DNA from: a virus
Virus record (IMG/VR): IMGVR_UViG_3300046694_000299
Span: 1 to 64,000 of that record
Reading direction: 5' to 3' (one strand)
DNA: 64,000 nucleotides
Part shown: positions 1-64,000 of the stretch, piece after piece
How the letters are laid out: each line of letters starts with the position of its first letter
Position numbering within the stretch: position 1 is the stretch's first letter
Notes under the pieces: generated by a model
Databases searched by the model: none
Told to the model about the DNA's origin: nothing
What the model saw: the letters and a program-made list of their open reading frames with translations, nothing else
Translations under genes and position numbers: made by a program

Positions 1-407
1 CCGATCGCGGTGGCCAGCATGGCGGCACCGGCGAACGGTACGGCGATGGTCAGGACGCCGGCCAAAGTCACGGTTGACAGGCTGTGGATCACCGAGGACA
101 GGCCCTTGCAGGCGAGCCAGACCGCGCAGCCGAGACCGATCGACCCGGCTCCGACTCCGATGGAGCCGACAGCGAGGCCGAGTGCCCAGGCGGGCACGAT
201 GCGGCTGTCGGGCTGCGGCACGGGCGGGGTGGTGCCGATGCGGGATCCGTCCCGCCAGGACGGCAGGTCGGGGTTGTCGTATGAGGTGGGCTTCTCGATC
301 TCGTCAACGGCGGCGACGAGGCGGCGAATTTGCTCGCGGTCGGTGTCGGTGGGGGTGGCCTGTCCGGCCGCGGGGGCGGTGGGCGTCGGCTCGGGCAGGA
401 CGGTCAT
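1..407 (-). CDS. Membrane protein, C-terminally truncated by the window edge (Spd-like candidate)
   Basis: My translation from ATG (revcomp of 405-407): MTVLPEPTPTAPAAGQ...AWALGLAVGSIGVGAGSIGLGCAVWLACKG...TVTLAGVLTIAVPFAGAAMLATAI. It has two or more hydrophobic helices and high third-position GC. It is not in the ORF track because it is truncated. Confidence 0.5.
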   Translation of the reverse strand, partial: MTVLPEPTPTAPAAGQATPTDTDREQIRRLVAAVDEIEKPTSYDNPDLPSWRDGSRIGTTPPVPQPDSRIVPAWALGLAVGSIGVGAGSIGLGCAVWLACKGLSSVIHSLSTVTLAGVLTIAVPFAGAAMLATAI

Positions 408-421
408 GGGGTCGGGGTCTC

Positions 422-1033
422 CTAGTCGATTTCGCCGGTGCCGGTGCACACCGTGCAGGGGATACGGCGGTTGCCGTGGATGTTGGATTCGAGGTCGAAG
501 CTGCCCTTGCCGCTGCAGGCGGGGCAGGCGTTGATCGGTTCGGGCGTGTAGTCGGGATCCGGCTGGTGGCCGCCGGCTTGGAGGCCCCAGGCGGCGCCGA
601 TCGCCCCGGCTTTGGCGGCTGCGACGGCGTTGCTGACGGGCTTCTTCGCGGCGCGCAGGGCCTTACGCTTCTGCCGTCGCAGGGCGGGCTTGATCAGTCG
701 CTTCCAGTACACGTCGCGCACGGCCCGCTTGAGGTCGTCGACGATGACGTCGGGGTGGAGGATCCCGGCGAGGACCGCGCCGCCGACTTCGATCTCGAAC
801 GTGTCGACGTCCTCGGCGCGTTCCCGGCCGGTGCTCGCGGCCTGGATCTCCTTGAGGTCTCCGATGGTGAGGAACAGGCTTTCCCAGCTGTGGTAGTTGG
901 AGCAGTTGCCCCGGGCGGGGAAGCCGTCGGAGAAGCCGCGGCCGTCGAGGGTGAAGCTCGCCGTATCGCACTCGGGGCACAGGTGGGGGAGCCCGTCGAT
1001 CGTCATCTGCTGGATTTTGAGCTCGGTGACCAT
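422..1033 (-). CDS. Cys-rich zinc-finger protein (C-terminal DnaJ-type CxxCxGxG pair)
   Basis: Start re-placed to MVTELKIQQ (ATG at 1033), preceded by AAGGAG. Motifs are CPECD at the N-terminus and CPACSGKGS...CTVCTGTG at the C-terminus. Confidence 0.6.
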   Translation of the reverse strand: MVTELKIQQMTIDGLPHLCPECDTASFTLDGRGFSDGFPARGNCSNYHSWESLFLTIGDLKEIQAASTGRERAEDVDTFEIEVGGAVLAGILHPDVIVDDLKRAVRDVYWKRLIKPALRRQKRKALRAAKKPVSNAVAAAKAGAIGAAWGLQAGGHQPDPDYTPEPINACPACSGKGSFDLESNIHGNRRIPCTVCTGTGEID

Positions 1034-1055
1034 TCCGGGATCTCCTTCGCTTTTC

Positions 1056-1217
1056 GGGTCGTGATGCGGGTCGTGATGGGTGGTGACAGTGCAGGCCAGA
1101 GCCGTGATGGGGGTCGTGATGGGTCGTGACGCCGTAACCACCTCGGGCGGGGAATCACCACCCCGTCACGACCTGCGTCACGACCCTGACCTGCGGCGTC
1201 AGAACCCCGTCACGACC
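1056..1217. repeat. Array of seven copies of GGTCGTGA(C/T)G: four direct, then three inverted
   Basis: Direct copies at 1056-1066, 1068-1078, 1111-1121 and 1121-1131. Inverted CGTCACGACC copies at 1164-1173, 1176-1186 and 1208-1217. The array lies in the gap between the translocase stop (1220) and the next start (1033). Confidence 0.85.
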
Positions 1218-1219
1218 TC

Positions 1220-3280
1220 TCAAGCAGCTGCGGCGACGCTTTCGCCGGTGATCTGCTTGATCGTGTCCAGGTGGTATCCGCGGGCTCCGCCGGTGACCTG
1301 AACGGTCGACATGTCGACGGCGAGGTTCATGGCGTCCACGGCGCGCTTCAGCTCGGCGGATACGCGCTGTGCGGCCGTCTTGCGGGATTTGATCTCGTCG
1401 TCGCCGAACAGGGACAGCGCCCAGACGTCGGAGTCGTAAGCGGCCAGGTACTCCCAGATCGCCAGCGTCGATAGGAACTTCGGGTCGTCGGCGGCGGCGA
1501 ACGCCCCGCGCACCATCATCACGATCTTCGGCAGGTCGGAGCGCAGCCGGTCCGCCTCGCTCGCACCGAAGTGATCCAGGCCTGCTGCGGCCAGCGACTC
1601 GGCATCGACCGTCGGGCGGCCGGCAGCGGCCCGCTCGCGTGCACGCCGCATGCCGTCCTGCTCGTCCAGGAAAAGGAACTTGTGCTTCAGCGGCTCACGG
1701 GAGCCACCACCGCGGATGTACGCCTGGGAGGCGTCACGCAGGTCGTCGCCCTTGGCGTTGCCCTCCGCAGGGTCGAGCCGGTCCGGCCGCCAGCCTTCGG
1801 CGCCCGCGCCAGCTCCGAAGACCTGCACAATGTCCTGGTGCCGGGACGGGCCGACGATCTTCAGGGCGATCGAGTCGGCGATGGCCTTGCCGATGGCGTC
1901 CTTCGTCGCCTCCTGTGCCGCGAGGATGAGCTGTACGCGGGACTTGCGGCCCGTCTGAAGGATCTTCACCGCCAGTTCCTTGGCCCGGTCGGAAAGCTGC
2001 GGGTACTCGTCGATGAACAGGACGATCGCCGGACGCTCGGGGGTCGGCTCCCAGTTCGCCTTCATGCCGAGCTTCGCGAACAGCGTCGGCCGGGCCTTCG
2101 CGATCCGGAGGGCCTGGTCGAGGATCGCCTCGATCTGTCCCATGTTGTCGTCTCCGATCGCCCGGACGCCGAGCGTCTCGGCGAGCGGGTCGAGACCGTT
2201 GCCGCCCGGGTCGAGGTCGCCGACCAGTACGTCGGAGCAGGCGGTCAGCGCATCGGCCATCGTCCGCAGGATCACGGACTTCCCGCCGCCGGAGGAGGCG
2301 ACGACGATGGCGTGCACGCCGAGCAGCGACGCCTCGAAGGTCTTGCCGTCCATACGGTGCGCGAGGACTTGCTTGTCCCGCATGCGGCGGCTGTTGGGCT
2401 TCCGCTCCGGTGCGCTGGGCATCTTCGCGAAAGGGTCGGACTGGACAAGGCGCAGGATCACCCGGCCGCGGGACTCCCGGACCGGCTGCGGCAGCAGACC
2501 GTTCTCGGGCAGGTCAAGCGGAGTCTCCAGGTCGGCGGCCTTGGTGACGATGTCGGCCGGCTTGCCCTTGGCGAGGCGGACGGTGACCTCCCAGCCCCAC
2601 TCGTAACGCCGGTTGGCCTCCACCTCCTTGACCTGGATGCCTTCGGAGGCGAGGGCGCGACGGACACACTCGGCGGCTTCGGTGCGGTTGCGGGCGTCGG
2701 CAATCGGGAACGGGTCGCCATCCTCGGCATGGATCTGAACCTTGCCCGGGTCGACGCTGCGGGGCCGGCCGCGCCACACCCCGGCCGTGACTGCCGCCAT
2801 CGCATAGACGGCGGCCATCCACAGCCCGCCTTCGATGAGCCCGTAGGTGGCTGCGCCGGCGACGGGTGCGGCGGCGATACCGCGGGGGATGAGGTAGCGG
2901 CTGCGCCGGTCCTTCAACTGCTGGGTGCGCCGGTTGGCGACGGCCTCGGCCTGCGCCTCCTTGGCCATGTCCCCGTTGGATGCCTTCACCTGCGCGCGAG
3001 CGGTGCGGATCATCTGCGGGTAGTCGCCGAGCATCTTGTCCCGCTCGATGCGGGCAATGTGCCACCAGCCGCGGGCGGACCATCCGATCCACACGACGGT
3101 GGGGTGGTGGCCGACAGTGCGAGCCGTGCGGCGGGCCAGCGCGGCACGGGAGTGAATCCAGGAGGGCAGCTGCCGCTGCGGGGTCGCAGGCCGCTTGTCG
3201 ACGGGGTAGTCGAGCGGCTGTGCGGGGGCTGTCTGTTCGGGCGCCGTCGCGGCCTTCTGAACGGTGGTCGGGGTGGCCAT
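1220..3280 (-). CDS. FtsK/SpoIIIE-family dsDNA translocase, TraB-like architecture
   Basis: 686 aa counted from MATPTTVQK. Hydrophobic N-terminal segments (GIAAAPVAGAATYGLIEGGLWMAAVYAMAAVTAGVW), Walker A VVASSGGGKSV, Walker B VLFIDEYPQL, then a C-terminal extension. Confidence 0.8.
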   Translation of the reverse strand: MATPTTVQKAATAPEQTAPAQPLDYPVDKRPATPQRQLPSWIHSRAALARRTARTVGHHPTVVWIGWSARGWWHIARIERDKMLGDYPQMIRTARAQVKASNGDMAKEAQAEAVANRRTQQLKDRRSRYLIPRGIAAAPVAGAATYGLIEGGLWMAAVYAMAAVTAGVWRGRPRSVDPGKVQIHAEDGDPFPIADARNRTEAAECVRRALASEGIQVKEVEANRRYEWGWEVTVRLAKGKPADIVTKAADLETPLDLPENGLLPQPVRESRGRVILRLVQSDPFAKMPSAPERKPNSRRMRDKQVLAHRMDGKTFEASLLGVHAIVVASSGGGKSVILRTMADALTACSDVLVGDLDPGGNGLDPLAETLGVRAIGDDNMGQIEAILDQALRIAKARPTLFAKLGMKANWEPTPERPAIVLFIDEYPQLSDRAKELAVKILQTGRKSRVQLILAAQEATKDAIGKAIADSIALKIVGPSRHQDIVQVFGAGAGAEGWRPDRLDPAEGNAKGDDLRDASQAYIRGGGSREPLKHKFLFLDEQDGMRRARERAAAGRPTVDAESLAAAGLDHFGASEADRLRSDLPKIVMMVRGAFAAADDPKFLSTLAIWEYLAAYDSDVWALSLFGDDEIKSRKTAAQRVSAELKRAVDAMNLAVDMSTVQVTGGARGYHLDTIKQITGESVAAAA

Positions 3281-3290
3281 GTGGGGGTCC

Positions 3291-4571
3291 TCAGTCCTTC
3301 TTCTGGCGGGCGGTCTTGGCGGCGATGGAGGCCTGCCGGCGGGCGGCGGCGACGTACTGCTGGGTGTCTCCGGACTGGCGTGCCGGAGGCTTGCGTGCGG
3401 GGCCTCGCTGAGTGCGGGGCATTTGGTTTGCACGCTGTGCGTTCGTGGTCTTGCTGAGGGTGTTGACGGGGGTGCCAGTGAGGGCCGCTTCGACGCGCTT
3501 CTCCGCCATGCGACGGCCGGTGATGACGTCGACGCTGTCGCCCGGGTCGGTGCCTTCGATGTCGCGGTGCGCGCGCTTCCAGACGGCTTCGGTGACGGTG
3601 GCCTCGCCGAGCGCGGCGGCCAGCTTCCGGGCGTGATCCCACACCTTCGGGAACTCCTTGGCCCGGGTCTCCGCGAGGTGCTTCGCCTCCTCGGCCGCAG
3701 CCTTGTCGGCGGCCTCCTTCTCGACCCTGCGGCGCTCCTCGGCGTCAGACTTCTCCTTGGCGATCCGCTTGACCTCGTTCTCTGCCGCCTTCCGCTCCCT
3801 GCACGTCAGTGCGCCGTCCCGCTTGCGGATGCGGCCGTGCTCGTGGAGGTCCCACACGCCGGGGCCAAAGATGGAGGCAAGTGCGGTACCGATGGCGGTC
3901 GCGAGGTCGAACTCGGTGATGCCGTGTCCGAAGTTCACGCTGGCGGCGATGAACGCGAGCACCCAGGTGATCAGACGGAAGTGCCAGTGCGGGCGCTGGT
4001 TCGCCACCGCCGCCGCCGTACCGAACGCGACGACGAGCGCCGCGATCTCCAGCAGGACGGGCGCGCCGGCCATCCACGGCTTGGCCGGGTTCCAGAACGC
4101 GGAGATCTGAACGGGCAGGGCGACGGCGGCGCACAGGGCGTAGAAGCTGATCGCCCAGCTGCGCCACTTCTTGTCGGCCTTCTCTACGTTCCTGGTCTGC
4201 TGTTCCTCGGCGTGCTGGTCGGCCTCGGCCTTCAGTCGAGCGGTCTCGCGGGCGCGCTCGGTTGCTTCCCGCTTGGCCTCCGCCTCTTCGATCTTCGCAA
4301 GCTGTTCCGCTTCCTCGCGGCGAAAGCGGAGCGCGGCACGCTCGTTGGCGAGGGCCTGCTTCTCGTTCTCCAGGCGCAGTTGCTCGGCCTTCTCGGCGGC
4401 GAGGACCTTCTCGGCGTCGGCTTCGCCCTCGGCCTTGATGCGCAGCGCCTCTGCTTCGGCGTCGGCGCGCTTCCGGATCGCCTCCGCCTCGGCCAGCGCG
4501 CGCGGATCGAACCGCGGCTCGGAGGCGACGGGCGTCCCGTTGACCTTCTTCTCGACGGATACGGCGGTCAC
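3291..4571 (-). CDS. Polytopic membrane protein with Glu/Ala-rich coiled coil (DUF2637-like)
   Basis: EA-rich N-terminus (AEAEAIRKRADAEAEALRIKAEGEADAEK), four central hydrophobic helices and a charged C-terminus. It sits directly upstream of the translocase. Confidence 0.6.
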   Translation of the reverse strand: MTAVSVEKKVNGTPVASEPRFDPRALAEAEAIRKRADAEAEALRIKAEGEADAEKVLAAEKAEQLRLENEKQALANERAALRFRREEAEQLAKIEEAEAKREATERARETARLKAEADQHAEEQQTRNVEKADKKWRSWAISFYALCAAVALPVQISAFWNPAKPWMAGAPVLLEIAALVVAFGTAAAVANQRPHWHFRLITWVLAFIAASVNFGHGITEFDLATAIGTALASIFGPGVWDLHEHGRIRKRDGALTCRERKAAENEVKRIAKEKSDAEERRRVEKEAADKAAAEEAKHLAETRAKEFPKVWDHARKLAAALGEATVTEAVWKRAHRDIEGTDPGDSVDVITGRRMAEKRVEAALTGTPVNTLSKTTNAQRANQMPRTQRGPARKPPARQSGDTQQYVAAARRQASIAAKTARQKKD

Positions 4572-4624
4572 GGTGGATCAGTCCTCTCGAATATCAGATG
4601 CGGCGTGGGTAGGGACTGCGAGGC

Positions 4625-5287
4625 CTACGCGGCCGGTCCCTCTGTAAGTTGGGCGAGCGCATTGGGGTCGGCACCGGTCGTCAGAGCTCGCTCGACGGAC
4701 CAGCCGGATTCATCGAGTCGGTCTATGACCGCCTGGGGCTTCAGCCCAAGAACTTCGGCCCACTCGGCGACCGCCTTGGTGCGCCCCCGGAAGGTCAGGT
4801 AGCGGTTGCGGCGGGTGTTCCGGGCCTGCTCCTTGTACGTCGCCCACCGGCAGTTACCGGGCTCGTAATTGCCGTCTACATCGACACGGTCGATCGTCAG
4901 GTGATCGGCGTAGGAGGGGCCCATGTCGCGAACGAAGGCCTCAAACGACTCGCGCCACTCCGGGCACACGGTGATTCCTCGCCCGCCGTAATCCGCGTAC
5001 CGATCAAAGTTCGGGTTGGTGGTGCGCGTGATCATTGCGCACCAGATCCTGTACAGGCGCGTGCCGCTCTGGCCGTGAGTGCGGCTGCGAGCGACCGTGG
5101 CTTCGCGAATGCCGCACCCGCAGGACGTCGTCCTGCCGCTCCTGAGGTCACCTCCGACCACAACCGTTTCGTTGCCGCACTCGCAGGTGCAGCGCCAGAG
5201 CACCTTCCCTGCGTTGCTACGGCCGGCTTCCTCGACGACGGCCAGGCGGCCAAACGTCTTGCCGGTTAGATCGACCTTGGGCGGCAT
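4625..5287 (-). CDS. Phage-type HNH-like endonuclease / DNA-binding protein
   Basis: CTCECG...SCGCG Cys cluster, YGGRGITVCPEW, LTIDRVDVDGNYEPGNCRWAT...QARN. This pattern is common in phage homing-nuclease-like proteins. Confidence 0.55.
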   Translation of the reverse strand: MPPKVDLTGKTFGRLAVVEEAGRSNAGKVLWRCTCECGNETVVVGGDLRSGRTTSCGCGIREATVARSRTHGQSGTRLYRIWCAMITRTTNPNFDRYADYGGRGITVCPEWRESFEAFVRDMGPSYADHLTIDRVDVDGNYEPGNCRWATYKEQARNTRRNRYLTFRGRTKAVAEWAEVLGLKPQAVIDRLDESGWSVERALTTGADPNALAQLTEGPAA

Positions 5288-5310
5288 GTGCGCGGTGTCC
5301 TTTCGGAGGG

Positions 5311-5505
5311 TTAGCGGCGGCGGTTGCGGGTGCTGCGCCAGCCGAACGGGCCGGGCAGGTTGAACGAGGTGGTGTCGCGGCCGGTCGAACTGCGGGTGTG
5401 CTGCAGCCCGTTCCGGGACCCGACGGTGATCGACCAGGAGCGGCGGTTGATGTTCAACCGGACGCCGGGGAAGATCCGGATGCTCTTGCGGAACGTGATC
5501 GGCAT
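5311..5505 (-). CDS. Small basic protein (DUF4236-like)
   Basis: Start re-placed to MPITFRKSIRIFPGVRLNINRRSWSITVG. ATGA overlap with the upstream gene stop at 5505. Confidence 0.5.
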   Translation of the reverse strand: MPITFRKSIRIFPGVRLNINRRSWSITVGSRNGLQHTRSSTGRDTTSFNLPGPFGWRSTRNRRR

Positions 5506-5714
5506 CAACGCCTCCGGGCGGGCGCAGGAGCGGGACGACGGCGGGCGGACGTGATCAGGCCGACGGCTGCGGCGAGCAGCAGCACGGCCGGCTGGGCGAG
5601 GACGGTGAACGCGCCCGTCGCAGCCAGCTCGACCGGGGTCGCAGCCGCAGGCCACAGGCCAACGACCAGCAGGTAAGCCCCCAGCAAGAGCCAGAGGATG
5701 GGGTGACGACGCAT
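5505..5714 (-). CDS. Small membrane protein
   Basis: 69 aa, two hydrophobic helices (ILWLLLGAYLLVVGLW; AVLLLAAAVGLI). Confidence 0.5.
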   Translation of the reverse strand: MRRHPILWLLLGAYLLVVGLWPAAATPVELAATGAFTVLAQPAVLLLAAAVGLITSARRRPAPAPARRR

Positions 5715-5816
5715 GACGGCCTCTCTCGAAGGTTTCGGTGGGATGGGGCTGGCCGGTTCTCCTTGGGCCCCGGGCGAGCCGGGGACCGCGGGCAGCCGGT
5801 CAGCTGCAGGGGTGGG

Positions 5817-6011
5817 TCAGCCGCGCTGGTAGCGGGCTTCGACGCCGGTGATCCGCTCGCCCGGCTTCAGCTGCTTGCTGACCTGGTCGGCGGCGTCCGC
5901 TTCGGCCCGCTGCTTCCCGTACATGGGGCTCGGGTTCGACACGGTCCCCGGCACCTCGCGCTTGCTGCCGGACTGGTCGGTGACGGTGACCTTCGCCTTG
6001 AACATGGCCAT
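5817..6011 (-). CDS. Hypothetical protein
   Basis: Start re-placed to MAMFKAKVTV, with GAGAGGA upstream. High GC3. Confidence 0.45.
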   Translation of the reverse strand: MAMFKAKVTVTDQSGSKREVPGTVSNPSPMYGKQRAEADAADQVSKQLKPGERITGVEARYQRG

Positions 6012-6092
6012 GAGGGGTTCCTCTCGGTGGGGGTTGGAACGCTGAGCGGTTCCCCTCACCGCCCGTGCGAGACGGGCGGATCGGGCAGCCGG

Positions 6093-6281
6093 TCAGCGGC
6101 GCTGGGTGGCGGCAAAGTCGTCGGCGGTGCAGCCCTGGGCGGTGGCCCGGTCGGTCAGCCCGACCGCCACGGTCAGGGCCTGGCCTGCCTCGGGGCTGCC
6201 GAGACCGTGCGTGTACACGGCCTGCATCGCGATCTCACCGGCCTCGACGGCGTCCTTCGCGGCATGCTGCCTACTGGTCAT
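6093..6281 (-). CDS. Hypothetical protein
   Basis: 62-aa ORF on the same strand as its neighbours. Confidence 0.4.
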   Translation of the reverse strand: MTSRQHAAKDAVEAGEIAMQAVYTHGLGSPEAGQALTVAVGLTDRATAQGCTADDFAATQRR

Positions 6282-6322
6282 GGGTGGGGTCCTTTCGGGT
6301 GGCGGGTGGTCGGGTCGGCCGG

Positions 6323-6511
6323 TCAGGCCTGGCGGAGCTGGTCTTCGGTGAAGGTCGGGGTCCCGAGCGTCAGGTCGAGCTGCGGGTCGCGGAGGCCGTC
6401 GACCTGCACCCGTCCGTCGCCTGTCGGCCAGGCCTCGCCGGTCTTCCCGACCAAGCCGGGCGCGTCCGGGCTGGACGTGACGGTCACCTGGTCACGCTTC
6501 TTGATCGCCAT
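6323..6511 (-). CDS. Hypothetical protein
   Basis: 62-aa ORF with a strong GAAGGAGA RBS upstream. Confidence 0.5.
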   Translation of the reverse strand: MAIKKRDQVTVTSSPDAPGLVGKTGEAWPTGDGRVQVDGLRDPQLDLTLGTPTFTEDQLRQA

Positions 6512-6652
6512 GGGTCTCCTTCGATGCGGTGGACGGGTGGTGGTGCGCGCCCCGGGCTGCGTTCGCGGCGACGTCCGTGGTGACCGGACCGGGGCTGGGC
6601 CGTGGCGGCGGGGCCGCGGGGGACGAATCCCACCGCCACGGGGATCAGGGGG

Positions 6653-6883
6653 TCAGGCGGCGGCCGGGTAGTCGAAGCCGTCGAACTCGGCGAGCAGGTC
6701 CGCGTCGGCGACGAGGCGGATCTGCCGCATGCGGGCCAGATCCCCGTCGCCGCGAGCCTTGGCGTACTCGCCGAACAGGTCGGTGATGGACAGGACGGTC
6801 GCCTCGGCGACAGTCGTGTTCGCGCGGGCCTTCCGGCCGAGCTCGGTGGCGCCAAGATCGGCAGAGAACAGGTACGGAGACAT
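6653..6883 (-). CDS. Hypothetical protein
   Basis: 76-aa ORF with protein-like composition. Confidence 0.45.
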   Translation of the reverse strand: MSPYLFSADLGATELGRKARANTTVAEATVLSITDLFGEYAKARGDGDLARMRQIRLVADADLLAEFDGFDYPAAA

Positions 6884-6937
6884 GGGGGATCACAGATCCT
6901 CTCGGGATCACAGAAGGTGGGTGGGGGTGAGGGAGGG

Positions 6938-7168
6938 TCAGGCGGTGGTGCGGGAGATGAGTGCGGCGATCACGTCCTGCGTGATCTCGGCGGGCAGCAG
7001 GCCCTTGTCGATCGCCGCGAGGGTGGCGAACTCGCGGGCAATCCGCTCGCGGCCCTCCATCAGGTCCTTCTCGATGCCGCGGATGTGGCTCAGGTCTGCG
7101 TAGTACTGCTCGTGCGTCGCAGCGGCCTTTCGCAGTAGCTCGGCGGCCTCTTCGAGGTATCGGGACAT
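6938..7168 (-). CDS. Hypothetical helical protein
   Basis: 76-aa ORF with GGAGGG upstream. Confidence 0.5.
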   Translation of the reverse strand: MSRYLEEAAELLRKAAATHEQYYADLSHIRGIEKDLMEGRERIAREFATLAAIDKGLLPAEITQDVIAALISRTTA

Positions 7169-7347
7169 GACGGAGCCCTCCAGGGCGGGAAGCAGGTGGG
7201 GACGGTGGGGGGTGGGGCACCACTGGCGGAGACGGGGGGGGGTTGTCGATCCGCCAGCGGCGGTCTTGGGGGTCTAGCGGGGCCGGGTCTCGGACTGGTG
7301 GTTCTGCTCGCGCAGCTTGCGGAGCAGCTCCGCGTACTCGGCGTCGG

Positions 7348-7521
7348 TCATCGCTGGCCGCCTTCGTCCGTGACGACGAGGAACTGGTCGCTGGGCAGGT
7401 CCTGCACGACGGTCACGGGGATGCCCTGGTCGCGGAACTGCTGCGCCTGCTCCTCCGCCGGCCAACTGCCGCGCGGGTGGCCGGCCTGGGTGGCGGCGAG
7501 GATCTTGCGGGTCGCGCTCAC
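7348..7521 (-). CDS. Hypothetical protein (GTG start)
   Basis: My translation: VSATRKILAATQAGHPRGSWPAEEQAQQFRDQGIPVTVVQDLPSDQFLVVTDEGGQR. GTGA overlap with the upstream stop at 7518-7521. It is below the ORF-track length cutoff. Confidence 0.4.
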   Translation of the reverse strand: MSATRKILAATQAGHPRGSWPAEEQAQQFRDQGIPVTVVQDLPSDQFLVVTDEGGQR

Positions 7522-7754
7522 CAGTCCTCCCCAGGCAGGTAGCCCTCGCGGAGCTTGGCGGCGTCCTCGCGGTATTCCTGGGCGTGATTCCGGGCGAACC
7601 CGGCGGCAGTCTTGGCCTGGGCGCGAAGCGTGGGGCTGTTGGTCGGGTCGGCGGCGGCGCGGTCGCCGGATGCGGCAGCGGCGTCGGATCGTGCTGCCGC
7701 CCGCTCGGAGTCGGCTGCCATGGCGCGCATCTCGGCGCGGGACGGGCGGGCCAT
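7518..7754 (-). CDS. Hypothetical protein
   Basis: Start re-placed to MARPSRAEMRAM. ATGA-type overlap with the upstream stop at 7754. Confidence 0.45.
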   Translation of the reverse strand: MARPSRAEMRAMAADSERAAARSDAAAASGDRAAADPTNSPTLRAQAKTAAGFARNHAQEYREDAAKLREGYLPGEDW

Positions 7755-8170
7755 CACGCCGCCGCCTTCACGCTCTGCGGCTGGGCGAGGGTGGCGCGCC
7801 GCAGGTCGAGGGCGGGCTGCCCGTACAGGACGGTCGCCTTGCCGAGGAGGGAGGCGTAGTCGCGGTCCATCCAGTCGAGCGCTTCGGCCCGGTCCTGGGC
7901 GTCCATCTGGACGAGCGCCTCGCCCTGCCGGTCGCGTCCGGCGACCACGAGGACGATGGTGCCGTCCGGGGCTACCGGGGACACGTATTCGACGGTGACC
8001 TCGATGAGCGCCCACCGGCCGGCCATGTCGGCGAGCAGCTGGTCGCCTGCGGTGCGGATGCGGCCGTTGACGTTCAGGCCGCGCAGGTACTTCTCGCGGG
8101 CCCGCCACGTCACGTGGGAGGCGGAATCGTGGGCGGCACGGTCGGCCGGGGACTGGGTTGCGGTGCTCAT
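7754..8170 (-). CDS. Hypothetical protein
   Basis: 138-aa ORF with globular-looking composition. Confidence 0.55.
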   Translation of the reverse strand: MSTATQSPADRAAHDSASHVTWRAREKYLRGLNVNGRIRTAGDQLLADMAGRWALIEVTVEYVSPVAPDGTIVLVVAGRDRQGEALVQMDAQDRAEALDWMDRDYASLLGKATVLYGQPALDLRRATLAQPQSVKAAA

Positions 8171-8424
8171 ACCGTCACCGCCTCAACGCCGAGGATCTCG
8201 GCGAGGCGTCGCTGCGGGATGCGCCAGTCGAGCGGGGCAGTCCCGGTGAGGACGGCGGCCAGGCGGGCGGTGTCGATGCCGGCGACACAGGCGAGCGCCT
8301 CGACCGAGTGCGACAGGTCCGGGTTGTAGTGCGCGGCCCGCATCTGCATCCGCAAGCGGAGCACGGCGGGCGACATGCCCCGGTGATCGGCGCGCTCGGG
8401 CGCCGGTACGATCTGTGTAGCCAT
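8167..8424 (-). CDS. Small HTH-like regulator, first gene of the leftward array
   Basis: Start re-placed to MATQIVPAP. Contains LSHSVEALACVAGIDTARLAAVLTG. Divergent from the plus-strand gene at 8658. Confidence 0.5.
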   Translation of the reverse strand: MATQIVPAPERADHRGMSPAVLRLRMQMRAAHYNPDLSHSVEALACVAGIDTARLAAVLTGTAPLDWRIPQRRLAEILGVEAVTV

Positions 8425-8657
8425 GAGGGGACCCTTCAGAGATTCCTCGTGGTGAGGGCCGGCCTGCGATGTAGGAGTCGCGGTGTCCGGCCCGTCTTCA
8501 TTTGTGGGGTGCCGTCCGCGGACTGGGTCCGGTAGGAGTGGACGACTGGCGACTTCAAGGGGGTCCTTGTAGCCGTTGAGGTACATCCTGTAGCGAGCCG
8601 CACCTCACTGTCAAGGGGCGTCTTGAAGTGGCGGCAAATGGCCCATACGCTACGTCC
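8425..8657. promoter_or_regulatory. Divergent intergenic control region
   Basis: 233-bp gap between oppositely oriented HTH genes. GC is locally lower. Confidence 0.35.
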
Positions 8658-17076: not shown

Positions 17077-17531
17077 GCGGCTTCTCCTTCCTGGGGCCGG
17101 TTCTCGGCGGGCAGGTCGGCGTCGCAGTAGAAGCCGATGGTCAGGTGCATGCCGTGGTCTTCGACGACCCTCCACACCGCGGGGGCGGTGCAGGGCGGCT
17201 GGCCGGCGTTGTCGGGGATGTGGTTGCTGGTGCAGTCCGCCAGGTCGGTGAAGTCGGGTCGCACCCAGCCGGCCGGGCGGTGGAAGACGCGGACGGTCGG
17301 GCTGGGGTCTTCGTCGTCGGCTTCCGGCTCGTCCGGCTCGCAGTCGTCGTGAATCTCGGGCGGGTCCCCGGCGGCGATACCGCAGTTGCAGCACTCCAGG
17401 GAGGTGCCGCTCTCGCCGGTTTCCGGGATGGCCCACACGATGAGGTGCAGGTTGTCGACGGTCCCACAGCCCTGGCAGGCGGTCGGCCCGGTGTGGCCGT
17501 GCGCTCGGGCGAAGTCGGTCGTGGTGCTCAC
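17073..17531 (-). CDS. Cys-rich acidic hypothetical protein
   Basis: 152-aa ORF with CQGCG and CCNCG. Confidence 0.55.
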   Translation of the reverse strand: MSTTTDFARAHGHTGPTACQGCGTVDNLHLIVWAIPETGESGTSLECCNCGIAAGDPPEIHDDCEPDEPEADDEDPSPTVRVFHRPAGWVRPDFTDLADCTSNHIPDNAGQPPCTAPAVWRVVEDHGMHLTIGFYCDADLPAENRPQEGEAA

Positions 17532-17818
17532 GGGCGGTCTCCTCGGCTGAGGTGCTTGCGGGCACGGGCGATGGCGGCCAGTTCATGAACCTGTGCACTG
17601 ACCTGCGGGTCGAAGTTCGGCGAGTCGACGGCAGGCTCGGGCGGTATGGCGCGGCCGGGGACGATCTGCCAGCCGCACGTCCACACGTAGCGGCAGTTGG
17701 GGCAGCGGTAGCCGGCGATGATCCCTTCGGCGCCGTCGCGGAGTGCGGACTCCGGGAAGACGTCGTAGGTCGGGCAGTTCTCGCAGGCGTCTGCGTAGAG
17801 CGGGTTGGGGTCGGTCAC
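17528..17818 (-). CDS. Zinc-ribbon-like small protein (GTG start)
   Basis: VTDPNPLYADACENCPTYD...YRCPNCRYVW. GTGA overlap with the helicase stop. Confidence 0.5.
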   Translation of the reverse strand: MTDPNPLYADACENCPTYDVFPESALRDGAEGIIAGYRCPNCRYVWTCGWQIVPGRAIPPEPAVDSPNFDPQVSAQVHELAAIARARKHLSRGDRP

Positions 17819-19128
17819 CAGATGGCTCCTGTCTCGCTGTGGCCGGTGAACTCGTTGGCGTCGATGGGGCGGTAGGACATCCAGGGCCACTGCTCGCCCT
17901 GCTTGATGAAGGCGGGCCATTCACGTTCGTCGCGCATGCCGCGCCAGGGGACGACGCGCCGGCCGCGGGCGCCTTCTTCGTTGGCTGCGGACTTCTCGTC
18001 CTCGACGGGGCGCAGGCCGAAGCCGAACTCGGGCCAGCGCATCCACAGTGAGGAGCCGAGGGGGCGGAGGTTGCGGTGGGCGCCTTGCCCGTTGTGGTGG
18101 GGGGCGTGGGCTTCCATGAGGACGGCGCAGCCTGCGGTGGAGCGGGCTTCGTCGATGACGACGGAGACTTTGCGGGCGAGCTCTTCCGAGTTGGGGTCGC
18201 CTGCGTGGAGTCGGTAGATCGGGCCGATGATCAGCACGTCGGGGTTGATCTTCTCGACGCGGCGCATCATCCAGGAGCGGTCCTGTGCGGTCGTGAGGTC
18301 GAGCCCTTCGGGCCTGCACTCGATGTGGAACTGGCCCCGCTTGACCGGCTGCTCCAGGTGGTCCGCTGCATCGAGCAGGGGCCGGAACTTGCGGCGGCTG
18401 GCCGGGGCGCCGTTCTCGCAGTCGAGGGTGAGTACCTTGATCGGCTCAATGGACTGCGAGGTGCGGAACGGGTGGATGCCGGCGGCGAGCGTGACGGACA
18501 TCTGCCGGAGCAGGGTCGACTTGCCGCCCCCCTCGCTGGCGGTGAGGACGAGCCGGTCCATACGTTCGAGGAGGCCGGGGACGATCCAGTCGTAGGCGTC
18601 CTCGTGCTTGACGAAGTCGAGGATGTCCTCGATGACGACGTCGTCGGCTTCCATTCCGCGGTCGCGGAGCTCGCGGCTCATCGTGACGGCCCGCTCGATG
18701 ATCTCGGTGGTTTCGCCGTCGGGGCTGTAGCCCATCTGGACAAGGCGGGTGCCGAGTTCGATGAGCGCGCGGCGCAGGCCGCGGTCCTGGACGATGCCCG
18801 CGTAGTACTCGCCGTTGGCCGCCGTGGGTACGGCCTGGACGAGTTCGTACAGGTAGTTGGGGCCGCCGATGCGGGTGAGGTCGCCGCAGTCGCCGAGGTG
18901 CTTGCCGAGGGTGATCTGGTCGACGGGCTGCCCGGCGAGGAACAGGTTGGCGATCGCGTTGTAGATCGTGACGTGCTGCGGCAGGTAGAACGCTTCGGGG
19001 GCGACGGCGGCCAGGACTTCGGCGCAGGCGAGCGGCGACAGCATGCAGGCGCCGAGGGCGGACTGTTCGGCGGCGAGGTCGCGGGGCGGGGTGCGGCCGG
19101 TGAAGTCGGAGTCGAACTCGTCGGTCAC
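17815..19128 (-). CDS. DnaB-like replicative helicase
   Basis: N-terminal DnaB-type AAEQSALGACMLSP...YNAIANLFLAGQPVDQITL...GGPNYLYEL. Walker A TASEGGGKST. Confidence 0.8.
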   Translation of the reverse strand: MTDEFDSDFTGRTPPRDLAAEQSALGACMLSPLACAEVLAAVAPEAFYLPQHVTIYNAIANLFLAGQPVDQITLGKHLGDCGDLTRIGGPNYLYELVQAVPTAANGEYYAGIVQDRGLRRALIELGTRLVQMGYSPDGETTEIIERAVTMSRELRDRGMEADDVVIEDILDFVKHEDAYDWIVPGLLERMDRLVLTASEGGGKSTLLRQMSVTLAAGIHPFRTSQSIEPIKVLTLDCENGAPASRRKFRPLLDAADHLEQPVKRGQFHIECRPEGLDLTTAQDRSWMMRRVEKINPDVLIIGPIYRLHAGDPNSEELARKVSVVIDEARSTAGCAVLMEAHAPHHNGQGAHRNLRPLGSSLWMRWPEFGFGLRPVEDEKSAANEEGARGRRVVPWRGMRDEREWPAFIKQGEQWPWMSYRPIDANEFTGHSETGAIW

Positions 19129-19371
19129 TTAGAAGATCCCTTTCTCGGCGTAGGCCGCGTAGCCGGTGGCGGGCTTGACGCGGCGGACGATGTCGGCGGG
19201 CATGACGTGCTTGGTGGTCTCGCGGTAGTGGGCGCGCAGGGCGGTGCGGGCGGCCTCGAAGTCGATGTCGTCGAGGACCATCTGCCAGGCGCGGACGTCG
19301 GATTCGCCGAGGGTTCGTTTGTCGATGGCGGCTGCGATGGACAGCAGGTCTGCGGTTTCGGCGAGGGTCAT
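19129..19371 (-). CDS. Hypothetical protein between initiator and helicase
   Basis: 80-aa ORF, tightly packed. Confidence 0.5.
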   Translation of the reverse strand: MTLAETADLLSIAAAIDKRTLGESDVRAWQMVLDDIDFEAARTALRAHYRETTKHVMPADIVRRVKPATGYAAYAEKGIF

Positions 19372-20273
19372 GCGGGCTCCTGGTTGGCGTGGCCGGCTTC
19401 GAGTTCGCGCTGTTCTTGCTCGCGGAACATGGCGGCGAGGGCCTGGCCGGTGGCGACGCGCTGGTCGGCGGTGGACGGGCGAGCCGCAGGGACGGCGTGC
19501 AGCGCGGGCCGCGGAGTGTCTGCGGGCGGGATGGGGGCGAGCTCGCCCCAGGCCGGCATGAAGTAGCGGGCGGAGTCGACGGAGGTGCGGTTCGCGATCT
19601 TGACGGCGACGTCGACCATCGCTGTGGTGCCGGACTTCTTGATCAAGGCGATCAGGGGGAACCAGTCGTTGCCGCGGAAGGGCCAGCGGACGTTGACGCC
19701 AGCGGCGGCGATGCCGTTGATGAGGGGGCGAACGTCGGCGGGGATGCCGTAGTCGAGTTCGACCTCAGCGGCGGGCTGCTGGCTAGCTAGCTTCTTTGAG
19801 TCTGAGGAGTCTGAGGAGAAGGGGGGAGCCACGGCACCTTCTGAAGGAGCCACGGCACCTTCTGAGTGAGCCCCTGCTCCCCCTTGGGGCTTCGAAGGGG
19901 TAGCGGGGGCTCCCCCTTGGGGTAGCCCCGGCTCTCCCTTGTCTACGGAAGGGGTAGCCCCTGCTCCCCCTTCGAAATGAGGCACGAAGAACGTCATTCG
20001 GGTGCCGGGCACCGCGTACAGCGCGCGACCGTCCTTGCCCTTCCCGATCGGCACGCGGAACTCCCAGCCGGCCGCGGCGAGTCGCTTGAGGGCGTTGCGG
20101 ATGACACTGCCGTCCTTGGCGCCGGTCCAGCGGGCGAGATCTTCCAGGGCCACCCAGCTGCGCCGCGTCCGCTCGTTCGCGTCGTCGGCGATCTCCAGGG
20201 CAACGGCGCGCTGGAGGCCGGAGATGTCCGGTCCCAGTGCTTCACGCAGTTGGCGGCGGAGCTCGTAGCCCAT
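19368..20273 (-). CDS. Replication-initiator/organiser-like protein: winged-helix N-terminus, low-complexity linker, C-terminal domain
   Basis: Start re-placed to MGYELRRQLREAL. It sits upstream of the helicase and carries an internal DNA repeat cluster. Confidence 0.5.
   Translation of the reverse strand: MGYELRRQLREALGPDISGLQRAVALEIADDANERTRRSWVALEDLARWTGAKDGSVIRNALKRLAAAGWEFRVPIGKGKDGRALYAVPGTRMTFFVPHFEGGAGATPSVDKGEPGLPQGGAPATPSKPQGGAGAHSEGAVAPSEGAVAPPFSSDSSDSKKLASQQPAAEVELDYGIPADVRPLINGIAAAGVNVRWPFRGNDWFPLIALIKKSGTTAMVDVAVKIANRTSVDSARYFMPAWGELAPIPPADTPRPALHAVPAARPSTADQRVATGQALAAMFREQEQRELEAGHANQEPA
19798..19976. repeat. Iteron-like repeat cluster inside the initiator gene
   Basis: TCTGAGGAG x2 (19801-19818). 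20-bp GGAGCCACGGCACCTTCTGA x2 (19825-19844, 19846-19865). 17-bp AGCCCCTGCTCCCCCTT x2 (19869-19885, 19956-19972). GGGGTAGC x3. CTTCGAA palindromes. Confidence 0.7.
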
Positions 20274-20368
20274 CAGTTCTCTTCTCTCAGGAGGGGTGTC
20301 GCTCGTTCCGGCTGCTTGCTCAGGACAGCCCTCATGGGGGCGCTCGATGCGGCTGGCGCATTGCGCTA

Positions 20369-20431
20369 TAGCCAACATACACTTGGCCACATGAATGTTG
20401 GCTACTGTTGTGCAACTGGATGTGGCCACAT
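20369..20431. promoter_or_regulatory. Operator-like palindromes in the divergent gap
   Basis: TAGCCAACAT (20369-78) pairs with ATGTTGGCTA (20395-404). Perfect 12-bp palindrome ATGTGGCCACAT (20420-31). TGGCCACAT also at 20384-92. Confidence 0.4.
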
Positions 20432-20451
20432 CGCCGTGGGACCATGCCGCC

Positions 20452-20715
20452 ATGACCGAGGAGGAAGTCGTGACCCGCCTGAAGCAGGCAGCCACCGCGA
20501 AGCGCGCCGCAGAAGAGGCCGCTACCGCGCAGTTCGAGAACGCCGTGGTAGACGCGCTGCGCTCCGGACTCAAGCCCAAAACGGTTGCCGACGCGACCGA
20601 CTACAGCTACGAAACGATCCGGCGCATCGCCAGGAAGTACGACATCGGCCGCCTGCGCGAGCCGACCGTCACCAGCAGGAAGAAAGCCCAGCCGGGAGGC
20701 GACTCCCCGGCCTGA
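20452..20715 (+). CDS. Small HTH protein
   Basis: MTEEEVVTRLKQ...TVADATDYSYETIRRIARKY. Confidence 0.5.
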   Translation: MTEEEVVTRLKQAATAKRAAEEAATAQFENAVVDALRSGLKPKTVADATDYSYETIRRIARKYDIGRLREPTVTSRKKAQPGGDSPA

Positions 20716-20730
20716 CCGAGGAGACGTCTC

Positions 20731-21195
20731 TTGTATCTCGACGACCACCGCACCGCCCTGTACCGCTTCTACGACGAGGGCGGTGCTTTGCTGTACGTCG
20801 GCATCACGGCGAACACGGAAGAGCGCTTCGCTCACCACAAGAACTACAAGGCATGGTGGCCGGAGGTCGCCGAGACCACGATCGAGTGGTTCGACAGTCG
20901 CCCGCCGGCGCTCGCTGCTGAGCTCCGGGCCATCCATGACGAGCGGCCCGTCTACAACATCAACGGAACCCCTTGGGCCTCCGCACGGCGCGAGCTTGAG
21001 CCAGAGGAGCGCACGGTCACTGAGCTGAAGCGCAATCTCACTGATCAGTGCCGGCGCGTCAGGCTGCGAGGAGAGTCGCTGATCGTGGTCGATAGCACGA
21101 AAGCCCGCAAGCCCGTCGCCGCCCTCGTGTCGTTCGACTTCTACGAGCGAGCCATCGCGGCGCTCGCTCAACTCGACGCCGCGGCCTCCGGCTGA
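20731..21195 (+). CDS. GIY-YIG nuclease domain fused to a Phd/YefM-antitoxin-like C-terminal domain (TTG start)
   Basis: N-terminus ALYRFYDEGGALLYVGIT...ELRAIHDERPVYN. C-terminus TVTELKRNLTDQCRRVRLRGESLIVVDSTKARKPVAALVSFDFYE. Confidence 0.6.
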   Translation: MYLDDHRTALYRFYDEGGALLYVGITANTEERFAHHKNYKAWWPEVAETTIEWFDSRPPALAAELRAIHDERPVYNINGTPWASARRELEPEERTVTELKRNLTDQCRRVRLRGESLIVVDSTKARKPVAALVSFDFYERAIAALAQLDAAASG

Positions 21196-21217
21196 CCTCA
21201 TCGCTCCTCCTTCCTCC

Positions 21218-21242
21218 AAGCCCCGCCTGTACGGCGGGGCTT
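21218..21242. terminator. Bidirectional stem-loop between convergent genes
   Basis: AAGCCCCGCC, loop TGTAC, GGCGGGGCTT: perfect 10-bp stem. Confidence 0.65.
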
Positions 21243-21255
21243 CGTCGTGTCCGGG

Positions 21256-21441
21256 CTAGGGCTGGTCGCCCTGGGCTGCGGGGTGTGCGGCCCAGCCGGC
21301 GGGGTTGTGTAGTTCGCAGCGCCAGCCGACGGCGTACAGCCGTGCGGGCTCCCCGCAGACGGGCCGGCCGGTGTCGCACTTGCCGGGCGTGACCTTGGGC
21401 CGGGGCGGCGGGGTGACGGTGATCCGCTTCGGCTCGCTCAC
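21256..21441 (-). CDS. 61-aa Cys-containing protein (GTG start)
   Basis: VSEPKRITVTPPPRPKVTPGKCDTGRPVCGEP... GTGA overlap. Confidence 0.4.
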   Translation of the reverse strand: MSEPKRITVTPPPRPKVTPGKCDTGRPVCGEPARLYAVGWRCELHNPAGWAAHPAAQGDQP

Positions 21442-21866
21442 GCCGCCACCTCCCCGAAGATCGCCGCGTACTGCTCGCGCATCGCCTGGTCGTCGACGTG
21501 GTCGGGGTGGACGCAGCCGTCTCGGCCGCAGCCGGTTCGGGTGATGCCGACGGGTTCGCGGTGGTGGGCAAGCCGGAATGCGATCTTGTGGGCGCTGTGG
21601 TTGTGGTCGCGGTGCTTGAGAAGGCAGGCCCGTCCGGGCTTGTAGAAGGGCCACAGGAGGTGCCCGTCGTCGGTGGGGACGACGCGCCGCCAGAAGGCGT
21701 CCTCGAGGGTTTGTCCGCGGAGCGGGTTGCCGGGCTTGTGAGGCGGGATGCCGAGCTCGTTGCGCAGCTTGCGGACTTGACGCTTGGAGACGTTGAGCTG
21801 GCGTTCGATGCCGCGGTCCGTGTGGCCGGCGCGCAGGAGTTCGACGATGGCGGCGCGGGTGTTCAC
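21438..21866 (-). CDS. HTH plus HNH endonuclease (GTG start)
   Basis: RGIERQLNVSKRQVRKLRNELG. HNH-type HRDHNHSAHKIAF...CVHPDH. Confidence 0.65.
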   Translation of the reverse strand: MNTRAAIVELLRAGHTDRGIERQLNVSKRQVRKLRNELGIPPHKPGNPLRGQTLEDAFWRRVVPTDDGHLLWPFYKPGRACLLKHRDHNHSAHKIAFRLAHHREPVGITRTGCGRDGCVHPDHVDDQAMREQYAAIFGEVAA

Positions 21867-22264
21867 GCGGCCTCCCCCATCTGCTCGCGGTAGACCTCGG
21901 CGATGCGCCACACGGTGCGGACGTGGCAGCCGACGACGTCGGCGATTTCGTAGGCGTCCATGCCGCCGCGCTCGAGGAGGCGGAAGACTTTCTGGCGACG
22001 ATCGGCGTCTCGCCGCCGGCGCTCGTTGCCTCCGGCGATCGTGGAGCGGGTTCGCGGGAGTTGGGCGCCCCACAGGCCGTGGCGGCGGTTGTGCGCCAGC
22101 TCGCCTTCCGTGGCCTGGGCGAAGTCGGCGCACTGCTGCTGTACGGGGCAGCTGGCGCAGATCTTCTTGGCGTCGGAGTAGCCGGCCCCGCTGCCTTCCG
22201 GGTGCCACAGGTCGGGGTCGGTCTGTGCGCAGCGCGCGTCTTCCATCCAGTCGTAGCGGCTCAT
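21863..22264 (-). CDS. WhiB-family Fe-S regulator with an extra C-terminal HTH
   Basis: C12-x24-C37-x2-C40-x5-C46 and GLWG turn, then RRRRDADRRQKVF...AYEIADVVGCHVRTVWRIAE. Confidence 0.8.
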   Translation of the reverse strand: MSRYDWMEDARCAQTDPDLWHPEGSGAGYSDAKKICASCPVQQQCADFAQATEGELAHNRRHGLWGAQLPRTRSTIAGGNERRRRDADRRQKVFRLLERGGMDAYEIADVVGCHVRTVWRIAEVYREQMGEAA

Positions 22265-22542
22265 CGGCCGATCTCCTCTCGTGTGGGTTGGTTCCAGGTG
22301 ACGCGGATGGCGAGGTAGTCGAGGACGCCTTGCTCGCTGGCGGTCTGCCGGGGTGCGGGCCGGCTTTGCATGCGGGCGAGGTCCCAGTGGTGCCGCATCC
22401 GGCGTCCGGTCCAGATGGCGCAGTGGGTGGTCCAGTAGCCGGCGATGGCGGTCACGGCCGCGGTGGTTGCGGCGAGGATCGTCACGGATATGGCCAGGCC
22501 CCAGTAGGCGGTCTCGAGGACGGCGGCCAGGTTGTCCCTCAC
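22261..22542 (-). CDS. Membrane protein
   Basis: 93 aa. TM helix WGLAISVTILAATTAAVTAIAGYW. Confidence 0.5.
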   Translation of the reverse strand: MRDNLAAVLETAYWGLAISVTILAATTAAVTAIAGYWTTHCAIWTGRRMRHHWDLARMQSRPAPRQTASEQGVLDYLAIRVTWNQPTREEIGR

Positions 22543-22622
22543 GTCCGCCTCCCGGCGATGGAGGCGTAGGCGACAGCGGCGATCCCGGCCATCAGGGCGA
22601 GGCAGGCGACGGTGAGGGCCAT
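22539..22622 (-). CDS. 27-aa single-TM micro-protein
   Basis: MALTVACLALMAGIAAVAYASIAGRRT. ATGA overlaps on both sides. Confidence 0.3.
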   Translation of the reverse strand: MALTVACLALMAGIAAVAYASIAGRRT

Positions 22623-22996
22623 CAGGCGGCCCGCCTCTGCTGCTGGCGGGCGTTGCGGCGCTGGGTGGCGATGGCGCGGCCCTTGTCGGTGAGGCGCCAG
22701 ACGGCGATGCGGTGGGCGTGCGTGTTGGCCTGTGTGGACGGCACCATGCGGTCGGTGTGGGCGATGATCCCGCCGGTGCGCAGGCTGTTGATGGCGGCGC
22801 CGAGGAAGCCGTGGCCGAGCTCCGGGAGGACGTCGCGGAGGTCGTTGCAGGACCATTCGGTGTGGCGCTGGCCGAAGTGGAAGACGGCCTGCTCGACGAT
22901 GAACTGATCCCAGGAGGACTGGTCGGCTATCTCCTCGAGCAGGAGATCCTTTTCGGCGGTGGCGAGTCGTTCAGCAGGGGTGAGCTTGCGGGCCAT
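22622..22996 (-). CDS. Hypothetical protein (possible winged helix)
   Basis: Start re-placed to MARKLTPAERLA. 124 aa. Confidence 0.5.
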   Translation of the reverse strand: MARKLTPAERLATAEKDLLLEEIADQSSWDQFIVEQAVFHFGQRHTEWSCNDLRDVLPELGHGFLGAAINSLRTGGIIAHTDRMVPSTQANTHAHRIAVWRLTDKGRAIATQRRNARQQQRRAA

Positions 22997-23075
22997 GGCG
23001 GGCTCCTTGAGGCTGTGATGTCCTTGGTTGAGGGGCCGGCCCGATTCCCGCGGGCCGGCCTTCGGTGTGTGCGGG

Positions 23076-24050
23076 CTACTGCTGGGCGTTCTTGAGCGCG
23101 GTGCCGCGTTCCTTGATGAAGTCGCCGAGGTTGGTCGGCTCGCCCGTCGTCGGGTGCAGGAACGGCGTGGCGAGGGCGCCGTGCGACTCGATGTCCCGGT
23201 ACGCGGCGAGAAGGCTCTCCGGTGTGGCGTTCTCGGCAGTGGCGGCATCGATCCACGCGGACGGGTCGACGGCCTCGACTCCGTCGTTGAGCCAGTCCAG
23301 GAGCGGCTTGGCGATGTCCGTGCCACCGTCGGGCCGCTCGAGCACCTGGTTGTGGAGGGCGGGGCAGCGGGACTTGAGGATCCTCAGCGTGTTCGTCACG
23401 TCCATGGCGCCGACGACGTCGAACTCGTACTCCACGCCCTTGCGCTGTTCGGCCCGCATCCCCATCGCCACGGGCTCCTTGCGCCCGCGGTCGTTCTCCT
23501 GGAGGACCCATTCGGTGTGGGAGCGCATCGTGACGACGACGTGTCCGGGGAAGGAGAGGAGGGCGTCGATCATGTCGTTCTGCATCGGAGTGCCCTCCTT
23601 CCAGCCCGCGAAGGAGTTGCCGCCGTACCGGGACTTGGCCTTGTCGACCTGCTCCAGCGTTCCGTCGGTGCCCTTCCAGTAGTGGGAGAGGGAGTCGACG
23701 AGGACGACGTCGTAGCCGGCCTGGGCTGCGGCGGCGAGTGCCTTGACGAGGTCGCGGGGGTCGAAGCGCTGCATCTGGAGGACGTCGAACTGGATGCCGT
23801 TGATGCCGACGTACTTGGATGCGGCGCCGCGCTCGGTGTCGATGACGGCGAACCGCTTGCCGTCCGACAGGCCGTTGGCGAGGGCGAGGGACGTCCACGT
23901 CTTCCCGGACCCGGACACGCCCTGCAGGGCGATGCGAGCCTTGGCCTGCTCCTTGGTGGCCGGGCGGAAGGTGAAGCCGCCGGTCTCGTACTCGTCGGGC
24001 TGGTTCTGCTGCTGGCGTCCGGTGCGGACAGGCTGAGGGAGCTGGTTCAT
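23076..24050 (-). CDS. RecA-fold ATPase, Sak4/AAA_24-like recombination protein
   Basis: Start re-placed to MNQLPQP. Walker A LQGVSGSGKTW, Walker B VVLVDSLSHYW. Confidence 0.7.
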   Translation of the reverse strand: MNQLPQPVRTGRQQQNQPDEYETGGFTFRPATKEQAKARIALQGVSGSGKTWTSLALANGLSDGKRFAVIDTERGAASKYVGINGIQFDVLQMQRFDPRDLVKALAAAAQAGYDVVLVDSLSHYWKGTDGTLEQVDKAKSRYGGNSFAGWKEGTPMQNDMIDALLSFPGHVVVTMRSHTEWVLQENDRGRKEPVAMGMRAEQRKGVEYEFDVVGAMDVTNTLRILKSRCPALHNQVLERPDGGTDIAKPLLDWLNDGVEAVDPSAWIDAATAENATPESLLAAYRDIESHGALATPFLHPTTGEPTNLGDFIKERGTALKNAQQ

Positions 24051-24060
24051 CGGGTTTCTC

Positions 24061-24897
24061 CTAGGCGTACTGGCGCTCGACCCACGAGGGCAGCGAGACG
24101 AGAGGGGTTTGCAGGTAGCCGGGCCACTCGCCGGACTCACGGCAGAGGGAGTAGGTGTTGAGGGCGCGCTCGTTGAGGTAGCGGCCGATGCTGCTGGCAG
24201 CCGAGTCGAGTTCGATCACCGAGACCAGGTAGGGCGGTTCCTTCTCCTGGAAGATGAACTTGAACGGGCAGACCAGCTCGGTCAGTCCGAGCTCCAGGGC
24301 GCCGTCCCGGTAGTACTCCTGCTGCTGGTGGTAGCCGTAGTCGTAGACGTGCTTGCCGAGGTTCGCCGGGTTGGCGGTGCGGCAGGACTTGTAGTCGACG
24401 AGTTGGCCGTCGTGGCGGGCCCAGTCGATGCGGATGCGGCGCCAGACGCCCCGGTCGTTCCAGATGACGGTGCGTTCGGCGACACCGCTGCCGGGCTCGA
24501 GGAGCTCCGCGGCCTCGGGGTGGGCGCGAAGGGCGGCGGCCATGGCGTGGACCTTGTCGAGGTCGCGCTGCTTGAGCGGGATGTTCCCGGCCTCACGGAT
24601 CTCCTTGACCAGGGCCTTGACCTCGTTGGTGTTCCAGATGTCCCGCTCGACGAGGACCAGTTCGGGCCCGTCACCGAGGACGACCTTGTGCGCGGCGGTG
24701 CCGAAGTCGAACTCCTTCTTGTACGGCTCCGGGTTGTCGAGCCAGTACTTGAAGGCGGCAGGACATTCGTTGGCGAGCTTGCGGGCGCCGGTAGAGGAGA
24801 GGCTCCCGCCGGGGACCGGATCGCTGTGGTACAGCGCGGCATCGATCTCGTACACGCCGGGCTGCACCTCGGCCGGCGCCTCCACCGCGGCGGTCAC
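24061..24897 (-). CDS. PD-(D/E)XK (RecB/Cas4-like) exonuclease
   Basis: GTAAHKVVL...RIDW...LVDYKS...YHQQQEYY motif series. Adjacent to the Sak4-like gene. Confidence 0.65.
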   Translation of the reverse strand: MTAAVEAPAEVQPGVYEIDAALYHSDPVPGGSLSSTGARKLANECPAAFKYWLDNPEPYKKEFDFGTAAHKVVLGDGPELVLVERDIWNTNEVKALVKEIREAGNIPLKQRDLDKVHAMAAALRAHPEAAELLEPGSGVAERTVIWNDRGVWRRIRIDWARHDGQLVDYKSCRTANPANLGKHVYDYGYHQQQEYYRDGALELGLTELVCPFKFIFQEKEPPYLVSVIELDSAASSIGRYLNERALNTYSLCRESGEWPGYLQTPLVSLPSWVERQYA

Positions 24898-25166
24898 TGG
24901 GTCCGTCCGCGGGCGATGTTGTCGACGATGCGGGCGGCGGACTCGCAGCCGGGGGCCGTGCGAAGCGTGTTGGCGGCGTCGCGCAGAACGTCAGCCGCGT
25001 AGTTGTTCATGAGGCTCAGCCCGTTCTTGCCGAGGTGGCCCCCGTCCTCCAGGGCGCTTCGCAGTTCGGCTGCGGGGGTGCAGTCCTCGCAGACCCCGTC
25101 CTTTGTGAAGGGCCCGTCTTCGTCGCCGCAGCTGGTGCAGCGCAGTGGCTGCCGGATGGTGGTCAT
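24894..25166 (-). CDS. Hypothetical protein
   Basis: 90-aa ORF with CTSCG...CEDC. Confidence 0.5.
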   Translation of the reverse strand: MTTIRQPLRCTSCGDEDGPFTKDGVCEDCTPAAELRSALEDGGHLGKNGLSLMNNYAADVLRDAANTLRTAPGCESAARIVDNIARGRTQ

Positions 25167-25405
25167 CAGAACGGGTACTCCTCGCGGGTGGTGGTGCGGG
25201 TCCAGAGCGGCAGTCGCCAGGTACGGAGCTCGTCAAGGCAGTGGCAGTCCTCCCAGTCGGGGTCGCCGCTGTAGGTGAGCCAGCCGTGGCCGCCGCGCCC
25301 GTAGCAGGCGCCGCAGGTCGGGTCGGGTTTCGGTGTCCGGGTGAGGTACACGGCCCGCTGGTGCAGTTCGAACTGCCAGCGGCCGAAGGTGCGGGTGAGG
25401 TACAT
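25166..25405 (-). CDS. Hypothetical Cys-containing protein
   Basis: Start re-placed to MYLTRTFGRWQFEL. Confidence 0.5.
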   Translation of the reverse strand: MYLTRTFGRWQFELHQRAVYLTRTPKPDPTCGACYGRGGHGWLTYSGDPDWEDCHCLDELRTWRLPLWTRTTTREEYPF

Positions 25406-25434
25406 GAGGTCTCGTTTCGGGGTGCACTGAAGGT

Positions 25435-25480
25435 GGGCCGCCAGCCCCAGCCGGGGGGGTTGGTCCGGGGCTGGCGGCCC
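25435..25480 (-). terminator. Strong internal stem-loop (attenuator/terminator candidate)
   Basis: GGGCCGCCAGCCCC pairs with GGGGCTGGCGGCCC: 14-bp perfect stem. Confidence 0.4.
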
Positions 25481-25538
25481 TGGATGCCGCGGAGCGCGAG
25501 GGGGGCGCGCTACACCGCGGCGGTATGGGAGGCGTTGG

Positions 25539-25868
25539 TCAGCTGTGGTCGTGGAGCACGAGCCACGCCGGCTCGGGATGGAGTTCGTGGCCGAGGCGGA
25601 CGGCCACGTTGTGGAGGACCGTGTTCCAGGCCGGGACCTCGTACCGGGCGAAGGCGTCCGGCGTGAGGCGAGCGAAGGTGTTCTCTTCGATCTCCTCGGA
25701 TTCGGTGACCAGGAAGAGCTGCTCGAAGTCGCCCAGGAAGGTGTGCTCCACCCGGCCGAGGCGTTCACCGTCGGGCTGGTCGGCGAGCACGGCGTCGAGG
25801 TGCTCGAAGTCCGTCGTGGCGGGGATCTCGAACCCGTAGGCGACGCTGGTCGTGTGGTGGAGGCCCAT
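25539..25868 (-). CDS. Hypothetical protein
   Basis: Start re-placed to MGLHHTTSVAYGFEIP. ATGA overlap. Confidence 0.5.
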   Translation of the reverse strand: MGLHHTTSVAYGFEIPATTDFEHLDAVLADQPDGERLGRVEHTFLGDFEQLFLVTESEEIEENTFARLTPDAFARYEVPAWNTVLHNVAVRLGHELHPEPAWLVLHDHS

Positions 25869-26404
25869 CAGTTGGCACCTGCCAGCTTCACGATCCGGTC
25901 GTGGGCGTCGTTGAAGTCGTTCGTGTCGAGGCCCATCCACGGCACGGTGTGCGCCATTCCGAGCAAAATGTCGTAGGCGCTCATGCCGTCCGATGCGGCG
26001 GCGGCCTTCTCGATGTCCGCGTCGGTGTAGGTGCCGTTGCTGCTGACGTCGCCGGGCATGTAGTTGCTGCCGGGTTCGTCGCACCAGGCGTGGCTGAGCT
26101 TCGCGTACAGGTCGCGGGCCACCTTGTCGGTGATGGCTTCCTTGAGGTCTGCGGTGTCCTGCGTCCAGTCGATGCCGGACTCGGCGAGGATCTGAACGCC
26201 CTTGAAGGCGTTCTCGCGGGTCATCGCTTCGGCGATGGCGAGGCCTTCGTGGTGGCCGATCCGCCAGCGCGCCGGATTGTTCAGCGCCTCGGTGGCGGGC
26301 ATCCGGCAGACGAGCAGGCCGGGTGCTGCTTGTACGGCGCCGGACACGGTGTGCTTCTGCTGGCCGTGGACGATCATCGTGTAGTCGGTGGTCTCACCGA
26401 TCAT
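25868..26404 (-). CDS. Hypothetical protein
   Basis: 178-aa ORF. Confidence 0.55.
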   Translation of the reverse strand: MIGETTDYTMIVHGQQKHTVSGAVQAAPGLLVCRMPATEALNNPARWRIGHHEGLAIAEAMTRENAFKGVQILAESGIDWTQDTADLKEAITDKVARDLYAKLSHAWCDEPGSNYMPGDVSSNGTYTDADIEKAAAASDGMSAYDILLGMAHTVPWMGLDTNDFNDAHDRIVKLAGAN

Positions 26405-26517
26405 CGGAACTCCTGGGGTGGGATGCTGGTGGTGGACTCCCGCCCGTTAGCCCCGGGCGGGGGTTTCTGCTTTGGGCCGCCGACCGTGCGGGAGCGGATC
26501 GCCGCACGGCCGGCAGG

Positions 26518-27024
26518 TCAGGTGGTGGCGGGCCCGTCGACCGCGGCCCACGACGGGACGTGCACCGGGTTGGCGGCGTCGGGTCCGACGTAGCGGACGT
26601 TGAGCGCTTCCCAGAGGGGCTTCACGTAGATCGGCCCGGTCGCCTGGTCCTCCATCGCCGTGGTGTCGCGGACCATCGACGGGACGTCGATTCGGTTGGC
26701 GTTCGCCTCTTCGGCGAGGAACGGCGCGAGCTGGGCCTGCAGGGTCTGAGCCTCAACACGCCATTCGGCGCACTCTTCGAGGAGTTCGTCCCGCTCCGAC
26801 TGCATCGCGACTGCGGCCTGCTCGGCGTCCTCTCGCTTGCGTCGCTCGCCCTCCCAGGCGGCGTACACCTCGTCGCGGTCCTGGATCAGCAGGGCGAAGT
26901 AGTCGTCGGCGGCCATCTGCCGGTTGAGGAGCTTGCGGTTCTCGTCGCGGAGTTCGGCAATCTTGTCGACGGCGCGCCGGCTGCCGTTGCCCTTCAGCCC
27001 GGGGATCAGGTCGGTGAGGGTCAC
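26518..27024 (-). CDS. Coiled-coil hypothetical protein (GTG start)
   Basis: VTLTDLIPGLKGNGSRRAVDKIAELRDENRKLL... Confidence 0.5.
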   Translation of the reverse strand: MTLTDLIPGLKGNGSRRAVDKIAELRDENRKLLNRQMAADDYFALLIQDRDEVYAAWEGERRKREDAEQAAVAMQSERDELLEECAEWRVEAQTLQAQLAPFLAEEANANRIDVPSMVRDTTAMEDQATGPIYVKPLWEALNVRYVGPDAANPVHVPSWAAVDGPATT

Positions 27025-27155
27025 TGCTGCTCCTTGCTGGCTATGCGGTTCGAGATGCGGGGTCCGGCGACGGTCAGGAAGGCGATCGCGGCGAGGACGG
27101 CCCAGCCTTCGGCGGTCAGGTAGTAGGCGCACAGGACGTCCGTCAGCCGGATCAC
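27021..27155 (-). CDS. 44-aa membrane micro-protein (GTG start)
   Basis: My translation: VIRLTDVLCAYYLTAEGWAVLAAIAFLTVAGPRISNRIASKEQQ. GTGA overlaps at both ends. Confidence 0.35.
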   Translation of the reverse strand: MIRLTDVLCAYYLTAEGWAVLAAIAFLTVAGPRISNRIASKEQQ

Positions 27156-27514
27156 CAGGCATTCCTACGGAGCCGGTCTGCGGTGTCGCGGAGGAGGTCG
27201 AGGGCCTGCTGCTTGCCGTTGCCCTTGTAGTCGCACCAGGCGGCCAGCGAGGGGGCGGTGATGCGGGCTTCGATCGCCTTCTCGACGGCCGTGGTGAGTG
27301 GTGTAACGAGGTGGAGGGGCGTTCCATGGACGGCCACGTTGATCGCGCCGATCAGGTCGACTTCGCAGCGGTCAAGCGGGAGCCCGTTCCGGGCTTGCGG
27401 CGTGCTGTACAGGTACTTCTTGCAGAACCCGACGCGGACGATGTGGGCGCGGGCTTTGTCGAGGACGTCAGCGATCTCGGTCGTGGTGGTTGTGGTTGTG
27501 GTTGTGGTCGTCAT
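27152..27514 (-). CDS. Hypothetical protein with an N-terminal Thr11 run
   Basis: MTTTTTTTTTTTEIADVLDKARAH..., encoded by a GGTTGT-type hexanucleotide repeat. Confidence 0.55.
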   Translation of the reverse strand: MTTTTTTTTTTTEIADVLDKARAHIVRVGFCKKYLYSTPQARNGLPLDRCEVDLIGAINVAVHGTPLHLVTPLTTAVEKAIEARITAPSLAAWCDYKGNGKQQALDLLRDTADRLRRNAW

Positions 27515-27696
27515 CGCCCCTCCCCGATGGTGTCGAGGGCGAGGCGGACGGTGTGCCGGTCGTCGGAGCCGGCAGGGCGCTGGGCTCCGGCCAGGTCGGC
27601 GGCGGTGTCCATGTCGGCGTGGGTGACGGCGTCCGAGTCGTGGCGGCCGTGGTCCGCGAGCGTGCGGGCGGTGAGGTAGGCGTCGAGGGCGGTCAC
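27511..27696 (-). CDS. Hypothetical protein
   Basis: 61-aa ORF, coupled. Confidence 0.45.
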   Translation of the reverse strand: MTALDAYLTARTLADHGRHDSDAVTHADMDTAADLAGAQRPAGSDDRHTVRLALDTIGEGR

Positions 27697-27806
27697 TTGG
27701 TCCCCCTGGTGTTGTGGTCGGAGAGTCGACGGTTGCGGTGGTCGTCGCGGGCGCTGGCGAGGAGCAGGGCCACGGCTGCGACGGCGACGAATAGGCCGGT
27801 GATCAC
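27693..27806 (-). CDS. 37-aa single-TM micro-protein (GTG start)
   Basis: VITGLFVAVAAVALLLASARDDHRNRRLSDHNTRGTK. GTGA overlap. Confidence 0.3.
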   Translation of the reverse strand: MITGLFVAVAAVALLLASARDDHRNRRLSDHNTRGTK

Positions 27807-28042
27807 GGCGTCCTCCGGATCTGGTCGGGCCGGATGCCGAGTGCGGCGAGGAGCTCGAGGACTCCGGCGTTGACGGCCGGGTCCTTGGCGATGACCGCGC
27901 CAGCGATCCGCGGCATCACGTCGTCGAGCGGGTGCGGGTGCTCGGCGGCGACCTGGTCGGCGATGCGAACCGCGGCCCGGCGCTGCTCGTCTGCCTCCGC
28001 GATGGTCGGCTTCGGGCCGTAGTCGGCCAGCTCCATGCCCAT
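27803..28042 (-). CDS. Hypothetical protein
   Basis: Start re-placed to MGMELADYGPKP. Confidence 0.5.
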   Translation of the reverse strand: MGMELADYGPKPTIAEADEQRRAAVRIADQVAAEHPHPLDDVMPRIAGAVIAKDPAVNAGVLELLAALGIRPDQIRRTP

Positions 28043-28236
28043 CAGGAGGCCTCCATCTGGCGGCGCCGCTGTCCTTCGCGGCAGATCGTGTACTGGGCGT
28101 GGAGGCGTTCGACGCGCTCGTAGTAGTCGCTGACCGTCCACGGCCTGGCGCCGAGCGCACGGCGCCGGAACTCCTTGTCGAGGCGGACCAGGGCAGCCTC
28201 TGCGGCGTCCGCGAGCGGGCGGGGTCCGGCGCTCAC
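28042..28236 (-). CDS. Hypothetical protein (GTG start)
   Basis: VSAGPRPLADAAEAALVRLDKEFRRR... Confidence 0.45.
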   Translation of the reverse strand: MSAGPRPLADAAEAALVRLDKEFRRRALGARPWTVSDYYERVERLHAQYTICREGQRRRQMEAS

Positions 28237-28562
28237 GCCGCCACCGCCTCGGGCCGCCAAGCCGGCTGACGGTGGTTGAGGTAGAGGACGAACGTGACGC
28301 CCGCATACCTGGTGACCGTGGTGGTGTGCCAGTTGAAGGCGCCCTCGCGGGTGTCCAGCTTGCTGTCGTCCACCTCGAACGCCTCGCACCAGGCGGCGAA
28401 CGCTTCGGCGTCATGGTTGAACTGGACGTCAATGACCTGCTCGGCGCCCACCGTGGCGCCGCGGACGTGCAGCAAGGCGGCCGGGAGGGACGGGTGGTTG
28501 AGGGTGACGGACTCCAGGGCGCTGATCGCCGGGGTCATGTCGGTCATGGTCAGAGCGGTCAC
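28233..28562 (-). CDS. Hypothetical protein
   Basis: 109-aa ORF. Confidence 0.5.
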   Translation of the reverse strand: MTALTMTDMTPAISALESVTLNHPSLPAALLHVRGATVGAEQVIDVQFNHDAEAFAAWCEAFEVDDSKLDTREGAFNWHTTTVTRYAGVTFVLYLNHRQPAWRPEAVAA

Positions 28563-28765
28563 GGCTTCTCCTCGGGCGTGCAGGTGCAGTTCTCGGGGTG
28601 GGCGCAGGCGAGGAGGTCGAAGACCTGCTCGTACCAGGCGGCGGGCTGCAGGGCCGTGACGTGGCCGAGCGGCGGTGTGGCGAGCAGCGAGTTCAGGCGG
28701 GCATCCGCCTCCACGACGCTGCTGCTCACGTCCAGGTCGGAGATCGGGCGCGGGGTCGTCGTCAT
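28559..28765 (-). CDS. Hypothetical protein
   Basis: Start re-placed to MTTTPRPISDLD. Confidence 0.45.
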   Translation of the reverse strand: MTTTPRPISDLDVSSSVVEADARLNSLLATPPLGHVTALQPAAWYEQVFDLLACAHPENCTCTPEEKP

Positions 28766-29007
28766 CGCCCGGCCTCCGCTCCGTCGCGCGGGGCGAGCCC
28801 GGGGGCGCCCAGCTCGACGATCAGCGCGTCCAGCACGTCGGTTGCCGCGGTCGCGCCCGTCACCGGCATGTAGGCCGAGAACGTGCGGATCAGGTCCGTG
28901 CGGAGCTGCTGCCAGCGGGGCTTGGCGGGCGCAGGCCCGGCGGGCATCGGCAGGGCGCCCATGACCTCCACGGCCGTGGCCAGGTCGATGATCGGCTCGG
29001 CGCTCAT
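28762..29007 (-). CDS. Hypothetical protein
   Basis: Start re-placed to MSAEPIIDLATA. Confidence 0.45.
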   Translation of the reverse strand: MSAEPIIDLATAVEVMGALPMPAGPAPAKPRWQQLRTDLIRTFSAYMPVTGATAATDVLDALIVELGAPGLAPRDGAEAGR

Positions 29008-29252
29008 GCCGCATCTCCGATCCGGACGATGAGCCCCGGGTTGCAGGCGGCGAGCACCTTGTTCGCGGCGGCGACACGGGCCAGCGCGTCCTCCCGGTCC
29101 TCGCGGTACAGCGGGGCCCGGAAGCGGCGAACGTCCTCGACGGCGACACGGGCCTCCTCGACCGCGTGCAAGACGCGGAGCGGGAGCTGGCCGCCAGTGC
29201 GGGCAGCGACGTGATCCGACATCGGGACGTCGGGAAGGTTCATCGTGATCAC
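29004..29252 (-). CDS. Hypothetical protein
   Basis: 82-aa ORF. Confidence 0.5.
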   Translation of the reverse strand: MITMNLPDVPMSDHVAARTGGQLPLRVLHAVEEARVAVEDVRRFRAPLYREDREDALARVAAANKVLAACNPGLIVRIGDAA

Positions 29253-30031
29253 GACGCCTCCCCAAGACCGAGCTGGGTGGGGTCGGCCGTAGCGTTGTCG
29301 CAGAAGCGGGCGATGTCCTCGAAGGACTCGGCCTCCGTGCGGTGAGTGATCAGGTAGAGCGTGCGGTAGTTCAGCTCAAACTCCGCAGCGTTCCTCCGTG
29401 CCAGCCCGACTGCCGCGCCACGGGTGGCCAGGTAGCGTTCGGCCGCCGTAGGGTCTTCCACGGCCCACGCGGCCGGCTCCATCGACACGGCTTCCTTGGC
29501 CAGGTCGAAGAGGGCGTCGCTGGCGGCCCACCGGTTGCTGTCGTTGGCGAGGGAGCTGACGAGCTTCGCTCGGTCGGTCAGTTCGCCCAGCCGGTCCATG
29601 GCGACGCGGTGCTCGCGACCGGCGCGGAGCTGTGCAGCCACTGCGCGATAGCGGTCCTGGCGCACGTCGAGTTCGGACTCGGTGACCCGGGTGTACGGAA
29701 GACCCTGGGCGTATTCGACGATGGCGTCGAAGTCGGCCGCTTCAAAGGCTTCGCGCCCCACCGCTGAGGTCCAGCGCTCCGCACAGAAGGCGATCAGCGC
29801 GTCTTCGTTCGCCTTGAATTCGGTGCAGGGTACGGACGTCCAGGACCGGATCACGGAGTGCCCGTGAGCCTGCGCGGCGTGTCCGTGTTCCTTGAAGCGG
29901 TTCGCCGGGTTCCCGGTCTGCCCAACCTTGACCGTCCCGCTGGTGAACTCCAGGACGTAGACGTGGCGCTCCAGACCGGTACGGATGTTCTCGCGTTCGC
30001 GAGCTAGGCGATCGTGCGAGTATGTGGACAA
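29249..30031 (-). CDS. T5orf172/GIY-YIG-like N-terminal domain protein
   Basis: HVYVLEFTSGTVKVGQTGNPANRFKEH at the N-terminus, then a helical C-terminal half. Confidence 0.55.
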   Translation of the reverse strand: MSTYSHDRLARERENIRTGLERHVYVLEFTSGTVKVGQTGNPANRFKEHGHAAQAHGHSVIRSWTSVPCTEFKANEDALIAFCAERWTSAVGREAFEAADFDAIVEYAQGLPYTRVTESELDVRQDRYRAVAAQLRAGREHRVAMDRLGELTDRAKLVSSLANDSNRWAASDALFDLAKEAVSMEPAAWAVEDPTAAERYLATRGAAVGLARRNAAEFELNYRTLYLITHRTEAESFEDIARFCDNATADPTQLGLGEAS

Positions 30032-30134
30032 GGTCCACTCCTGTTCTCTCTCAGATTCCGTGGGTGGATCGCGCGGCGTGAGCCGCGGTGGCCCCGGCTG
30101 TCGGTGTGCGAACCGGCGGTTGGGGCCGCGGCCG

Positions 30135-30362
30135 TTAGGCGGCGCTGTGGCTCATCTCGCTGGCGCCGGCGTGGTCGCCGTTCATCCAGGCGTCGAGTTC
30201 GCTGATCTTGTAGCGGTAGCGGCGGGCGCCGTGGCGCTTGCTTTCCGGTCCGATGGCGTCGCGTCGCCAGCGGTAGAGGGTGACGACGTGGACGCCCAGG
30301 TAGTCGGCGGCGTCTTCACTCCAGAGCCAGCCCTTCGGCGGGGGCTTGGGCTTGTTCGGCAT
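30135..30362 (-). CDS. xis: Excisionase/MerR-type HTH DNA-binding protein
   Basis: WLWSEDAADYLGVHVVTLYRWRRD...YRYKISELDAWM. ATG at 30362 preceded by GAGGA. It is the first gene of the long leftward array. Confidence 0.6.
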   Translation of the reverse strand: MPNKPKPPPKGWLWSEDAADYLGVHVVTLYRWRRDAIGPESKRHGARRYRYKISELDAWMNGDHAGASEMSHSAA

Positions 30363-30366
30363 TGGT

Positions 30367-30699
30367 CTATTCCTCACTGATGGGGGTGGGGGGACGAGAC
30401 GTTTGGTTCAGTTCCGGAGACGGCGGGGGCGCGAAAAGGGGGAAGATCGCGCTACCGACGGCCTCCGCGAGGGCTGTTGCGTCATCGACGTCAGCGTTGC
30501 CTTGCCTGCCGGTCAGGAGCTTCTCTATGACGCCCTGACCAACCCCTGACTCTTCAGCCAGACCGCGGACCGAGAAGGGCTTCCCTCGGCCCGGAAATTC
30601 CATGTAGTGCTTGAGAAGCTGGACGCTCCGTAGGGTCCAGCGTCGGCTTGCATGTCGGCTCACAATGCCCCCGAGTGGTGCGGTGTGTTTGCCTAACAC
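30367..30699 (-). CDS. XRE-family HTH regulator (start uncertain; atypical codon usage)
   Basis: LRSVQLLKHYMEFPGRGKPFSVRGLAEESGVGQGVIEKLLTGRQ. GC3 is low and there is an in-frame TTA at 30694-30696. Confidence 0.5.
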   Translation of the reverse strand: MLGKHTAPLGGIVSRHASRRWTLRSVQLLKHYMEFPGRGKPFSVRGLAEESGVGQGVIEKLLTGRQGNADVDDATALAEAVGSAIFPLFAPPPSPELNQTSRPPTPISEE

Positions 30700-30721
30700 A
30701 GCAAAGCACAGTGGAGCCGTT

Positions 30722-30870
30722 TCGTCTACAGATCCGAGACGACCGGGGGTCGAGTATCGGCAGGAGTCTTGGCTGGATAGCATCGACTTGTAGACGAACT
30801 GTCTCGGATCCGGGAAGGTTGTACTGACTGACCTGGTAATTTTCGGGCGCCCGCACGTATCTACAGAGAC
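30722..30870. promoter_or_regulatory. Operator-like repeats built from half-sites TCGTCTACA and GATCCGAGAC
   Basis: Site 1 at 30722-30740 (both half-sites). Site 2 inverted, TGTAGACGA 30789-97 plus GTCTCGGATC 30801-10. Site 3 is a compact TCTACAGAGAC at 30860-70. Confidence 0.45.
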
Positions 30871-30905
30871 AGTCGGTATCTGACGTGACCCGAGAGGAAG
30901 AGGAC

Positions 30906-31337
30906 ATGACGGCAGCGGCCCCCGACCGGGCAACCGGTACGGACGAGCCGAGTCCCCGGGGTGCGCTCTCGCAGCTCATCCAGGACGCGAACGACCGAGG
31001 CCTCTCCTACCAGAAGATGTCCGAGCGTGCCGTCGACCCCGAGTCCGGCACCAGGCTGTCCAAGCCCTACCTTCAACGGCTCGTCGCCAACCCGCCGGCG
31101 AACTCCCCCAGCCCCAAGCAGATCAAGGCCCTCTCCAGGGCCCTCAATGTGAGCGAGCGGCGCCTCAAGGCCGCCGCAGCATCGCAGTGGCTGGAATACG
31201 AGGCCACGGAACTTGCGGGCTACAACGACAACGTTCGCATCATCGTGGGCCACCTGGCGGGCATGTCTGAGCCTGAGCTGCGGCGTTGGCGCGCGATGAT
31301 CGAAGCCGACGAGCGCGCGCGGAACGACAACGAGTAG
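30906..31337 (+). CDS. XRE/CI-like HTH regulator (candidate immunity repressor)
   Basis: LSQLIQDANDRGLSYQKMSERAV...LSKPYLQRL. Divergent from the xis-side array. An alternative GTG start lies at 30885. Confidence 0.6.
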   Translation: MTAAAPDRATGTDEPSPRGALSQLIQDANDRGLSYQKMSERAVDPESGTRLSKPYLQRLVANPPANSPSPKQIKALSRALNVSERRLKAAAASQWLEYEATELAGYNDNVRIIVGHLAGMSEPELRRWRAMIEADERARNDNE

Positions 31338-31495
31338 CGGCGGCGTCGCGTCCCGCGTAGCAGGTTGACCGAAAAAGTCCCCAAGTAGACATTCTCTTCA
31401 ACTGATTGTCGACGCCTGCTCACTCGGCGTACCCTTCCACAACCGTGCGCGTCCGGCGCATTGCGCCCACGCGTACCGTGACACCGGGAGGGTGC

Positions 31496-31945
31496 ATGCT
31501 GCGCGTCGTCTACGAAGCAACCAGAGACCTCGACCCAGGCCGGATCGTCGAAATCCGCGAATCCCGCGGACACATCAGCGTCAAGATCAATCCGGACGCC
31601 CCGGCAGAGCAGTACACCGGGGCCCTCAACGCCACGCTCAAGGCGTTCCTCGCCCACTGCGGCTGGTTCCAGATCTGGCGAGGCCAGATCATCAGCGCCG
31701 ACTCCCCCGAGAGCCCGCTCACCGTCGAGTACGAACCCGACGACAAGATAGATCGCGTCCGGTGCGTAGAGGTCCGTGAATCGTGCGGACTCGTCAAGGT
31801 TCACGTCTCAACCAGCGCTACAACGGAAGAATTCGTTCGCGCCCTGAACCTCGCCACCGAGCGCTTCCTGGCCGGCGGACAGTGGTTCCAACTGTGGCAC
31901 GGGGAGATCATCACCATGGACTCGCCCGACAGCCGCGCCGCCTGA
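31496..31945 (+). CDS. Protein made of two tandem ~70-aa repeats, unknown function
   Basis: VVYEATRDLDPGRIVEIRESRGHISVKIN...CGWFQIWRGQIISADSPES aligns with VEYEPDDKIDRVRCVEVRESCGLVKVHVS...GGQWFQLWHGEIITMDSPDS. GGGAGGG RBS upstream. Confidence 0.6.
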   Translation: MLRVVYEATRDLDPGRIVEIRESRGHISVKINPDAPAEQYTGALNATLKAFLAHCGWFQIWRGQIISADSPESPLTVEYEPDDKIDRVRCVEVRESCGLVKVHVSTSATTEEFVRALNLATERFLAGGQWFQLWHGEIITMDSPDSRAA

Positions 31946-31969
31946 CGCGAACCACGAAGTGGACACCGC

Positions 31970-33262
31970 ATGCCCGGATACATCGAAGACCGCTGGTACA
32001 AGAAGGGCCCCGACGGGAAGCGAAGCCTGCCCACCGACCGCAACGGCCAGGGCAAGCGCTACAAGGTCGCCGGAATCCCCGGCGTCCGGGCCCGCTCCTT
32101 CGACAACCTGACGGGCGCGAAGGGGGCAAAGGCCTGGCTGGCGAAGGCCCAGCATCAGGCGTCGGCAGGGGAGTTCATCGATCCGCGCCGCGGCGAAATC
32201 CTCCTCCGGGACTACATCGAGGAGGAGTGGTGGCCGAACAAAGGCTACGACGACCCGGCGACGGCGAACACGGTGCACAGCCGGGTCTGGACGCACGTCA
32301 TCCCGCACCTCGGCAACCTGCAGCTGAACGCGGTCAAGACGCCCCAGCTGAAACGCTGGCTCGCCGAGCTCAAAGGCGGCGTCGGCCCGGGGACGGTCAA
32401 CGAGGCCTGGCACTACCTGGCTTCGATCCTGCAGTCGGCAGTCGATGACGAACGGATCACCAAGAACTACTGCCGTTCCCAGCAGTCGGTGCGGCCTCCC
32501 TCGCGGCCGTCACCGAAGCCGCGCGCCTGGAGCAAGGAGCGGGTACTCGACGTTCAGAAGGCGATGGACCCGCGGTTCCAGATCGCCGTCGACATCGGCG
32601 TCGGGGCCGGCCTGAGGGCGGGCGAGGTCTTCGGGCTCGCCCTGGAGGACATCGACGAGGAGAACGAGCGGATCCACGTCAGGCGGCAGATCAAGAAGGT
32701 CGGGTCCAAGCTCTGCTACGCGCTGCCGAAGGGGCAGAAGACGCGGGACGTGCCGGTGCCCTCGTATCTCCTGAAGCGTATTTCGGATCATCTGGCTGCA
32801 CGGCCCGCGCAGTTGGTGAAGCTGCCATGGTCGAACCCCGCCCCGGGCGAGACGGAGCGCGAGAAGGAGCTGCGGGAGCCGCGGGAGCACGCGCTCATCC
32901 TTCCCGGACCGAACGGGGGCGGGATGCGCCGAGACGCCTGGGACACGCGCATCTGGAAGCCGGCCCTTTCGGGGGCGGGCGTCATCGGGCCGCCTGAGGT
33001 AACGAAGCAGCCGGTCCGGTCGCGCCCCGGCGTGACCCGCACGGTGAAGACTTACGCGGAGAGCCGGGAGAACGGCTTCCATGCCCTACGGCACACGTTC
33101 GCGTCGGTGCAGCTGGATGCGCGGGAGCCGATCGTGGCAGTCTCTCAGTGGCTGGGGCACGAGAACGCGTCGATCACGCTGAGGATCTACGCGCACATGA
33201 TGCCGGAGGCGGACGGGCGGGGCCGCACGGCGATGCAGAACTGGTTCGAGGGATCTTCCTAA
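31970..33262 (+). CDS. int: Tyrosine integrase
   Basis: 430 aa. N-terminus IEDRWYKKG...GKRYKV. Catalytic region AGLRAGEVFGL...HALRHTFAS...LGHENASITLRIYAHM. Confidence 0.85.
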   Translation: MPGYIEDRWYKKGPDGKRSLPTDRNGQGKRYKVAGIPGVRARSFDNLTGAKGAKAWLAKAQHQASAGEFIDPRRGEILLRDYIEEEWWPNKGYDDPATANTVHSRVWTHVIPHLGNLQLNAVKTPQLKRWLAELKGGVGPGTVNEAWHYLASILQSAVDDERITKNYCRSQQSVRPPSRPSPKPRAWSKERVLDVQKAMDPRFQIAVDIGVGAGLRAGEVFGLALEDIDEENERIHVRRQIKKVGSKLCYALPKGQKTRDVPVPSYLLKRISDHLAARPAQLVKLPWSNPAPGETEREKELREPREHALILPGPNGGGMRRDAWDTRIWKPALSGAGVIGPPEVTKQPVRSRPGVTRTVKTYAESRENGFHALRHTFASVQLDAREPIVAVSQWLGHENASITLRIYAHMMPEADGRGRTAMQNWFEGSS

Positions 33263-33266
33263 AAGA

Positions 33267-33659
33267 TCTCCCCAGGCGCTCCCCGCGCGAGTTGGATCAT
33301 GCAAGTGAGGGCCGCTCCCGCACCACGGGAACGGCCCTCATGTCATGTTCAGCGAATCCCTACGAGGCCCAGCGCACGCTTCTGACCTGGGGAAAGGCTC
33401 GACGGGAAGTACAGATAGCAGACCCCGCCCGTACCGGAGACGACGTTCCCGGAGGCGTTGTACCTCTTGGTACGGAGCCAGATGTTCTCCATATGTCATC
33501 GCCAGGGAGCGTGACTTGGGGCTTTGGCTCGGTGAGTCTCCGTCACCCCGCTGACCAGCGAAGCACTGGAGAACTTAGCGGAACACAGTCGAACGGTACC
33601 GAGTAACCTGGCGCCCCCCGAGCGCTCCCCCGCCGCCCATTCTCCCCAGACGCTCCCCG
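33267..33659. repeat. 19-bp direct repeats (18/19 identical) bracketing the non-coding DNA 3' of int
   Basis: TCTCCCCAGGCGCTCCCCG at 33267-33285 and TCTCCCCAGACGCTCCCCG at 33641-33659. Confidence 0.6.
33307..33339 (+). terminator. Stem-loop after int
   Basis: GAGGGCCGCTCCCG, loop CACCA, CGGGAACGGCCCTC. Confidence 0.5.
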
Positions 33660-33685
33660 GAAATCCACCCCTACCGGCCCTCCGG

Positions 33686-33937
33686 TCAGGCCTGTTGCCC
33701 ATCCTGCGAGTCTGCCAGGTGTCCCGGGGAGTAGGGCTCGCCGTGGCGCAGGGCGGTCGCCTGACGGTGCGCCTCCATGTCGACTACGCACTCGCTGCAA
33801 GCTCGAACGTCCTGCAGCCCTCCTGCCGGCGGGCGGATCGTTTCGACGTGGGCCGTCGGCACCTCGCCTTTGGAGGGATGCCGGAAGCAGACCCCTGGCT
33901 CCCACTCGTAGAGGTCGAGGATCTGCTGTCGGTCCAT
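33686..33937 (-). CDS. Hypothetical protein
   Basis: 83-aa ORF, MDRQQILDLYEWEPGVCFRHPSKG... Confidence 0.5.
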   Translation of the reverse strand: MDRQQILDLYEWEPGVCFRHPSKGEVPTAHVETIRPPAGGLQDVRACSECVVDMEAHRQATALRHGEPYSPGHLADSQDGQQA

Positions 33938-34267
33938 GTGCCGTCTCCCGCTGGCGGTGCGTGGTCGGGGGTCTGTGGGGGTGAGGCGCTAGTTCCCGGC
34001 TTGCTCAACGGGATGCGCGTGTGGGGAGTTGTTCACCCTTTCGGGGGAACGGGCGTTCGAATCCAGAACACTACCCCGAGCCCTGCGGCATATGCCAGAG
34101 CGTCGCAGGGCTCGCACGTTGTGTAGCTGAGGCGCCGCCCCTGTGGAGCGGCTCCTACTCCTGCTCTACGGCGGGGAGCTGACGGTCCGTCGCAGACGAA
34201 GGCAAGATCTTTTAATGCCTCAAATCTGCTGCTGACTTATGATCATGATCGGTAAGAGGTTGGTCGC

Positions 34268-34498
34268 GTGCCAGCCGATCAGCCCGAGTGGGTCCTCGAC
34301 GCCCGCCGAGCCACCGGCGACCGCATCCGCATACGCCGGCTGCACCAGAACATGACGCAGGAGACCCTCGCCTACACCAGCGGCGTCGACCGGTCGACGA
34401 TCCAGCGCATGGAAGCCGGCAGCGAGATGAAACTCAGCCACCTGCTGCTGGTTGCCGAAGCACTGAGGCTGCACGTCACCGACCTCCTTCACGGCTAA
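34268..34498 (+). CDS. XRE-family HTH regulator
   Basis: IRIRRLHQNMTQETLAYTSGVDRSTIQRMEAG. AT-richer leader with palindrome ATGATCAT upstream. Confidence 0.65.
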   Translation: MPADQPEWVLDARRATGDRIRIRRLHQNMTQETLAYTSGVDRSTIQRMEAGSEMKLSHLLLVAEALRLHVTDLLHG

Positions 34499-34688
34499 AC
34501 GGTTTACGCCCGGCAACGGTTGACCGTGCGACTGAACCAGAGTCAACAGCACGTTAGGCCTCAATGGAAGCGTGGGCGCTGCATATTTGTGTGCGACCTG
34601 CGTGCACCCCGCACGTTTCTGTTACCGCAGGTCAGGCGGTGGCCACGGCTTACCTGACAGGCAAGTTCAAGGTCCAGGACAACGGCGG

Positions 34689-34928
34689 TCAGGGGGTCTC
34701 GCTGGACAGCCGCCGGTACGCCTCGTCGCCCTGGGCGCGGTACGCGCCCCACAGCCGCGTGGACTCTTCGCACTGGCCGCGGTCGATGTCCCGGCAGACG
34801 TCGCAGTTCGTGGTGTGGGTGACGTAGCGGCTGTAGGCCTGCTGCAGCGGGGAGAGCTTCCCGGCGACCGAGGCTATGACCGGCGGGCGGGTTACGGGCT
34901 TGGGTGGGGGTTCTCTACGCTCGTCCAC
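34689..34928 (-). CDS. Hypothetical protein
   Basis: 79-aa ORF with CDVCRDIDRGQC. Confidence 0.45.
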   Translation of the reverse strand: MDERREPPPKPVTRPPVIASVAGKLSPLQQAYSRYVTHTTNCDVCRDIDRGQCEESTRLWGAYRAQGDEAYRRLSSETP

Positions 34929-34999
34929 GTCGACGCTCCGCTCACCGGCTGGTTCCCCGGCCGTGCGTGGTCGCGGGGGCTTCGTTTCAGCAGCTTAGA

Positions 35000-35013
35000 C
35001 ATAGCATGCTATG
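35000..35013. promoter_or_regulatory. Perfect 14-bp palindrome, operator candidate
   Basis: CATAGCATGCTATG, 12 bp upstream of the GntR-type ORF. Confidence 0.45.
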
Positions 35014-35024
35014 CCGTACCACGT

Positions 35025-35318
35025 ATGCGACATCTCGCGTGGCATGGGATGGCGTGTCACGTTGGCGGTGTGATCGAATTCGAGGCGGATGTGCCCAGGT
35101 GGAAGCAGGTGGCGGACGTGATCCGGGAGCGGATCGCCGATGGCACGTACCCGCCTCGCGCTCGCGTCCCGTCGGTCATCCAGCTGGCTACCGAGTTCGG
35201 GATCGCGCAGGCGACCGCACAGAAGGTGCACCGCGGGCTGCGTGACGAGGGGCTCATCTATACGGAGCCGGGCCTCGGCTCGTTCGTGGCACGGCAGCCG
35301 CCCGCGACAGAGGGCTGA
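35025..35318 (+). CDS. GntR-type winged-HTH-only regulator (Kor-like)
   Basis: WKQVADVIRERIADGTYPPRARVPSVIQLATEFGIAQATAQKVHRGLRDEGLIYTEPGLGSFV. An alternative GTG start lies at 35070. Confidence 0.65.
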   Translation: MRHLAWHGMACHVGGVIEFEADVPRWKQVADVIRERIADGTYPPRARVPSVIQLATEFGIAQATAQKVHRGLRDEGLIYTEPGLGSFVARQPPATEG

Positions 35319-35351
35319 CCGCTGACAGACCCCGCCAGTAAGATCGGGGAC

Positions 35352-35531
35352 ATGCCCCCCACTCCCCCGTCGGATGGCGACGCGTGCTCGGCTGATGAGC
35401 TGAACGCGCAGATCCGTGCGCTGCTGGAGCGGACGCGTAGGCAGCTGACGGACGCCGAGCGGGCCGAGTATGAGGGGCTCGTGCTGCGGTGGGAGGCGGC
35501 GATACGCGGCGAGGTCGTCGAGGCGGCCTAA
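35352..35531 (+). CDS. 59-aa hypothetical protein
   Basis: My translation: MPPTPPSDGDACSADELNAQIRALLERTRRQLTDAERAEYEGLVLRWEAAIRGEVVEAA. High GC3. Below the ORF-track cutoff. Confidence 0.4.
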   Translation: MPPTPPSDGDACSADELNAQIRALLERTRRQLTDAERAEYEGLVLRWEAAIRGEVVEAA

Positions 35532-35540
35532 GATCTCCCG

Positions 35541-35741
35541 GTGGCATCTATCGAATTTCCCGACGATCTGATCGCGCTGGAACGCACCGCCTGGGCTGAG
35601 ATCCAGGACGGGCGGCTGACCGTGGAGACGGCGCGCGCCGTACATGAGGCGGTCGGCGCGTTCGCCGAGCAGGCCGGGCTGCGGCGGATGGACGTTGAGC
35701 TTGGGCTCAAGACGCACGTCAGGTACGAGACGGCCGCCTAG
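35541..35741 (+). CDS. Hypothetical protein
   Basis: 66-aa ORF. Confidence 0.45.
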   Translation: MASIEFPDDLIALERTAWAEIQDGRLTVETARAVHEAVGAFAEQAGLRRMDVELGLKTHVRYETAA

Positions 35742-36154
35742 CCCTCCAGCCAGGCCGGATCGAAGTCCGGGTGATCGCGGAACGGACGGGCAAGCAGCAG
35801 GAGGGTTTCCTCCGCCAAGTCGAGGCCGCCGTAGTGATCGACCTCCGAGTCGCCCTTCGCGGCGGTGAGCATGCCAGCCGCAAGGTCGACGATCCGCCGC
35901 TTGGCTTCGGCCTCGGCAAGGACGCGGGCTGGGTCGTAGCGAATGATGTGGTCCCGCTCTCGCGCCCACACGAACTTGACCCGAGGCACGCCGTCCGTGT
36001 CCCAGACCCCTGCATCACCTTTAGGGCTGGGGACCCAGCGGGGTACGGGCTTCCCGCCCCGGATGGCGGCCATAACGTTGACTCCGAGCACCACTCGCAC
36101 CGCTTCGAAGTCCTCGTCCAGCCGGTCGCGCAGGAACTGCACCAGCTCGTCCAC
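35738..36154 (-). CDS. Hypothetical protein (DUF6221-like)
   Basis: MDELVQFLRDRLDEDFEAV...DPARVLAEAEAKRRIV. Pattern recalled from Streptomyces and actinophage proteins. Confidence 0.5.
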   Translation of the reverse strand: MDELVQFLRDRLDEDFEAVRVVLGVNVMAAIRGGKPVPRWVPSPKGDAGVWDTDGVPRVKFVWARERDHIIRYDPARVLAEAEAKRRIVDLAAGMLTAAKGDSEVDHYGGLDLAEETLLLLARPFRDHPDFDPAWLEG

Positions 36155-36207
36155 GGGTCCTCCAAGTCGAGCGCCCCGCCTCGGGGTAGCCGGACGGTGT
36201 TGATGGT

Positions 36208-36777
36208 TCAGCTCACAGACGAGTGCAGCTCAAGATAGGCGACAGCGGCAAGGACTACGCCGATACGGTCGCGGAATTGACCGAGGCCCCTATTGCAGGG
36301 AGGGCACAGGAGGGCGCGAACCTTCCCCGTGTCATGGTCGTGGTCGACGTCAAGCTTCTCGGGCTGATCGCCACAGATCGCACAGCGGCCGTCTTGTTGC
36401 TTCAGCATCTCGCTGAACTCGTCGAAGGTGAGTCCATACGCAACAGACCGCCAGTTCCGCCTCCTCCGGATGGCCCTCGCACCCTTGCACTCGACCGGCC
36501 GACGCTTGTCGTTGCGTACCCGTATGGACGCGTTGGGCCCACATACCGCACAGTCCGCCGTGCCGTTCTCCTTGTCGATGCTCGTCAGGGAATGCCTGGC
36601 GACAGCTTCGAAGGTCGGCTGACGCGCCGCGAGCGTACCCTCGCGGCGCGCCTTCGCGAGGTGCGCCGCGCACAGTCCTCGACCTCGATGCTTCTTGCCG
36701 CAATCCCGCATGGAGCAGATACGCTCTGCCACGCGACACCTCCCAATTAGGTGATCGCAGAGCCCTCGAATGTTCAC
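36208..36777 (-). CDS. Recombination endonuclease VII-family nuclease (start uncertain)
   Basis: CAICGDQPEKLDVDHDHDTGKVRALLCPPCNRGLG. Confidence 0.7.
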   Translation of the reverse strand: MNIRGLCDHLIGRCRVAERICSMRDCGKKHRGRGLCAAHLAKARREGTLAARQPTFEAVARHSLTSIDKENGTADCAVCGPNASIRVRNDKRRPVECKGARAIRRRRNWRSVAYGLTFDEFSEMLKQQDGRCAICGDQPEKLDVDHDHDTGKVRALLCPPCNRGLGQFRDRIGVVLAAVAYLELHSSVS

Positions 36778-36849
36778 AGCATTCGGGGGCTCACTCGTGG
36801 CATCATTTTACCCAACTTCCCCTGGTCAGGGGCCTGTTCGCAAGAAGAA

Positions 36850-36885
36850 GCCCCGCCTCTCCGGCATCACTCGGAGAGACGGGGC
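36850..36885 (-). terminator. Intrinsic terminator ending the recombinase operon
   Basis: GCCCCGCCTCTCCG pairs with CGGAGAGACGGGGC. On the minus strand it is followed by CTTCTTCTTG. Confidence 0.55.
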
Positions 36886-36990
36886 GAGCGCGTGCAGCCA
36901 TGCAACGCGGATAGATGTGACCATGCTACGGGCCGCCACTGACAACGAGGGCGCCCCTCGGCGACGGGGGATGACGACCGAGGGGCAGTA

Positions 36991-37152
36991 TCAGTCTGCC
37001 AGGCCGTCCGCCTCGTCGGGCCAGGACGCGAGGACCCGCTGCTCCAGCTCGTCGACGAGGACGATGCGGACGCCGGGCATGCTGCCGCGCTCGCCGATCC
37101 AGGTGGAGAACTGGCGGCGGGCCGTCTTCTCGTTGGACCACCAGCCCTGCAT
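36991..37152 (-). CDS. 53-aa protein; a possible 5' extension lies in another frame (see findings)
   Basis: My translation: MQGWWSNEKTARRQFSTWIGERGSMPGVRIVLVDELEQRVLASWPDEADGLAD. 52/53 codons end in G or C. Confidence 0.55.
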   Translation of the reverse strand: MQGWWSNEKTARRQFSTWIGERGSMPGVRIVLVDELEQRVLASWPDEADGLAD

Positions 37153-37218
37153 CGCCACTCGGGTACAGGTACGCCTCGCGCGCTTCCTCCTCGGTCACGT
37201 CTCCAGGATGGCAGACCC

Positions 37219-37443
37219 TCACGCCAGCCTGATCCCGCGGCGCCGGCCCGGCTCCCGGACGATCGCGTGCTTCGCCTCCAGCTCGCCCAGCTGGTAGTGG
37301 ACGGACGCGCGGCTGCGCATGCCGACCCGCTCCCCGATCTCCTGCACGGTCGGCGCCTCGCCCTGGTCGGCGATGGCCTGGCGGATGCAGCGGAGGATGC
37401 GCTCCTGGGTGGCGGTGAGGTAGTCGACCTTGTAGTGGCCCAT
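37219..37443 (-). CDS. LexA N-terminal DNA-binding domain only (no S24 peptidase domain)
   Basis: LTATQERILRCIRQAIADQGEAPTVQEIGERVGMRSRASVHYQLGELEAKHAIVREPGRRRGIRLA, then stop. Confidence 0.65.
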   Translation of the reverse strand: MGHYKVDYLTATQERILRCIRQAIADQGEAPTVQEIGERVGMRSRASVHYQLGELEAKHAIVREPGRRRGIRLA

Positions 37444-37489
37444 GGATCGATTAGAGCGCGTGTTCGAATTTTGGGGCAAGCTGGAGCGG

Positions 37490-38569
37490 CTATGGGGTTC
37501 CACCCCGACGCAGCCCGGCGGCCGCGTTGTCGTCCCATTCGTCGGCGAGCTGCATGTAGCCGAGCATGGCTTTGCTGCCTGGAGCCCAGCCACCCTGCTT
37601 GGCGATGTTCACCGGGTCCTTCCCGTTCTTGCGGCCCTCTGTGGCGAGCCCGGAGCGCAGCGAGTGGCCTGTCCAGCGGATCGGCACGCCGGATCGTTGG
37701 GCGACGCGGGCGACCGCGTTGGTGACGGAGTCGGGCGCCATCGCTCCGCCGATGTGCCCCCAGCGGTCGATCTGAGGGAAGGCGGCCGCCGTCAACTCGG
37801 TGCGCCCGTAGACCTCGCGCCATTGCTGCCAGGCGCGAACGGCGCAGATCTCCGGCTCGTCGATGTTGTACGGGATGGCGACGGTGCGCACGGACCGCTT
37901 CGTCTTGCCAGTGACGACGGCGACCTTGATGCCGCGGGCGTGGACGGTGATGTCGGCGAGGAGTAGGCCGGAGATCTCCGAGGCGCGGGAGGCGAAGTGG
38001 AAGCCGGTCAGGATCAGGGAGAGGTCGCGTCGGCCGGTGGGGCTGTCGTCACAGGCGGCTGCGATGCGGTGCAGGCTGTCGAGGTCGGCGGCCGCGGCCT
38101 TCCCGCGGCCGCGTCGCTCTCCGGCCTTGGCCAGCTGGGTGGCGATGCCTTCCAGCCGGGCGCGTGCTTCGGAGTGGGCGTCCTTGGTTACGGGGCGGCC
38201 GCGCTCGCGTAGGCCGACGATGGCGGCGGTGAGGTGGGAGTGGGCGGAGGTGGGCGCGTATCCGCGGCCGCCGTCGCGGCTGGGGGTTGCGCGGCCACGG
38301 TCGAGCATCCAGGCGACGTAGGCGACGAGCGCGCCGCGGGATCCTTCCGTCTCCGGGAGGCCCTGCTCGACACAGAAGCGCTGCCACACCTTCCAGCCCT
38401 TGCTGTAGGTGTCGGTCGTGTTGGGCGGGGTGGTCGCCTCTTTGATGGCGTCGGCGAAGTCTTCGGCGGCCGCGAGCCGTTCGGCGGCCGCTTCGCCGTG
38501 ACGGGCCGCCCATGCGGTCCGGATCTCCTCCGGCACTCCTCGGCTGAGCTTTTCTACGGACCCGTCCAC
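37490..38569 (-). CDS. Tyrosine recombinase, Cre/XerD-like (GTG start)
   Basis: N-terminal core-binding-type domain (NTTDTYSKGWKVWQRFC). Catalytic FHFASRASE...GHSLRSGLATE...LGYM. AAGGAGAG RBS upstream. Confidence 0.75.
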   Translation of the reverse strand: MDGSVEKLSRGVPEEIRTAWAARHGEAAAERLAAAEDFADAIKEATTPPNTTDTYSKGWKVWQRFCVEQGLPETEGSRGALVAYVAWMLDRGRATPSRDGGRGYAPTSAHSHLTAAIVGLRERGRPVTKDAHSEARARLEGIATQLAKAGERRGRGKAAAADLDSLHRIAAACDDSPTGRRDLSLILTGFHFASRASEISGLLLADITVHARGIKVAVVTGKTKRSVRTVAIPYNIDEPEICAVRAWQQWREVYGRTELTAAAFPQIDRWGHIGGAMAPDSVTNAVARVAQRSGVPIRWTGHSLRSGLATEGRKNGKDPVNIAKQGGWAPGSKAMLGYMQLADEWDDNAAAGLRRGGTP

Positions 38570-38669
38570 ATCTCTCCTTGATGCCGCGTCAATACCCTTT
38601 TGTCGCACGGGATATGAAGAGTGTATCCGGGGTGAGGTCAGCTGGGATGGGCTTCCGGACAAGAAGAAG

Positions 38670-38691
38670 CGCCCCTCCCGGAGGAGGGGCG
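38670..38691 (-). terminator. Intrinsic terminator after the lysis cassette
   Basis: CGCCCCTCC, loop CGGA, GGAGGGGCG, with a T-rich tail on the minus strand. Confidence 0.65.
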
Positions 38692-38796
38692 TCGTCACTC
38701 GGTCTCGTCATCGACCACGGGCCAGGGTGGCGGTTCGAGGAACGGCCACGGCGACAGCCAGAACGGCGGCGGGTCTTCATCGTCCATGCGGTCCCC

Positions 38797-39492
38797 TCAC
38801 AGCTTCCGGTATCTGGCGGTCATGGTGAGCAGCGCCGCACCAAGGAGGCCGCGGCCCTGGGGTGTGGGCGTACTGCTGCCCGAGCTGGTCGTGCGGCAGG
38901 TGTAGTGGGTGGACCCGTCGCCGTCGGGTGTGCACTCGTAGGTGGTGCCGGTCCCGTCGGTGTACGTCCAGCCGGACGGTGCCGGGCCGGTGGCGCCGCG
39001 GTCGCCCTGCGGCCCCTGCTCGCCCTGGGGTCCGGCAACTCCGGGGTCGCCCTGAACGCCCTGAGGGCCTTGGGGTCCGGCGATGCCGTTGGAGCCGGCC
39101 GAGCCAGGCGCCCCGGACACTCCAGGCGACGGCGTGATCGTGGGCGCAGCCTTGCCGGTGTCGCCCTTGTCGCCCTTCGGGCCGGGCGGTCCGGGGATAG
39201 GCACGGGAACTTCGGCACGGTCGGGCAAGTTTCTGACGGCCTTGGTCGGGTCCGGAGCCACCGGGGTGCCGCCCTTCGCCTTGACCTGCTCCCTCAGGGC
39301 CCGCACGTCCCCGGCGAGCGTGCTGACTGCGTTGCCGCGGAGGTCGGCTTCGGTGGCGAGCTGGTCGGCGCGGGTCGCTTCGGTCTGGACGCGCACATAG
39401 ACCAGGAGCACCGCGCCCGTCAGAGCGAGCAAGGCGGCGACTATCCACAGTAGGTGGCGGCGGCGAGCGAACGCCCGCTCGGCCCGGGTCAC
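38797..39492 (-). CDS. Membrane-anchored collagen-like (Gly-X-Y) repeat protein
   Basis: TM helix [20 protein letters not shown], coiled coil, then [13 protein letters not shown]...[43 protein letters not shown]. Hydrophobic C-terminus. Confidence 0.7.
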
Positions 39493-39755
39493 GGCGAACC
39501 CCCGAGCTGTGTCACCAGTAGGCGGAGGCGCGCCGTCTCAAGCCGTTCTGCCGCGAGTTCGGCGCGCACGGTAGCCAGCTCCTTGCGGAAGTCCGCACGT
39601 TCTTCCTGGAGCTGGTCCGTGAGCGAATTGAAGCCGGTCACTGCGGTGCCCTCCCGCTGGGTCCGCCCGGCGATCCGGGAGCCGTACATGGCTGCCAGTC
39701 CGGCCACCAGGGCGCTACCGAGAACGCCTATGGCCGTGACCGTGGCGGCATCCAT
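39489..39755 (-). CDS. TM plus coiled-coil lysis-associated protein
   Basis: [19 protein letters not shown], then a charged helix. Confidence 0.5.
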
Positions 39756-39789
39756 GTGGCGCCCTCCCGGTCGCGCAAGGTGGGCAGAC

Positions 39790-40119
39790 TCAGGCGCCCT
39801 GAGCAGTACGGGGGCCGGCGGTTATGAGGCTGTCCTGCGCCTTGCCGCTGACGCCGGTCGGCTTCCACAGGCCGAAGTGGCTGAGGACGGCGGTGCCGAA
39901 GGAGACGAGCGTCAGGACGATCGCGGTGCCGAGGCTCCAGCCGTCGGGGTGCGGGCCGGCGAGCTCGACGAGGAAGCCGTTCGCCGCGGTGAGCGCCAGG
40001 AGCAGCACGGCCTTGACGCCGGCGGACGTGACGCGGGTGGTGACGAGGCCGACGAGGACGGGCAGGACGACGCTTATCGCGAGGCCCAGCCAGTAGGCGG
40101 AGTCGAGGTTGACGTTCAT
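39790..40119 (-). CDS. Holin-like multi-TM protein
   Basis: Start re-placed to MNVNLDSAYWLGLAISVVLPVLVGLV. Three or more hydrophobic helices. Downstream of the lysin. Confidence 0.5.
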   Translation of the reverse strand: MNVNLDSAYWLGLAISVVLPVLVGLVTTRVTSAGVKAVLLLALTAANGFLVELAGPHPDGWSLGTAIVLTLVSFGTAVLSHFGLWKPTGVSGKAQDSLITAGPRTAQGA

Positions 40120-40142
40120 GGCGGGTTCCTTCTCGGGTTGGG

Positions 40143-41324
40143 TCAGTCGGTGACGGTGAAGCCGTGCTTGGAGCCGAGCCGGGTGAGGGAGGCTTTGCCG
40201 GGGATGCCGTCGGCGGCAGCTCCGGAGTAGTCGTAGCGGCGCTGGAGGGCGGCGTAGGCGCTGACGGTCTTCGTGCCGAAGGAGCCGTCGACGTACTGCG
40301 TCGCCAGGAGGCCCTCGGCGTGCAGCGCCTTCTCGACGAGCAGGACTTCGGCCTTGTACGAGGTGTGGCCCTGCGCCGCAGCCGGGTCGTGGCGGGCGGC
40401 GTACACGACGTGCGCAAGGGAGACCTTCGGCTTCACCGTGACAGGCGGCTTCGGCGGGGTGGGAGCGGGGACCTTCCCTGGCACCTTGGCGATGTCGATC
40501 GCGCCCGGGTCGCCGTGGTCGTTGCCGGGAACGTCGGCGTGCGCGAAGTAGCCGCCGTCGCCCTGCCACACGGCCCGGGACCGCGGGTGCAAGCCGCCCG
40601 GGTAGACCGGCGGTGCGCCCGCCGGCCACACGCGGGGCACCCCCCACGAGTCGGCCGCGGCAAGGAGCTTCTGGTATCCAGGCTTCTTCGACGGATCCCA
40701 TCCGTTGGTCCACGGCTGGGCTGCCCGGCCGAGGACTTCCCATTGGATACAGACGCGGCCTTCGCGGTTGGTGCGCCGGGTTCCGTCGTTCTTGAGGGCG
40801 CGAGCGGACTGGTTGAGCGGCCCGAACTGCCCGACGCGGTCGGTGACCGGGCAGTAGATGAGCTGCGGCTCGGATGCGACCTGGCGCAGGTAGGAGCCGA
40901 CGGATTCCAGGTAGGAGCCGCCTGCCGGGGATTCGGTGGTGTGCTCGACGACGCGGGGCGGGTTTTCCGGGTGGTCCATGGCGCCGCCGATGGTGCCGCT
41001 GCCGAGGCGGATGGCGCCGGGGATCCAGACGGTTCCGCTGGTTGTCGTGGCTGTGAGCGTCTGCTCGGGTAGGGCGGCGAGGGGCGACGGGTCGGCGAGC
41101 CGGGGCACGAACGGCTCGGCGTCGGTGGGCTGGTACTGGTCGAGGTCGCCGTCCTCGCGCAGGACGAAGAACGCGCCCGGTGTCCGAGGGTGTTCCTTGA
41201 CGAAGCGCGGCACGTCCTCGATGGCAGCGAGCGCCCGGACGGTGTCGACGTGGTCCTGGTCGACTTCACCGCAGTAGGTGACGGTCTGGTCGGGGTGGAC
41301 GATCGCGGCGTGGAAGGTGGTCAT
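40143..41324 (-). CDS. Endolysin with a C-terminal PG_binding_1-type domain
   Basis: Start re-placed to MTTFHAAIV. C-terminus VLLVEKALHAEGLL...DGSFGTKTVSAYAALQRR...ADGIPGKASLTRL. Confidence 0.65.
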   Translation of the reverse strand: MTTFHAAIVHPDQTVTYCGEVDQDHVDTVRALAAIEDVPRFVKEHPRTPGAFFVLREDGDLDQYQPTDAEPFVPRLADPSPLAALPEQTLTATTTSGTVWIPGAIRLGSGTIGGAMDHPENPPRVVEHTTESPAGGSYLESVGSYLRQVASEPQLIYCPVTDRVGQFGPLNQSARALKNDGTRRTNREGRVCIQWEVLGRAAQPWTNGWDPSKKPGYQKLLAAADSWGVPRVWPAGAPPVYPGGLHPRSRAVWQGDGGYFAHADVPGNDHGDPGAIDIAKVPGKVPAPTPPKPPVTVKPKVSLAHVVYAARHDPAAAQGHTSYKAEVLLVEKALHAEGLLATQYVDGSFGTKTVSAYAALQRRYDYSGAAADGIPGKASLTRLGSKHGFTVTD

Positions 41325-41328
41325 GCCG

Positions 41329-42147
41329 TCACTGCCCCTTCGTGGTGGGGACGTGGTTGTCGTGCGCCCACGCATTCACCAGACCCACGACCTCAACCAG
41401 TCGAGGATCAATCGCAGAAGGCGTGGGCGCCGGAGGAGGGGCGGGTGCGGTGACCCAGGCGGGAACGGTGACGTCGCCCTGCTGGGAGAGAAGCCACTGG
41501 ACGTCGGCCTGGGTGAGCCAGGCCGATCCGCGGACTCCCCAGGAGTCGCCCCACGAGTTGTCGATACGGAACGCCTGCCGGGTGGCGTCGTAGGCGGAGA
41601 GTACGTACTCGTGGCCGCCGGCTACCTGGCTGCTGCGGTCGACCTGCACGAACCCGGTCTTCGGGTCGGGGTCGAACATCGACTCCAGCCAGACCGTGCC
41701 GACCATCACCGGGCCGGTCTGGAGTGCGGACTTGAGGGCGGCGAGGCTGAACGCGTGCGTGTAGGACGCGGCAAGCCCGAGCTTCTTCAGGGCTTTTGCC
41801 GCGCCGATGCCGCTGGAGCCGGTGTCGTCGGGCGGGTAGACGCCCTTGATGCTGTCGAGCTGCGTGGCCAACTCGTACACCTTGACGGCGAGGTCTTCGT
41901 CGACGGGCATCACACTGTCGCCGATCGCCGCCGAGGTCAGCCCGGTGCGGGCCGCACTGTCGGTGCCGAGGAGTCCGGCCGCCGCGTTTCCGGTGCAGCT
42001 GCCGAGTTGGCCTTGGTCGAAGATCGGGGCCCGGCGGCTCCAGTCGACCGACTTGACGGCGGTCTTCGGCAGGACGCCGTGCGCGTAGTCGAGGGACCGG
42101 GGGTCGTGTTCGACGTGGCGGCCTAGGCGTCTGTGCTGTGTGGCCAT
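41329..42147 (-). CDS. Papain-like (C1-type) cysteine peptidase, lysin component
   Basis: [11 protein letters not shown] (Cys), GGHEYVL (His), NSWGDSWG (Asn/Trp). Confidence 0.65.
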
Positions 42148-42340
42148 GCGGGTTCCCCTCACGACGGGCCTTTACCTTGGAATCGTAGCCCCAACCCCGT
42201 TAATCACCTACGAATCACAGGTAAGCTGTGCGTAGGTTCTTTGCTCAGAGGGCCTGGGGCAGGGGTGTCGCCTGTGCGGGTGCGCACCCCTGCCGCTCAA
42301 ATCCCGCGCCAACCCGCACACGCACCCGCACAGGAGCGTC

Positions 42341-42448
42341 ATGACCGCTATCACCGCAGCGCTGTCCCTGCTGTTCGCCTTCGTCGTATTGGCGCAGCCG
42401 GTCGAGATGCACATCGACTACACGCCCGCCGTCCGGAGTTCGCGATGA
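42341..42448 (+). CDS. 35-aa hydrophobic micro-protein
   Basis: MTAITAALSLLFAFVVLAQPVEMHIDYTPAVRSSR. AGGAG RBS. ATGA overlap. Confidence 0.35.
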   Translation: MTAITAALSLLFAFVVLAQPVEMHIDYTPAVRSSR

Positions 42449-42771
42449 CCGCCCCGTGCCCGCGCCCGGAGTGCGGCGGCGAAGTCCACACCGACGGCTG
42501 GGGCACGCCGATCCAGTGCCCGCACGAGGCGTCAGCGCTGACCATCTCCGATCCGGGGCAGACGTTCCAACTCGTCGAGCCGCCCCGGACCATCGCCATC
42601 CTCGGCGAGGATGGCCGGACGCCGCTGGTCACGATCCATTCGTCCGGCGAGCTGGAGTACGGGCCCGGTTACACGCCCGACGAGGCCGCACGCCGCTTCT
42701 GGGACGCCATGCGCCGCATCATGCCCGCGCGCTGCCCAGCCTGCGGCCACATCGGACTGGAGACGCCGTGA
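42445..42771 (+). CDS. Cys-containing hypothetical protein
   Basis: MTAPCPRPECGGEVH...RCPACGH. Confidence 0.5.
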   Translation: MTAPCPRPECGGEVHTDGWGTPIQCPHEASALTISDPGQTFQLVEPPRTIAILGEDGRTPLVTIHSSGELEYGPGYTPDEAARRFWDAMRRIMPARCPACGHIGLETP

Positions 42772-43235
42772 TCTCCAACCTCGTTCTGTCCATCCTTTTC
42801 GTCCTGGTGACCATCGCGGGTATCGCGAACAGCATCGCCGCCAGCCGTTACGCCCGAGAGGCCAAGGCCGCCGCAGAAAGATCGGCCGCCGCCGCGCGCC
42901 GCGCCGAGGCTGCCCGCTCCCGGGGCGACGCTGCGCGCGAAGTTGCAGCGAAACTCGGCGAGGAACAGCAGCAGTCGGAGCCGGGGCATCTCACCTACGA
43001 GCAGCTCCTACCTCTCGCCGCTGCCATCCGGCGACGCGAGACCACCGGGCACGGCTTCCTCCTGCCGCCATGGCCATCCTGCCTCACCTGCGGGCAGACG
43101 CCGACCGACCTCCTCGTCCGCAACGATCACCCGGCGCACTTCCTCGAAGACCGCATCGCGTTCGGCTTCCGGCCCTGCGGCCACAACTTCACCGCCGACG
43201 CCCGCGACCTGTACCGCGCAACGGAGCAGCCGTGA
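42768..43235 (+). CDS. N-terminally anchored membrane protein (GTG start)
   Basis: VISNLVLSILFVLVTIAGIANSIAA... Confidence 0.5.
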   Translation: MISNLVLSILFVLVTIAGIANSIAASRYAREAKAAAERSAAAARRAEAARSRGDAAREVAAKLGEEQQQSEPGHLTYEQLLPLAAAIRRRETTGHGFLLPPWPSCLTCGQTPTDLLVRNDHPAHFLEDRIAFGFRPCGHNFTADARDLYRATEQP

Positions 43236-43516
43236 ACACTGCCATCGCCATCACCGCGATCATCGCCGCCGTCGTCCTCGCGAACTCCATCGTGATCGCC
43301 GTCCGCGACGTCGCGAAGGCCAAGCACCAGGCGGCGGACGGTCCAGCCGAGGTGGCCATCGCTCGCGTTCGCGCAGTATGCGACCAGTTGCACCGCGCGT
43401 CCGTCCTCGCTGACGGACAGCCGCACACCGACCGCGAACGCGGCGTCATTCAGGCAGTCAGCCGCGTCGTCGCGGCCCTCGACGGCGACACCAACAGCAA
43501 GGAGAGCAACGGATGA
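43232..43516 (+). CDS. N-terminally anchored membrane protein (GTG start)
   Basis: VNTAIAITAIIAAVVLANSIVIAV... Confidence 0.5.
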   Translation: MNTAIAITAIIAAVVLANSIVIAVRDVAKAKHQAADGPAEVAIARVRAVCDQLHRASVLADGQPHTDRERGVIQAVSRVVAALDGDTNSKESNG

Positions 43517-44466
43517 GCGTCTACGGAGTCAGCGGAGGGCAGGGCTTCATCGGCTCCTACGTGCGCAGGGAGCTCCTCGCGCGCGGCCACGAGGTCGTCG
43601 TCTTCGACCGCCACCCCCACACCGAGATGGCGTCCGGCGAGACCTTCTTCCTCGGCGACATCCGCGACGAGACGTCCGTGGTGGAACTCGCCGCGCACGT
43701 CGAGGGGATCATCCACCTTGCCGCCGTGCTGGGCACGCAGGAGACGATCGGAAACCCGAGGCCGTCCGCCGACACCAACATCCGGGGCAGCCTCAACGTG
43801 TTCGAGGCGGCCAACCAGTACGGGCTCCCCGCCGTCTACGCGGGCGTAGGGAACGCGTTTATGCGCGACCTCGGCACCGGCTCGTACACGATCAGCAAGA
43901 CGTGCGCCGAGGACTACGCGCGGATGTTCAACGCCTACCGGGGCGGCAAGGTCACCATCGTCCGCCCCGTCAACGCCTACGGGCCTGGTCAGTCGATCGC
44001 AGCCCCCTACGGAACGAGCCGAGTGAGGAAGATCCTCCCGGCCCTGACCTGCCGTGCCCTCACCGGCGCCCCCATCGAGGTGTACGGGGACGGCACCCAG
44101 ATCTCCGACTGCGTGTACGTCGCCGACGTCGCCCGCGCGTTCGTCACCGCGCTCGAGCACACCGCCGTCAACGGGCCCACGGAGAAGCCGGTGGAGGTCG
44201 GGCCGCTGGAGTCCCTCACCGTCAACGACATCGCGCGCCTCGTCGCCGAGGAAGCCACCCGGTACACGGGCCGCGAGCCTGTCGCGATCAAGCACCTGCC
44301 GATGCGGCCGGGCGAGGTGCCGAACGCGGTCGTGTCGTCCGACACCAGCACGCTCCAGCAGATCGGCATGACCGCCAAGGACTTCGTGCCCCTCGATGAG
44401 GGCATCCACCACACCGTCCGCTACTACGCCGAGCAGTGGCTGCCCGGATATCTGGCGGCGGCATGA
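43513..44466 (+). CDS. NAD-dependent sugar epimerase/dehydratase (extended SDR)
   Basis: GGQGFIGSY and the catalytic SYTISK (YxxxK). Confidence 0.8.
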   Translation: MSVYGVSGGQGFIGSYVRRELLARGHEVVVFDRHPHTEMASGETFFLGDIRDETSVVELAAHVEGIIHLAAVLGTQETIGNPRPSADTNIRGSLNVFEAANQYGLPAVYAGVGNAFMRDLGTGSYTISKTCAEDYARMFNAYRGGKVTIVRPVNAYGPGQSIAAPYGTSRVRKILPALTCRALTGAPIEVYGDGTQISDCVYVADVARAFVTALEHTAVNGPTEKPVEVGPLESLTVNDIARLVAEEATRYTGREPVAIKHLPMRPGEVPNAVVSSDTSTLQQIGMTAKDFVPLDEGIHHTVRYYAEQWLPGYLAAA

Positions 44467-44963
44467 GGCGACTCGACGTCGACGGGCACACGATCCTCAT
44501 CGACAGCGAAGATGTACCGCTCATCAGCGGCTTTCATTGGCGAGTCGTCGCGACCAATCCAACTTGCCCCGACAACCTGTACGCCGTGACTTGCCGAAGG
44601 CGGCTGTACGTCTACATGCATCGCCTCATAGCTGGGGCGGGCCCCAGCGAAGAAGTTGACCACGCCAACGGCAACGGCCTCGACAACCGCAAGAACAACC
44701 TTCGCATCGCTACGGATTCTCAGAACCAAGCGAACAAGGGAAAGATCAGAGTCAAAGGAAAGCGAGGCACCTCCCAGTACAAGGGCGTGTTCTGGGATAA
44801 AGCAAGGAGCGCTTGGGCGACGTCGATCACCGTCAACAAGCGCACGCGCCACCTCGGCCGATTCAGCACGGAAGAGGAGGCCGCTCGCGCCTATGATCGC
44901 GCCGCTATCGCAGCCTGGGGCGAGTTCGCGCGGCTGAACTTCGAAGAAGGAGTCGCCGCGTGA
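44463..44963 (+). CDS. HNH endonuclease with an AP2 DNA-binding domain
   Basis: VDHANGNGLDNRKNNLR, then YKGVFWDK...WATSITVNKRTRHLGRFSTEEEAARAYD. GC is locally lower. Confidence 0.75.
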   Translation: MRRLDVDGHTILIDSEDVPLISGFHWRVVATNPTCPDNLYAVTCRRRLYVYMHRLIAGAGPSEEVDHANGNGLDNRKNNLRIATDSQNQANKGKIRVKGKRGTSQYKGVFWDKARSAWATSITVNKRTRHLGRFSTEEEAARAYDRAAIAAWGEFARLNFEEGVAA

Positions 44964-45970
44964 GGGTGCACTTCTGGTCGGCTGACGAGGCGGGGTCATC
45001 ACTTTATAGAGCGATCCTGCCCGGTATGAGCCTGCAATGGCTTGGGCACGCCGTGTCCGCCGGGATGCGGCTCCCGAAGGACTGGCCCGCCCTGGATGTG
45101 GTCGTCGGCTGCCGGGTTGCCAAGCCTGAGCCGACCATGATGTGGCAGCGATTGAAGGACGAGGGGAAACGCCTCGTCCTCGACCTCGACGACGACTACT
45201 TCCACCTCGACCCCGTCAACCTGGCCGCCGTCCGCACCTGGGACAAGGCGATGCTGCAACGCCTCGCCGACAACATGGCGCTCGCCGACCTCGTCACCTG
45301 CTGCTCCGAGCCCCTCGCCGCCGTGCTGCGGGACTACGCGGCCGACGTCCGGGTCGTCCCCAACGGCCTGCCGGCGCAGTACCTGGGCACGCCCCGCGAC
45401 TACGAGGCGAAGGACCGTCCACTGTCCGTCGGCTGGGCCGGCACGTCGTCCACGGTCGCCGAGCTGCCCGAGGCCGTCCGTGCCCTGAACCGGATCTCGC
45501 AGTACCCGCGATCCGGCGGCGTCCAGGTCCGGATCGTCGGCATCGCTCCCGAGCACGCCATGGCGCTCGGTCTCCGCGGCCGGCAGATCGGGGCTTTGGG
45601 TTGGGTGGAGCGGCACGAGCACTACATGCAGGCGGTCGGCGAGTGGGACGTGTGGGTGGCGCCGTACCGGGACATCCCGTTCAACCGGGCGAAGTATCCG
45701 ACGAAGTGGCTGGAGTCATCGATGCTCGGCATCCCGCTGATCGCATCGGACATCGAGCCGTACCGCCGGGTGATCCGGCATGGGGAGAACGGGTTCCTCG
45801 TCAAGCACGAGCACCAGTGGGGGAAGTACCTCAAGCTCCTCGTCGATAATCCCGGGCTGCGGCAGCAGATCGGGATGACGGCCCGAGGCGAGGCGTCTGG
45901 GTCGATCCTCCAGGCCATCAACGTTCAGTGGCAGGACGCGCTTACGGCCCCGGCGGGGGTGGCGGCATGA
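44960..45970 (+). CDS. GT-B fold glycosyltransferase (GT1/GT4-like; GTG start)
   Basis: C-terminus KWLESSMLGIPLIASDIEPYRRVIRHGENGFLV. Confidence 0.7.
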   Translation: MRVHFWSADEAGSSLYRAILPGMSLQWLGHAVSAGMRLPKDWPALDVVVGCRVAKPEPTMMWQRLKDEGKRLVLDLDDDYFHLDPVNLAAVRTWDKAMLQRLADNMALADLVTCCSEPLAAVLRDYAADVRVVPNGLPAQYLGTPRDYEAKDRPLSVGWAGTSSTVAELPEAVRALNRISQYPRSGGVQVRIVGIAPEHAMALGLRGRQIGALGWVERHEHYMQAVGEWDVWVAPYRDIPFNRAKYPTKWLESSMLGIPLIASDIEPYRRVIRHGENGFLVKHEHQWGKYLKLLVDNPGLRQQIGMTARGEASGSILQAINVQWQDALTAPAGVAA

Positions 45971-46830
45971 GGGTCCTTGTCACCGGCTCGGAAGGCTTCA
46001 TCGGACGCCATGCCGCCCGCCGTCTGCATGAACGCGGTCACCACGTCACCGCCGTGGACAAGCGCAACCAGCTGTCCACCGCCGATCTGCCCACCTTGCA
46101 ACGGATCGTCGATGCCACGGAACCCGAGGTCATCGTTCACCTCGGCGCATCCTGCTCCACGAGCGTCAGCCTCCGCGACCCCGCCTCCGACTTCACCGAC
46201 AACGCGGTCGGTACCTTCAATGTCGCGGAGGCCGCGCGCCGAGCTGGCGGTATCCCGGTGCTGTTCACGTCCAGCGTGAAGGTGCACCCCGGCGCCGACG
46301 GGCTCATCGCCCCGCTCGGGCAGTCCAAGCTGGTCGGCGAGCAGTACCTGCGCCTGTACGGCGACCTGTACGGGCTGCCGCACGTCATCCTCCGCCCGTC
46401 CACCGTGTACGGCCCAGGCCAGGATGGGACGGCCGAAGCGGGCTGGGTGACGTGGTTCCTGCGCGCCTTCTGGGGGCGAAAGCAGATCACCGTCCACGGC
46501 GACGGCACCCAGAGCAGGGACGTCCTCTATATCGAGGACTTCGCGCGCCTCCTCGTCGACATCGTGGAGAATTTCGACGCCTACCAAGGTCGCACCTACG
46601 ACGTCGGAGGCGGCTCCGACAACGAACTCAGCCTCCTCGATCTCCTCCGCGCCTGGGAGACAAACGCCGGCGTCCGTCCCGACGTCGTCCGTGACGAGCG
46701 CCTCCCCGGCGACTTGCAGCGCGTCGTCACCGACAACGAGGCCATCAGCGGCGTGCGCGGCTGGAAGCCCACCACGTCCTGGATCGACGGCGTCCGGTCC
46801 ACCCTCGATTGGATCGGAGAGCAGTGGTGA
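45967..46830 (+). CDS. SDR epimerase/dehydratase-like protein lacking the catalytic Tyr
   Basis: VTGSEGFIGRH, but PLGQSK at the position where PYxxSK is expected. Confidence 0.7.
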   Translation: MRVLVTGSEGFIGRHAARRLHERGHHVTAVDKRNQLSTADLPTLQRIVDATEPEVIVHLGASCSTSVSLRDPASDFTDNAVGTFNVAEAARRAGGIPVLFTSSVKVHPGADGLIAPLGQSKLVGEQYLRLYGDLYGLPHVILRPSTVYGPGQDGTAEAGWVTWFLRAFWGRKQITVHGDGTQSRDVLYIEDFARLLVDIVENFDAYQGRTYDVGGGSDNELSLLDLLRAWETNAGVRPDVVRDERLPGDLQRVVTDNEAISGVRGWKPTTSWIDGVRSTLDWIGEQW

Positions 46831-47582
46831 AGGTCGGCGTCATCATCCCCGTGCGGAATGCGCGGCCGTGGATTGAGGAGATGCTCGCCTCGGTTCAGGC
46901 TCAGACGCACCCGGCGCACGCCTATCTGGCCGAGGACTGGTCGGACGACGGTACCCACGAGTTTCTCCTCGACCGGCCCGAGCTGTGGCGCGGTCTCGAG
47001 CGCAACCCGGTGCGGTCGGGGTGGGCTGGCGGCCTCAACGCCGCGGCAAGTCTGGCGTTTGCCGACGGCTGCGACGCCGTGTTCACGGCCTCCGCGGACG
47101 ACCGTATGCATCCCGACTGCATTGCCCGCTGCGTCGCAGTCTTGGAGGCGGGCGGTCTGGACTTCGTCGTCCCCTATGCGCAGCAGTTCGGCGGGGCGGC
47201 CGCGGTGCAGGCGTCGTTGCCGGATGCGACGCTCGAGGACTTTGCGGTGTGGCCGCCGCTGATCGACAAGGGTCTGTTCCCGCGGAAGACGTGGGAGACG
47301 GTGGGCGGGTACTCCCTTGAGGCTTCCCTGCCCAGGAGCTACGGCTGTGCGGAGGACTGGGAGTTCTGGATCCGCGTCTGGAAGGTCGGACTCGGCCGGT
47401 ACGCGGTGCTCGAGCAACCCCTGTATTTCGTGCGCGTCCACCCCGGCCAGCTGTCCAACACGCGCGGCGACGCCCATGCGGCCACGGTCGCCCTGTTCCG
47501 CCGGCTGCACCCCGACCTGCCATGGACCGCCGAGTCCGGCGTCTGGCCGCCACGACACCGCACGACGAGGAGAACCGCATGA
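46827..47582 (+). CDS. GT2-family (GT-A) glycosyltransferase (GTG start)
   Basis: VGVIIPVRNARPWIEEMLASV and FTASADDRMHPD. Confidence 0.75.
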   Translation: MKVGVIIPVRNARPWIEEMLASVQAQTHPAHAYLAEDWSDDGTHEFLLDRPELWRGLERNPVRSGWAGGLNAAASLAFADGCDAVFTASADDRMHPDCIARCVAVLEAGGLDFVVPYAQQFGGAAAVQASLPDATLEDFAVWPPLIDKGLFPRKTWETVGGYSLEASLPRSYGCAEDWEFWIRVWKVGLGRYAVLEQPLYFVRVHPGQLSNTRGDAHAATVALFRRLHPDLPWTAESGVWPPRHRTTRRTA

Positions 47583-48442
47583 TCGACGGCAAGCGCGTCA
47601 TTGCCTGGTCGCCCTACGGTCGGCGCCGCACCTACAGCATCCTGATCAAGTACCTGCAGCGGGACGTCGCCCGGGGCCTGGTCGATGAGGTGTGGGCGTT
47701 CATGAACACCGACCCGACCGGCCAGGAAGACGACATCGCCTACGCCCACGAACTCGCCGAGGCGTTCCCCTGGTTCAAGCTCAAGCACCGACCCGAGGGC
47801 GTCGACCTGGGCCCGCTGCCAAAACAGAGGTATACGGGCTTGGCCTATCGGGAGATGACGGACCCCGACACCATCTACCTGCGGCTCGATGATGACGTGG
47901 TCTACATCCACGAGGATGCGATTGAGAACCTTGTGCGCGCCCGCATAGATATGCCTGCGCCGACCGCCGTGTTCCCGATCATCATCAACAACGCGATCTG
48001 CTCCCACTTCCTGCAGCTGTGCGGGAAGGTCCCGATGGAGTGGGGAGCCGTCAACGCGTACTGCATGGACCCGGTCGGCTGGGCCAACGGGCCGTTCGCC
48101 GTCAAGCTCCACGAGATGCTGCTCGAGAAGATCGAGCAGGGCGACGTCGAGTCGCTCTACCTCTACCAGGACTTCCCGCTCCAGCCCGGCACCCAGTTCT
48201 CGGTGTCCTGCTTCGCCTCCCGCGGCGAGGACTATGCCGCGCTCCCCCAGCCCGGCGTCCTCGTCCCCGATGAGGAGGAGAGCTGGCACACGATCCACCA
48301 GCCGGTAGCCAAGGGCGTTCCCAACATCCTCCGCGGCAACGCCCTGGTCAGCCACTGGTCGTTCTTCCCTCAGCATCCGTTCCTCAACGCGACCGATCTC
48401 CTCGACCGGTACCGCGAACTCGCAGACAAGGTGGTGGCCTGA
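47579..48442 (+). CDS. Unknown protein with a DxD-like motif (possible third glycosyltransferase)
   Basis: IYLRLDDDVVYIHEDAIENL. Coupled within the sugar operon. Confidence 0.5.
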   Translation: MIDGKRVIAWSPYGRRRTYSILIKYLQRDVARGLVDEVWAFMNTDPTGQEDDIAYAHELAEAFPWFKLKHRPEGVDLGPLPKQRYTGLAYREMTDPDTIYLRLDDDVVYIHEDAIENLVRARIDMPAPTAVFPIIINNAICSHFLQLCGKVPMEWGAVNAYCMDPVGWANGPFAVKLHEMLLEKIEQGDVESLYLYQDFPLQPGTQFSVSCFASRGEDYAALPQPGVLVPDEEESWHTIHQPVAKGVPNILRGNALVSHWSFFPQHPFLNATDLLDRYRELADKVVA

Positions 48443-48672
48443 TGGGCACGCAGATCAGCGTCGAGGACGCCTTCCCCGTCTACCAGAAGCGGTGTGGTGA
48501 ACTCTTCGACGAGAATCTCCTCCTGCGTGCGCAGGTCGGGGCGCTGGAGCGGCAGCTCACGGCCGCGCGGGAGGAGGCCGAGCGCCTCCAGCAGGAGGCC
48601 TGCGAGCCTGCGCCCGTGGCCGGCGGCCCGGATCTGGCCGCGCAGCCGCCGTACCCGGAGGATGAGCGCTAG
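48442..48672 (+). CDS. Small coiled-coil protein
   Basis: 76-aa ORF. ATGA-type overlap. Confidence 0.45.
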   Translation: MGTQISVEDAFPVYQKRCGELFDENLLLRAQVGALERQLTAAREEAERLQQEACEPAPVAGGPDLAAQPPYPEDER

Positions 48673-48749
48673 GGTCGCCGCCAGCCGAGGAGCGCCCCGA
48701 TGGCGATGATGCCGACCTCGATGAGCAGGATGACCTCGAACGTTGTCAT
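48669..48749 (-). CDS. 26-aa single-TM micro-protein
   Basis: MTTFEVILLIEVGIIAIGALLGWRRP. GAGGAAG RBS. Confidence 0.25.
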   Translation of the reverse strand: MTTFEVILLIEVGIIAIGALLGWRRP

Positions 48750-48775
48750 GTGACTTCCTCTCTAGATGCCGCTGT

Positions 48776-49006
48776 TCACTGCTGGACGAGTTCGGTCTCG
48801 GCTTCGGTGTACCGGTGTACGTTCACCGAGTCCACGCCGTTGCGGGCTCGGAAGAAAGCGGCGAGGTCGTCGACCAGGCCGTAGGTTTCCATGACGTCCT
48901 GCGCCGAGCCGCCTTCGAGGTCGGAAGCGTCGCCACTGGGGGTGACGTCCAGCGAGTATCCGTATGAGCCCTTGACGATGTTGAACAGGTAGCGGGGGTA
49001 GGCCAT
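48776..49006 (-). CDS. Hypothetical virion-module protein
   Basis: 76-aa ORF. Confidence 0.5.
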   Translation of the reverse strand: MAYPRYLFNIVKGSYGYSLDVTPSGDASDLEGGSAQDVMETYGLVDDLAAFFRARNGVDSVNVHRYTEAETELVQQ

Positions 49007-49027
49007 GAGTGCTGTGCCCTTTCGGGA

Positions 49028-49966
49028 TTAGGCGACGCGTTCGGCGGTGAAGCCCCGGCACGTCAGAGTGTTGGATGCCGATGCGGTGCCCCATGTGGCG
49101 GTGATGACGAAGTCCTGCGCGACGGTGGTGTCGACCGTCACCGCGGAGGTGCCGTCCAGGATCATGCCGGGCGCCACGAATGGGGGTCCGGCGGCGAGGG
49201 TTATCGATTCGATGGTGACCTGGCTGGCGAACCACGTTCCGGCCGCGCCGGTGGTCAGGCATGTCAGGTCGGCGGTGACCTGCCAGGCGCGGTTGGTAAC
49301 GCCGGATGAGGCGGTTCGGCCGGTGCTGGATCCCAGGGCGGTTCCGGCTACCCCGCCGAGGCGGGACCTCAGTGTCAGCGTGGGGGTGCCGGTCACGGAG
49401 GCGATTCCCCACGCTTTGATGCGGTAGACCGCTCCGACGACTGCGTCCGCGGCTGGGATCGTCATCGTTGCGATCGTTGTCTCGGTCAGGGTGTTTGCGA
49501 CGGTCGTGGATGCGGCGAGTCGGTTGCGGTAGGTGGTGGTGCCGTTGACAAGCTTCAGGTCGCCGCCGACTGTGACGTTGCCGACTGTGACGAAGGCGTC
49601 GTCGGTCTTTAGGACGTTGGCGGCGGACCGGTAGAGGTTGGTGTCGGCGCCGATGAGGAGCTGAGAACCGCTGGCGAGTTTCAGGTTGGAGCCGAACGTG
49701 CTGCTGGAGTTGGGGATCTCGACCCAGGATGCGGACGCGGGCGCGGTGCCGTTGGAGAAGTAGGTCGAGTACGCCGTGTCGGACTGCGTGATGGGCTTGC
49801 CGGGGTAGGGCGTCGCCGGGCGGGTGCTCGACGTGACGACCTGGTAGCCGACGGCCGTGTCGACCTTGTCCCAGTTCTGGCCGAGGTCTTGCGTGTAGTT
49901 GACCAGCTCGGACCCGTCCGACTTGGACTTGTACAGGGCCAGCCTGGTGGTGGACGGATCAGGCAC
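49028..49966 (-). CDS. Tail fibre / receptor-binding protein (GTG start)
   Basis: VPDPSTTRLALYKSKSDGSELVNYTQDLGQNWDKVD is a typical fibre N-terminus. The C-terminus is Ser/Thr/Gly-rich and beta-rich. Confidence 0.6.
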   Translation of the reverse strand: MPDPSTTRLALYKSKSDGSELVNYTQDLGQNWDKVDTAVGYQVVTSSTRPATPYPGKPITQSDTAYSTYFSNGTAPASASWVEIPNSSSTFGSNLKLASGSQLLIGADTNLYRSAANVLKTDDAFVTVGNVTVGGDLKLVNGTTTYRNRLAASTTVANTLTETTIATMTIPAADAVVGAVYRIKAWGIASVTGTPTLTLRSRLGGVAGTALGSSTGRTASSGVTNRAWQVTADLTCLTTGAAGTWFASQVTIESITLAAGPPFVAPGMILDGTSAVTVDTTVAQDFVITATWGTASASNTLTCRGFTAERVA

Positions 49967-50537
49967 GGGGGGCGCTCCCTTCGGCGCGGGACAGTTCACG
50001 GGCTTCGGCGTCGGTGAGTTTGCCGCGTAGTGCCCGCCGATGCAGGTCGACCTCGCGCGCTCTGGAGGCGAGCCCGGCCTTGGTGATGGCGTGTTCGGCG
50101 CGGATCTGGTCGAGGGGGTCGGGCCCCTTCGCCGGTGGCCTGACGCGCCCCTTGGTTTTCTTGGCGTGCTCGACCCGCGCGAGGTGCGCGTCCCGCGCGT
50201 GCTTGATCGTCGGCGCGTTGAACAGGTCGGTGGGCACCATCTGCCCTTTTCGGGCCATCCCATTGGAGACGAGCGCGGGCGAGAGCATGCCCTGCGCGGC
50301 TGCCGGGTCTTCGATCTCCCCGCCTGGCGAGTGGACGAACTGCTCGTGCAGCACGATGTCGAGCAGCGTCTCTACGTCGGCGGGGTCGAAGCCGTACTCT
50401 GCGGCCCGCTGCTCCAGCGTGAACTTAGGGAACACGTAGGCGTGTTTCGAGCCGTCGGGGCGGGTCATGACGACGGCCCAGCACTCGATGTGGGGGTTGG
50501 GGAAGTAGGTGTCCACTGATTCGACGATGAAGTCCAC
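49959..50537 (-). CDS. Hypothetical protein
   Basis: 192-aa ORF. Confidence 0.5.
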   Translation of the reverse strand: MDFIVESVDTYFPNPHIECWAVVMTRPDGSKHAYVFPKFTLEQRAAEYGFDPADVETLLDIVLHEQFVHSPGGEIEDPAAAQGMLSPALVSNGMARKGQMVPTDLFNAPTIKHARDAHLARVEHAKKTKGRVRPPAKGPDPLDQIRAEHAITKAGLASRAREVDLHRRALRGKLTDAEARELSRAEGSAPRA

Positions 50538-50546
50538 AGCTGCCTT

Positions 50547-53462
50547 TCAGACTCGGAATGACCAGAAATAGATGCCACCCGCGCCGTTCAGGGCAGGGCT
50601 GATCGTCAACGTAAAACCGGTCGTCGAGTTGGCGCTGAGGCAGTCGGAGTGGACGATGTCGTCCTCGACGGTGCACACCATGCGCGTAATCGACGCCCGC
50701 GTAGTGCCGTAGCTGACAGCCAGGGAGGTCGTTGCGGAGAATCCGACGCGGCCCATCATCAGGCCCTGCGTCGCCCCGAAGTCGATGTAGTCGGTCCACC
50801 TGCCGTAGTGGCTTGTCTTACCCGCGTTGTCGAATACGAGACTATTTGCGGCTGATGTCCCGTCATCGAACCCAATCCATCCCTGATTCGCGATTGCGGA
50901 GAACTTTCCCCCGTTGACGAAATCGACAGTCAGTTGACTCGTGTCCGCATAAAGTCGTCCGCCGTCCACCCCGCCGCGGTTGAACCCGGCATAGAGCGAC
51001 GCTGGTTGCGCCCACACATAGCCGCCGCGGCGTGACTGGTCATCTGCTCGGATGACCGCAAACTCAGCCTTGTTGGTGGTAAGGAAGGCGCGTGAGATGA
51101 CCTGGGTGCCGGTGCCGTCGTCGTAGGGCGACGAGTTCACGCCGAGGTTGATGTCTGTGCCCGACGAGGTGGCGTTGATGTAGCCGTAGTCGGTGCCCGT
51201 GTTGGCGTACCAGCGGATCTCCGGCAGGAACGTGCTGGTCGGGTTGATCTCGATGCGCTTCCCGGACGTGCCGGATTTCAGCTGGCCAACGATGGACACG
51301 GATCCGTCGGCGGCGGCGATGGCGACGGTCTGATCCCCGGCAGCATTCCATGCCGCGATGCCGCCGGAGTTGAGTTCGACGCGGGACCCGGTATCGGAGG
51401 TTTTGATGCGGGCGCCGACGATGAAGTCGGCATTGATCGTCCCTGCGGTCACCTTGGAGACGGTCAGGTCGGAGATGTGCGCGTCGTCGATGAGCAGGGC
51501 CGTCGAGCTCGCGGCGTCCGACGGCCCCGACTTGTTGCCCGTCATGTCGACAGCTACGACCCGCACGTAGCGGGTACTGACCTCCTCGACCTGCACCGTG
51601 GCGACGACGGGAATCTGCGCCTGAATCATGCCCGCCGTCGCGGACACCTTCGCCTTGAGGGTCGTCGCCGAGGGCGTGAACGTCGGCTCGTAGTCGACGT
51701 GGATCTCCAAATGGTGGAGGTCGCTTTCGAGGTTGTAGGTGCCGCCGCTCGACGTGCCGAGCGTATGGGTGACCTGCACGGCGATCCGTGACGCGGCCAC
51801 CGACGGGGCAGCCGGAGTGCTGGGCGGAATGTTGTCGGCGCTGGCCACGAACGTCGTCGTACCCGACCAGGCGCCGGTGTTGCCCGTCTTGTCGACAGCC
51901 CGGATCTGGACGTCGTAGCCGATCCCCGGCGAAAGGTCCGTGAGCTGCGCCGTGGTGTCGCCCCAGGCCGCGTACACCGTCAGCCACTTGCCGGTGGGCG
52001 CGGCGAACGGCTGCTTCCACAGCTGCATGTCCTGCCACCGGATCTGAGACACCTGCGACCACGTCGCCGGATAGATCATGTCCGTGTCGACGGCATACCG
52101 GACCTCGTAGTGATCCCCGTCCAAGACCGTGCTGCCGTCGATGTTCAGGGGCGCGTTCCACTGGACGATCGTCCGCGCCCGGGTGAAACCCCGCCCATCG
52201 AGGTAAGCGGCGCCGGAGAACGGGGTCACGAACACGGGCACGCCGGGAATCGACGTGTCGGCGTTCGGCCTGCTACCGACAGGCTCGGTGCCAGTGTTGG
52301 CGAGCTGCCGGGAGAAGTCGCCGACGGTCACCGTGTTGGTGCCGTCAGTCTCCCATTCCACGTACTGGGTGAGATCGATCCACGCCCCGGTCACGGTGCG
52401 GTAGGCGACCGTGTAGGCGTTGGTGACCGCCCACGACGTTTCGGTGACCTGGAGCTTGAGCGGGTTGATTCGCCCCCCACGGAACGTGATCTCCGTGGTC
52501 GTATCGACCAGCCCGGCGTCGGGGTTGTACACCCACACCCGGTCACCGACCTGGAAGGACCCGTGGACGTCGTAGTCGGCGGTCGACAGGGTCAGCGCGT
52601 TGCGGGTGGAGATGAACTGCGACAAGGCCAGCTGGGCGCGCGTCGCGGCGTTCCCGGTCGCCGTGTCCGACTCGGACACCAGCCGCGTCAGCTTGAGGGC
52701 GTTGCCGTGGATGTCCTTGTACGGCGTCGCCGGGGTGATGTCCGCCGTACCCGTGGCGATGCTCGAACCCTCACCCTCGGCGAGGAGGACCACGCGGGTG
52801 GAGTAGTCCTCCATGTCCCGGGTGACGTCCATCGAGCCGGGGAGCGCCCGCAACGCCATGTCCTCGCCGGCGCCGCTGGCGAGGATGACGCACGTCGGGT
52901 TGGTGACGAACAAGTTGCTGTCCGGGCCGGCATCCAGGGTCCCGTTTCCGTTGACGCGCCAGGAAACGGGCACCGAGGTCGTCGACATGGTGTCGCACAC
53001 GTAGCCGATCGCAGACCGCGGGGATTCGTACTGGTGGTGGCCTGTGTACTGGCCTGCCACGGAGTAGATGGTGCCCGCGGTGACGGCGCCCGCCCCGGAC
53101 GCGGGGAGCAGCATGTTGATCGTGGTGGCGAAGCTGGCGCTGGCGGGCGTGACGGCGTTCTCGTAGACCGCACCCTTGCCGTCTTCGTCGCCCAGCCACA
53201 TGGCCATGCCGACGCCGCCGACGGAGAGATCGTCTTGGGGGGCGTTGGTTCGGCCGTCGTCGCCGATCGTCTTGGTGCGGAGGACGCCGACGTAGCGGGC
53301 GGTGGTGAGGAGGTTGTCGCCGTACTGGAGCGGGTCGAGCCGCCCGGGGGCGATCGCGACATGGCCGAAGTAGTCGAGGGCGTCGAGGACGTCGCGGGGC
53401 GTCCCGGGCAGGAGTTTGATCTCCCAGGAGCCGAGGGCTTTGAGAACCTCTTGGACACTCAC
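50547..53462 (-). CDS. Large minor tail protein (tip/spike; GTG start)
   Basis: 971 aa, VSVQEVLKALGSWEIKLLPGTP... It follows the distal tail protein. Confidence 0.7.
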   Translation of the reverse strand: MSVQEVLKALGSWEIKLLPGTPRDVLDALDYFGHVAIAPGRLDPLQYGDNLLTTARYVGVLRTKTIGDDGRTNAPQDDLSVGGVGMAMWLGDEDGKGAVYENAVTPASASFATTINMLLPASGAGAVTAGTIYSVAGQYTGHHQYESPRSAIGYVCDTMSTTSVPVSWRVNGNGTLDAGPDSNLFVTNPTCVILASGAGEDMALRALPGSMDVTRDMEDYSTRVVLLAEGEGSSIATGTADITPATPYKDIHGNALKLTRLVSESDTATGNAATRAQLALSQFISTRNALTLSTADYDVHGSFQVGDRVWVYNPDAGLVDTTTEITFRGGRINPLKLQVTETSWAVTNAYTVAYRTVTGAWIDLTQYVEWETDGTNTVTVGDFSRQLANTGTEPVGSRPNADTSIPGVPVFVTPFSGAAYLDGRGFTRARTIVQWNAPLNIDGSTVLDGDHYEVRYAVDTDMIYPATWSQVSQIRWQDMQLWKQPFAAPTGKWLTVYAAWGDTTAQLTDLSPGIGYDVQIRAVDKTGNTGAWSGTTTFVASADNIPPSTPAAPSVAASRIAVQVTHTLGTSSGGTYNLESDLHHLEIHVDYEPTFTPSATTLKAKVSATAGMIQAQIPVVATVQVEEVSTRYVRVVAVDMTGNKSGPSDAASSTALLIDDAHISDLTVSKVTAGTINADFIVGARIKTSDTGSRVELNSGGIAAWNAAGDQTVAIAAADGSVSIVGQLKSGTSGKRIEINPTSTFLPEIRWYANTGTDYGYINATSSGTDINLGVNSSPYDDGTGTQVISRAFLTTNKAEFAVIRADDQSRRGGYVWAQPASLYAGFNRGGVDGGRLYADTSQLTVDFVNGGKFSAIANQGWIGFDDGTSAANSLVFDNAGKTSHYGRWTDYIDFGATQGLMMGRVGFSATTSLAVSYGTTRASITRMVCTVEDDIVHSDCLSANSTTGFTLTISPALNGAGGIYFWSFRV

Positions 53463-53466
53463 CCGA

Positions 53467-55128
53467 CTACCTCCGGACTCCGTAGACGGCTTCCGGCATT
53501 GCCGCAAGGTACTGGTTCCGCAGGTCGGTGGCGGCGTCTCCGGCGGCAACGGGGAGGCGCACGCGGACTTCGTCGCAAATGATCACGTCCGTGGCGGGCG
53601 GGAAGTTCGCGACCGTCGGCGAGACCGTTGCGGTAACCGCGTTGGCGGGGGCGGTGACAGTGCCGTCGTAGAAGGTATACGTGTTCGCGACGAGCGTGTT
53701 CGTGACAGTGCTGGTCGACAGATACGCGGCGGCGTTGTTGAACCAGTTGACGTTCAAGTCGACCGCTCGGGCGGTGGCGCAGCGGATCCACGCCGTGGCC
53801 CGGTAGGCAGTGCCCGCGGTGACGGCGAATCCGGCGGATTCGATCGACGGGAACTGAGCGACACCGTTCGGTGTGAACTGAGCAGCGCCGACACCGACCT
53901 TGACTGGGGTGGTGACACGTACCGCAGTGCCGCCGTTGATGGTCCAGCCGGTCAGGTTCGTCTCAAATCCGGGGTTGCTGTTAAGGGTGACGCCACCCCC
54001 GCCGGTGGATGACACGCCGAGCCAGAAGTCCATTGCGGTCGCGGTGTTCTTCTGGACGCCGCCGTTGGCCGGGGCGATGAATGTCCGTGCACTGCCGCAG
54101 GCGAAACGGTTCCCGTCGGAATCGTCGACGGTTGCCGTGAGATAGCCCTGCGCGGACGTGTCGACGAACGCCTCCGCCGTGTTGAGCTGCACCTTCAGTA
54201 GGTCGGGGGCGGTGCCGCGCTGCATGTACCCCTCGACGATGCGGGAGCCGCGGCGCAGCGTCAGGTCGAGGGTGAGGCGCCCTGGCGACAGGCCTTTGAT
54301 CAGGCGCAGGATCACCATTTCGGGGTCGTTCCGCAGCAGGGTGGCCCCGTCCCACGCCGTGACCTGGATGGTGGAGCTGGCGAAGACGGCCCATGGCTTC
54401 GTCTGGTAGGCGCCGCCCGTGTAGGTCTGGACGTCGAGGGTGCCGCCGCCGGTCGCCGACCAGGTGACGTTGATCAGCCCGTTGGTGAGAGACCAGCCGG
54501 TCGTGGCGAGGGGGACGTCAACGCCGTACACCTCCTGCCCGCCCGTCGTGGTGGCGCGGACCCGGCCGGCCAGGTAGGCGGTGGGCAGGCAGCCCCAGCG
54601 CGGGGACGTGTTGGCGGGGACGGTGCGGTAGACGGTAATGGTGCCGTCGGCGCCGGTGCGCGTCATGAGGGTGGGGTTGGTGGCGCCGGTGTAGTAGCCG
54701 TAATGGCCGATCGGCGGTGCGTGCCAGCGCTCGCCGGCGAGGGCGAAGTCGTTGAGGCGGACCGCGCCGGTGAGCCTGCTCTGCAGGTCCGTTTCGGCGT
54801 CGGATCCGACCCGGTCCAGAGAGACCTTCCAGGAACTGGTGACGGTTTCGTTGAGGTATTCGGTGTAGGTCGCCCCAGAGCTCTTCACCGTGTAGTAGCC
54901 GGAACGTTCCGGCTTGTCGGTGAAGGTCACCGGGATGACCTGGCCGGGGATCAGGGAGTTGATCCCGTCATGCCGCGCGATGACCTGCGCCCGCGTGAGG
55001 GGCGGGTACGACTCCTGGCCTTCGAGGTCGAGGCCGCGACCGTCGCCGCCGCCGGACTCGGTGGCGACGAACGTCTCGCGGAGAGGGATGCGGCCGACGG
55101 TGAGGTCACCCCAGTTGAAGAGTCCCAT
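53467..55128 (-). CDS. Minor (distal) tail protein with a C-terminal carbohydrate-binding-like domain
   Basis: Start MGLFNWGDLTV, ATGA overlap with the tape measure gene. C-terminus NPGFETNLTGWTINGG. Confidence 0.7.
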   Translation of the reverse strand: MGLFNWGDLTVGRIPLRETFVATESGGGDGRGLDLEGQESYPPLTRAQVIARHDGINSLIPGQVIPVTFTDKPERSGYYTVKSSGATYTEYLNETVTSSWKVSLDRVGSDAETDLQSRLTGAVRLNDFALAGERWHAPPIGHYGYYTGATNPTLMTRTGADGTITVYRTVPANTSPRWGCLPTAYLAGRVRATTTGGQEVYGVDVPLATTGWSLTNGLINVTWSATGGGTLDVQTYTGGAYQTKPWAVFASSTIQVTAWDGATLLRNDPEMVILRLIKGLSPGRLTLDLTLRRGSRIVEGYMQRGTAPDLLKVQLNTAEAFVDTSAQGYLTATVDDSDGNRFACGSARTFIAPANGGVQKNTATAMDFWLGVSSTGGGGVTLNSNPGFETNLTGWTINGGTAVRVTTPVKVGVGAAQFTPNGVAQFPSIESAGFAVTAGTAYRATAWIRCATARAVDLNVNWFNNAAAYLSTSTVTNTLVANTYTFYDGTVTAPANAVTATVSPTVANFPPATDVIICDEVRVRLPVAAGDAATDLRNQYLAAMPEAVYGVRR

Positions 55129-58100
55129 CAGGCGCGGCTCCTGTCGGAAAGGCGGATGGCTTCCTTCATCTCCTTGACGAGGGCGTTCGCCGCGGCCCGG
55201 CGGGATGCAGGGCTGGAGAAGTCGAAGGTGCCGCTGATGTTGATCGCCTGAATGGTGATCGGGCCGCCCGCGCTGGAGCTGGCCAGCATCGCGTCGAGCT
55301 TGGCCGTGTGGTCCGCTGACAGGACCCGCTCGGGGCGGCCGGTGGCGTTGACGGACATCGTCGCCCCGGGCTGGAGCAGGCCGCCCGAGTCGAACTTGGC
55401 GGCCGGTGCGAATCCCCAGCGGCTGGTGAACAGGCCGTCGTTGTAGCCGCGGGCGCTCTTGCCCATGTGGACGCCGCGTCCGCCGCTGGACTCGACGTTC
55501 ATGCCGCCGATGGTGCCCGCGGTGTGGCCCACGCCCGCATTCGTGATGCCGATCATGAACGGGGAGTTCAGGTTCCGCACCCACCCAGACGGGCCGCTCG
55601 ACCCGGAGAACGCGCCGGTCGCCCACCGGCGGTGCGGGCGCTCCCCGCGGATCACGGACTCAATCGCGGACATCAGACCACTGCAGTCCCAGCTGGGGTT
55701 CCCGTTGCCGGCCCACTGATAGGGCAGCCCGTTCTGGGTCTTCACCCACGACATCGCGCGCTGTACGGCCGGCCCGCCCACGGCTTTTTTGTCCTCGTTG
55801 CCGAACCAGCCGAGCATCCCGTCGACGGCCTTGTTCGTCAGGCCCCGCATGAGGTTGCCGATGCCGCTGCCGGGGATCTGGTTGATGAGCGGGCGGACAA
55901 GCGCGGAGAGGGCCTTCTGTGCGGCAGCCTTGAGCCCGCCGAGGACGAGGTCTTTCGTCCACGAGGCGGCGGAACTGACGGCGCCTCCGATGGCGCTGCC
56001 GATGGTGCCGATGATCCCACCGCCCGCGAAGTGCGGGGTGGCCTGCTGGCGCTTGCGTTCCTGCTGGCTGGTCGGGTTGCCGCCCGTCTTGGTGGGGTGG
56101 TCCTTGCCGAGCATGGCGTCGATGCCCCGATGCCCGCCGAGGGCTGCCACCTGCTGGTTGGACAGGATGCGCTCGCCAGGGGTGAGCATCGCGGGGACGG
56201 TGTCTTTGTTGCCGCTGCCGGGGACGACGCCACCGCGGTTGAAGCCGAGGCTGATCGACGGAAGCGTGATCTTTGAGCTGATCTTTCCGGCGATACTGTT
56301 CCACATTTTGCGGATGCCGTTGTTGTAGACGGTGTTCACGACGAACCGAACGGGGCTAGCGATCTTCGACTTCACGCCGTCCCAGATCGTCCCCAGGCTG
56401 TCCCGCAGCGTGGAGAACGCCGTCTTCATTGACGACTTGAACGTGTTGATCTTTCCGTTGATCGTGGAGAAGATCCCGGAGATTTTGTCGCGGGCCCCGT
56501 TCCAGAGGTTGTTCCACGTGTTCGTGATGCCGTTCTTGAGGTCGGACACGCCGTTCTTCACGGTCGTCCACGCCCCGGAGATCGCCGACCGCAGGCCACT
56601 CCAGAAGCTGTTCCACTTCGTGCGGACGCCATCCCACAGGCTGTTCCACGTGCTCACGACCCAGTTCTTCAGGTCCGTAAAGATCTTCTTCGTGCCGTTC
56701 CACAGCGACGTGAACCATCCGATGATCGCCTTGACCAGGTCCGGGATGATGCTGTGCCCGACGAGGACGTCGTACAGCCACTGGAAGCCCTTGACGATCT
56801 CCTTCAGAACCCACGCCACACCGTTGGCCAGGTTCGTCAGCCACCCGATCACCGTCGTGATCACCGGGACCAGAATGCCGATCGCGCCAGCCAGAACCCC
56901 TGCCAGCAGCTGCGCGAGACCGACAATGAGCGGCATCATTGGCATGATCGCCATTGTCGCCAGGTTCACGAACGCCACGATCAGTTGGCCGAGCGGCGGG
57001 ATCAGCGGCGTCAGCGCAGTCAGCAGCTGCGGGAAGATCGGCGCCAACTGGCCCAGGAACTGCCCGACCAACTGCACCACGGGCAACAGCGCGGCGAAGA
57101 TCGGCACAAGAGCCTTGGCGAGCATGGCGACGAACGGAACCAGCGCGTCTAGCAACGTCTTGATGAACGGTGCGATCGCCTTGACGACGGTGGCGATCAG
57201 GTTGCCGATGGGCTGCAGCAGCGGCATGACCGCCTGCACCAGGCCGACGAGAACGCCACCGACGTCCTTCACCACGGGCAGCAGCGCCGTGATGATCGGC
57301 ATCAGGGCTTTGCCCAGCGCCCCGGCGAGGTCGGCGAGGACCGGGCCGAACTTCTGGGCGAGTTCGGTGACGACGGGTGCCAGTGCCGCCAGCAGCGGCA
57401 GCGCCGCTTGGATGACCGCGCCGAGAGTTCCCGCCACCAATTTCGCGATGGAGTTGATCGCCGCAAAGATGGTCGTGAGGGCCTTCTGTACTTCCGGCAT
57501 TGCGGTGATCTTGCGGAGTTCCTTGAACACCGCGCCGATCCCGCCCAGCGCGTCACCGCCCGCAGCCCCGGCGGCCTTCAGGATGTTGCCGATGGTGCCG
57601 AAGATGTCCCCGGCCAGGTGCCCGAACTGCTTGGCGATATCGATCGCCTGGTCGATGATCTTTTCCAGGTGACCGTTCTTGAACGCCTTGTCGAGTTGCT
57701 GGGAGAACCGGTCGAAGACCCCTGCGCCCGCCGTCGTGATCCTCTTGAACGCCGGGGATGCGGCGATGGACACCTGCGCGAGGCCCTTGATGAACTGACC
57801 AGGCACCCGCGACAGCGGCTTCAGCCCGTCGTTCAGGCCGGAGAACATCTTCTTCAGCATGCCGGTCTTGCCGAGCTCGGTGACCGCGCTCGCGGCGTTC
57901 TTCGCCATGCCGTTCAGGACCGTGGCCGTGCCCGTCAGCCCGGTTGTAAGGGACGGCAGGATGGCCGACGACATCGTCGTGAACGTCTGCCCCAGCCCCG
58001 CGAACAGGGCATTCTGCACGTCGAGCTTCAGCCCGCGCCAGGCTTCACGCTGGGCGAGGACCGCGTTGACGAACGCCCGCGCATTCGGGGCGAGCTTCGC

Positions 58101-59780
58101 CATGGCGTCGGCAACCTTGTTCGTTGCTGTCGCGCTGGACGTCTGCGCGTCGGCCATGGCGCGCGCCGCATCGGCTACCGCGGCCTGCGCGTCGGCGATC
58201 TGGCGTGCGCCATCGACGGCAGCCTTACGGGCAGCGTCGCGGGCGTCGGCGAGGTCCCGCTCGGCTTTGGCGATCTTCTGTAGGCCGTCCTGCGCGTTGC
58301 GAGCCTGCTCGATCTCCGCGTCCTTCAGGGACTGCGTCTTGTCAGTGACGCTCTGGTTGGCGTCGGAGATCTTCTGCTTGGCGTCGGCAACGGTCTTGCT
58401 GCCCTCAACCCCAGCCTTGTTAGCGTCCGCGGCCTGCTGCTGGAGGCGGGTGGTCTCGGTCTGCTGCTCCTCCAAGGCCTGGACGGCGCGGTCGTACTGG
58501 AGCTGCGCCTTGTCGATCTCTTCCTGGGTGGCCTTGGCGCCCTTCGCCTTGACCGCGGCCAAGTTCTGCTCAGCGTCCTGAAGGTCCAAGACCTTCTGCC
58601 GCTGGTCGAGCTGGGCGTCGGCGAGCCGGTTGTTGAGGTCTTCCAGCTCCTGCGCCGCATCCTTACGGGCCTGGGTGAGGTCGACTTGAGCCTGCCGTGC
58701 TGCACGCTGCGCGTCCGCGAGGTCCCGCTCGGCCTGCGCTACCTGCTCTGCCGCCCTGCGGTTGGAGTCCGCCACATCCGAGACGGTGTTCTTGAGGTTG
58801 AGCTGGGCGTCCTGGATCTGCCGGGCCGCCTGTACCCGGGCCGCCGCGGCGGCGACCTCGGCGTCCTTCACGCCCTGCTGAGCCTTGGCTAGGGAGCGTT
58901 GAGCGTTCTCGACCTGCCGGATGGACTTGGTGGCCGCGCCGGCGCTGGATGCGGCCGGCGCGAATGCCGCCTTGAACGCGTCACCGATCCCCGACGTGCC
59001 GACCTTGATGGCGGCGAACGCGGCCCCCAGAGAGAGGACGGCAGGTGCGGCTACGGCGGCTGCGGGGCCCATCGCGGCCAGCGACTGGCCTAGCGATGCG
59101 ATTGTCGGCAGCGATCCGACGGCCAGCGAGGTCAGCATCATGAGCCGCGACGACAGCATGCCCACTCCGCCAGCCGAGCCGCTGGCACTGTTCCCAATCC
59201 CGGCAAGTCCGGCCAGGCTGCCGAGCAGGCGGGTGCGGACGTTCACGGTGCGGTCGCGGGTGAGGAGGGCGAGACGGGCGGCTGCGTCGGCGGTGTCGGC
59301 GCGGGCCTGCACGGTCATGGTGCGCCGCCGGGTCAGGTTGGCGAGACTATCGGCCGCCACGCGGGTGTCGACGTCGACGCCGATGCGGACCTGCCGACGC
59401 TGGATCAGGTTGCGGATCTCCGCTGCGGCGACTCGCGTGTCGACGGAGGCGCGGATGTTGACGACGCGCTCGGCGGTGAGCCGGTCGAGCTGGGCCTGAA
59501 CGCGCCTGAGAGCCGTGTCGTTCATCTTCGGCGTGACGGTGACGTCAAGGTCTCGCAGCCGCAGCCGAGACATCGCCGACTCGTCCACCTTGATCCTGGC
59601 GGTGATGATGCGCTCGCGGGCGAGCCGGTCCAGCTTGGCGAGGGCGGCCCGGTCGTCGACATCGATGCCGACCTTGACCTTGTTGTCCTTGGACTTGAGG
59701 CGGGCCATGGCGCGGTCGTAGGCGGACTCGTCGGCCGTGACCTCGACATATCCCTCGGCTATGCGAAATGAGCCCGCCAC
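55128..59780 (-). CDS. Tape measure protein with an embedded NlpC/P60-like peptidase motif
   Basis: 1550 aa with long helical and TM-rich repeats. GLPYQWAGNGNPSWDCSGL...GHTAG near the C-terminus. Confidence 0.85.
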   Translation of the reverse strand: MAGSFRIAEGYVEVTADESAYDRAMARLKSKDNKVKVGIDVDDRAALAKLDRLARERIITARIKVDESAMSRLRLRDLDVTVTPKMNDTALRRVQAQLDRLTAERVVNIRASVDTRVAAAEIRNLIQRRQVRIGVDVDTRVAADSLANLTRRRTMTVQARADTADAAARLALLTRDRTVNVRTRLLGSLAGLAGIGNSASGSAGGVGMLSSRLMMLTSLAVGSLPTIASLGQSLAAMGPAAAVAAPAVLSLGAAFAAIKVGTSGIGDAFKAAFAPAASSAGAATKSIRQVENAQRSLAKAQQGVKDAEVAAAAARVQAARQIQDAQLNLKNTVSDVADSNRRAAEQVAQAERDLADAQRAARQAQVDLTQARKDAAQELEDLNNRLADAQLDQRQKVLDLQDAEQNLAAVKAKGAKATQEEIDKAQLQYDRAVQALEEQQTETTRLQQQAADANKAGVEGSKTVADAKQKISDANQSVTDKTQSLKDAEIEQARNAQDGLQKIAKAERDLADARDAARKAAVDGARQIADAQAAVADAARAMADAQTSSATATNKVADAMAKLAPNARAFVNAVLAQREAWRGLKLDVQNALFAGLGQTFTTMSSAILPSLTTGLTGTATVLNGMAKNAASAVTELGKTGMLKKMFSGLNDGLKPLSRVPGQFIKGLAQVSIAASPAFKRITTAGAGVFDRFSQQLDKAFKNGHLEKIIDQAIDIAKQFGHLAGDIFGTIGNILKAAGAAGGDALGGIGAVFKELRKITAMPEVQKALTTIFAAINSIAKLVAGTLGAVIQAALPLLAALAPVVTELAQKFGPVLADLAGALGKALMPIITALLPVVKDVGGVLVGLVQAVMPLLQPIGNLIATVVKAIAPFIKTLLDALVPFVAMLAKALVPIFAALLPVVQLVGQFLGQLAPIFPQLLTALTPLIPPLGQLIVAFVNLATMAIMPMMPLIVGLAQLLAGVLAGAIGILVPVITTVIGWLTNLANGVAWVLKEIVKGFQWLYDVLVGHSIIPDLVKAIIGWFTSLWNGTKKIFTDLKNWVVSTWNSLWDGVRTKWNSFWSGLRSAISGAWTTVKNGVSDLKNGITNTWNNLWNGARDKISGIFSTINGKINTFKSSMKTAFSTLRDSLGTIWDGVKSKIASPVRFVVNTVYNNGIRKMWNSIAGKISSKITLPSISLGFNRGGVVPGSGNKDTVPAMLTPGERILSNQQVAALGGHRGIDAMLGKDHPTKTGGNPTSQQERKRQQATPHFAGGGIIGTIGSAIGGAVSSAASWTKDLVLGGLKAAAQKALSALVRPLINQIPGSGIGNLMRGLTNKAVDGMLGWFGNEDKKAVGGPAVQRAMSWVKTQNGLPYQWAGNGNPSWDCSGLMSAIESVIRGERPHRRWATGAFSGSSGPSGWVRNLNSPFMIGITNAGVGHTAGTIGGMNVESSGGRGVHMGKSARGYNDGLFTSRWGFAPAAKFDSGGLLQPGATMSVNATGRPERVLSADHTAKLDAMLASSSAGGPITIQAINISGTFDFSSPASRRAAANALVKEMKEAIRLSDRSRA

Positions 59781-59783
59781 CCG

Positions 59784-60556
59784 TCACCCTCCTCCGCTCA
59801 CAATTCCGGGGAACATCACCCGGAAGGCCGTCAAGCTGACTTCCTTCGTCCCGCCGTGGTCCTGTTGGGCGGGCTGGGTGCTGCTGGTGCGGGTGGTTGT
59901 GCTGCTGCTCTGGTCTTGCTCTTCTTCGACTCGGGCCGCCATCACGCCCTGGTAGGCGGTGAGCCTGTGGGCGAGGGCGAAGTATCGGGGTGCGCTGATC
60001 TCGTGCTCATCGAGATCAATGCCGTAGATAGCGAGGAAGTCGGCGTCCAGGTCGGCCAGGTGGTCGAGGGTCCAGACGAGTTCCTCGACCCGGTCCCCGA
60101 CCGGCTGGGCCCAGTCCGGCTCTGCGTCCCGTAGAAGCCGGATCCACGCCGGGCCGTCGTCTACCTGGCTTTTCCCCCTTGCTTCTCTCGCTGCCCCAGG
60201 GCCAGTTCCAGGACCTTGTCGACGATCCACTCCATCTGGTCCTCGGTGAGCGCCCTCGACTGCTCCAGCGCCAAGTAGGCGTCCTCGCCCAGGACGCGCT
60301 CGAGGAGCGGAGCGGTGGCTACTTCGCGGCCGTGCGTCCGGGCCTCCCTCAGGTATTGCAGGGCGACACCGGGCGCGATCTTCTTCGGGATCGTGTACTC
60401 GTCGTCGCCGATGTAGAAGAGGGGGACGCGCTCCTCTTCGATTTCGTCGTTGGCGGCGATCCGGATCGGCTCGAATTCCAGATCGCCGCCGACAGCCGGC
60501 TTGGCCACCGCGCGCTTCCGGGCGGCTGCGGTGCTCTGACGTGTGGTGGATGCCAT
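59784..60556 (-). CDS. Tail assembly chaperone -1 frameshift fusion (GT-like)
   Basis: After the shift the reading continues GKSQVDDGPAWIRLLRDAEPDW..., which matches ORF 59784-60230. Confidence 0.65.
60161..60556 (-). CDS. Tail assembly chaperone (G-like)
   Basis: Start re-placed to MASTTRQSTAAAR. It ends just after the slippery site. Confidence 0.7.
   Translation of the reverse strand: MASTTRQSTAAARKRAVAKPAVGGDLEFEPIRIAANDEIEEERVPLFYIGDDEYTIPKKIAPGVALQYLREARTHGREVATAPLLERVLGEDAYLALEQSRALTEDQMEWIVDKVLELALGQREKQGGKAR
60170..60176 (-). promoter_or_regulatory. -1 programmed frameshift slippery heptamer G_GGA_AAA
   Basis: Zero-frame codons are caa ggg gga aaa gcc agg tag. Confidence 0.65.
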
Positions 60557-60594
60557 GGGTAGTGCTCCTCGAAGCGTGCAGGGACAGGCGTCGG

Positions 60595-61158
60595 CTAGCT
60601 GGTCTGGTCGACGATGTGGATGGGGGCGATGGACGCGGACACGTAGTGGCCGGAGAACTTGACGCCGTACAAGGTCTGCTTGTCCTTGGTGTAGGCCAGC
60701 TCGACGGCGTCCGTGGACAGGGCCTTGCGGACGATGACGCGCCGGTTGAAGGTGCCGCCCGGGGCCCAACCGTCGAACAGCAGCGCCTTGTAGGTGGGCT
60801 GCGTCGCCGAGCTCGCGAAGCTGGGTTCGAAGCTCGCGTAGCCTGCGGCCGAGGCGCTGGTGCCGCCGTTCAGGGCGAGCGACAGGTTCGCCAGGGTCGG
60901 CTCCGCCATGCTCGTCTCGACGGTGAAGTCCCGCTTGGTCAGGCGGGATCCGACGCGGTCGACGACCTGGTCGACCTCCAGCTCCGTGTAGGACTGGTCG
61001 ATGGTGAGCTTGACGCCGTCCTGGGTGCCGCCGACGTCCGTCCAACTGGAGGCCGCGGGGGTGGTGTTGACGGTGGCGTCAGTGGGCTCGAGGGCGCCGA
61101 ATGCGCCCGAGTACAGGGTTGCCGGGCCCTGGACGAGGTTGGTTGCGGTGACCGCCAC
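60595..61158 (-). CDS. Major tail protein
   Basis: 187 aa, MAVTATNLVQGPATLYSGAFGA... Position is upstream of the chaperones. Confidence 0.7.
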   Translation of the reverse strand: MAVTATNLVQGPATLYSGAFGALEPTDATVNTTPAASSWTDVGGTQDGVKLTIDQSYTELEVDQVVDRVGSRLTKRDFTVETSMAEPTLANLSLALNGGTSASAAGYASFEPSFASSATQPTYKALLFDGWAPGGTFNRRVIVRKALSTDAVELAYTKDKQTLYGVKFSGHYVSASIAPIHIVDQTS

Positions 61159-61161
61159 GGG

Positions 61162-61338
61162 TCAGCCCTCCTTGCTGGTGGCCGGCTGGGCGGCCTTCTT
61201 GGTGGCCGGGGCGGGTGCCGCGGCCTGCTCGGTGTGGTCGACGAGGACGAGGCCCTGACGCATCAGGTCGGTGTACTCGGCGTCGTCGACCTCGATGGGC
61301 TTGTCGGGCTGCATGGTCGTAGCGATGGTGTGGGTCAC
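61162..61338 (-). CDS. 58-aa hypothetical protein (GTG start)
   Basis: VTHTIATTMQPDKPIEVDDAEY... GTGA overlap. Confidence 0.4.
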   Translation of the reverse strand: MTHTIATTMQPDKPIEVDDAEYTDLMRQGLVLVDHTEQAAAPAPATKKAAQPATSKEG

Positions 61339-61559
61339 CGGAACTGCTCCTTGGTCAATGGCCACGTCACGGAGACGAAATTTGGGTGGAAGCGGATCTC
61401 GATGGTCTGCTCGGGCGGAATGTCCCGGGGGCAGTCGATGACGCGGACATCTCCGGTGACCAGGAACTCCATCTCGGCCCGGTCGCCGTGGACGAGCACC
61501 TTGCCGTTCCACGTCAGGAGGTCCCGGCTGAGGGCGCCTTGAAGGGCGTAGCGGCTCAT
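61335..61559 (-). CDS. Hypothetical protein
   Basis: Start re-placed to MSRYALQGALSRD. Confidence 0.45.
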   Translation of the reverse strand: MSRYALQGALSRDLLTWNGKVLVHGDRAEMEFLVTGDVRVIDCPRDIPPEQTIEIRFHPNFVSVTWPLTKEQFR

Positions 61560-62005
61560 GACAGCACCTCCACCCAGGCGATGACCAGGCCGGGGATGCT
61601 GTAGCGGGCATACGAGGACGGGTCGTCGGGGATGCGGCGCGGGTCTCCGGTGCAGTACGCAGACCGCACCTGCACCGCGGGGTATCCGGCGGGCAGGGTG
61701 ACGGTCTGCGGGATGCCGCGGTGGTCCCAGCAGGCAGCCTGAATGGCCTGCGCCAAAGTCGACGCCTTGTTCCACGGCGGCTTCTGCGAGCTGGGGTTGA
61801 CGGCCCAGCAGTCGACGGACATGACGGGCTCGCGCAGCGGGACGTACAGGTTCGGGCTGCCGCCGACGGTGTCGATCGTGCAGAACCCAGACGCCGCCCA
61901 CGTCGCATTGTCTTTGGGGAGGGTCATGGCGACGCGGTCGCCGACGACGGTCTTCAGCCAGGCGATCGTGACGAGTTCGGCGTTGGCGCGCAGCAGGAGG
62001 CTCAT
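61556..62005 (-). CDS. Tail terminator / neck protein
   Basis: 149 aa. Call is from synteny. Confidence 0.5.
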   Translation of the reverse strand: MSLLLRANAELVTIAWLKTVVGDRVAMTLPKDNATWAASGFCTIDTVGGSPNLYVPLREPVMSVDCWAVNPSSQKPPWNKASTLAQAIQAACWDHRGIPQTVTLPAGYPAVQVRSAYCTGDPRRIPDDPSSYARYSIPGLVIAWVEVLS

Positions 62006-62373
62006 GCGGTCCTCCGCTGGAAAAGTGCCGGACGGAGGTACGGGAATGGCGGGGTGCCGGGGTGGTTGACCTTGGCGACGGGGTGGTCGGCGCCGGGCCA
62101 GTACAAGGCCTTCTTGTTCGTCGGCCTGATGACGTGGGCGCTGGTGCCCATCTCGACGTCCGTGGCGTAGTTGCAGTCCAGGGAGCCGACTCGAAGCACC
62201 TTGTCGTGGACCTCGGCGCGCAGCGAGTCACGGAGCCGTCCGGTGCGCTTGTGCACGTAGTTCTGGGCGTCGCCGAGGATGGCGCGGCCAATGCCCTCGT
62301 CGAGCCACCGGTTGATGGCGGCGTCGACGTGCGTGCGTGCGGACGGGTCGATCCGCATGCTGGATCGTGCCAT
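62002..62373 (-). CDS. HK97 gp10-like head-tail joining protein
   Basis: RTGRLRDS...YATDVEMGTSAH...PYLRPAL. Confidence 0.65.
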   Translation of the reverse strand: MARSSMRIDPSARTHVDAAINRWLDEGIGRAILGDAQNYVHKRTGRLRDSLRAEVHDKVLRVGSLDCNYATDVEMGTSAHVIRPTNKKALYWPGADHPVAKVNHPGTPPFPYLRPALFQRRTA

Positions 62374-62445
62374 GGCCGCCCTCCTCTCCGGTGGGTGGTC
62401 TCGTGCCGGCCTGCCCGGTCTCCCCGGGCGTGTGGCCGTGTTCGG

Positions 62446-62778
62446 TTAGGTGGTGCGCCGCAGGTCGAGCCGTAGGTCTGCGGTGAGTGCTGGGTTGGCC
62501 ATCGAGGAGACGGCGTCGACGATGTACACGGCGCCGGTGCGCTCGTCACGGATGCGGTCCTGGTCGGTGACGTCCGTGCCAGCGGCCACGCGGGCGACGG
62601 CGTAGCGGACGATGCGCGGGGTCGGGTCGTCGCGGGTCGTGACCCGGCGGGACTGCTCGGTCAGGCTCGCCGGAATCCCTGTGTAGATGGGGGTGTCGGT
62701 GTCCTGCTCGTCACCCCACGCGTCGGTGGTGGTGCCGCGCAGGATGGCGATGCTGGTGGTGGCGATCGCGACGGGCAT
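62446..62778 (-). CDS. Head-closure / adaptor protein
   Basis: Start re-placed to MPVAIATTSIAILRG. Call is from synteny. Confidence 0.5.
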   Translation of the reverse strand: MPVAIATTSIAILRGTTTDAWGDEQDTDTPIYTGIPASLTEQSRRVTTRDDPTPRIVRYAVARVAAGTDVTDQDRIRDERTGAVYIVDAVSSMANPALTADLRLDLRRTT

Positions 62779-63224
62779 CACGCACCACCCCGGTACGGCG
62801 CCCAGTACAGGTGATCGTCGGAGCCGTCCGTGAGAGCATCCCCGACGATCGGGCCAGCACCCTCGACCGCGGACCGGATGTGCACAGTCCTGGACCGCAT
62901 CCACGACACCCGCTTCAGAGAGCGGGCCGCCATGGGTGCGAGGACCAGACCGTCGCCCTGCAATGTGGTCGAGACCTGGTCTTGCTGGATCTGCGTGGCA
63001 TCCAGCCGCGTCTCCAGCCCGAACTGGCCCGCGATCCACGCTGCTTGATGGGCGACGGCCTGGCCCAGCCAGTAGAGGTCCCGTGTCCGCATGCGCGCCT
63101 CGTCGCCGAAGATGCGATTGCTGAAGACCTCCACAGCTTTCTGCGCCTGGACAAGCTGCTGGTCCGTCACCGTGACTCCCGTGGAGTCGGTGACGTCCTG
63201 CGCGGTCGCCCAGGCGTTGACCAT
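62778..63224 (-). CDS. Head-tail connector protein
   Basis: Start re-placed to MVNAWATAQDVTD. Call is from synteny. Confidence 0.5.
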   Translation of the reverse strand: MVNAWATAQDVTDSTGVTVTDQQLVQAQKAVEVFSNRIFGDEARMRTRDLYWLGQAVAHQAAWIAGQFGLETRLDATQIQQDQVSTTLQGDGLVLAPMAARSLKRVSWMRSRTVHIRSAVEGAGPIVGDALTDGSDDHLYWAPYRGGA

Positions 63225-63225
63225 G

Positions 63226-63615
63226 TCAGGCCTCGCCCTCGATAACGTTGCGGGGCGTGATGGTGTCCTCGGGGTGGTGGTCGACCGACGCCGGCACGGT
63301 GTCCACCGAGTAGGTGAGGACGAGGGAGACACCGTCGGGGTGACCCTCCTGGCCGTCGAAGGCGACATCGCCGCGCGGGTGGAGGCCGCGCTGGATCGCC
63401 TCGCCGACGAGGGCTGACCGGTTCGCCTCGTGCTGGTAGTCCTCACCGGTCCAGCGGGCGGCCAGCACAACGAAATCCCTGACGTACCGGGTGCCGTCGG
63501 CGTCGCGAGCGGACCGCTTGGCGACCTCAACCTCGGGCTCGCCCGCCTTCGCGGGGAACTGCTTGGCGCGGGCCTTCGCCTCACTGGCGGCGGTCTTCTT
63601 CGCTGCTGCTGCCAT
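63226..63615 (-). CDS. Hypothetical head-module protein
   Basis: 129-aa ORF. Confidence 0.5.
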   Translation of the reverse strand: MAAAAKKTAASEAKARAKQFPAKAGEPEVEVAKRSARDADGTRYVRDFVVLAARWTGEDYQHEANRSALVGEAIQRGLHPRGDVAFDGQEGHPDGVSLVLTYSVDTVPASVDHHPEDTITPRNVIEGEA

Positions 63616-63682
63616 GGCTCACCTCCTACCGGTGGCCCGTACCGCCCAGCCATGGAAGCGGTACGGGGTCACTGGGGGATGG

Positions 63683-64000
63683 TCAGCCGACGAGGATGGA
63701 CGCGCCGTTGGGGTGGCCGTATGCCCAGCCGCGGCGGGCGCGCATCTTCAGGATCGACTCGTCGGTCAGCGCGCTGAGGCCGTCGCGTCCGTCGATGAAC
63801 ACCGACTCGGGGCCGGAGCGGACGCCGAGGAGCATCAGCTCCGGGTTGACGAACGCCATGAGGGCGCGGCCAGCCGGGGTCGGCGTGGCGGTCGCGTTGA
63901 GCTTCGCGCCGAGGCTCCAGCGGATCGGGATGCTGAAGACGGTGTCGGGGGTGGACTGGCCACCCTCGGAGAAGATGGGGCGCTGCTGGCCGTCGACGAC
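63683..64000 (-). CDS. Major capsid protein, C-terminal 105 aa (5' end outside the window)
   Basis: My translation: ...VFIDGRDGLSALTDESILKMRARRGWAYGHPNGASILVG, then stop. HK97-fold-like C-terminus. Confidence 0.6.
   Translation of the reverse strand, partial: VVDGQQRPIFSEGGQSTPDTVFSIPIRWSLGAKLNATATPTPAGRALMAFVNPELMLLGVRSGPESVFIDGRDGLSALTDESILKMRARRGWAYGHPNGASILVG

Follow-up and report, generated by a model that had tools for sequence, protein, structure and literature searches.

Does a Streptomyces phage that carries what looks like a plasmid transfer region use it to move its own genome, or is the region a foreign element lodged beside the phage? The question is raised by the left end of the 64-kb stretch of viral DNA analysed here (hereafter the window), where the first-pass annotation had described a TraB-like ATPase, membrane proteins and a repeat array embedded in a phage. 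Each checkable element of that description held. Within the window, the module consists of a translocase gene (1220-3280, minus strand), the array that follows it (1057-1217) and a gene for an SpdB2-like membrane protein (3291-4571, minus strand).

A Membrane-Anchored FtsK-Like Translocase

The first of these genes, with its ATG at 3280, encodes a TraB-like dsDNA translocase of 686 aa, for which more than 100 homologues of 662-689 aa were found, all with the same MATPT start. A hydrophobic stretch at aa 134-169 (2774-2881, minus strand; peak Kyte-Doolittle value 1.47) corresponds to the N-terminal membrane anchor of Streptomyces TraB/Tra translocases. It is followed on the same strand by an FtsK-type motor (about aa 180-535; 1676-2743) containing the Walker A motif VVASSGGGKSV (aa 326-336; 2273-2305) and the Walker B motif VLFIDEYP (aa 420-427; 2000-2023). 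The length, the hydrophobic N-terminal part and both motifs had been read from the sequence at the outset and were confirmed. Walker A residues G331-S335 (GGGKS) and Walker B residues D424/E425 are invariant among 37 homologues, and dN/dS is 0.19-0.31.

Profile searches placed the protein with FtsK in one database and not in another: PHROG profiles gave a match to phrog_12531, "FtsK/SpoIIIE-like" (E 4.6e-111), while Pfam PF01580 (FtsK_SpoIIIE) gave none at E <= 0.01 and AAA_22 appeared only below the cut-off. Pfam, NCBIfam and PADLOC offered no decisive name for the translocase, the SpdB2-like protein or the two proteins encoded beyond the array (422-1033 and 1-407), and a translocase profile searched against PDB sequences reached FtsK at only E 0.016. 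The structural comparison was clearer. All of the top 12 PDB matches of an AF2 model were FtsK motor domains (Foldseek, best E 8.5e-10, probability 1.0), among them 6t8o, 6t8g, 2iut and 2ius (E 8.5e-10 to 3e-7, TM(target) 0.51-0.59), and the next matches after FtsK were the conjugation coupling protein TcpA and EssC/EccC. The model thus has the RecA-like motor fold of FtsK alpha/beta, with both Walker motifs.

Among cellular proteins, those closest to the motor domain are the FtsK-like translocases encoded in the transfer regions of pFP1 (NC_006912) and five similar Streptomyces plasmids of 40-63 kb, with 46-47% identity. These proteins are longer than ours (863 aa where annotated, in CP108056) and differ in their C-terminal region, such that matches end at about aa 568. 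Proteins of large plasmids are 32-35% identical, C-terminal domain included. Similarity to classical Tra proteins is remote: the translocase family profile aligned to pIJ101 Tra with an hhalign probability of 71.8% and E 3.5e-5, over motor aa 311-502. The best matches in the phage collection searched came from lytic BE-cluster Streptomyces phages (Yaboi, Karimac, MulchMansion; phrog_12531), in which the motor is 45-49% identical, the protein is about 600 aa long (602 aa in Yaboi) and the C-terminal domain is unlike that of the window. In those phages, with genomes of about 130 kb, the gene sits among tRNA genes and has neither an SpdB2-like neighbour nor a repeat array, and no record of the collection carries the full 686-aa translocase. 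The first-pass annotation had named clustering with ordinary actinophage FtsK-like proteins that never have adjacent repeats as an outcome that would refute its reading; the comparison did not refute it, since the BE-cluster proteins share the motor only and lack arrays.

A clt-Like Array at the 3' End of the Translocase Gene

The array (1057-1217, 161 bp) begins 3 nt past the translocase stop, in a 186-bp spacer between that stop and the ribosome binding site (RBS) of the next gene, and has words on both strands. Perfect copies of GGTCGTGAY are found at 1057, 1069, 1112 and 1122 on the plus strand and at 1165, 1177 and 1209 on the minus strand, with degenerate copies at about 1079, 1103, 1134, 1155 and 1196. 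The word occurs eight times in 64 kb against 2.1 expected, a number that no shuffle reached, and seven of the eight perfect copies fall in the array. Both the number of copies and their position directly after the translocase gene were thus as first described; the single head-to-tail arrangement was not, as four copies run one way and three the other and, together with the degenerate copies, make the spacer dyad-symmetric. The array also contains an inverted 11-mer, GCAGGTCAGGG, conserved family-wide (1184-1194, minus strand; degenerate partner at 1091-1101), and a long hairpin can be folded from the region (z = -3.1). On its far side the array reaches the RBS of the next gene, whose likely promoter region it overlaps. 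No relevant known RNA family was found in 1-10500, and a consensus promoter and terminator scan of 1-9200 gave nothing over chance.

An array of the same layout was present in 32 of 32 related loci, counting distinct loci that had the C-terminal domain and enough downstream sequence. In all 32 it starts no more than about 25 nt from the translocase stop, whatever gene comes next, and between loci for which dS is about 0.64 it remains 82-87% identical. It is kept where the gene that follows it in the window is absent or replaced (L014, L015, L034 and a distant group), and its repeat type does not depend on the terminase, as type A occurs with phrog_38, phrog_9 and phrog_2 and type B with phrog_38 and phrog_9. 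This persistence beside changed neighbours, together with the terminase-independent repeat type, indicates that the array goes with the pump and not with its neighbours. At the corresponding place in L049, a distant homologue whose C-terminal domain is of another kind, there are also repeats, but different ones.

A clt locus is a cluster of short repeated words located at the 3' end of a tra gene or beside it, and the position and form of the array match published loci of this kind. That of pWTY27, for instance, is made up of 16 bp inside traA and the 159 bp after it, includes direct as well as inverted repeats of 7 bp and has been shown to be bound in vitro (PMC3583192). The invariant inverted 11-mer and the dyad symmetry are left unexplained by the TraB/TRS model.

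Co-variation of the C-Terminal Domain With the Repeat Word

The first-pass annotation had suggested looking for a winged helix at the C-terminus of the translocase. An AF2 model of aa 585-680 (1241-1528, minus strand; pLDDT 82.6) has the expected topology (H-S-H-H-S-wing-S); a significant PDB match was not obtained, the weak ones (best E 0.05) being mostly to winged helices, namely MukE, H1/H5, forkhead and MarR proteins. We refer to the domain as winged-helix-like on the strength of this model, with a predicted recognition helix at aa 629-651 (1328-1396, minus strand).

The predicted helix and the repeat word vary together. Loci with the helix motif R(K/R)(T/A/S)AAQ have the word GGTCGTGAC (13/13), those with RLAGAK or ALAGA(K/R) have (A)CCGTGAC (6/6), and the remaining helix types are paired with AACCGCTG, GCCGTGAA, GGCGTGAC or GTGACA, such that the family has at least six word types. 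There are no exceptions in the 13 and 6 loci, and the co-varying residues are in predicted H2/H3. Repeat types are interleaved on the motor-domain tree, from which at least three independent switches follow; the tree of the C-terminal domain, unlike the motor tree, sorts by repeat type.

The recognition helix lies less than 400 bp from the array, and part of the co-variation could be linkage within one exchanged cassette. When the window is compared with L009 or L013, nucleotide identity falls at helices H2/H3 and falls once more at the array, and in the 60 nt between these two places it returns to 83-87%. This conserved stretch between two divergent patches weakens single-cassette linkage as the explanation.

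An SpdB2-Like Partner and Other Neighbouring Genes

The stop codon of the SpdB2-like gene lies 10 nt before the translocase start. Its 426-aa product has an A/E-rich coiled-coil region (about aa 20-135; 4167-4514, minus strand), with an N-terminus rich in A, E, R and K, and four hydrophobic helices (aa 139-245; 3837-4157, minus strand), of which hydropathy rates three as strong and one as weaker, in agreement with the four-helix, coiled-coil protein first described. This is the architecture published for SpdB2 (PMC4447253): four transmembrane helices, an N-terminal coiled coil, a length of about 400-480 aa and a place in a tra/spd operon. The suggested kinship with DUF2637 or SpdB proteins stood in part. 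A DUF2637-annotated protein of pFP1 is a homologue (BLASTP E 3e-14, hhalign probability 98.2%), while the Pfam DUF2637 model matched none of seven SpdB2-like family members at E <= 1 and SpdB of pIJ101 proved unrelated. No match was found in any phage record. In relatives with as little as 50% translocase identity the gene still adjoins that of the translocase, and the same order, a DUF2637 protein gene upstream of the translocase gene, is found in the transfer region of pFP1, where both proteins are homologous to ours, and in CP108056.

The first gene past the array (422-1033, minus strand), which the first-pass annotation had omitted, encodes a 203-aa zinc-ribbon protein with N- and C-terminal CxxC motifs and a weak match to DnaJ_CXXCXGXG. 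Most relatives have it; those that lack it are L014, L015, L034 and the distant group. In CP108056, the annotation places a small zinc-binding gene between the DUF2637 and translocase genes. The zinc-ribbon protein of the window is not homologous to the genes at the equivalent position in pFP1 and CP108056, and we therefore do not count it as a plasmid-type Spd protein. Beyond it lies a membrane protein gene (1-407, minus strand; phrog_19266), of which the window end leaves the first 135 of 177 aa, the full gene being present on contig L058. Its two or three hydrophobic helices bear out the multi-spanning protein originally proposed.

Two Nudix hydrolase genes lie on the opposite strand to the module: one at 9063-9701, whose product has an Xre-like HTH at its N-terminus (Pfam NUDIX, E 1.4e-15), and one at 9698-10108 (E 7.3e-23). 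Their linkage to the module is kept in L007, L010, L011, L012 and L058, and many AICEs likewise have a Nudix gene nearby; Pif and Nudix genes have been described in AICEs (PMC2440964). From their linkage, the two genes may correspond to that of Pif, the conjugal-immunity factor of AICEs. No GntR-type Kor/TraR repressor, a usual component of plasmid tra operons, was seen next to the module.

The Module Within a Temperate Phage Genome

The module sits between the replication and packaging genes of a temperate Streptomyces phage. On the same strand, it is preceded by an HNH gene, small early genes, DnaB and Sak4/exonuclease genes and followed by EndoVII, large terminase (TerL) and portal genes. 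The last two are outside the window, 6.5 kb past its left end; they were found on contig L058, whose sequence agrees with window positions 1-12627 at 99.99% identity. Tape measure, minor tail, major tail, endolysin and integrase genes are all encoded in the 64 kb, so the tail and lysis genes of the first-pass annotation are there; no counterpart of its capsid module was identified in the window, nor any capsid gene of the element itself, and a major head protein is present in relatives. The window and the overlapping L058 together have terminase, portal, tail, lysis and integrase genes in co-linear order, and we infer from this gene content that these elements are temperate tailed phages. The placement of the module recurs in relatives with three terminase/portal types, typed by PHROG profiles because tblastn with those proteins was too insensitive. 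Near-identical DNA to 1-8000 or 1-25000 was not found in the phage and plasmid collections.

Comparison With Known Transfer Systems

The TraB/clt/SpdB2 systems of Streptomyces conjugative plasmids and AICEs (pSVH1, pIJ101, pWTY27) resemble the module in having just one FtsK-like ATPase, anchored in the membrane and about 650-770 aa long, with a C-terminal domain for DNA recognition, which in our protein is predicted (TraA of pWTY27 has 688 aa and two transmembrane helices; PMC3583192), repeated short words at the gene 3' end as the cis site and a four-helix, coiled-coil SpdB2-type partner in the same operon. The module differs from them in lying inside a tailed-phage genome, in its strictly dyad-symmetric array with an invariant inner inverted repeat and in having no adjacent GntR-type repressor, and transfer by it would be an extension from these plasmids by analogy. 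The pFP1-type plasmids have GntR regulators upstream, and no comparable dyad array was seen downstream of their translocase genes.

A phage that also transfers conjugally has an experimental precedent. Zhong et al. reportedly described in 2010 that pZL12/phiZL12 of Streptomyces sp. 9R-2 is a tailed phage that can also be transferred by conjugation, for which it uses a major tra gene and the genes beside it, and pZL12 is said to be a 90-kb autonomous plasmid prophage with ParAB. The family studied here, unlike pZL12, carries integrase genes and occurs in long contigs of chromosome size. Two large ORFs of CP109494, a pZL12-like 90-kb plasmid, are unrelated to the translocase and the SpdB2-like protein. 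The plasmid-phage pZL12 is cited in two further papers (PMC3583192; PMC4487206).

Proposed Function and Alternatives

By analogy with these plasmids, the locus is probably a Streptomyces conjugation-type dsDNA transfer module in a temperate siphovirus, acting on the phage's own DNA. The 686-aa protein, FtsK-like in its modelled fold, would form a membrane-anchored hexameric pump whose C-terminal domain, as the co-variation suggests, would read the 8-9-bp words of the array. Like clt on a plasmid, the array, once read, would single out the circular phage genome, whether replicating or excised, as cargo, and the pump would move unprocessed dsDNA through the membrane as in the plasmid paradigm, either into neighbouring mycelium (conjugation) or, with the co-transcribed SpdB2-like pore protein, across a cross-wall into the next hyphal compartment (intramycelial spreading). 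More speculatively, the linked Nudix pair may act as Pif, preventing futile transfer between lysogens. The net effect would be spread or lysogenisation by a virion-independent route.

Other readings account for parts of the evidence. One that we consider unlikely is that the protein manipulates or exploits host development, mimicking FtsK or SpoIIIE at sporulation or vegetative septa and clearing or segregating DNA (for instance prophage or phage copies into spores) instead of transferring it between cells, with the array as a KOPS-like loading or orientation signal. FtsK gamma with KOPS and SpoIIIE with SRS are FtsK-type motors with a C-terminal winged helix reading an 8-bp word. The translocase fold is FtsK-like and the two opposed repeat arms are reminiscent of polar loading sites. 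However, KOPS are dispersed and polarised over the chromosome, whereas seven of eight words in the window cluster at one site; FtsK is a cell-division protein and our element is mobile; and the closest non-phage relatives lie in plasmid transfer regions, adjoining the same SpdB2-like partner. Septal action overlaps the intramycelial-spreading branch of our proposal, and the two are hard to separate in silico. A little less likely is a prophage exclusion or defence device, in which the membrane ATPase and its partner membrane proteins would block or expel incoming DNA (superinfection or conjugal exclusion) and the C-terminal domain would use the array simply as an operator for autoregulation of the genes that follow. 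The overlap of the array with the next gene's likely promoter would fit an operator, and PADLOC matched the Nudix proteins to candidate PDC-S07 and, weakly, the translocase to mad8 (E 1.8e-9), although the latter match (aa 321-532) does not extend beyond the generic P-loop region. An operator needs far fewer binding words than the roughly 11-14 present in the two arms, the array persists where the downstream gene is replaced, and homology and synteny indicate transfer operons.

It is improbable that the array has nothing to do with the pump and adjoins its gene by linkage, being some other cis site of the phage such as an iteron replication origin or a pac/cos site for a small terminase. The array does separate the early genes from the packaging genes, with the large terminase gene 6.5 kb downstream of it, it can form a long hairpin, and Streptomyces plasmid iteron origins with long inverted repeats are known (PMC3583192). 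Against linkage stand its constant position within about 25 nt of the translocase stop, its independence of terminase/portal type, the change of repeat type with predicted recognition-helix residues in at least three independent switches and the different repeats found with the other C-terminal domain of L049. Least probable by far is that 1-8.4 kb belongs to another element, an AICE or the remnant of a plasmid, that was inserted into a prophage or beside it, the tandem-insertion scenario that the first-pass annotation had entertained. The Tra-like, Spd-like and Nudix content of the region resembles that of AICEs (PMC2440964), and there are two integrase genes in the window; both are more than 28 kb from the module, near which no integrase, plasmid-type Rep or att-like repeat was found, and neither tRNA genes nor long direct repeats that could serve as att sites were found in the window. 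AICEs are compact (about 9-24 kb), att-bounded and carry Int, Rep and Tra, an organisation that the module region does not have. Because no integrase or boundary is nearby, phage genes in the same orientation lie on both sides and the placement recurs beside three terminase/portal types, we reject a separate AICE or tandem insertion: the module is part of one phage genome.

Implications for Streptomyces Phage Biology

Beyond transfer of the phage's own DNA, we tentatively suggest that a widespread lineage of temperate Streptomyces siphoviruses may be bimodal, producing virions and also having its array-recognised genome pumped as naked dsDNA, by a TraB-type motor and an SpdB2-type pore, into neighbouring mycelia and across cross-walls, with motor-array pairs that might diversify by cassette exchange and so keep co-resident elements orthogonal. 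Streptomyces hyphae are compartmented and multigenomic, and how a phage or prophage spreads through the hyphal body, or to non-adsorbing cells, is to our knowledge largely unknown. If the proposal is true, a phage-borne TraB/clt/SpdB2 module would provide a concrete mechanism for such spread, the line between phage and conjugative element would be blurred in a second, integrative lineage besides pZL12, and host DNA with clt-like sequences could also be mobilised. The matched pairs of recognition helix and repeat word may furthermore represent a natural specificity code for FtsK-type winged helices, which could serve in engineering orthogonal DNA-transfer tools.

Organization of the transfer module

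The window DNA is actinobacterial in composition (G+C 64-72%), and no tRNA genes were found in its 64 kb. Between 1 and 8.6 kb every real gene lies on the minus strand. First in transcription order is an HNH endonuclease (4625-5287, minus strand; phrog_374, E 1.6e-77), followed by a 426-aa SpdB2-like membrane protein (3291-4571, minus) and, beginning 10 nt after the latter, by the 686-aa FtsK-type translocase, or pump (1220-3280, minus). A 186-bp spacer (1034-1219) holding the repeat array separates the pump gene from that of a 203-aa zinc-ribbon protein (422-1033, minus), and a membrane protein truncated by the window end (1-407, minus) comes last. The SpdB2-like gene is immediately preceded by the HNH gene and by that of a small DUF4236 protein (5311-5508, minus). 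No element other than this one (the window and contigs L058 and L059) was seen to carry the HNH gene; DUF4236 also occurs in loci L007 and L011.

The motifs reported for the pump in the first-pass annotation are present, with Walker A spanning aa 326-336, Walker B aa 420-427 and the hydrophobic stretch aa 134-169. Pfam supplied no name for the protein, only a sub-threshold AAA_22 match; a PHROG search placed it in the 'FtsK/SpoIIIE-like' phrog_12531 (E 4.6e-111). An AlphaFold2 model built from 37 homologues (mean pLDDT 66, with 70-90 in the motor and C-terminus) had FtsK motor domains as its best 12 PDB matches (E 8.5e-10 to 3e-7, probability 1.0), the next being the conjugative coupling protein TcpA and EssC/EccC. 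An FtsK-type fold, intact ATPase motifs, a membrane anchor and an SpdB2-type partner gene immediately upstream can be considered established. The last 131 residues, modelled separately (pLDDT 82.6), form a helix-strand-helix-helix-strand-wing-strand arrangement. This topology resembles the C-terminal winged helix that had been suggested as a modelling target; the PDB matches are weak (best E 0.05), nearly all of them to winged helices (MukE, histone H1/H5, forkhead, MarR). The pump family is under purifying selection, with dN/dS of 0.19-0.31 at dS 0.54-0.66.

The 426-aa protein combines an N-terminus rich in A/E/R/K with four hydrophobic helices, an architecture equal to that of published SpdB2, a TraB-interacting spread protein that forms pores (PMC4447253). 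It was not matched by Pfam DUF2637, and is homologous to a DUF2637 protein of plasmid pFP1 (BLASTP 3e-14; hhalign 98.2%), whose gene lies upstream of an FtsK-like translocase gene, in the same order as in the window. The SpdB2-like partner is retained down to 50% pump identity.

A conserved, dyad-symmetric array follows the pump gene

The word GGTCGTGAY has eight copies in the 64 kb where 2.1 would be expected, eight being reached in none of the shuffles, and 7/8 copies fall in 1057-1217. The seven-copy array of the first-pass annotation is correct in its count and required correction in its orientation: four copies run one way and three the opposite way, accompanied by several degenerate copies, so that the spacer is dyad-symmetric. 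As single-stranded DNA the spacer could form a long hairpin (-48.5 kcal/mol, z = -3.1).

Loci gathered from genomes, IMG/VR and metagenomes were counted if they had the C-terminal domain and enough downstream DNA. All 32 distinct counted loci carry an array starting within ~25 nt of the stop codon, and its layout is constant: two words, then GCAGGTCA(G/C)GG, then three or four words, after which the second half is the mirror image with CC(C/T)TGACCTGC, ending at the RBS of the next gene. The inverted 11-mer pair so formed (1184-1194 and 1091-1101 in the window) is invariant in every array from L004 to L054, whatever the repeat word. These invariant inverted 11-mers and the strict dyad symmetry are unaccounted for by the TraB/repeat model. 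The word itself varies, being GGTCGTGAC in 13 loci, (A)CCGTGAC in six, AACCGCTG and GCCGTGAA in one locus each, and GGCGTGAC, CCGTGAC(G/A) or GTGACA in the group with 50-56% identity. The array is conserved and selected, arrays being 82-87% identical between loci at dS ~0.64, well above neutral-site retention. Since it is kept where the zinc-ribbon gene has been replaced, and its type is independent of terminase type, the array goes with the pump rather than with its neighbours.

Repeat word and pump co-vary

The residues that separate word types lie in two predicted helices, H2 and H3, of the pump C-terminal domain (aa ~585-686); in the window's pump the predicted recognition helix reads KSRKTAAQ at aa 631-638. 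AIWEYL with (S/A)R(K/R)(T/A/S)AAQ accompanies the word GGTCGTGAC, I(L/V)DYL with RLAGAK accompanies ACCGTGAC, and ILEYL with VHLLAARR accompanies AACCGCTG; the two large classes, with 13 and 6 loci, contain no exceptions. The word classes are interleaved in a tree built from the N-terminal and motor region, the window's nearest relatives (L009 and L013) belonging to the other class, as does L006 beside L004, which implies at least three switches of word type. In the tree for the C-terminal domain, grouping strictly follows the repeat word. When the window is compared with L009 or L013, nucleotide identity is 85-93% in the motor, drops to 23-72% in H2/H3, recovers to 83-87% over the gene's last 60 nt and falls again to 60-75% in the array. 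Same-class comparisons have no dips at either place.

Helix alpha3 of pSVH1 TraB reads 8-bp repeats, as summarised in PMC3583192, and the co-variation seen here is what would be expected if a pump helix likewise read the word. Linkage within one exchanged cassette could contribute; that the sequence separating the two divergent patches is conserved speaks against linkage being the full explanation. We consider it likely that the pump C-terminal domain binds the array.

The module lies within one phage genome

Elsewhere in the window, 15.8-24.9 kb contains genes for a DNA methyltransferase, DnaB-type helicase, Sak4-like protein and exonuclease. Genes for two tyrosine integrases (31970-33262, plus strand; 37490-38698, minus) are convergent and separated by ~4 kb with a lower G+C content (64-67%). 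An endolysin and peptidase are encoded at 40.1-42.2 kb, and the tail genes at 50.5-61.2 kb specify minor tail proteins, a tape measure of 1550 aa and the major tail protein. Residues 1049-1503 of the tape measure (55128-59780, minus) also match an 'endolysin' PHROG, which suggests an embedded cell-wall hydrolase domain. A nucleotide-sugar epimerase and glycosyltransferase island (43513-48442, plus) stands on the opposite strand between lysis and tail genes, and similar genes directly follow the transfer module in the distant relatives L024 and L026.

The metagenome contig L058 encodes an identical pump, is 99.99% identical to window 1-12627 and extends 7.5 kb beyond the left end, completing the membrane gene and continuing through small genes and endonuclease VII to a large terminase (phrog_38) and portal (phrog_104). 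Of the phage modules placed in the window by the first-pass annotation, tail and lysis are there, and no capsid gene was identified; the large terminase and portal lie on L058. This continuation shows the module to be flanked by the early and the packaging genes of a single phage, all on one strand. In six relatives, too, genes for a large terminase and/or portal follow the pump at ~4-6 kb (in L009 also a major head gene), and since three different PHROG types are represented among them, the module is shared by mosaic phages. Where upstream flank was available, a Nudix pair and the SpdB2-like gene usually precede the pump.

Both junctions, pump-terminase (L058) and lysis-integrase-early genes (window), exist in essentially identical DNA, so the sequenced template was circular or permuted and not integrated at that integrase.

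Relatives in phages, plasmids and chromosomes

In the phage collection, matches were limited to the motor domain (45-49% identity) and to ~130-kb lytic BE-cluster Streptomyces phages; no record covered 80% of the pump, and the full protein was absent from all records. The first-pass annotation had allowed that the pump might group with ordinary array-less actinophage FtsK proteins. Such kinship does not extend beyond the motor: the BE-cluster genes (phage Yaboi, L003, 74659-76467; L027; L028) lie amid tRNA genes, have another C-terminus and lack both array and SpdB2-like neighbour, and they may differ in function from the pump. Among plasmids, the FtsK-like translocase gene in pFP1-type transfer regions is 46-47% identical to the pump motor, large Streptomyces plasmids encode proteins 32-35% identical with the C-terminal domain included, and pIJ101 Tra aligns with the pump family profile (E 3.5e-5). 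The protein collection holds >100 full-length homologues (50-92% identity) in many Streptomyces genomes and soil metagenomes, many of them on long chromosome-sized contigs of up to 9.3 Mb, which fits a temperate lifestyle.

A 21.7-kb metagenome contig, L049, encodes an 854-aa homologue (1442-4006) that is 42% identical over aa 173-674 and has another C-terminal domain. Directly after it come 5-7 direct GGTAGAC(A) repeats (4006-4130), so that L049 independently pairs a pump with an array of its own. The circular Streptomyces plasmid L057 (NZ_CP109494, 90,308 bp) carries ParAB, a PhlD-type type III PKS, RusA, WhiB and SSB, and a 400-bp stretch 80% identical to window 13119-13519; its size and gene content resemble those of a plasmid-phage of the pZL12 type.

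Possible function

Plasmids and AICEs are well-known carriers of TraB/clt/Spd systems. The element studied here has, inside a phage genome, a selected array at the clt position whose word co-varies with the predicted recognition helix, and these features are likewise established. By analogy with the plasmid paradigm (PMC4447253, PMC3429521, PMC3583192), the pump would assemble on the array of a circular or replicating phage genome and move dsDNA through the membrane, either into a different mycelium or, together with the SpdB2-like protein, past cross-walls; the copies required by non-conservative dsDNA transfer would come from phage replication (cf. PMC3429521). We lean towards this TraB/clt/SpdB2-type reading as a whole, with less assurance than for array binding. 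Two Nudix hydrolase genes on the opposite strand (9063-10108, plus), the first fused to an Xre-like HTH, keep their linkage to the module in several relatives. They parallel both the Nudix protein Pif, which is the conjugal-immunity factor in pSAM2, and clusters of Nudix and HTH-Xre genes in other AICEs (PMC2440964); that the pair acts here like Pif is speculative.

Several other, less probable explanations compete with dsDNA transfer. The pump could be a phage FtsK with a developmental or segregation role, as proposed in general terms for actinophage ftsK genes (PMC10117723). Alternatively, the module could serve in exclusion or defence, the array being its operator, for which there are weak PADLOC matches, or the array could function as an ori or pac. 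A separate AICE, or the tandem insertion of two elements raised in the first-pass annotation, is rejected: phage genes flank the module, and no integrase, plasmid Rep or att-like repeat was found near it.

A phage-borne module of this kind is not categorically new. The phages phiC31 and VWB are known to encode homologues of SpdB2, which have been suggested to aid the spread of phage DNA (PMC4447253), and the plasmid-phage pZL12 is cited as having a functional tra locus (in PMC3583192, PMC4487206). A full-text literature search found no description of a widespread integrase-bearing siphophage family with the full triad of pump, SpdB2-like protein and array, and no account of the triad's dyad array or of matched helix and word variants. 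Whether phages spread independently of virions in mycelial bacteria is a question now open to direct experiment.

Follow-up and report, generated by a model that had tools for sequence, protein, structure and literature searches.

We identified, in a temperate tailed Streptomyces phage, a 161-bp palindromic array of short oriented boxes that fills the non-coding gap behind a TraB-like DNA translocase gene. Comparison of about 20 phylogenetically related loci suggests, with a probability of roughly 0.7, that the array is a clt/TRS-type site at which the adjacent translocase would recognize the DNA and be loaded onto it. The kind of site is already known; what is new is its occurrence in a phage, in palindromic form and with a conserved core formed by the S box. 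The DNA analysed, referred to below as the window, comprises positions 1-64,000 of the IMG/VR record IMGVR_UViG_3300046694_000299, taken as one strand, 5' to 3'.

Anatomy and genomic setting of the array

The translocase gene and the gene that follows it both lie on the minus strand. The former ends with its stop codon at 1220-1222, the latter opens with an ATG at 1031-1033, and a gap of 186 bp (1034-1219) separates the two. The array spans 1057-1217 and consists of twelve 10-bp boxes (8-bp core GGTCGTGA) together with two S boxes, the whole forming an imperfect palindrome centred near 1142-1143.

A preliminary description of this DNA had listed seven copies of GGTCGTGAYG, four direct and three inverted, all placed in this gap. 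We recovered exactly seven matches (four on the plus strand and three on the minus strand) and the same gap. The minus-strand copies at 1164, 1176, and 1208 stand as first reported, but the plus-strand copies start at 1057, 1069, 1112, and 1122, each one base higher than the earlier positions 1056, 1068, 1111, and 1121. The claim that such a density exceeds chance was borne out, as dinucleotide-preserving shuffles contained a mean of 0.80 copies and a maximum of 4, with none of 100 shuffles reaching 7. The motif is confined to the array in the 64-kb window. Its 7-mer core GTCGTGA occurs elsewhere at background level: 15 copies lie outside the array, against ~14 expected in the full window, and there is neither enrichment nor strand skew (9 plus, 6 minus).

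Five degenerate copies with two mismatches each lie in register with the exact ones, at 1079 and 1100 on the plus strand and at 1133, 1153, and 1197 on the minus strand, bringing the total to 12 boxes, six per orientation. The half-array proximal to traB (1133-1217, minus strand) reads GGTCGTGACG on the gene strand and holds exact and degenerate boxes at 1208-1217, 1197-1206, 1176-1185, 1164-1173, 1153-1162, and 1133-1142. The distal half-array (1057-1131, plus strand) carries six boxes of opposite orientation, likewise exact and degenerate, at 1122-1131, 1112-1121, 1100-1109, 1079-1088, 1069-1078, and 1057-1066; most of these have GATG at the position where the proximal boxes have GACG. Start-to-start spacings between boxes are 12, 10, 21, 12, 10, 11, 20, 11, 12, 21, and 11 bp, giving a mean of 10.8 bp per slot.

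Each of the two 21-bp gaps contains a mirrored GCAGGTCAG box. The proximal S box (GCAGGTCAG, 9 bp) lies at 1186-1194 on the minus strand and is constant across motif classes, and its mirror partner, the distal S box (GCAGGCCAG), lies at 1091-1099 on the plus strand. An S-like site with one mismatch at 44036-44052 falls inside an epimerase gene and has no repeats around it; we regard it as a probable chance occurrence.

The translocase gene (1220-3280, minus strand) encodes a 686-aa protein of the FtsK/SpoIIIE superfamily. Its longest ORF extends to 3433, and the homologues start at MATPTT, corresponding to 3280. The protein matches the “FtsK/SpoIIIE-like” family phrog_12531 (E = 5.6e-111) and contains the P-loop (Walker A) ASSGGGKS, the Walker B sequence VLFIDE, and, as part of a long predicted helix, a single hydrophobic stretch (residues 133-168). 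The motor is modeled with an FtsK-like fold: the best PDB matches of the full-length AF2 model were the FtsK motor domains 2IUT and 2IUS (E = 2e-12, target-relative TM 0.65-0.69). FtsK_gamma and FtsK_SpoIIIE (PF01580) from Pfam did not match the translocase, Pfam and NCBIfam gave only subthreshold matches to AAA_22, EccC, and EssC, and a PDB sequence search returned nothing. The pIJ101 Tra protein matched locally around Walker B only (E = 8e-5). A homologue search with the full protein retrieved more than 120 homologues of ~686 aa, compared with just seven fragments for the C-terminal 156 aa alone.

The last ~106 aa of the protein, encoded at 1223-1540 on the minus strand, are predicted to form a winged-helix-like domain, which we propose as the reader of the boxes. 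An AF2 model of the last 126 aa, built on a 53-sequence alignment, had pLDDT values of 89-97 for residues 21-120 and the topology H1-b1-H2-H3-b2-b3-H4. The assignment draws on this topology and on weak Foldseek matches (best E = 0.058), nearly all of which were winged-helix domains. None fell below E = 0.05, and FtsK gamma was absent from the top 50 structural matches.

Directly upstream of traB is a gene for a 426-aa membrane/coiled-coil protein (3291-4571, minus strand) that belongs to the same module. On pFP1, the gene immediately preceding TraB encodes a DUF2637 protein with which the 426-aa protein shares 27% identity (E = 3e-14), and a gene of 373-489 aa occupies the position directly before traB in every locus looked up. 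On the other side of the array, the downstream gene (422-1033, minus strand) has its ribosome-binding site AAGGAG at 1042-1047 and encodes a 203-aa CxxC-motif protein, whose similarity to the DnaJ CXXCXGXG domain is weak and does not reach the curated cut-off (PF00684, E = 8e-4). This zinc-finger gene is probably co-transcribed with traB.

The carrier of the module is a temperate tailed phage. It encodes an integrase, and its relatives reside in chromosomal contigs of up to 9.3 Mb. In one relative, L026, the terminase-like, portal, and capsid genes share a strand with traB, which is located 5 kb upstream of them, indicating that the module belongs to the phage; this gene order speaks against the translocase module and the tail genes being two adjacent elements. 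A megablast search with window positions 1-6000 retrieved nothing from the INPHARED phages or the PLSDB plasmids.

Box classes and the translocase C-terminal domain

The comparison set comprised 19 relatives, all Streptomyces prophages or viral contigs, whose TraB-like proteins are 51-84% identical to that of the window. The layout is identical in all 19, and the array starts 5 bp past the translocase stop in the window and in every relative. The gap measures 183-186 bp, except in L017 (~198 bp) and L006/L007 (209 bp); in L018, the next gene is called at +89, a position within the array.

The sequence of the boxes is element-specific over a 7-8-bp core, and all copies within one element switch together. 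We distinguished five or more classes. Class A (GGTCGTGA) comprises the window, L002-4, L006-9, and L012; class B (ACCGTGA), L001, L005, L010, and L019, with a variant in L016; class C (AACCGCT), L011, L013, and L014; class D (GGGCGTGA), L017, L018, and L062; and class E (GCCGTGG), L015. The S box is unchanged across classes, as is its neighbouring box in class C and E elements, which points to a constraint on these two boxes other than the variable recognition helix.

A search of IMG/VR with the S-plus-box 17-mer gave 39 matches, of which seven lie beside a TraB homologue, each with a partner and an array. None of the remaining 32 lies beside a TraB homologue or has a partner and an array, and the four high-GC matches among them whose context was inspected look like chance. 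In the phage collection, the best match for the motor was the cluster BE lytic phage Yaboi (49% identity), which has no array after its FtsK-like gene, indicating that the site belongs to a TraB clade of prophages and plasmids and not to every phage FtsK-like gene.

Changes of class coincide with changes in the last part of the translocase. The motors of L001 and L005 (class B) are 94-96% identical to that of the window (class A), but their C-terminal domains drop to 65-68%; in the same way, L010 has a motor with 95-96% identity to the L002 and L008 motors and a C-terminal domain at 65-68%. The C-terminal domains of L001, L005, and L010 instead group together at 74-76%. In a permutation test restricted to class A and B elements, class was associated with identity over the C-terminal 97 aa of the translocase (76.8 vs 64.0%, p = 0.001, nearest neighbour 12/12); no association appeared for the motor (p = 0.17) or for the N-terminal 97 aa of the downstream protein (63.1 vs 63.1%, p = 0.44, nearest neighbour 7/12). 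At the level of sequence, box class thus co-varies only with the C-terminal domain among the three adjacent segments compared (motor, C-terminal domain, and downstream gene).

All five well-covered class-diagnostic columns lie within residues 660-707. On the AF2 model, the diagnostic residues map to H2 (W49/E50) and the N-terminal half of H3 (A76/Q78; model numbering). Because the DNA encoding the C-terminal domain physically adjoins the array, linkage contributes to the co-variation. The downstream gene lies as close to the array as this domain does, yet shows no association with class.

These data are best accommodated by a clt/TRS-like site of the adjacent translocase, the explanation to which the preliminary description had inclined. 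In the proposed mechanism, the C-terminal winged-helix-like domain would read twelve 8-bp boxes spaced one helical turn apart on a single face of the DNA, six facing each way, and the FtsK-like motor would pump the DNA through a membrane or septal pore. Binding of the translocase to the array, loading of the ring, and translocation are the steps that we infer. More speculatively, the inverted half-arrays might load two rings in opposite directions, threading both arms of a circular genome, and the invariant S box may provide a common assembly or bending core.

Alternative explanations

The array might act mainly as an RNA or single-strand hairpin, with the repeated boxes being incidental. Such a hairpin could mark the 3' end of the traB mRNA, as a terminator lacking a U-tract, a stabilizer, or an RNase III site, or it could form in an antisense transcript or in single-stranded DNA. 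The gap (189 nt) indeed folds as one long hairpin, both as RNA (-101 kcal/mol, z = -5.7) and as DNA (-48.5 kcal/mol, z = -3.6), with 45 pairs in the RNAalifold consensus stem. Moreover, of the 19 arrays, 18 have a sense (traB mRNA) strand that folds less stably than its complement (by an estimated mean of ~11 kcal/mol), and the mismatches between the arms are biased (159 sense C.A vs 83 sense G.T), an asymmetry of strand and mismatch for which protein binding alone does not account.

However, a hairpin requires complementary arms and not five or six copies of a box per arm at helical-turn spacing. Pairing in the gapless palindromic register extends to only ~55-65% of positions, each array has 12-27 transversion mismatches, and the linkers between the boxes are unpaired in the RNAalifold consensus. 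Changes that could be taken as compensatory are class switches, which hit all boxes at once and track the protein domain. The hairpin reading is further disfavoured by the sense RNA being the less stable strand and by the ribosome-binding site and next gene directly following the array. A terminator scan of positions 400-1700 detected no stem-loop with a T-run, and an Rfam scan of 800-1500 found no family, only a chance miRNA match. We consider the hairpin an unlikely main function, although the very stable RNA fold may still have some role.

A different DNA-binding protein could bind the boxes, either an SpdA-like spread/stability protein, a phage regulator using them as an operator bank for the downstream genes, or a host factor. 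The spdA genes adjoin traB on many Streptomyces plasmids, and the sps site of SpdA/SpdA2 is a 12-bp perfect palindrome, CGTCACGTGACG, of which plasmids have 1-3 copies, invariably together with spdA, and which is conserved from one plasmid to another (PMC4170104). This site contains CGTGACG, a heptamer that it has in common with the class A, B, and D boxes; a second, conserved binder is also suggested by the invariance of the S box and its neighbouring box with respect to translocase class. The sps sequence is reported to be conserved across plasmids, whereas the boxes of the array vary between elements. The sps 12-mer is absent from the window, even when one extra central base is allowed, and a search of the window and of 26 loci (L001-L026) returned neither an sps palindrome nor an SpdA2 homologue.

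The position of the array just upstream of the ribosome-binding site of the next gene would suit an operator, and the preliminary description had named an operator for the zinc-finger gene among its alternatives. This option fares worse than the loading site. Other genes occupy the downstream position in L006/L007, L017, and L018, and in L006/L007 and L017 the array is retained beside these unrelated genes; the sequence of the downstream gene ignores box class, and no σ70-like promoter was found in the gap. Judged on gene content and alignment, the zinc-finger gene has no fixed association with the array. L016 has a stand-alone FtsK_gamma gene, which was considered as another possible reader of the boxes, but no other locus carries it. 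With the C-terminal domain of the translocase alone co-varying with the boxes among the adjacent segments, we regard another principal binder as improbable.

The other options raised previously, a replication, partition, or packaging site, here taken as an origin with iterons, a partition centromere, or a cos/pac recognition site, are very improbable: phased short repeats in a non-coding gap are also typical of iterons, parS-like centromeres, and terminase-binding sites, and an HNH endonuclease gene, often cos-linked, lies 3.4 kb upstream, but ~18 kb separate the array from the replication-initiator-like gene (19368-20600) and more than 16 kb from the DnaB-like gene (17815-19128), no ParA or ParB was found among the ~45 window proteins scanned in this integrase-encoding element, the terminase-like, portal, and capsid genes of L026 begin ~5 kb past the array, after some eight small genes, the same layout follows TraB on plasmids without packaging genes in the stretches examined, and box class tracks the translocase domain instead.

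Implications and comparison with known systems

Genes for FtsK-like proteins have repeatedly been noted in actinophages without an assigned function (PMC13587820), and if the array is the loading site, at least one clade of them now has a plausible DNA target. The arrays also constitute a natural specificity series, in which at least five box classes occur with closely related translocases. As the residue differences are confined to two helices, the series should make a TraB DNA-recognition code testable by residue swaps.

A complete module of pump and proposed site is carried by a type of tailed prophage frequent in Streptomyces genomes, which raises the possibility that some phages spread by a conjugation-like route through the mycelium or between strains. 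Tentatively, a widespread group of temperate Streptomyces siphophages may have adopted a plasmid transfer module, made up of the DUF2637-like protein, TraB, and its cognate clt, for moving their genomes without virions; we think this possible but rather doubtful. If true, phage dsDNA would move between hyphal compartments or into neighbouring mycelium by a conjugation-like cell-to-cell route. The 6+6 array with its S core would load two opposed hexamers, offering a testable answer to how covalently closed circular dsDNA passes the TraB pore, and the distinct box classes would stop co-resident elements from mobilizing each other.

In the KOPS/SRS system, the C-terminal winged-helix (gamma) domain of a hexameric dsDNA pump from the FtsK family reads an 8-bp oriented word, which dictates the place and direction of motor loading. 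These words are dispersed and strand-skewed across the whole chromosome. The array likewise consists of an 8-bp oriented word, and the modeled motor fold matches FtsK; unlike KOPS/SRS, the word is clustered in one 161-bp site, without enrichment or skew elsewhere in the 64 kb.

A phage with transfer genes has a precedent in pZL12, a Streptomyces plasmid-phage whose tra genes are needed for conjugal transfer, with one major tra gene together with two neighbouring genes required according to the available account (PMC3583192). By that description, pZL12 resembles the present phages in being both a phage and a tra carrier; it is reported there as a plasmid-phage, with no clt in its description, and the present phages integrate.

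The closest characterized counterparts are the clt loci of Streptomyces plasmids. Such loci adjoin or overlap the 3' end of tra genes, span ~50-175 bp, contain several element-specific repeats of 7-9 bp together with inverted repeats, and are bound by the cognate FtsK-like TraB or TraA; in pSVH1, recognition is mediated by helix α3 of a C-terminal wHTH (PMC3583192, PMC4447253, PMC4170104). Experimental definition of a clt/TRS is reported for just a few plasmids; for pSAM2, the archetypal AICE, none has been defined (PMC9513070). The array resembles the clt loci of pSVH1, pJV1, pIJ101, and pWTY27 in position, repeat make-up, and the use of an element-specific repeat. It is almost equal in size and position to that of pWTY27, which covers 16 bp inside traA and 159 bp downstream, combines inverted repeats with direct repeats of 7 bp, and is a binding site of TraA (PMC3583192).

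There are also differences. The array belongs to a tailed temperate phage and not to a plasmid or AICE, and it is a 6+6 inverted, helically phased palindrome with an invariant S box in each arm. As far as the published clt summaries go, they emphasize direct repeats and do not describe a 6+6 inverted arrangement. The core GGTCGTGA is absent from the clt repeats described in the papers cited here.

The layout recurs on pFP1-type plasmids (NC_006912 and NZ_CP108056), whose TraB motor is 46-47% identical to the phage translocase motor. As in the phage, a DUF2637-like membrane protein gene is followed by TraB and then by a palindromic array. The array also begins 5 bp past the TraB stop and carries an S-box pair at +11 and +117, a feature shared with the phage arrays. 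The repeat itself, CTCTAC(G/A), differs from the phage box classes, and these plasmids encode a GntR-type regulator nearby, with no phage genes seen in the stretch examined. A linear plasmid carries eight copies of yet another word, CCGATCG, at the same place after TraB.

An inverted, helically phased array behind the translocase gene

There are exactly seven instances of the decamer GGTCGTGAYG in the window of 64 kb, confined to 1057–1217; in shuffled sequences the expectation over the window was 0.8 copies, and a count of seven was never attained. Pattern search placed four copies on the plus strand (starts 1057, 1069, 1112, and 1122) and three on the minus strand (1164, 1176, and 1208). The preliminary description had counted the same four direct and three inverted copies and judged their density beyond chance, which the shuffles bear out; its minus-strand coordinates were correct, whereas each of its plus-strand starts was one base too low. 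Allowing two mismatches added five degenerate boxes in register (1079, 1100, 1133, 1153, and 1197), giving a total of 12, six per orientation. Their mean slot of 10.8 bp places all 12 on one face of B-form DNA. Two double-length gaps between the boxes are each occupied by a mirrored S box, GCAGGTCAG, at 1186–1194 (−) and 1091–1099 (+).

The 186-bp gap reported between the two flanking genes is real, because the translocase stop codon lies at 1220–1222 and the next ORF starts with an ATG at 1031–1033, with AAGGAG ahead of it at 1042–1047 (minus strand). The array had been described as lying downstream of the translocase gene, which is right in the sense of transcription, the local genes being on the minus strand. 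A genome-wide motif count had been named beforehand as a test: GGTCGTGAYG proved confined to the array, and the core heptamer showed neither enrichment nor strand skew elsewhere in the 64-kb window. A 1.6-kb stretch of the tape-measure gene (56336–57976) contains six copies of GTCGTGA, two on the minus and four on the plus strand; only two extend to the 8-mer, and the six probably reflect internal protein repeats. A 17-mer in the first epimerase gene, GCAGGTCAGGGCCGGGA (44036–44052, −), corresponds to S plus its adjacent box with one mismatch; its expectation is ∼0.01 by a rough hand estimate, and it is probably a chance match, since no repeats surround it.

The longest ORF of the translocase gene begins with a GTG at 3433 (−), overlaps the end of the upstream gene, and has 737 codons. 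Because homologues are 671–689 residues long, the comparison indicates the ATG at 3280 (MATPTT...) as the true start, giving a gene at 1220–3280 (−) and a protein of 686 amino acids. The protein matched the phage “FtsK/SpoIIIE-like” family (E = 5.6e-111); no naming match was found in Pfam, NCBIfam, or a PDB sequence search. Its AlphaFold2 model, built on an alignment of 47 sequences, has an FtsK-like motor fold, with FtsK motor domains as the best PDB matches (2IUT and 2IUS; E about 1e-12, ∼420 aligned columns) and the conjugation coupling protein TcpA and EccC/EssC ATPases in second rank. More than 120 homologues are at least 51% identical, and many come from chromosomal contigs of Streptomyces, which reach 9.3 Mb.

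The gene content of the window marks it as a temperate tailed phage. It encodes tape-measure and minor tail proteins, an endolysin, an integrase, excisionase-like and repressor-like proteins, an exonuclease, annealing proteins, a replication-initiator-like protein, a DnaB-like helicase, and an HNH endonuclease. In one relative, traB shares a strand with the terminase-like, SPP1-type portal, and capsid genes and lies ∼5 kb upstream of them, so that the translocase module is part of the phage genome. The HNH endonuclease gene of the window (4625–5287, −; phrog_374, E = 1.6e-77) precedes the translocase by two genes and the expected packaging genes by several kilobases. Two oppositely oriented tyrosine-integrase genes, 37490–38707 (−) and 31946–33262 (+), are separated by ∼4 kb (33.3–37.4 kb) in which all ORFs are small and unannotated; this interval could represent a moron region or a second, small integrated element. 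A sugar-modification cluster (43414–48442, +) lies on the opposite strand, with the lysis genes on one side and the tail genes on the other; its members are two NAD-dependent epimerase/dehydratases, a trio of glycosyltransferases, and an unassigned ORF, and it may be lysogenic-conversion or cell-envelope-modifying cargo. Two adjacent, overlapping NUDIX hydrolase ORFs (9012–10108, +) run opposite to the surrounding early genes.

Box class co-varies with the translocase C-terminal domain

We compared 19 relatives, 12 from IMG/VR and GTDB scans, six found via homologous proteins, and one via a DNA-pattern scan. All 19 have the palindromic layout, beginning a few bases past the translocase stop, and indels are nearly absent from the array alignment. 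The gap is 183–186 bp in nearly all, the exceptions being L017 (∼198 bp) and L006/L007 (209 bp); in L018, a gene call at +89 lies within the array. Box classes were set by the commonest heptamers and a slot-by-slot table. Class A (GGTCGTGA) comprises the window and loci L002, L003, L004, L006/L007, L008, L009, and L012; class B ((G/C)ACCGTGA) comprises L001, L005, L010, and L019, with a variant in L016; class C ((A/T)ACCGCT) comprises L011, L013, and L014; class D (GGGCGTGA) comprises L017, L018, and L062; and class E (GCCGTGG) is L015. The S box is constant across classes, and the box beside it is also constant in class C and E elements. The constraint on S may come from DNA structure, a host factor, the DUF2637-like partner, or a conserved part of the translocase. 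pFP1-type plasmids, despite their unrelated repeats, also carry S and its mirror (L021:7550 and 7656; L023:4092 and 4198).

Within any one element, nearly all boxes of both arms carry the class sequence. A stem-loop requirement would not lead one to expect concerted change of this sort among direct repeats, which is instead the hallmark of a trans-acting reader whose specificity differs between elements. The motors of L001 and L005 are 94–96% identical to that of the window protein, and the motor of L010 is 95–96% identical to those of L002 and L008, yet over the last 97 residues the same cross-class pairs share only 65–68%, with the three class B proteins mutually 74–76% identical. All five well-covered columns dividing class A from B fall in residues 660–707 of the 737-codon ORF. 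In a permutation test limited to the 12 loci of classes A and B, which intermix in motor phylogeny, identity of the C-terminal domain was 76.8% within and 64.0% between classes (p = 0.001), and the nearest neighbor was of the same class in 12/12. Box class in these loci was associated neither with the motor (p = 0.17) nor with residues 1–97 encoded by the downstream gene (63.1% versus 63.1%, p = 0.44, 7/12). Among these three regions, co-variation is thus exclusive to the C-terminal, winged-helix-like domain. Linkage alone is insufficient to account for it, because the downstream gene lies equally close to the other side of the array and shows no association. The array is kept in L006/L007 and L017 although unrelated genes replace the downstream zinc-finger-like gene. 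L016 also encodes a stand-alone FtsK_gamma protein (PF09397, 92 aa, 6390–6668), two genes past the zinc-finger gene; it was rejected as the box reader, being found in that one relative only.

A confident model of the last 126 residues (53 sequences; pLDDT 89–97 over residues 21–120) has the topology H1-b1-H2-H3-b2-b3-H4, which is the winged-helix order. Its PDB matches were each weak (best E = 0.058) and nearly all winged-helix proteins (MukE, linker histones, and forkhead proteins). The classes are distinguished by W49/E50 in H2 and, at the start of H3, by positions 74–79 (model numbering), which read R-K/R-T/A-A-A-Q in class A, R-L-A-G-A-K in class B, and H/S-L-L-A-A/T-R in class C. For pSVH1 TraB, published work summed up in PMC3583192 credits helix α-3 of the C-terminal winged HTH with reading the 8-bp repeats.

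Weighing a probable clt/TRS-type site against its rivals

The clt/TRS-like reading of the preliminary description is the best available explanation, given this co-variation and the layout shared with plasmids. We consider it probable (roughly 0.7) that the array is a clt/TRS-type site of the adjacent translocase. The winged-helix domain of a single translocase subunit would recognise each box; binding, cooperative along one DNA face, would nucleate a hexamer on the element's own dsDNA, which the motor would then translocate. More speculatively, the six-plus-six inverted boxes might load two rings in opposite orientation, and S might serve as a shared core, whether for assembly, for bending, or for a conserved partner. 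More tentatively still, the phages may use the module for virion-independent DNA spread through or between mycelia, which we consider less likely than not.

A hairpin of RNA or single-stranded DNA is less likely than such a site. The gap, computationally folded as RNA, does form one long hairpin (−101 kcal/mol, z = −5.7), and the strand complementary to traB mRNA gives the more stable fold in 18 of 19 arrays, an unexplained feature on the side of the hairpin. Arm mismatches in the arrays of the window, L001–L019, L021, and L023 are biased (sense C·A 159 versus sense G·T 83), largely because most proximal boxes, near the traB stop, have GACG at their end where distal ones have GATG. However, consensus pairing is limited to box cores and S, leaving linkers unpaired; a gapless register pairs only about 55–65% of positions; and neither a T-run terminator nor an Rfam family was found at the locus. 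Reading of the boxes by an SpdA/sps system is likewise less likely: the sps palindrome CGTCACGTGACG (PMC4170104) has a heptamer in common with the boxes, but both this 12-mer and an SpdA2 homologue are absent from the window and L001–L026. A replication origin, centromere, or packaging site is less likely given the distant replication genes, the integrase lifestyle, a terminase region ∼5 kb off in one relative, and, as the strongest counter-argument, box co-variation with the translocase domain.

Comparison with plasmids and published clt loci

The nearest plasmid homologues, pFP1 (NC_006912) and NZ_CP108056 (motors 46–47% identical), share the layout of the window, with S boxes at +11 and +117 after the TraB stop that flank and enclose inverted repeat sets, but their repeat is CTCTAC(G/A). 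In pFP1, a DUF2637 membrane protein encoded just upstream of TraB is homologous to the upstream 426-aa protein of the window (E = 3e-14). Eight CCGATCG(G) copies on the 413-kb linear plasmid NZ_CP108263 (L024:4105–4260), immediately past the stop codon of a distant TraB homologue, resemble a further clt candidate; its box is palindromic, and an S element is absent. The lytic cluster BE phage Yaboi has an FtsK-like motor 49% identical, yet lacks such an array.

The window array resembles published clt loci in kind. That of pWTY27 comprises 16 bp inside traA and 159 bp downstream, with four 7-bp direct and two inverted repeats and a TraA footprint (PMC3583192), and for pJV1 the clt literature describes nine direct repeats of 9 bp together with two inverted pairs. 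Relative to known clt/TRS sites, the array is new in its host, a family of tailed temperate phages; in its palindromic, helically phased form with an invariant S core common to one plasmid clade; and in its natural series of specificity classes.

Follow-up and report, generated by a model that had tools for sequence, protein, structure and literature searches.

An antisense sugar-modification island behind a structured leader in a temperate Streptomyces siphovirus: a possible virion glycosylation operon

The 64,000-nt stretch of viral DNA analysed here (the window) comes from a temperate Streptomyces siphovirus and carries a sugar-modification operon, inserted antisense and with its own control region. 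This reading of the gene content, proposed in an earlier note made from the sequence, is fully supported. Its function is tentative: we favour glycosylation of the phage's own virion, at a rough probability of 0.42, and we infer the acceptor, the sugar chemistry and when the island is expressed. Neither this role nor the remodelling of a cell-wall glycopolymer, the two that the note had put forward, is defined for Streptomyces phages in the open-access text that we searched, as the note had stated.

The island (Table 1) consists of eleven plus-strand ORFs at 42341-48672 without internal stops, as established by GC3 frame analysis and explicit junction checks. The earlier note was right about a tight operon but counted ten genes, even though its own list has eleven items. 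The overlaps that it had described at almost all junctions are there: nine of the ten junctions show 4-nt ATGA/GTGA overlaps, the genes at the tenth overlap by 1 nt, and no junction lacks an overlap. GC3 is 0.83-0.94, with the exception of the HNH gene (0.74, versus about 0.9 in its neighbours), which is inserted exactly between SDR1 and GT-B and is found in none of 31 related loci. Also as described, the island runs opposite to the neighbouring virion and lysis genes: the genes on both sides are minus-strand, with peptidase, endolysin, a holin-like gene and integrase on the left, and tail fibre, minor tail proteins and tape measure on the right. The island converges on the late tail operon, and no terminator was found between them. 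Pfam agrees with the domain calls of the note (Epimerase twice, HNH_3+AP2, Glyco_trans_1_4/Glycos_transf_1 and Glycos_transf_2). ORFs 1, 3 and 4 each have a single N-terminal hydrophobic segment, the last two being its N-anchored membrane proteins, and the island enzymes have none.

Table 1. Features of the island and its control region (positions in the window).
Feature	Position	Strand	Description
Leader	42174-42340	+	two covarying hairpins and repeated ACCCGCAC motifs
Invariant box CCTTGGAATCGTAGC	42175-42189		between divergent lysis cassette and island
Invariant box CCTACGAATCACAGG	42207-42221		between divergent lysis cassette and island
-10-like hexamer TAAGCT	42222-42227	+	pattern TAnnnT; just 5' of first leader hairpin
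Hairpin P1	42234-42255	+	short stem; loop usually with GCTCAG
Hairpin P2	42256-42296	+	stem sequence varies, pairing kept
P2 loop core GTGCGGGT	42274-42281		
C-rich leader tail	42300-42336	+	degenerate CCCGCGCC, then ACCCGCAC at 42312-42319 and 42324-42331
Shine-Dalgarno AGGAG	42332-42336		adjoins last ACCCGCAC copy
35-aa hydrophobic peptide	42341-42448	+	MTAITAALSLLFAFVVLAQP...IDYTPAVRSSR; hydrophobic N-terminus
108-aa Cys-containing protein	42445-42771	+	zinc-ribbon-like CxxxC...CPxC motifs; variable cargo
155-aa protein	42768-43235	+	N-terminal membrane anchor, Cys-containing C-terminal domain; variable cargo
94-aa protein	43232-43516	+	N-terminal membrane anchor; variable cargo
SDR1	43513-44466	+	core extended-SDR, NDP-sugar 4-epimerase-like; Pfam Epimerase 1.4e-40
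HNH gene	44463-44963	+	HNH_3 + AP2 homing-endonuclease-like; Pfam and PHROG matches
GT-B	44960-45970	+	core, GT4 (retaining) type; Pfam Glyco_trans_1_4 + Glycos_transf_1; phrog_7162
SDR2	45967-46830	+	accessory extended-SDR, epimerase-like; Pfam Epimerase 1e-42
GT2	46827-47582	+	accessory, GT-A fold, 251 aa; Pfam Glycos_transf_2 1.2e-12
DxD protein	47579-48442	+	core; predicted metal-dependent GT-A-fold glycosyltransferase
76-aa coiled-coil protein	48442-48672	+	last island gene

An island sits at the same position and in the same orientation in over 40 related Streptomyces prophages and viral contigs. The DxD protein led to 31 viral contigs with an antisense island at this site, and the peptidase or the leader to more; since position and antisense orientation recur in all of these, the arrangement is not a product of chance. 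The core is formed by SDR1, GT-B and the DxD protein (53-93% identity across the family), usually followed by the coiled-coil protein, which is present in most relatives (40-92% identity; absent from L232 and L233). SDR1 is present in all island loci with that region sequenced; SDR2 and GT2 are optional, SDR2 being found in about 13 of the 31 loci and each time with GT2. Among the peptidase-anchored loci with a closely related tail module, 7/7 carry the core island (L033-L035, L038-L041). Most loci sharing the lysis peptidase alone have no island at this position, and the more distant tail-module relatives L148 and L089 have different sugar islands, the former ending in a 57-aa homologue of the coiled-coil protein.

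The 5' end of the island is a hypervariable slot, where small membrane proteins, zinc-ribbon proteins, an anti-sigma-like HATPase_c_2 kinase or an exoribonuclease can be found, and such variable cargo is typical of morons. In the window, the 108-aa protein has no match in Pfam, PHROG, NCBIfam or PADLOC and occurs in only part of the relatives (38-82% identity). The 155-aa protein, whose hydrophobic segment is at residue 1, has no family match and a patchy distribution, and the 94-aa protein has a homologue at the same position in L179. The 35-aa peptide is conserved in about 24 related loci, at or near the island start (convincing matches, 47-89% identity). Sibling islands behind the same leader encode a methyltransferase, a prolyl-hydroxylase-type 2OG-Fe(II) oxygenase and an RmlA-like nucleotidyltransferase, and the leader also precedes non-sugar cargo: L136 and L137 have an Rv2179c-like exoribonuclease behind it, and L125 has zinc-ribbon proteins.

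Each SDR protein lacks one residue of the catalytic triad, which makes the sugar chemistry uncertain. SDR1, whose best solved relative is the UDP-glucose 4-epimerase 4ZRM, has the YxxxK motif and lacks the catalytic Ser/Thr (motif AGVGN); AGVGN is found in all examined orthologues but L023 (IGVGN), and the Ser/Thr is missing in every one. In SDR2, which was aligned to CDP-tyvelose 2-epimerase and GalE, the catalytic Tyr is replaced by Leu (PLGQSK), a substitution shared by 13/13 orthologues. The AF2 model of GT-B (pLDDT 75) matches MshA, BshA, PglA, PimA, TarM and SdgB. As for GT2, its sole sequence match among solved structures is the catalytic domain of TarS (E = 0.007), and no phage homologue was found in GenBank phage records.

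The earlier note had listed the DxD-containing protein as unknown. The motif stands, and the protein is confidently modelled (AF2 pLDDT 97) as a metal-dependent GT-A glycosyltransferase. In Foldseek searches it matches GT-A enzymes at a TM of about 0.5 and a Pithovirus fusion protein at 0.80. The family comprises 955 representative clusters at 50% identity and is in none of the four libraries searched, with no match in Pfam, NCBIfam or PHROG. Its invariant residues are R15, D52, D104-D105-D106, N137 and H259, and the domain is fused elsewhere to GT2, GT4, GT90, methyltransferase or TPR domains. A homologue lies within a sugar cluster of cyanophage B23 (family Kyanoviridae), which we take to be a T4-like, lytic phage.

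A structured leader of about 170 nt, new here and with no match in Rfam, precedes every island. The upstream hairpin that the earlier note had pointed out is P2, whose stem covaries across 40 loci, with compensatory changes in 12/13 pairs and 98.2% of cells paired. None of 500 shuffles reaches these values, structures slid by 1-3 columns pair at about 50%, and the fold is also computed for the single sequence. In P1, all five pairs have compensatory changes (97.8% of cells paired). U-G pairs are frequent, which places the structure on the plus-strand RNA. The P2 loop, with the family consensus CCGTGCGGGTC, is the exact complement of the ACCCGCAC copies of the tail, of which all listed leaders, the divergent ones included, have at least two; because both sides are invariant, we can only infer that loop and tail pair.

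The two boxes upstream form an imperfect inverted repeat and may serve as a shared operator or as the core of a bidirectional promoter. Their core positions are unchanged in 25/25 leaders (alignment A2), and the boxes are also present in 11 further genome copies; RNAalifold pairs them with 0 covarying pairs. The adjacent hexamer may act as a -10 element, to judge from its sequence: the T-A...T pattern is retained in most A2 loci, no -35 element is recognisable upstream, and a consensus sigma-70 scan came out empty. No further copy of the box motif exists in the 64-kb window, the immunity region included, so the immunity repressor would not obviously shut the island off through that site.

According to the reading that we favour, the island would be a self-contained glycosylation operon that works in the cytoplasm and whose genes are coupled in translation. 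Its transcription would start in a control region of its own, shared in a back-to-back arrangement with the lysis cassette, and run through the structured 5' leader. The GalE-like SDR1, joined by SDR2 where present, would provide or hold a modified NDP-hexose, after which GT-B (GT4 type), the DxD protein and the optional GT2 would add sugars sequentially to give a short glycan on a cytoplasmic acceptor. In this reading, the acceptor would be virion proteins of the phage itself, from the capsid, the tail tube or both.

Several observations speak for virion decoration. All five enzymes are soluble, and no flippase, polyprenyl-phosphate glycosyltransferase, GT-C enzyme or polymerase is encoded in the island. 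Three glycosyltransferases plus sugar-nucleotide enzymes point to an oligosaccharide and not to a single-sugar decoration. Homologues of the DxD protein occur in sugar clusters of lytic phages and in giant-virus fusion proteins. The presence of the core island in all closely related tail-module loci is counted here too, as is the lack of further box copies. Weak support comes from the major tail protein, whose surface-loop region has more Ser/Thr in the two glycosyltransferase-carrying phages than in Microbacterium phage OscarSo; OscarSo has the same capsid/tube module without a glycosyltransferase, and this argues against virion decoration. So do the moron-like 5' slot and the incomplete SDR triads. 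In addition, transcriptional interference is to be expected if an antisense island, converging on the tail operon without a terminator, is active late along with that operon, and actinophage genes in such an orientation are usually prophage-expressed.

This orientation, together with the own promoter and leader, favours instead lysogenic conversion or receptor masking, which we regard as somewhat less likely. Here the island would be expressed in the prophage, perhaps also early in infection, and its soluble GT4/GT2-type enzymes would act at the cytoplasmic face on a lipid-linked wall glycopolymer of the teichoic- or teichulosonic-acid kind, decorating it before export in the manner of TarM, TarS and the prophage-borne TarP of Staphylococcus aureus; the altered tail receptor would block superinfection and reduce the loss of progeny on cell debris. 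In integrated copies no more than about 7 kb lie between the island and the prophage end, its variable cargo includes N-anchored membrane proteins and the HATPase_c_2 kinase, glycan genes vary among sibling islands as in surface-antigen loci, and the core is found solely with this tail module. The box distribution, with no obvious shut-off by the immunity repressor, fits this reading as well, as do the matches to TarS and TarM, but these similarities are at the level of the generic fold. Moreover, a single glycosyltransferase is enough for the known wall-polymer decorations, whereas the island has three plus sugar-nucleotide enzymes, the SDR2+GT2 module is independent of tail-fibre similarity, and the distant relative L089 has its sugar operon at another position.

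The Zukovirus comparison also weighs against lysogenic conversion: there, the GT-B lineage tracks the capsid/tube module into a lytic phage, and does not track the receptor-binding proteins. Streptomyces phage KimJongPhill has no annotated integrase or repressor. It shares with the island phage the capsid C-terminus (50%), the major tail protein (52%), the tape measure (36%) and connectors, and does not share the minor tail/receptor-binding (distal tail) proteins. Directly 5' of its terminase, it carries a GT-B homologue (gp6), an SDR-like gene and a methyltransferase. GT-B thus follows the head/tube module and is presumably at work in a phage that, being lytic, cannot bring about lysogenic conversion. 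Nevertheless, this link consists of one enzyme only, at 32% identity, which counts against virion decoration.

Another host-directed or small-molecule role (glycosylation of a protein or lipid of the host or of a secreted metabolite, such as a Streptomyces anti-phage antibiotic that would be inactivated), or a general moron slot with sugar genes of no single purpose, is improbable: in some genomes the cargo behind this leader is of a non-sugar kind, but the core is held at high identity, antibiotic-inactivating glycosylation enzymes are GT1 and not GT4/GT2, and defence-system models gave no match. Glycosylation of hypermodified DNA bases is the least probable; phage glycosyltransferases acting on 5-hydroxymethylpyrimidines exist, according to a preprint, but Pfam finds no cytosine methyltransferase, TET/JBP dioxygenase or hydroxymethylase among 54 other proteins of the window, which is part of the genome, and the island enzymes are of cell-envelope/protein-glycosylation types.

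Among known systems, the gtr-like cassettes invoked by the earlier note fail as a model on every gtr-defining feature. The gtrABC modules of serotype-converting Salmonella and Shigella phages are likewise sugar-modification modules borne by temperate phages; however, the GtrA flippase, the membrane-anchored GtrB and the GT-C enzyme GtrC have no counterpart in the island, which is not next to int/attP, and no island gene is homologous to gtr or Che8 genes. TarP of Staphylococcus aureus prophages, and TarM/TarS, resemble the island enzymes in being soluble GT2/GT4 enzymes, TarP from a temperate phage of a Gram-positive host, and a similar cytoplasmic action on lipid-linked polymers would be possible for the island enzymes. 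TarM, TarS and TarP are single enzymes adding one GlcNAc to wall teichoic acid, and the trimerisation domain at the C-terminus of TarS and TarP is missing from the island GT2. In giant viruses, the Pithovirus protein fuses a DxD-family domain, of putative activity there, to a macrocin-O-methyltransferase-like domain, and chlorovirus capsid glycosylation enzymes are multidomain GT-A plus methyltransferase proteins; these, however, are eukaryotic viruses.

The Zukovirus phages Zuko and KimJongPhill (gp4-gp6) share with the island a GT-B adjoining an SDR-like protein, but their cassette is on the same strand as the terminase, the right end has a second cluster (GT/MT/GT), and there is no DxD protein, GT2 homologue or leader. 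Virion glycosylation in mycobacteriophages involves Che8 gp108-110, Corndog gp38 and Myrna (Freeman et al. 2023, as reported in PMC12363180 and PMC13313380). The Che8-type system resembles the island in being an actinobacteriophage cluster of several soluble glycosyltransferases and sugar-tailoring enzymes in a temperate siphovirus, with capsid and tail-tube subunits as presumed acceptors. It differs in using a fused methyltransferase where the island has SDR epimerase-like proteins, and its genes, located at the genome end, point the same way as those around them, whereas the island is antisense inside the late region, behind its structured leader. Its proven enzymes have no detectable sequence or profile similarity to those of the island, which also counts against virion decoration. 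If virion decoration is the right reading, the island would be the equivalent, in a Streptomyces phage and with unrelated enzymes, of virion glycosylation in mycobacteriophages.

At a fixed position in their genomes, the members of a large, uncultured family of Streptomyces prophages carry an island of sugar enzymes whose contents are interchangeable. In the window, this island comprises eleven plus-strand ORFs; the earlier note had listed the eleven items correctly under a title that wrongly counted ten genes. As the G+C content of the window is about 69%, genes were called by their third-position GC (GC3), which ranges from 0.83 to 0.94 in the island ORFs, with the exception of the HNH gene (0.74), and no internal stop is present in any of the eleven. 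The tight coupling of these genes was borne out by an explicit check of the junctions, nine of which have a 4-nt overlap (ATGA or GTGA) and one a 1-nt overlap. Pfam, PHROGs, and NCBIfam agree on the domains previously assigned: two extended SDRs, an HNH_3 plus AP2 protein, a GT-B enzyme (Glycos_transf_1/GT4), and a GT2 enzyme. ORFs 1, 3, and 4, described before as a hydrophobic peptide and two N-anchored proteins, indeed have one N-terminal hydrophobic segment each. The operon brings together three glycosyltransferases and two SDRs, none of them with transmembrane segments.

The island also runs opposite to its neighbors, as had been proposed, since the flanking genes on both sides lie on the minus strand. 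The endolysin of the left flank matches that of phiSASD1 at 54%, and a second integrase, a repressor, and early genes are found further left. Because of these genes and of the content of the flanks, the window is a temperate siphovirus genome in unintegrated order. Coordinates and features are collected in the table.

Features of the island, its leader, and its flanks in the window, and of the related loci compared (L-numbers)
Feature	Locus	Position	Strand	Description
Tyrosine-integrase gene	window	31970-33262	plus	
Tyrosine-integrase gene	window	37490-38698	minus	
Left flank	window		minus	peptidase, endolysin, holin-like gene, membrane-anchored collagen-repeat protein, integrase
Collagen-repeat gene	window	38797-39492	minus	PHROGs label "collagen-like minor tail" protein
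Peptidase start	window	42147	minus	most likely start; ATG with a good ribosome-binding site
Box 1	window	42175-42189		invariant; imperfect inverted repeat with box 2
Box 2	window	42207-42221		invariant
TAnnnT hexamer	window			3' of the boxes, before hairpin P1
Hairpin P1	window			between TAnnnT and P2
Hairpin P2	window			variable stem, conserved loop (CCGTGCGGGTC)
ACCCGCAC repeats	window			2-4 copies; exact complement of the P2 loop core; last copy touches the Shine-Dalgarno sequence
Island	window	42341-48672	plus	11 ORFs
SDR1	window	43513-44466	plus	AGVGN where SST (Ser/Thr motif) is expected
HNH gene	window	44463-44963	plus	Pfam PF13392 and PF00847; phrog_99 at 9e-39
SDR2	window	45967-46830	plus	PLGQSK where PYGxSK is expected, Leu for the catalytic Tyr
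26-aa hydrophobic ORF	window	48669-48750	minus	MTTFEVILLIEVGIIAIGALLGWRRP; last of the tail operon, strong ribosome-binding site
Longest tail-fibre ORF	window	49028-50263	minus	
192-aa gene	window	49959-50537	minus	upstream of the tail-fibre gene
Right flank	window		minus	tail fibre, minor tail proteins, tape measure, major tail protein
Tape measure protein	window	55128-59780	minus	1550 aa
Major tail protein	window	60595-61158	minus	
Major tail protein compared	L229	4060-4629		
Major tail protein compared	L234	14282-14821		
Last gene of alternative sugar operon	L089	12792-13934	minus	380 aa, signal peptide, no Pfam family
SDR1/GT-B junction	L230 (S. antibioticus)	8978-9999		three unrelated small ORFs of 76, 69, and 189 aa
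Cargo	L148			32%-identical GT-B, prolyl-hydroxylase-type 2OG-Fe(II) oxygenase, methyltransferase, GT2, coiled-coil homologue
Cargo	L179			GT-B, 4,6-dehydratase-like SDR, RmlA-like nucleotidyltransferase, prolyl-hydroxylase-type 2OG-Fe(II) oxygenase
First gene	L136, L137			Rv2179c-like exoribonuclease
First island gene	L232	5535-5954		HATPase_c_2 kinase, RsbW/anti-sigma type
First island gene	L233	5909-6271		HATPase_c_2 kinase, RsbW/anti-sigma type

At the 3' end of the island there are weak inverted repeats only and no terminator; in a search for terminators at the island ends, the two terminator-like sites were discarded, both being intragenic and not above chance. The stop codon of the 26-aa ORF overlaps the final stop of the island inside the palindrome CTAG, so that the two convergent operons have neither intergenic space nor a terminator between them. 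Some further observations concern the surrounding genes. The collagen-repeat protein, whose gene immediately follows the holin-like one, carries a transmembrane helix at its N-terminus, G-X-Y repeats, and then an S/T-rich tail, and seems to be a lysis-cassette membrane protein more than a tail fibre. About 4 kb, occupied by small genes, separates the two integrase genes. The longest tail-fibre ORF overlaps the 192-aa gene by about 300 nt, and comparison with L089, a distant relative, suggests a true fibre start near 49950 (around ...TTRLALYKSK...). The tape measure protein also matches the endolysin-type phrog_971 over residues ~1049-1503, suggesting an embedded peptidoglycan-hydrolase domain. 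Developmental control through bldA was rejected, since a TTA codon is absent from all 21 genes checked in the island and its flanks.

No near-identical relative of the island exists among 50,697 GenBank phage records, and megablast of the island plus the structural region against GenBank phages returned a sole match, of 121 nt within the major tail protein gene. With the DxD protein as query, 31 IMG/VR viral contigs were retrieved together with hundreds of proteins, many of them from named Streptomyces genomes. In all the contigs spanning the region, the island lies on the plus strand at the same place, between homologues of the same minor-tail genes and a lysis cassette. SDR1, GT-B, and the DxD protein are found in every locus that covers the region, usually together with the 76-aa coiled-coil protein, and SDR2 and GT2 co-occur in about 13 of the 31 loci, with L032 showing a minimal four-gene core. 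A search seeded with the peptidase gave 75 loci: the seven of these whose tail module is closely related (L033-L035, L038-L041) all have the core island, and most of those sharing the peptidase only have no island at this position. In L089, the tail and lysis genes are adjacent and a different antisense sugar operon follows the lysis genes; the last protein of that operon may be a secreted glycan-active protein. The prophage family bearing the island occurs in S. antibioticus, S. mirabilis, S. stelliscabiei, S. anulatus, and many other hosts, and in integrated copies (S. antibioticus and two genomes with the prophage next to uvrA) the island lies within a few kb of one prophage end. S. antibioticus CP050692 is a natural lysogen, with the island at about 7.09-7.11 Mb.

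The HNH gene of the window is found in none of the 31 related loci, and its HNH_3 and AP2 domains, sporadic presence, and low GC3 are those of a putative homing-endonuclease gene. Its insertion keeps the overlapping start/stop architecture. The SDR1/GT-B junction, occupied by this gene in the window and by three ORFs in L230, is an insertion hot spot.

Variation is broader still in the cargo found behind the same leader. In L148 and L179, the oxygenase (PF13640) adjoins glycosyltransferases, which hints at hydroxylation-dependent protein glycosylation in these islands. L232 and L233 come from a prophage lineage that has diverged further and is integrated beside uvrA, and their first gene suggests that the 5' slot can also carry host-regulatory cargo. 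Given this varied cargo behind one leader, the locus behaves like a surface-antigen locus with a moron-like 5' slot, where position and regulation are fixed and the sugar chemistry is interchangeable.

The fixed element is a leader located in the 193 nt that separate the peptidase start from ORF 1, a gap whose sequence architecture is conserved. The leader was aligned in 25 loci, with further copies in 11-12 Streptomyces genomes; in one scan of a genome collection with a loose leader pattern, 12 of 120 matches were true leaders, and most matches arose by chance in high-GC genomes. A covariance model finds exactly one leader in each island-bearing locus spanning the region and none in more than 40 loci with the peptidase and without the island. 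In an alignment of 40 sequences, itself fitted to the covariance model, 98.3% of cells are paired and 17 of 20 pairs show compensatory changes, values reached by none of 500 shuffles, and structures slid by 1-3 columns pair at only about 50%. Both helices were recovered, with 13 compensated pairs, when MAFFT/RNAalifold was run independently. The fold of the single sequence is not significant (z = -1.06), and the predicted structure is supported by comparative evidence only. The abundance of U-G pairs places it on the plus-strand RNA and hence in the leader of the island. The P2 loop (GUGCGGGU) may pair with the ACCCGCAC repeats and occlude the ribosome-binding site, a pairing in which neither side varies. 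Rfam 15 has no match at E <= 1 on either strand of 41900-49100, and the leader motifs do not occur elsewhere in the window. Other control elements were considered for this region. A role of the boxes as operators of an immunity repressor was rejected, as the window holds no further copy; no consensus sigma-70 promoter was found; and PhoP, ECF-sigma, or SigB-type boxes were a by-eye reading whose needed positions are not conserved.

Among the enzymes, the DxD protein matches no family in the Pfam, NCBIfam, or PHROG libraries. Its AlphaFold (AF2) model has a pLDDT of 97, and GT-A enzymes predominate among its best Foldseek hits, which also include a few nucleotidyltransferases with a related fold. 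The likeness to LH3/ColGalT1, hyaluronan synthase, GlfT2, and ppGalNAc-transferases is distant (TM about 0.5), and that to a Pithovirus methyltransferase-fusion protein is close (TM 0.80). Across 73 diverse homologues, R15, D52, the acidic DxD motif D104-D105-D106, N137, and the C-terminal His H259 do not vary. The protein is a predicted metal-dependent GT-A glycosyltransferase of an undescribed family, with about 955 representative clusters at 50% identity, whose domain is fused elsewhere to GT2, GT4, GT90, methyltransferase, or TPR modules. Among GenBank phages, homologues occur only in cyanophages B3 and B23, the B23 copy being surrounded by GT11, GT25, and glucose-1-phosphate thymidylyltransferase genes.

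The GT-B model (pLDDT 75) shows a general match to retaining GT4 enzymes (MshA, BshA, PglA, PimA, TarM, SdgB), TarM ranking 25th or lower among these generic fold matches. GT2, of 251 aa, has no hydrophobic segment (maximum KD19 1.48) and matches only the catalytic domain of TarS (residues 1-202, E = 0.007). SDR1 and SDR2 match PF01370 at 1.4e-40 and 1e-42, respectively, with the Rossmann GxxGxxG motif and the family profile, and both align full-length to GalE structures, the best being UDP-glucose 4-epimerases; SDR2 also aligns to CDP-tyvelose 2-epimerase. Neither has a complete Ser/Thr-Tyr-Lys triad, one residue missing in each. These changes are kept in the orthologues examined, so both proteins are under selection and their chemistry is not to be assumed; they may be non-canonical, or work only as a pair.

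As for the acceptor, the sugar-island observation of the earlier note was confirmed and extended, and its interpretation is partly supported: of the two options it gave, cell wall and virion, the evidence leans modestly towards the virion. Glycosylation of the virion ranks first, with a probability of roughly four in ten. It fits a soluble gene set with several glycosyltransferases and none of the gtr membrane machinery, and comparison with KimJongPhill, a Streptomyces phage (Zukovirus) whose whole genome has neither an integrase nor a repressor annotated, adds to it. KimJongPhill and the window phage have homologous capsid C-termini (50%), connectors, tail terminators, major tail proteins (52%), chaperones, and tape measures (36% over 1378 aa); minor tail and fibre proteins are not common to both. 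In the collection, no Streptomyces phages other than Zuko and KimJongPhill have a GT-B homologue; in KimJongPhill this gene, an SDR-like gene, and a methyltransferase sit together immediately upstream of the terminase. GT-B has thus stayed with the head/tube module across a change of lifestyle, genome position, and receptor-binding proteins, as virion glycosylation would predict and receptor masking would not. The association is not obligatory, since OscarSo, a Microbacterium phage, has this capsid/tube module too but lacks any homologue of the island. The major tail protein, compared with those of L229 and L234, has 52-55% identity to Zukoviruses and small Microbacterium phages; its loop is longer and Ser/Thr-richer in the two glycosyltransferase-bearing phages (NGGTSASAAGYASFEPSFASSATQ), and shorter and poorer in OscarSo, an anecdotal comparison of three sequences. 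Co-occurrence and loop are the only hints, both indirect, of glycans on capsid and tail-tube subunits.

Against virion glycosylation stand the antisense position of the island, its convergence on the tail operon, where the stop codons overlap and a terminator is absent, its moron-like 5' cargo, and its location near a prophage end, all of them typical of prophage-expressed genes. Weighing the evidence for it against these prophage-type features, the virion is placed first and the host wall polymer second: a TarP-like decoration or masking of that polymer is a doubtful but serious contender. Other host-directed roles are improbable, and PADLOC matched no known anti-phage defence system. Glycosylation of DNA is very improbable indeed, the supporting genes for hypermodification not being found in the window.

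Taken jointly, the structured leader would gate the translation of interchangeable sugar cassettes, in which a new GT-A family and an SDR pair, each without one triad residue, would place lineage-specific glycans on capsid or tail-tube proteins. The island would then be an RNA-leader-controlled glycan-diversification module for Streptomyces phage particles, independent of the virion-glycosylation genes of mycobacteriophage Che8. As a whole this reading is unlikely; if true, virion glycosylation would be seen here for the first time outside mycobacteriophages, in a system that would have arisen on its own and not from that of Che8. By itself, the finding overturns nothing. A virion target would extend phage glycosylation to the main antibiotic-producing genus, and with a wall-polymer target this would be the first case, as far as we know, in which lysogenic conversion alters a surface glycan of an actinomycete. 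Consistent with the earlier statement that neither role is defined in Streptomyces phages, the searchable literature yielded no paper on glycosylation in these phages. The handles for further work are the widespread GT-A family (about 955 clusters), the two conserved but triad-deficient SDRs, and a leader with strong covariation and no Rfam family.

To our knowledge, phage-encoded glycosylation has been shown experimentally in few systems only: gtr, TarP, and three mycobacteriophages. The parallel drawn before with gtr-like cassettes did not hold in any defining feature. No GtrA-type multi-pass flippase is matched by Pfam or NCBIfam, the small proteins having one N-terminal hydrophobic segment; the island has neither a membrane-anchored GtrB (GT2) nor an integral-membrane GtrC, and no polytopic protein. 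The likeness to TarS and TarM is at the level of the fold only; specific homology to enzymes of the TarP/TarS/TarM type, their C-terminal oligomerisation domain included, is absent. The closest system in function is mycobacteriophage virion glycosylation, where, according to two secondary sources on Freeman et al. 2023, glycans are covalently attached to capsid and tail-tube subunits (PMC12363180, PMC13313380). Several soluble phage glycosyltransferases and sugar-tailoring enzymes in one operon are common to the Che8-type system and the island. The hallmark of that system, however, is a set of glycosyltransferases homologous to Che8 gp108-110 or Corndog gp38, and no relationship of the island enzymes to Che8 gp108-110 was detected: BLASTP of all island proteins gave nothing below E = 1, and when the DxD family profile was compared with each of the Che8 proteins by hhalign, probabilities stayed below 1%. 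The island therefore falls outside that system. In kind, it is something already known, a phage glycosylation cassette; its new components are the leader RNA, the predicted DxD GT-A family, and the SDR pair with one triad residue missing in each.
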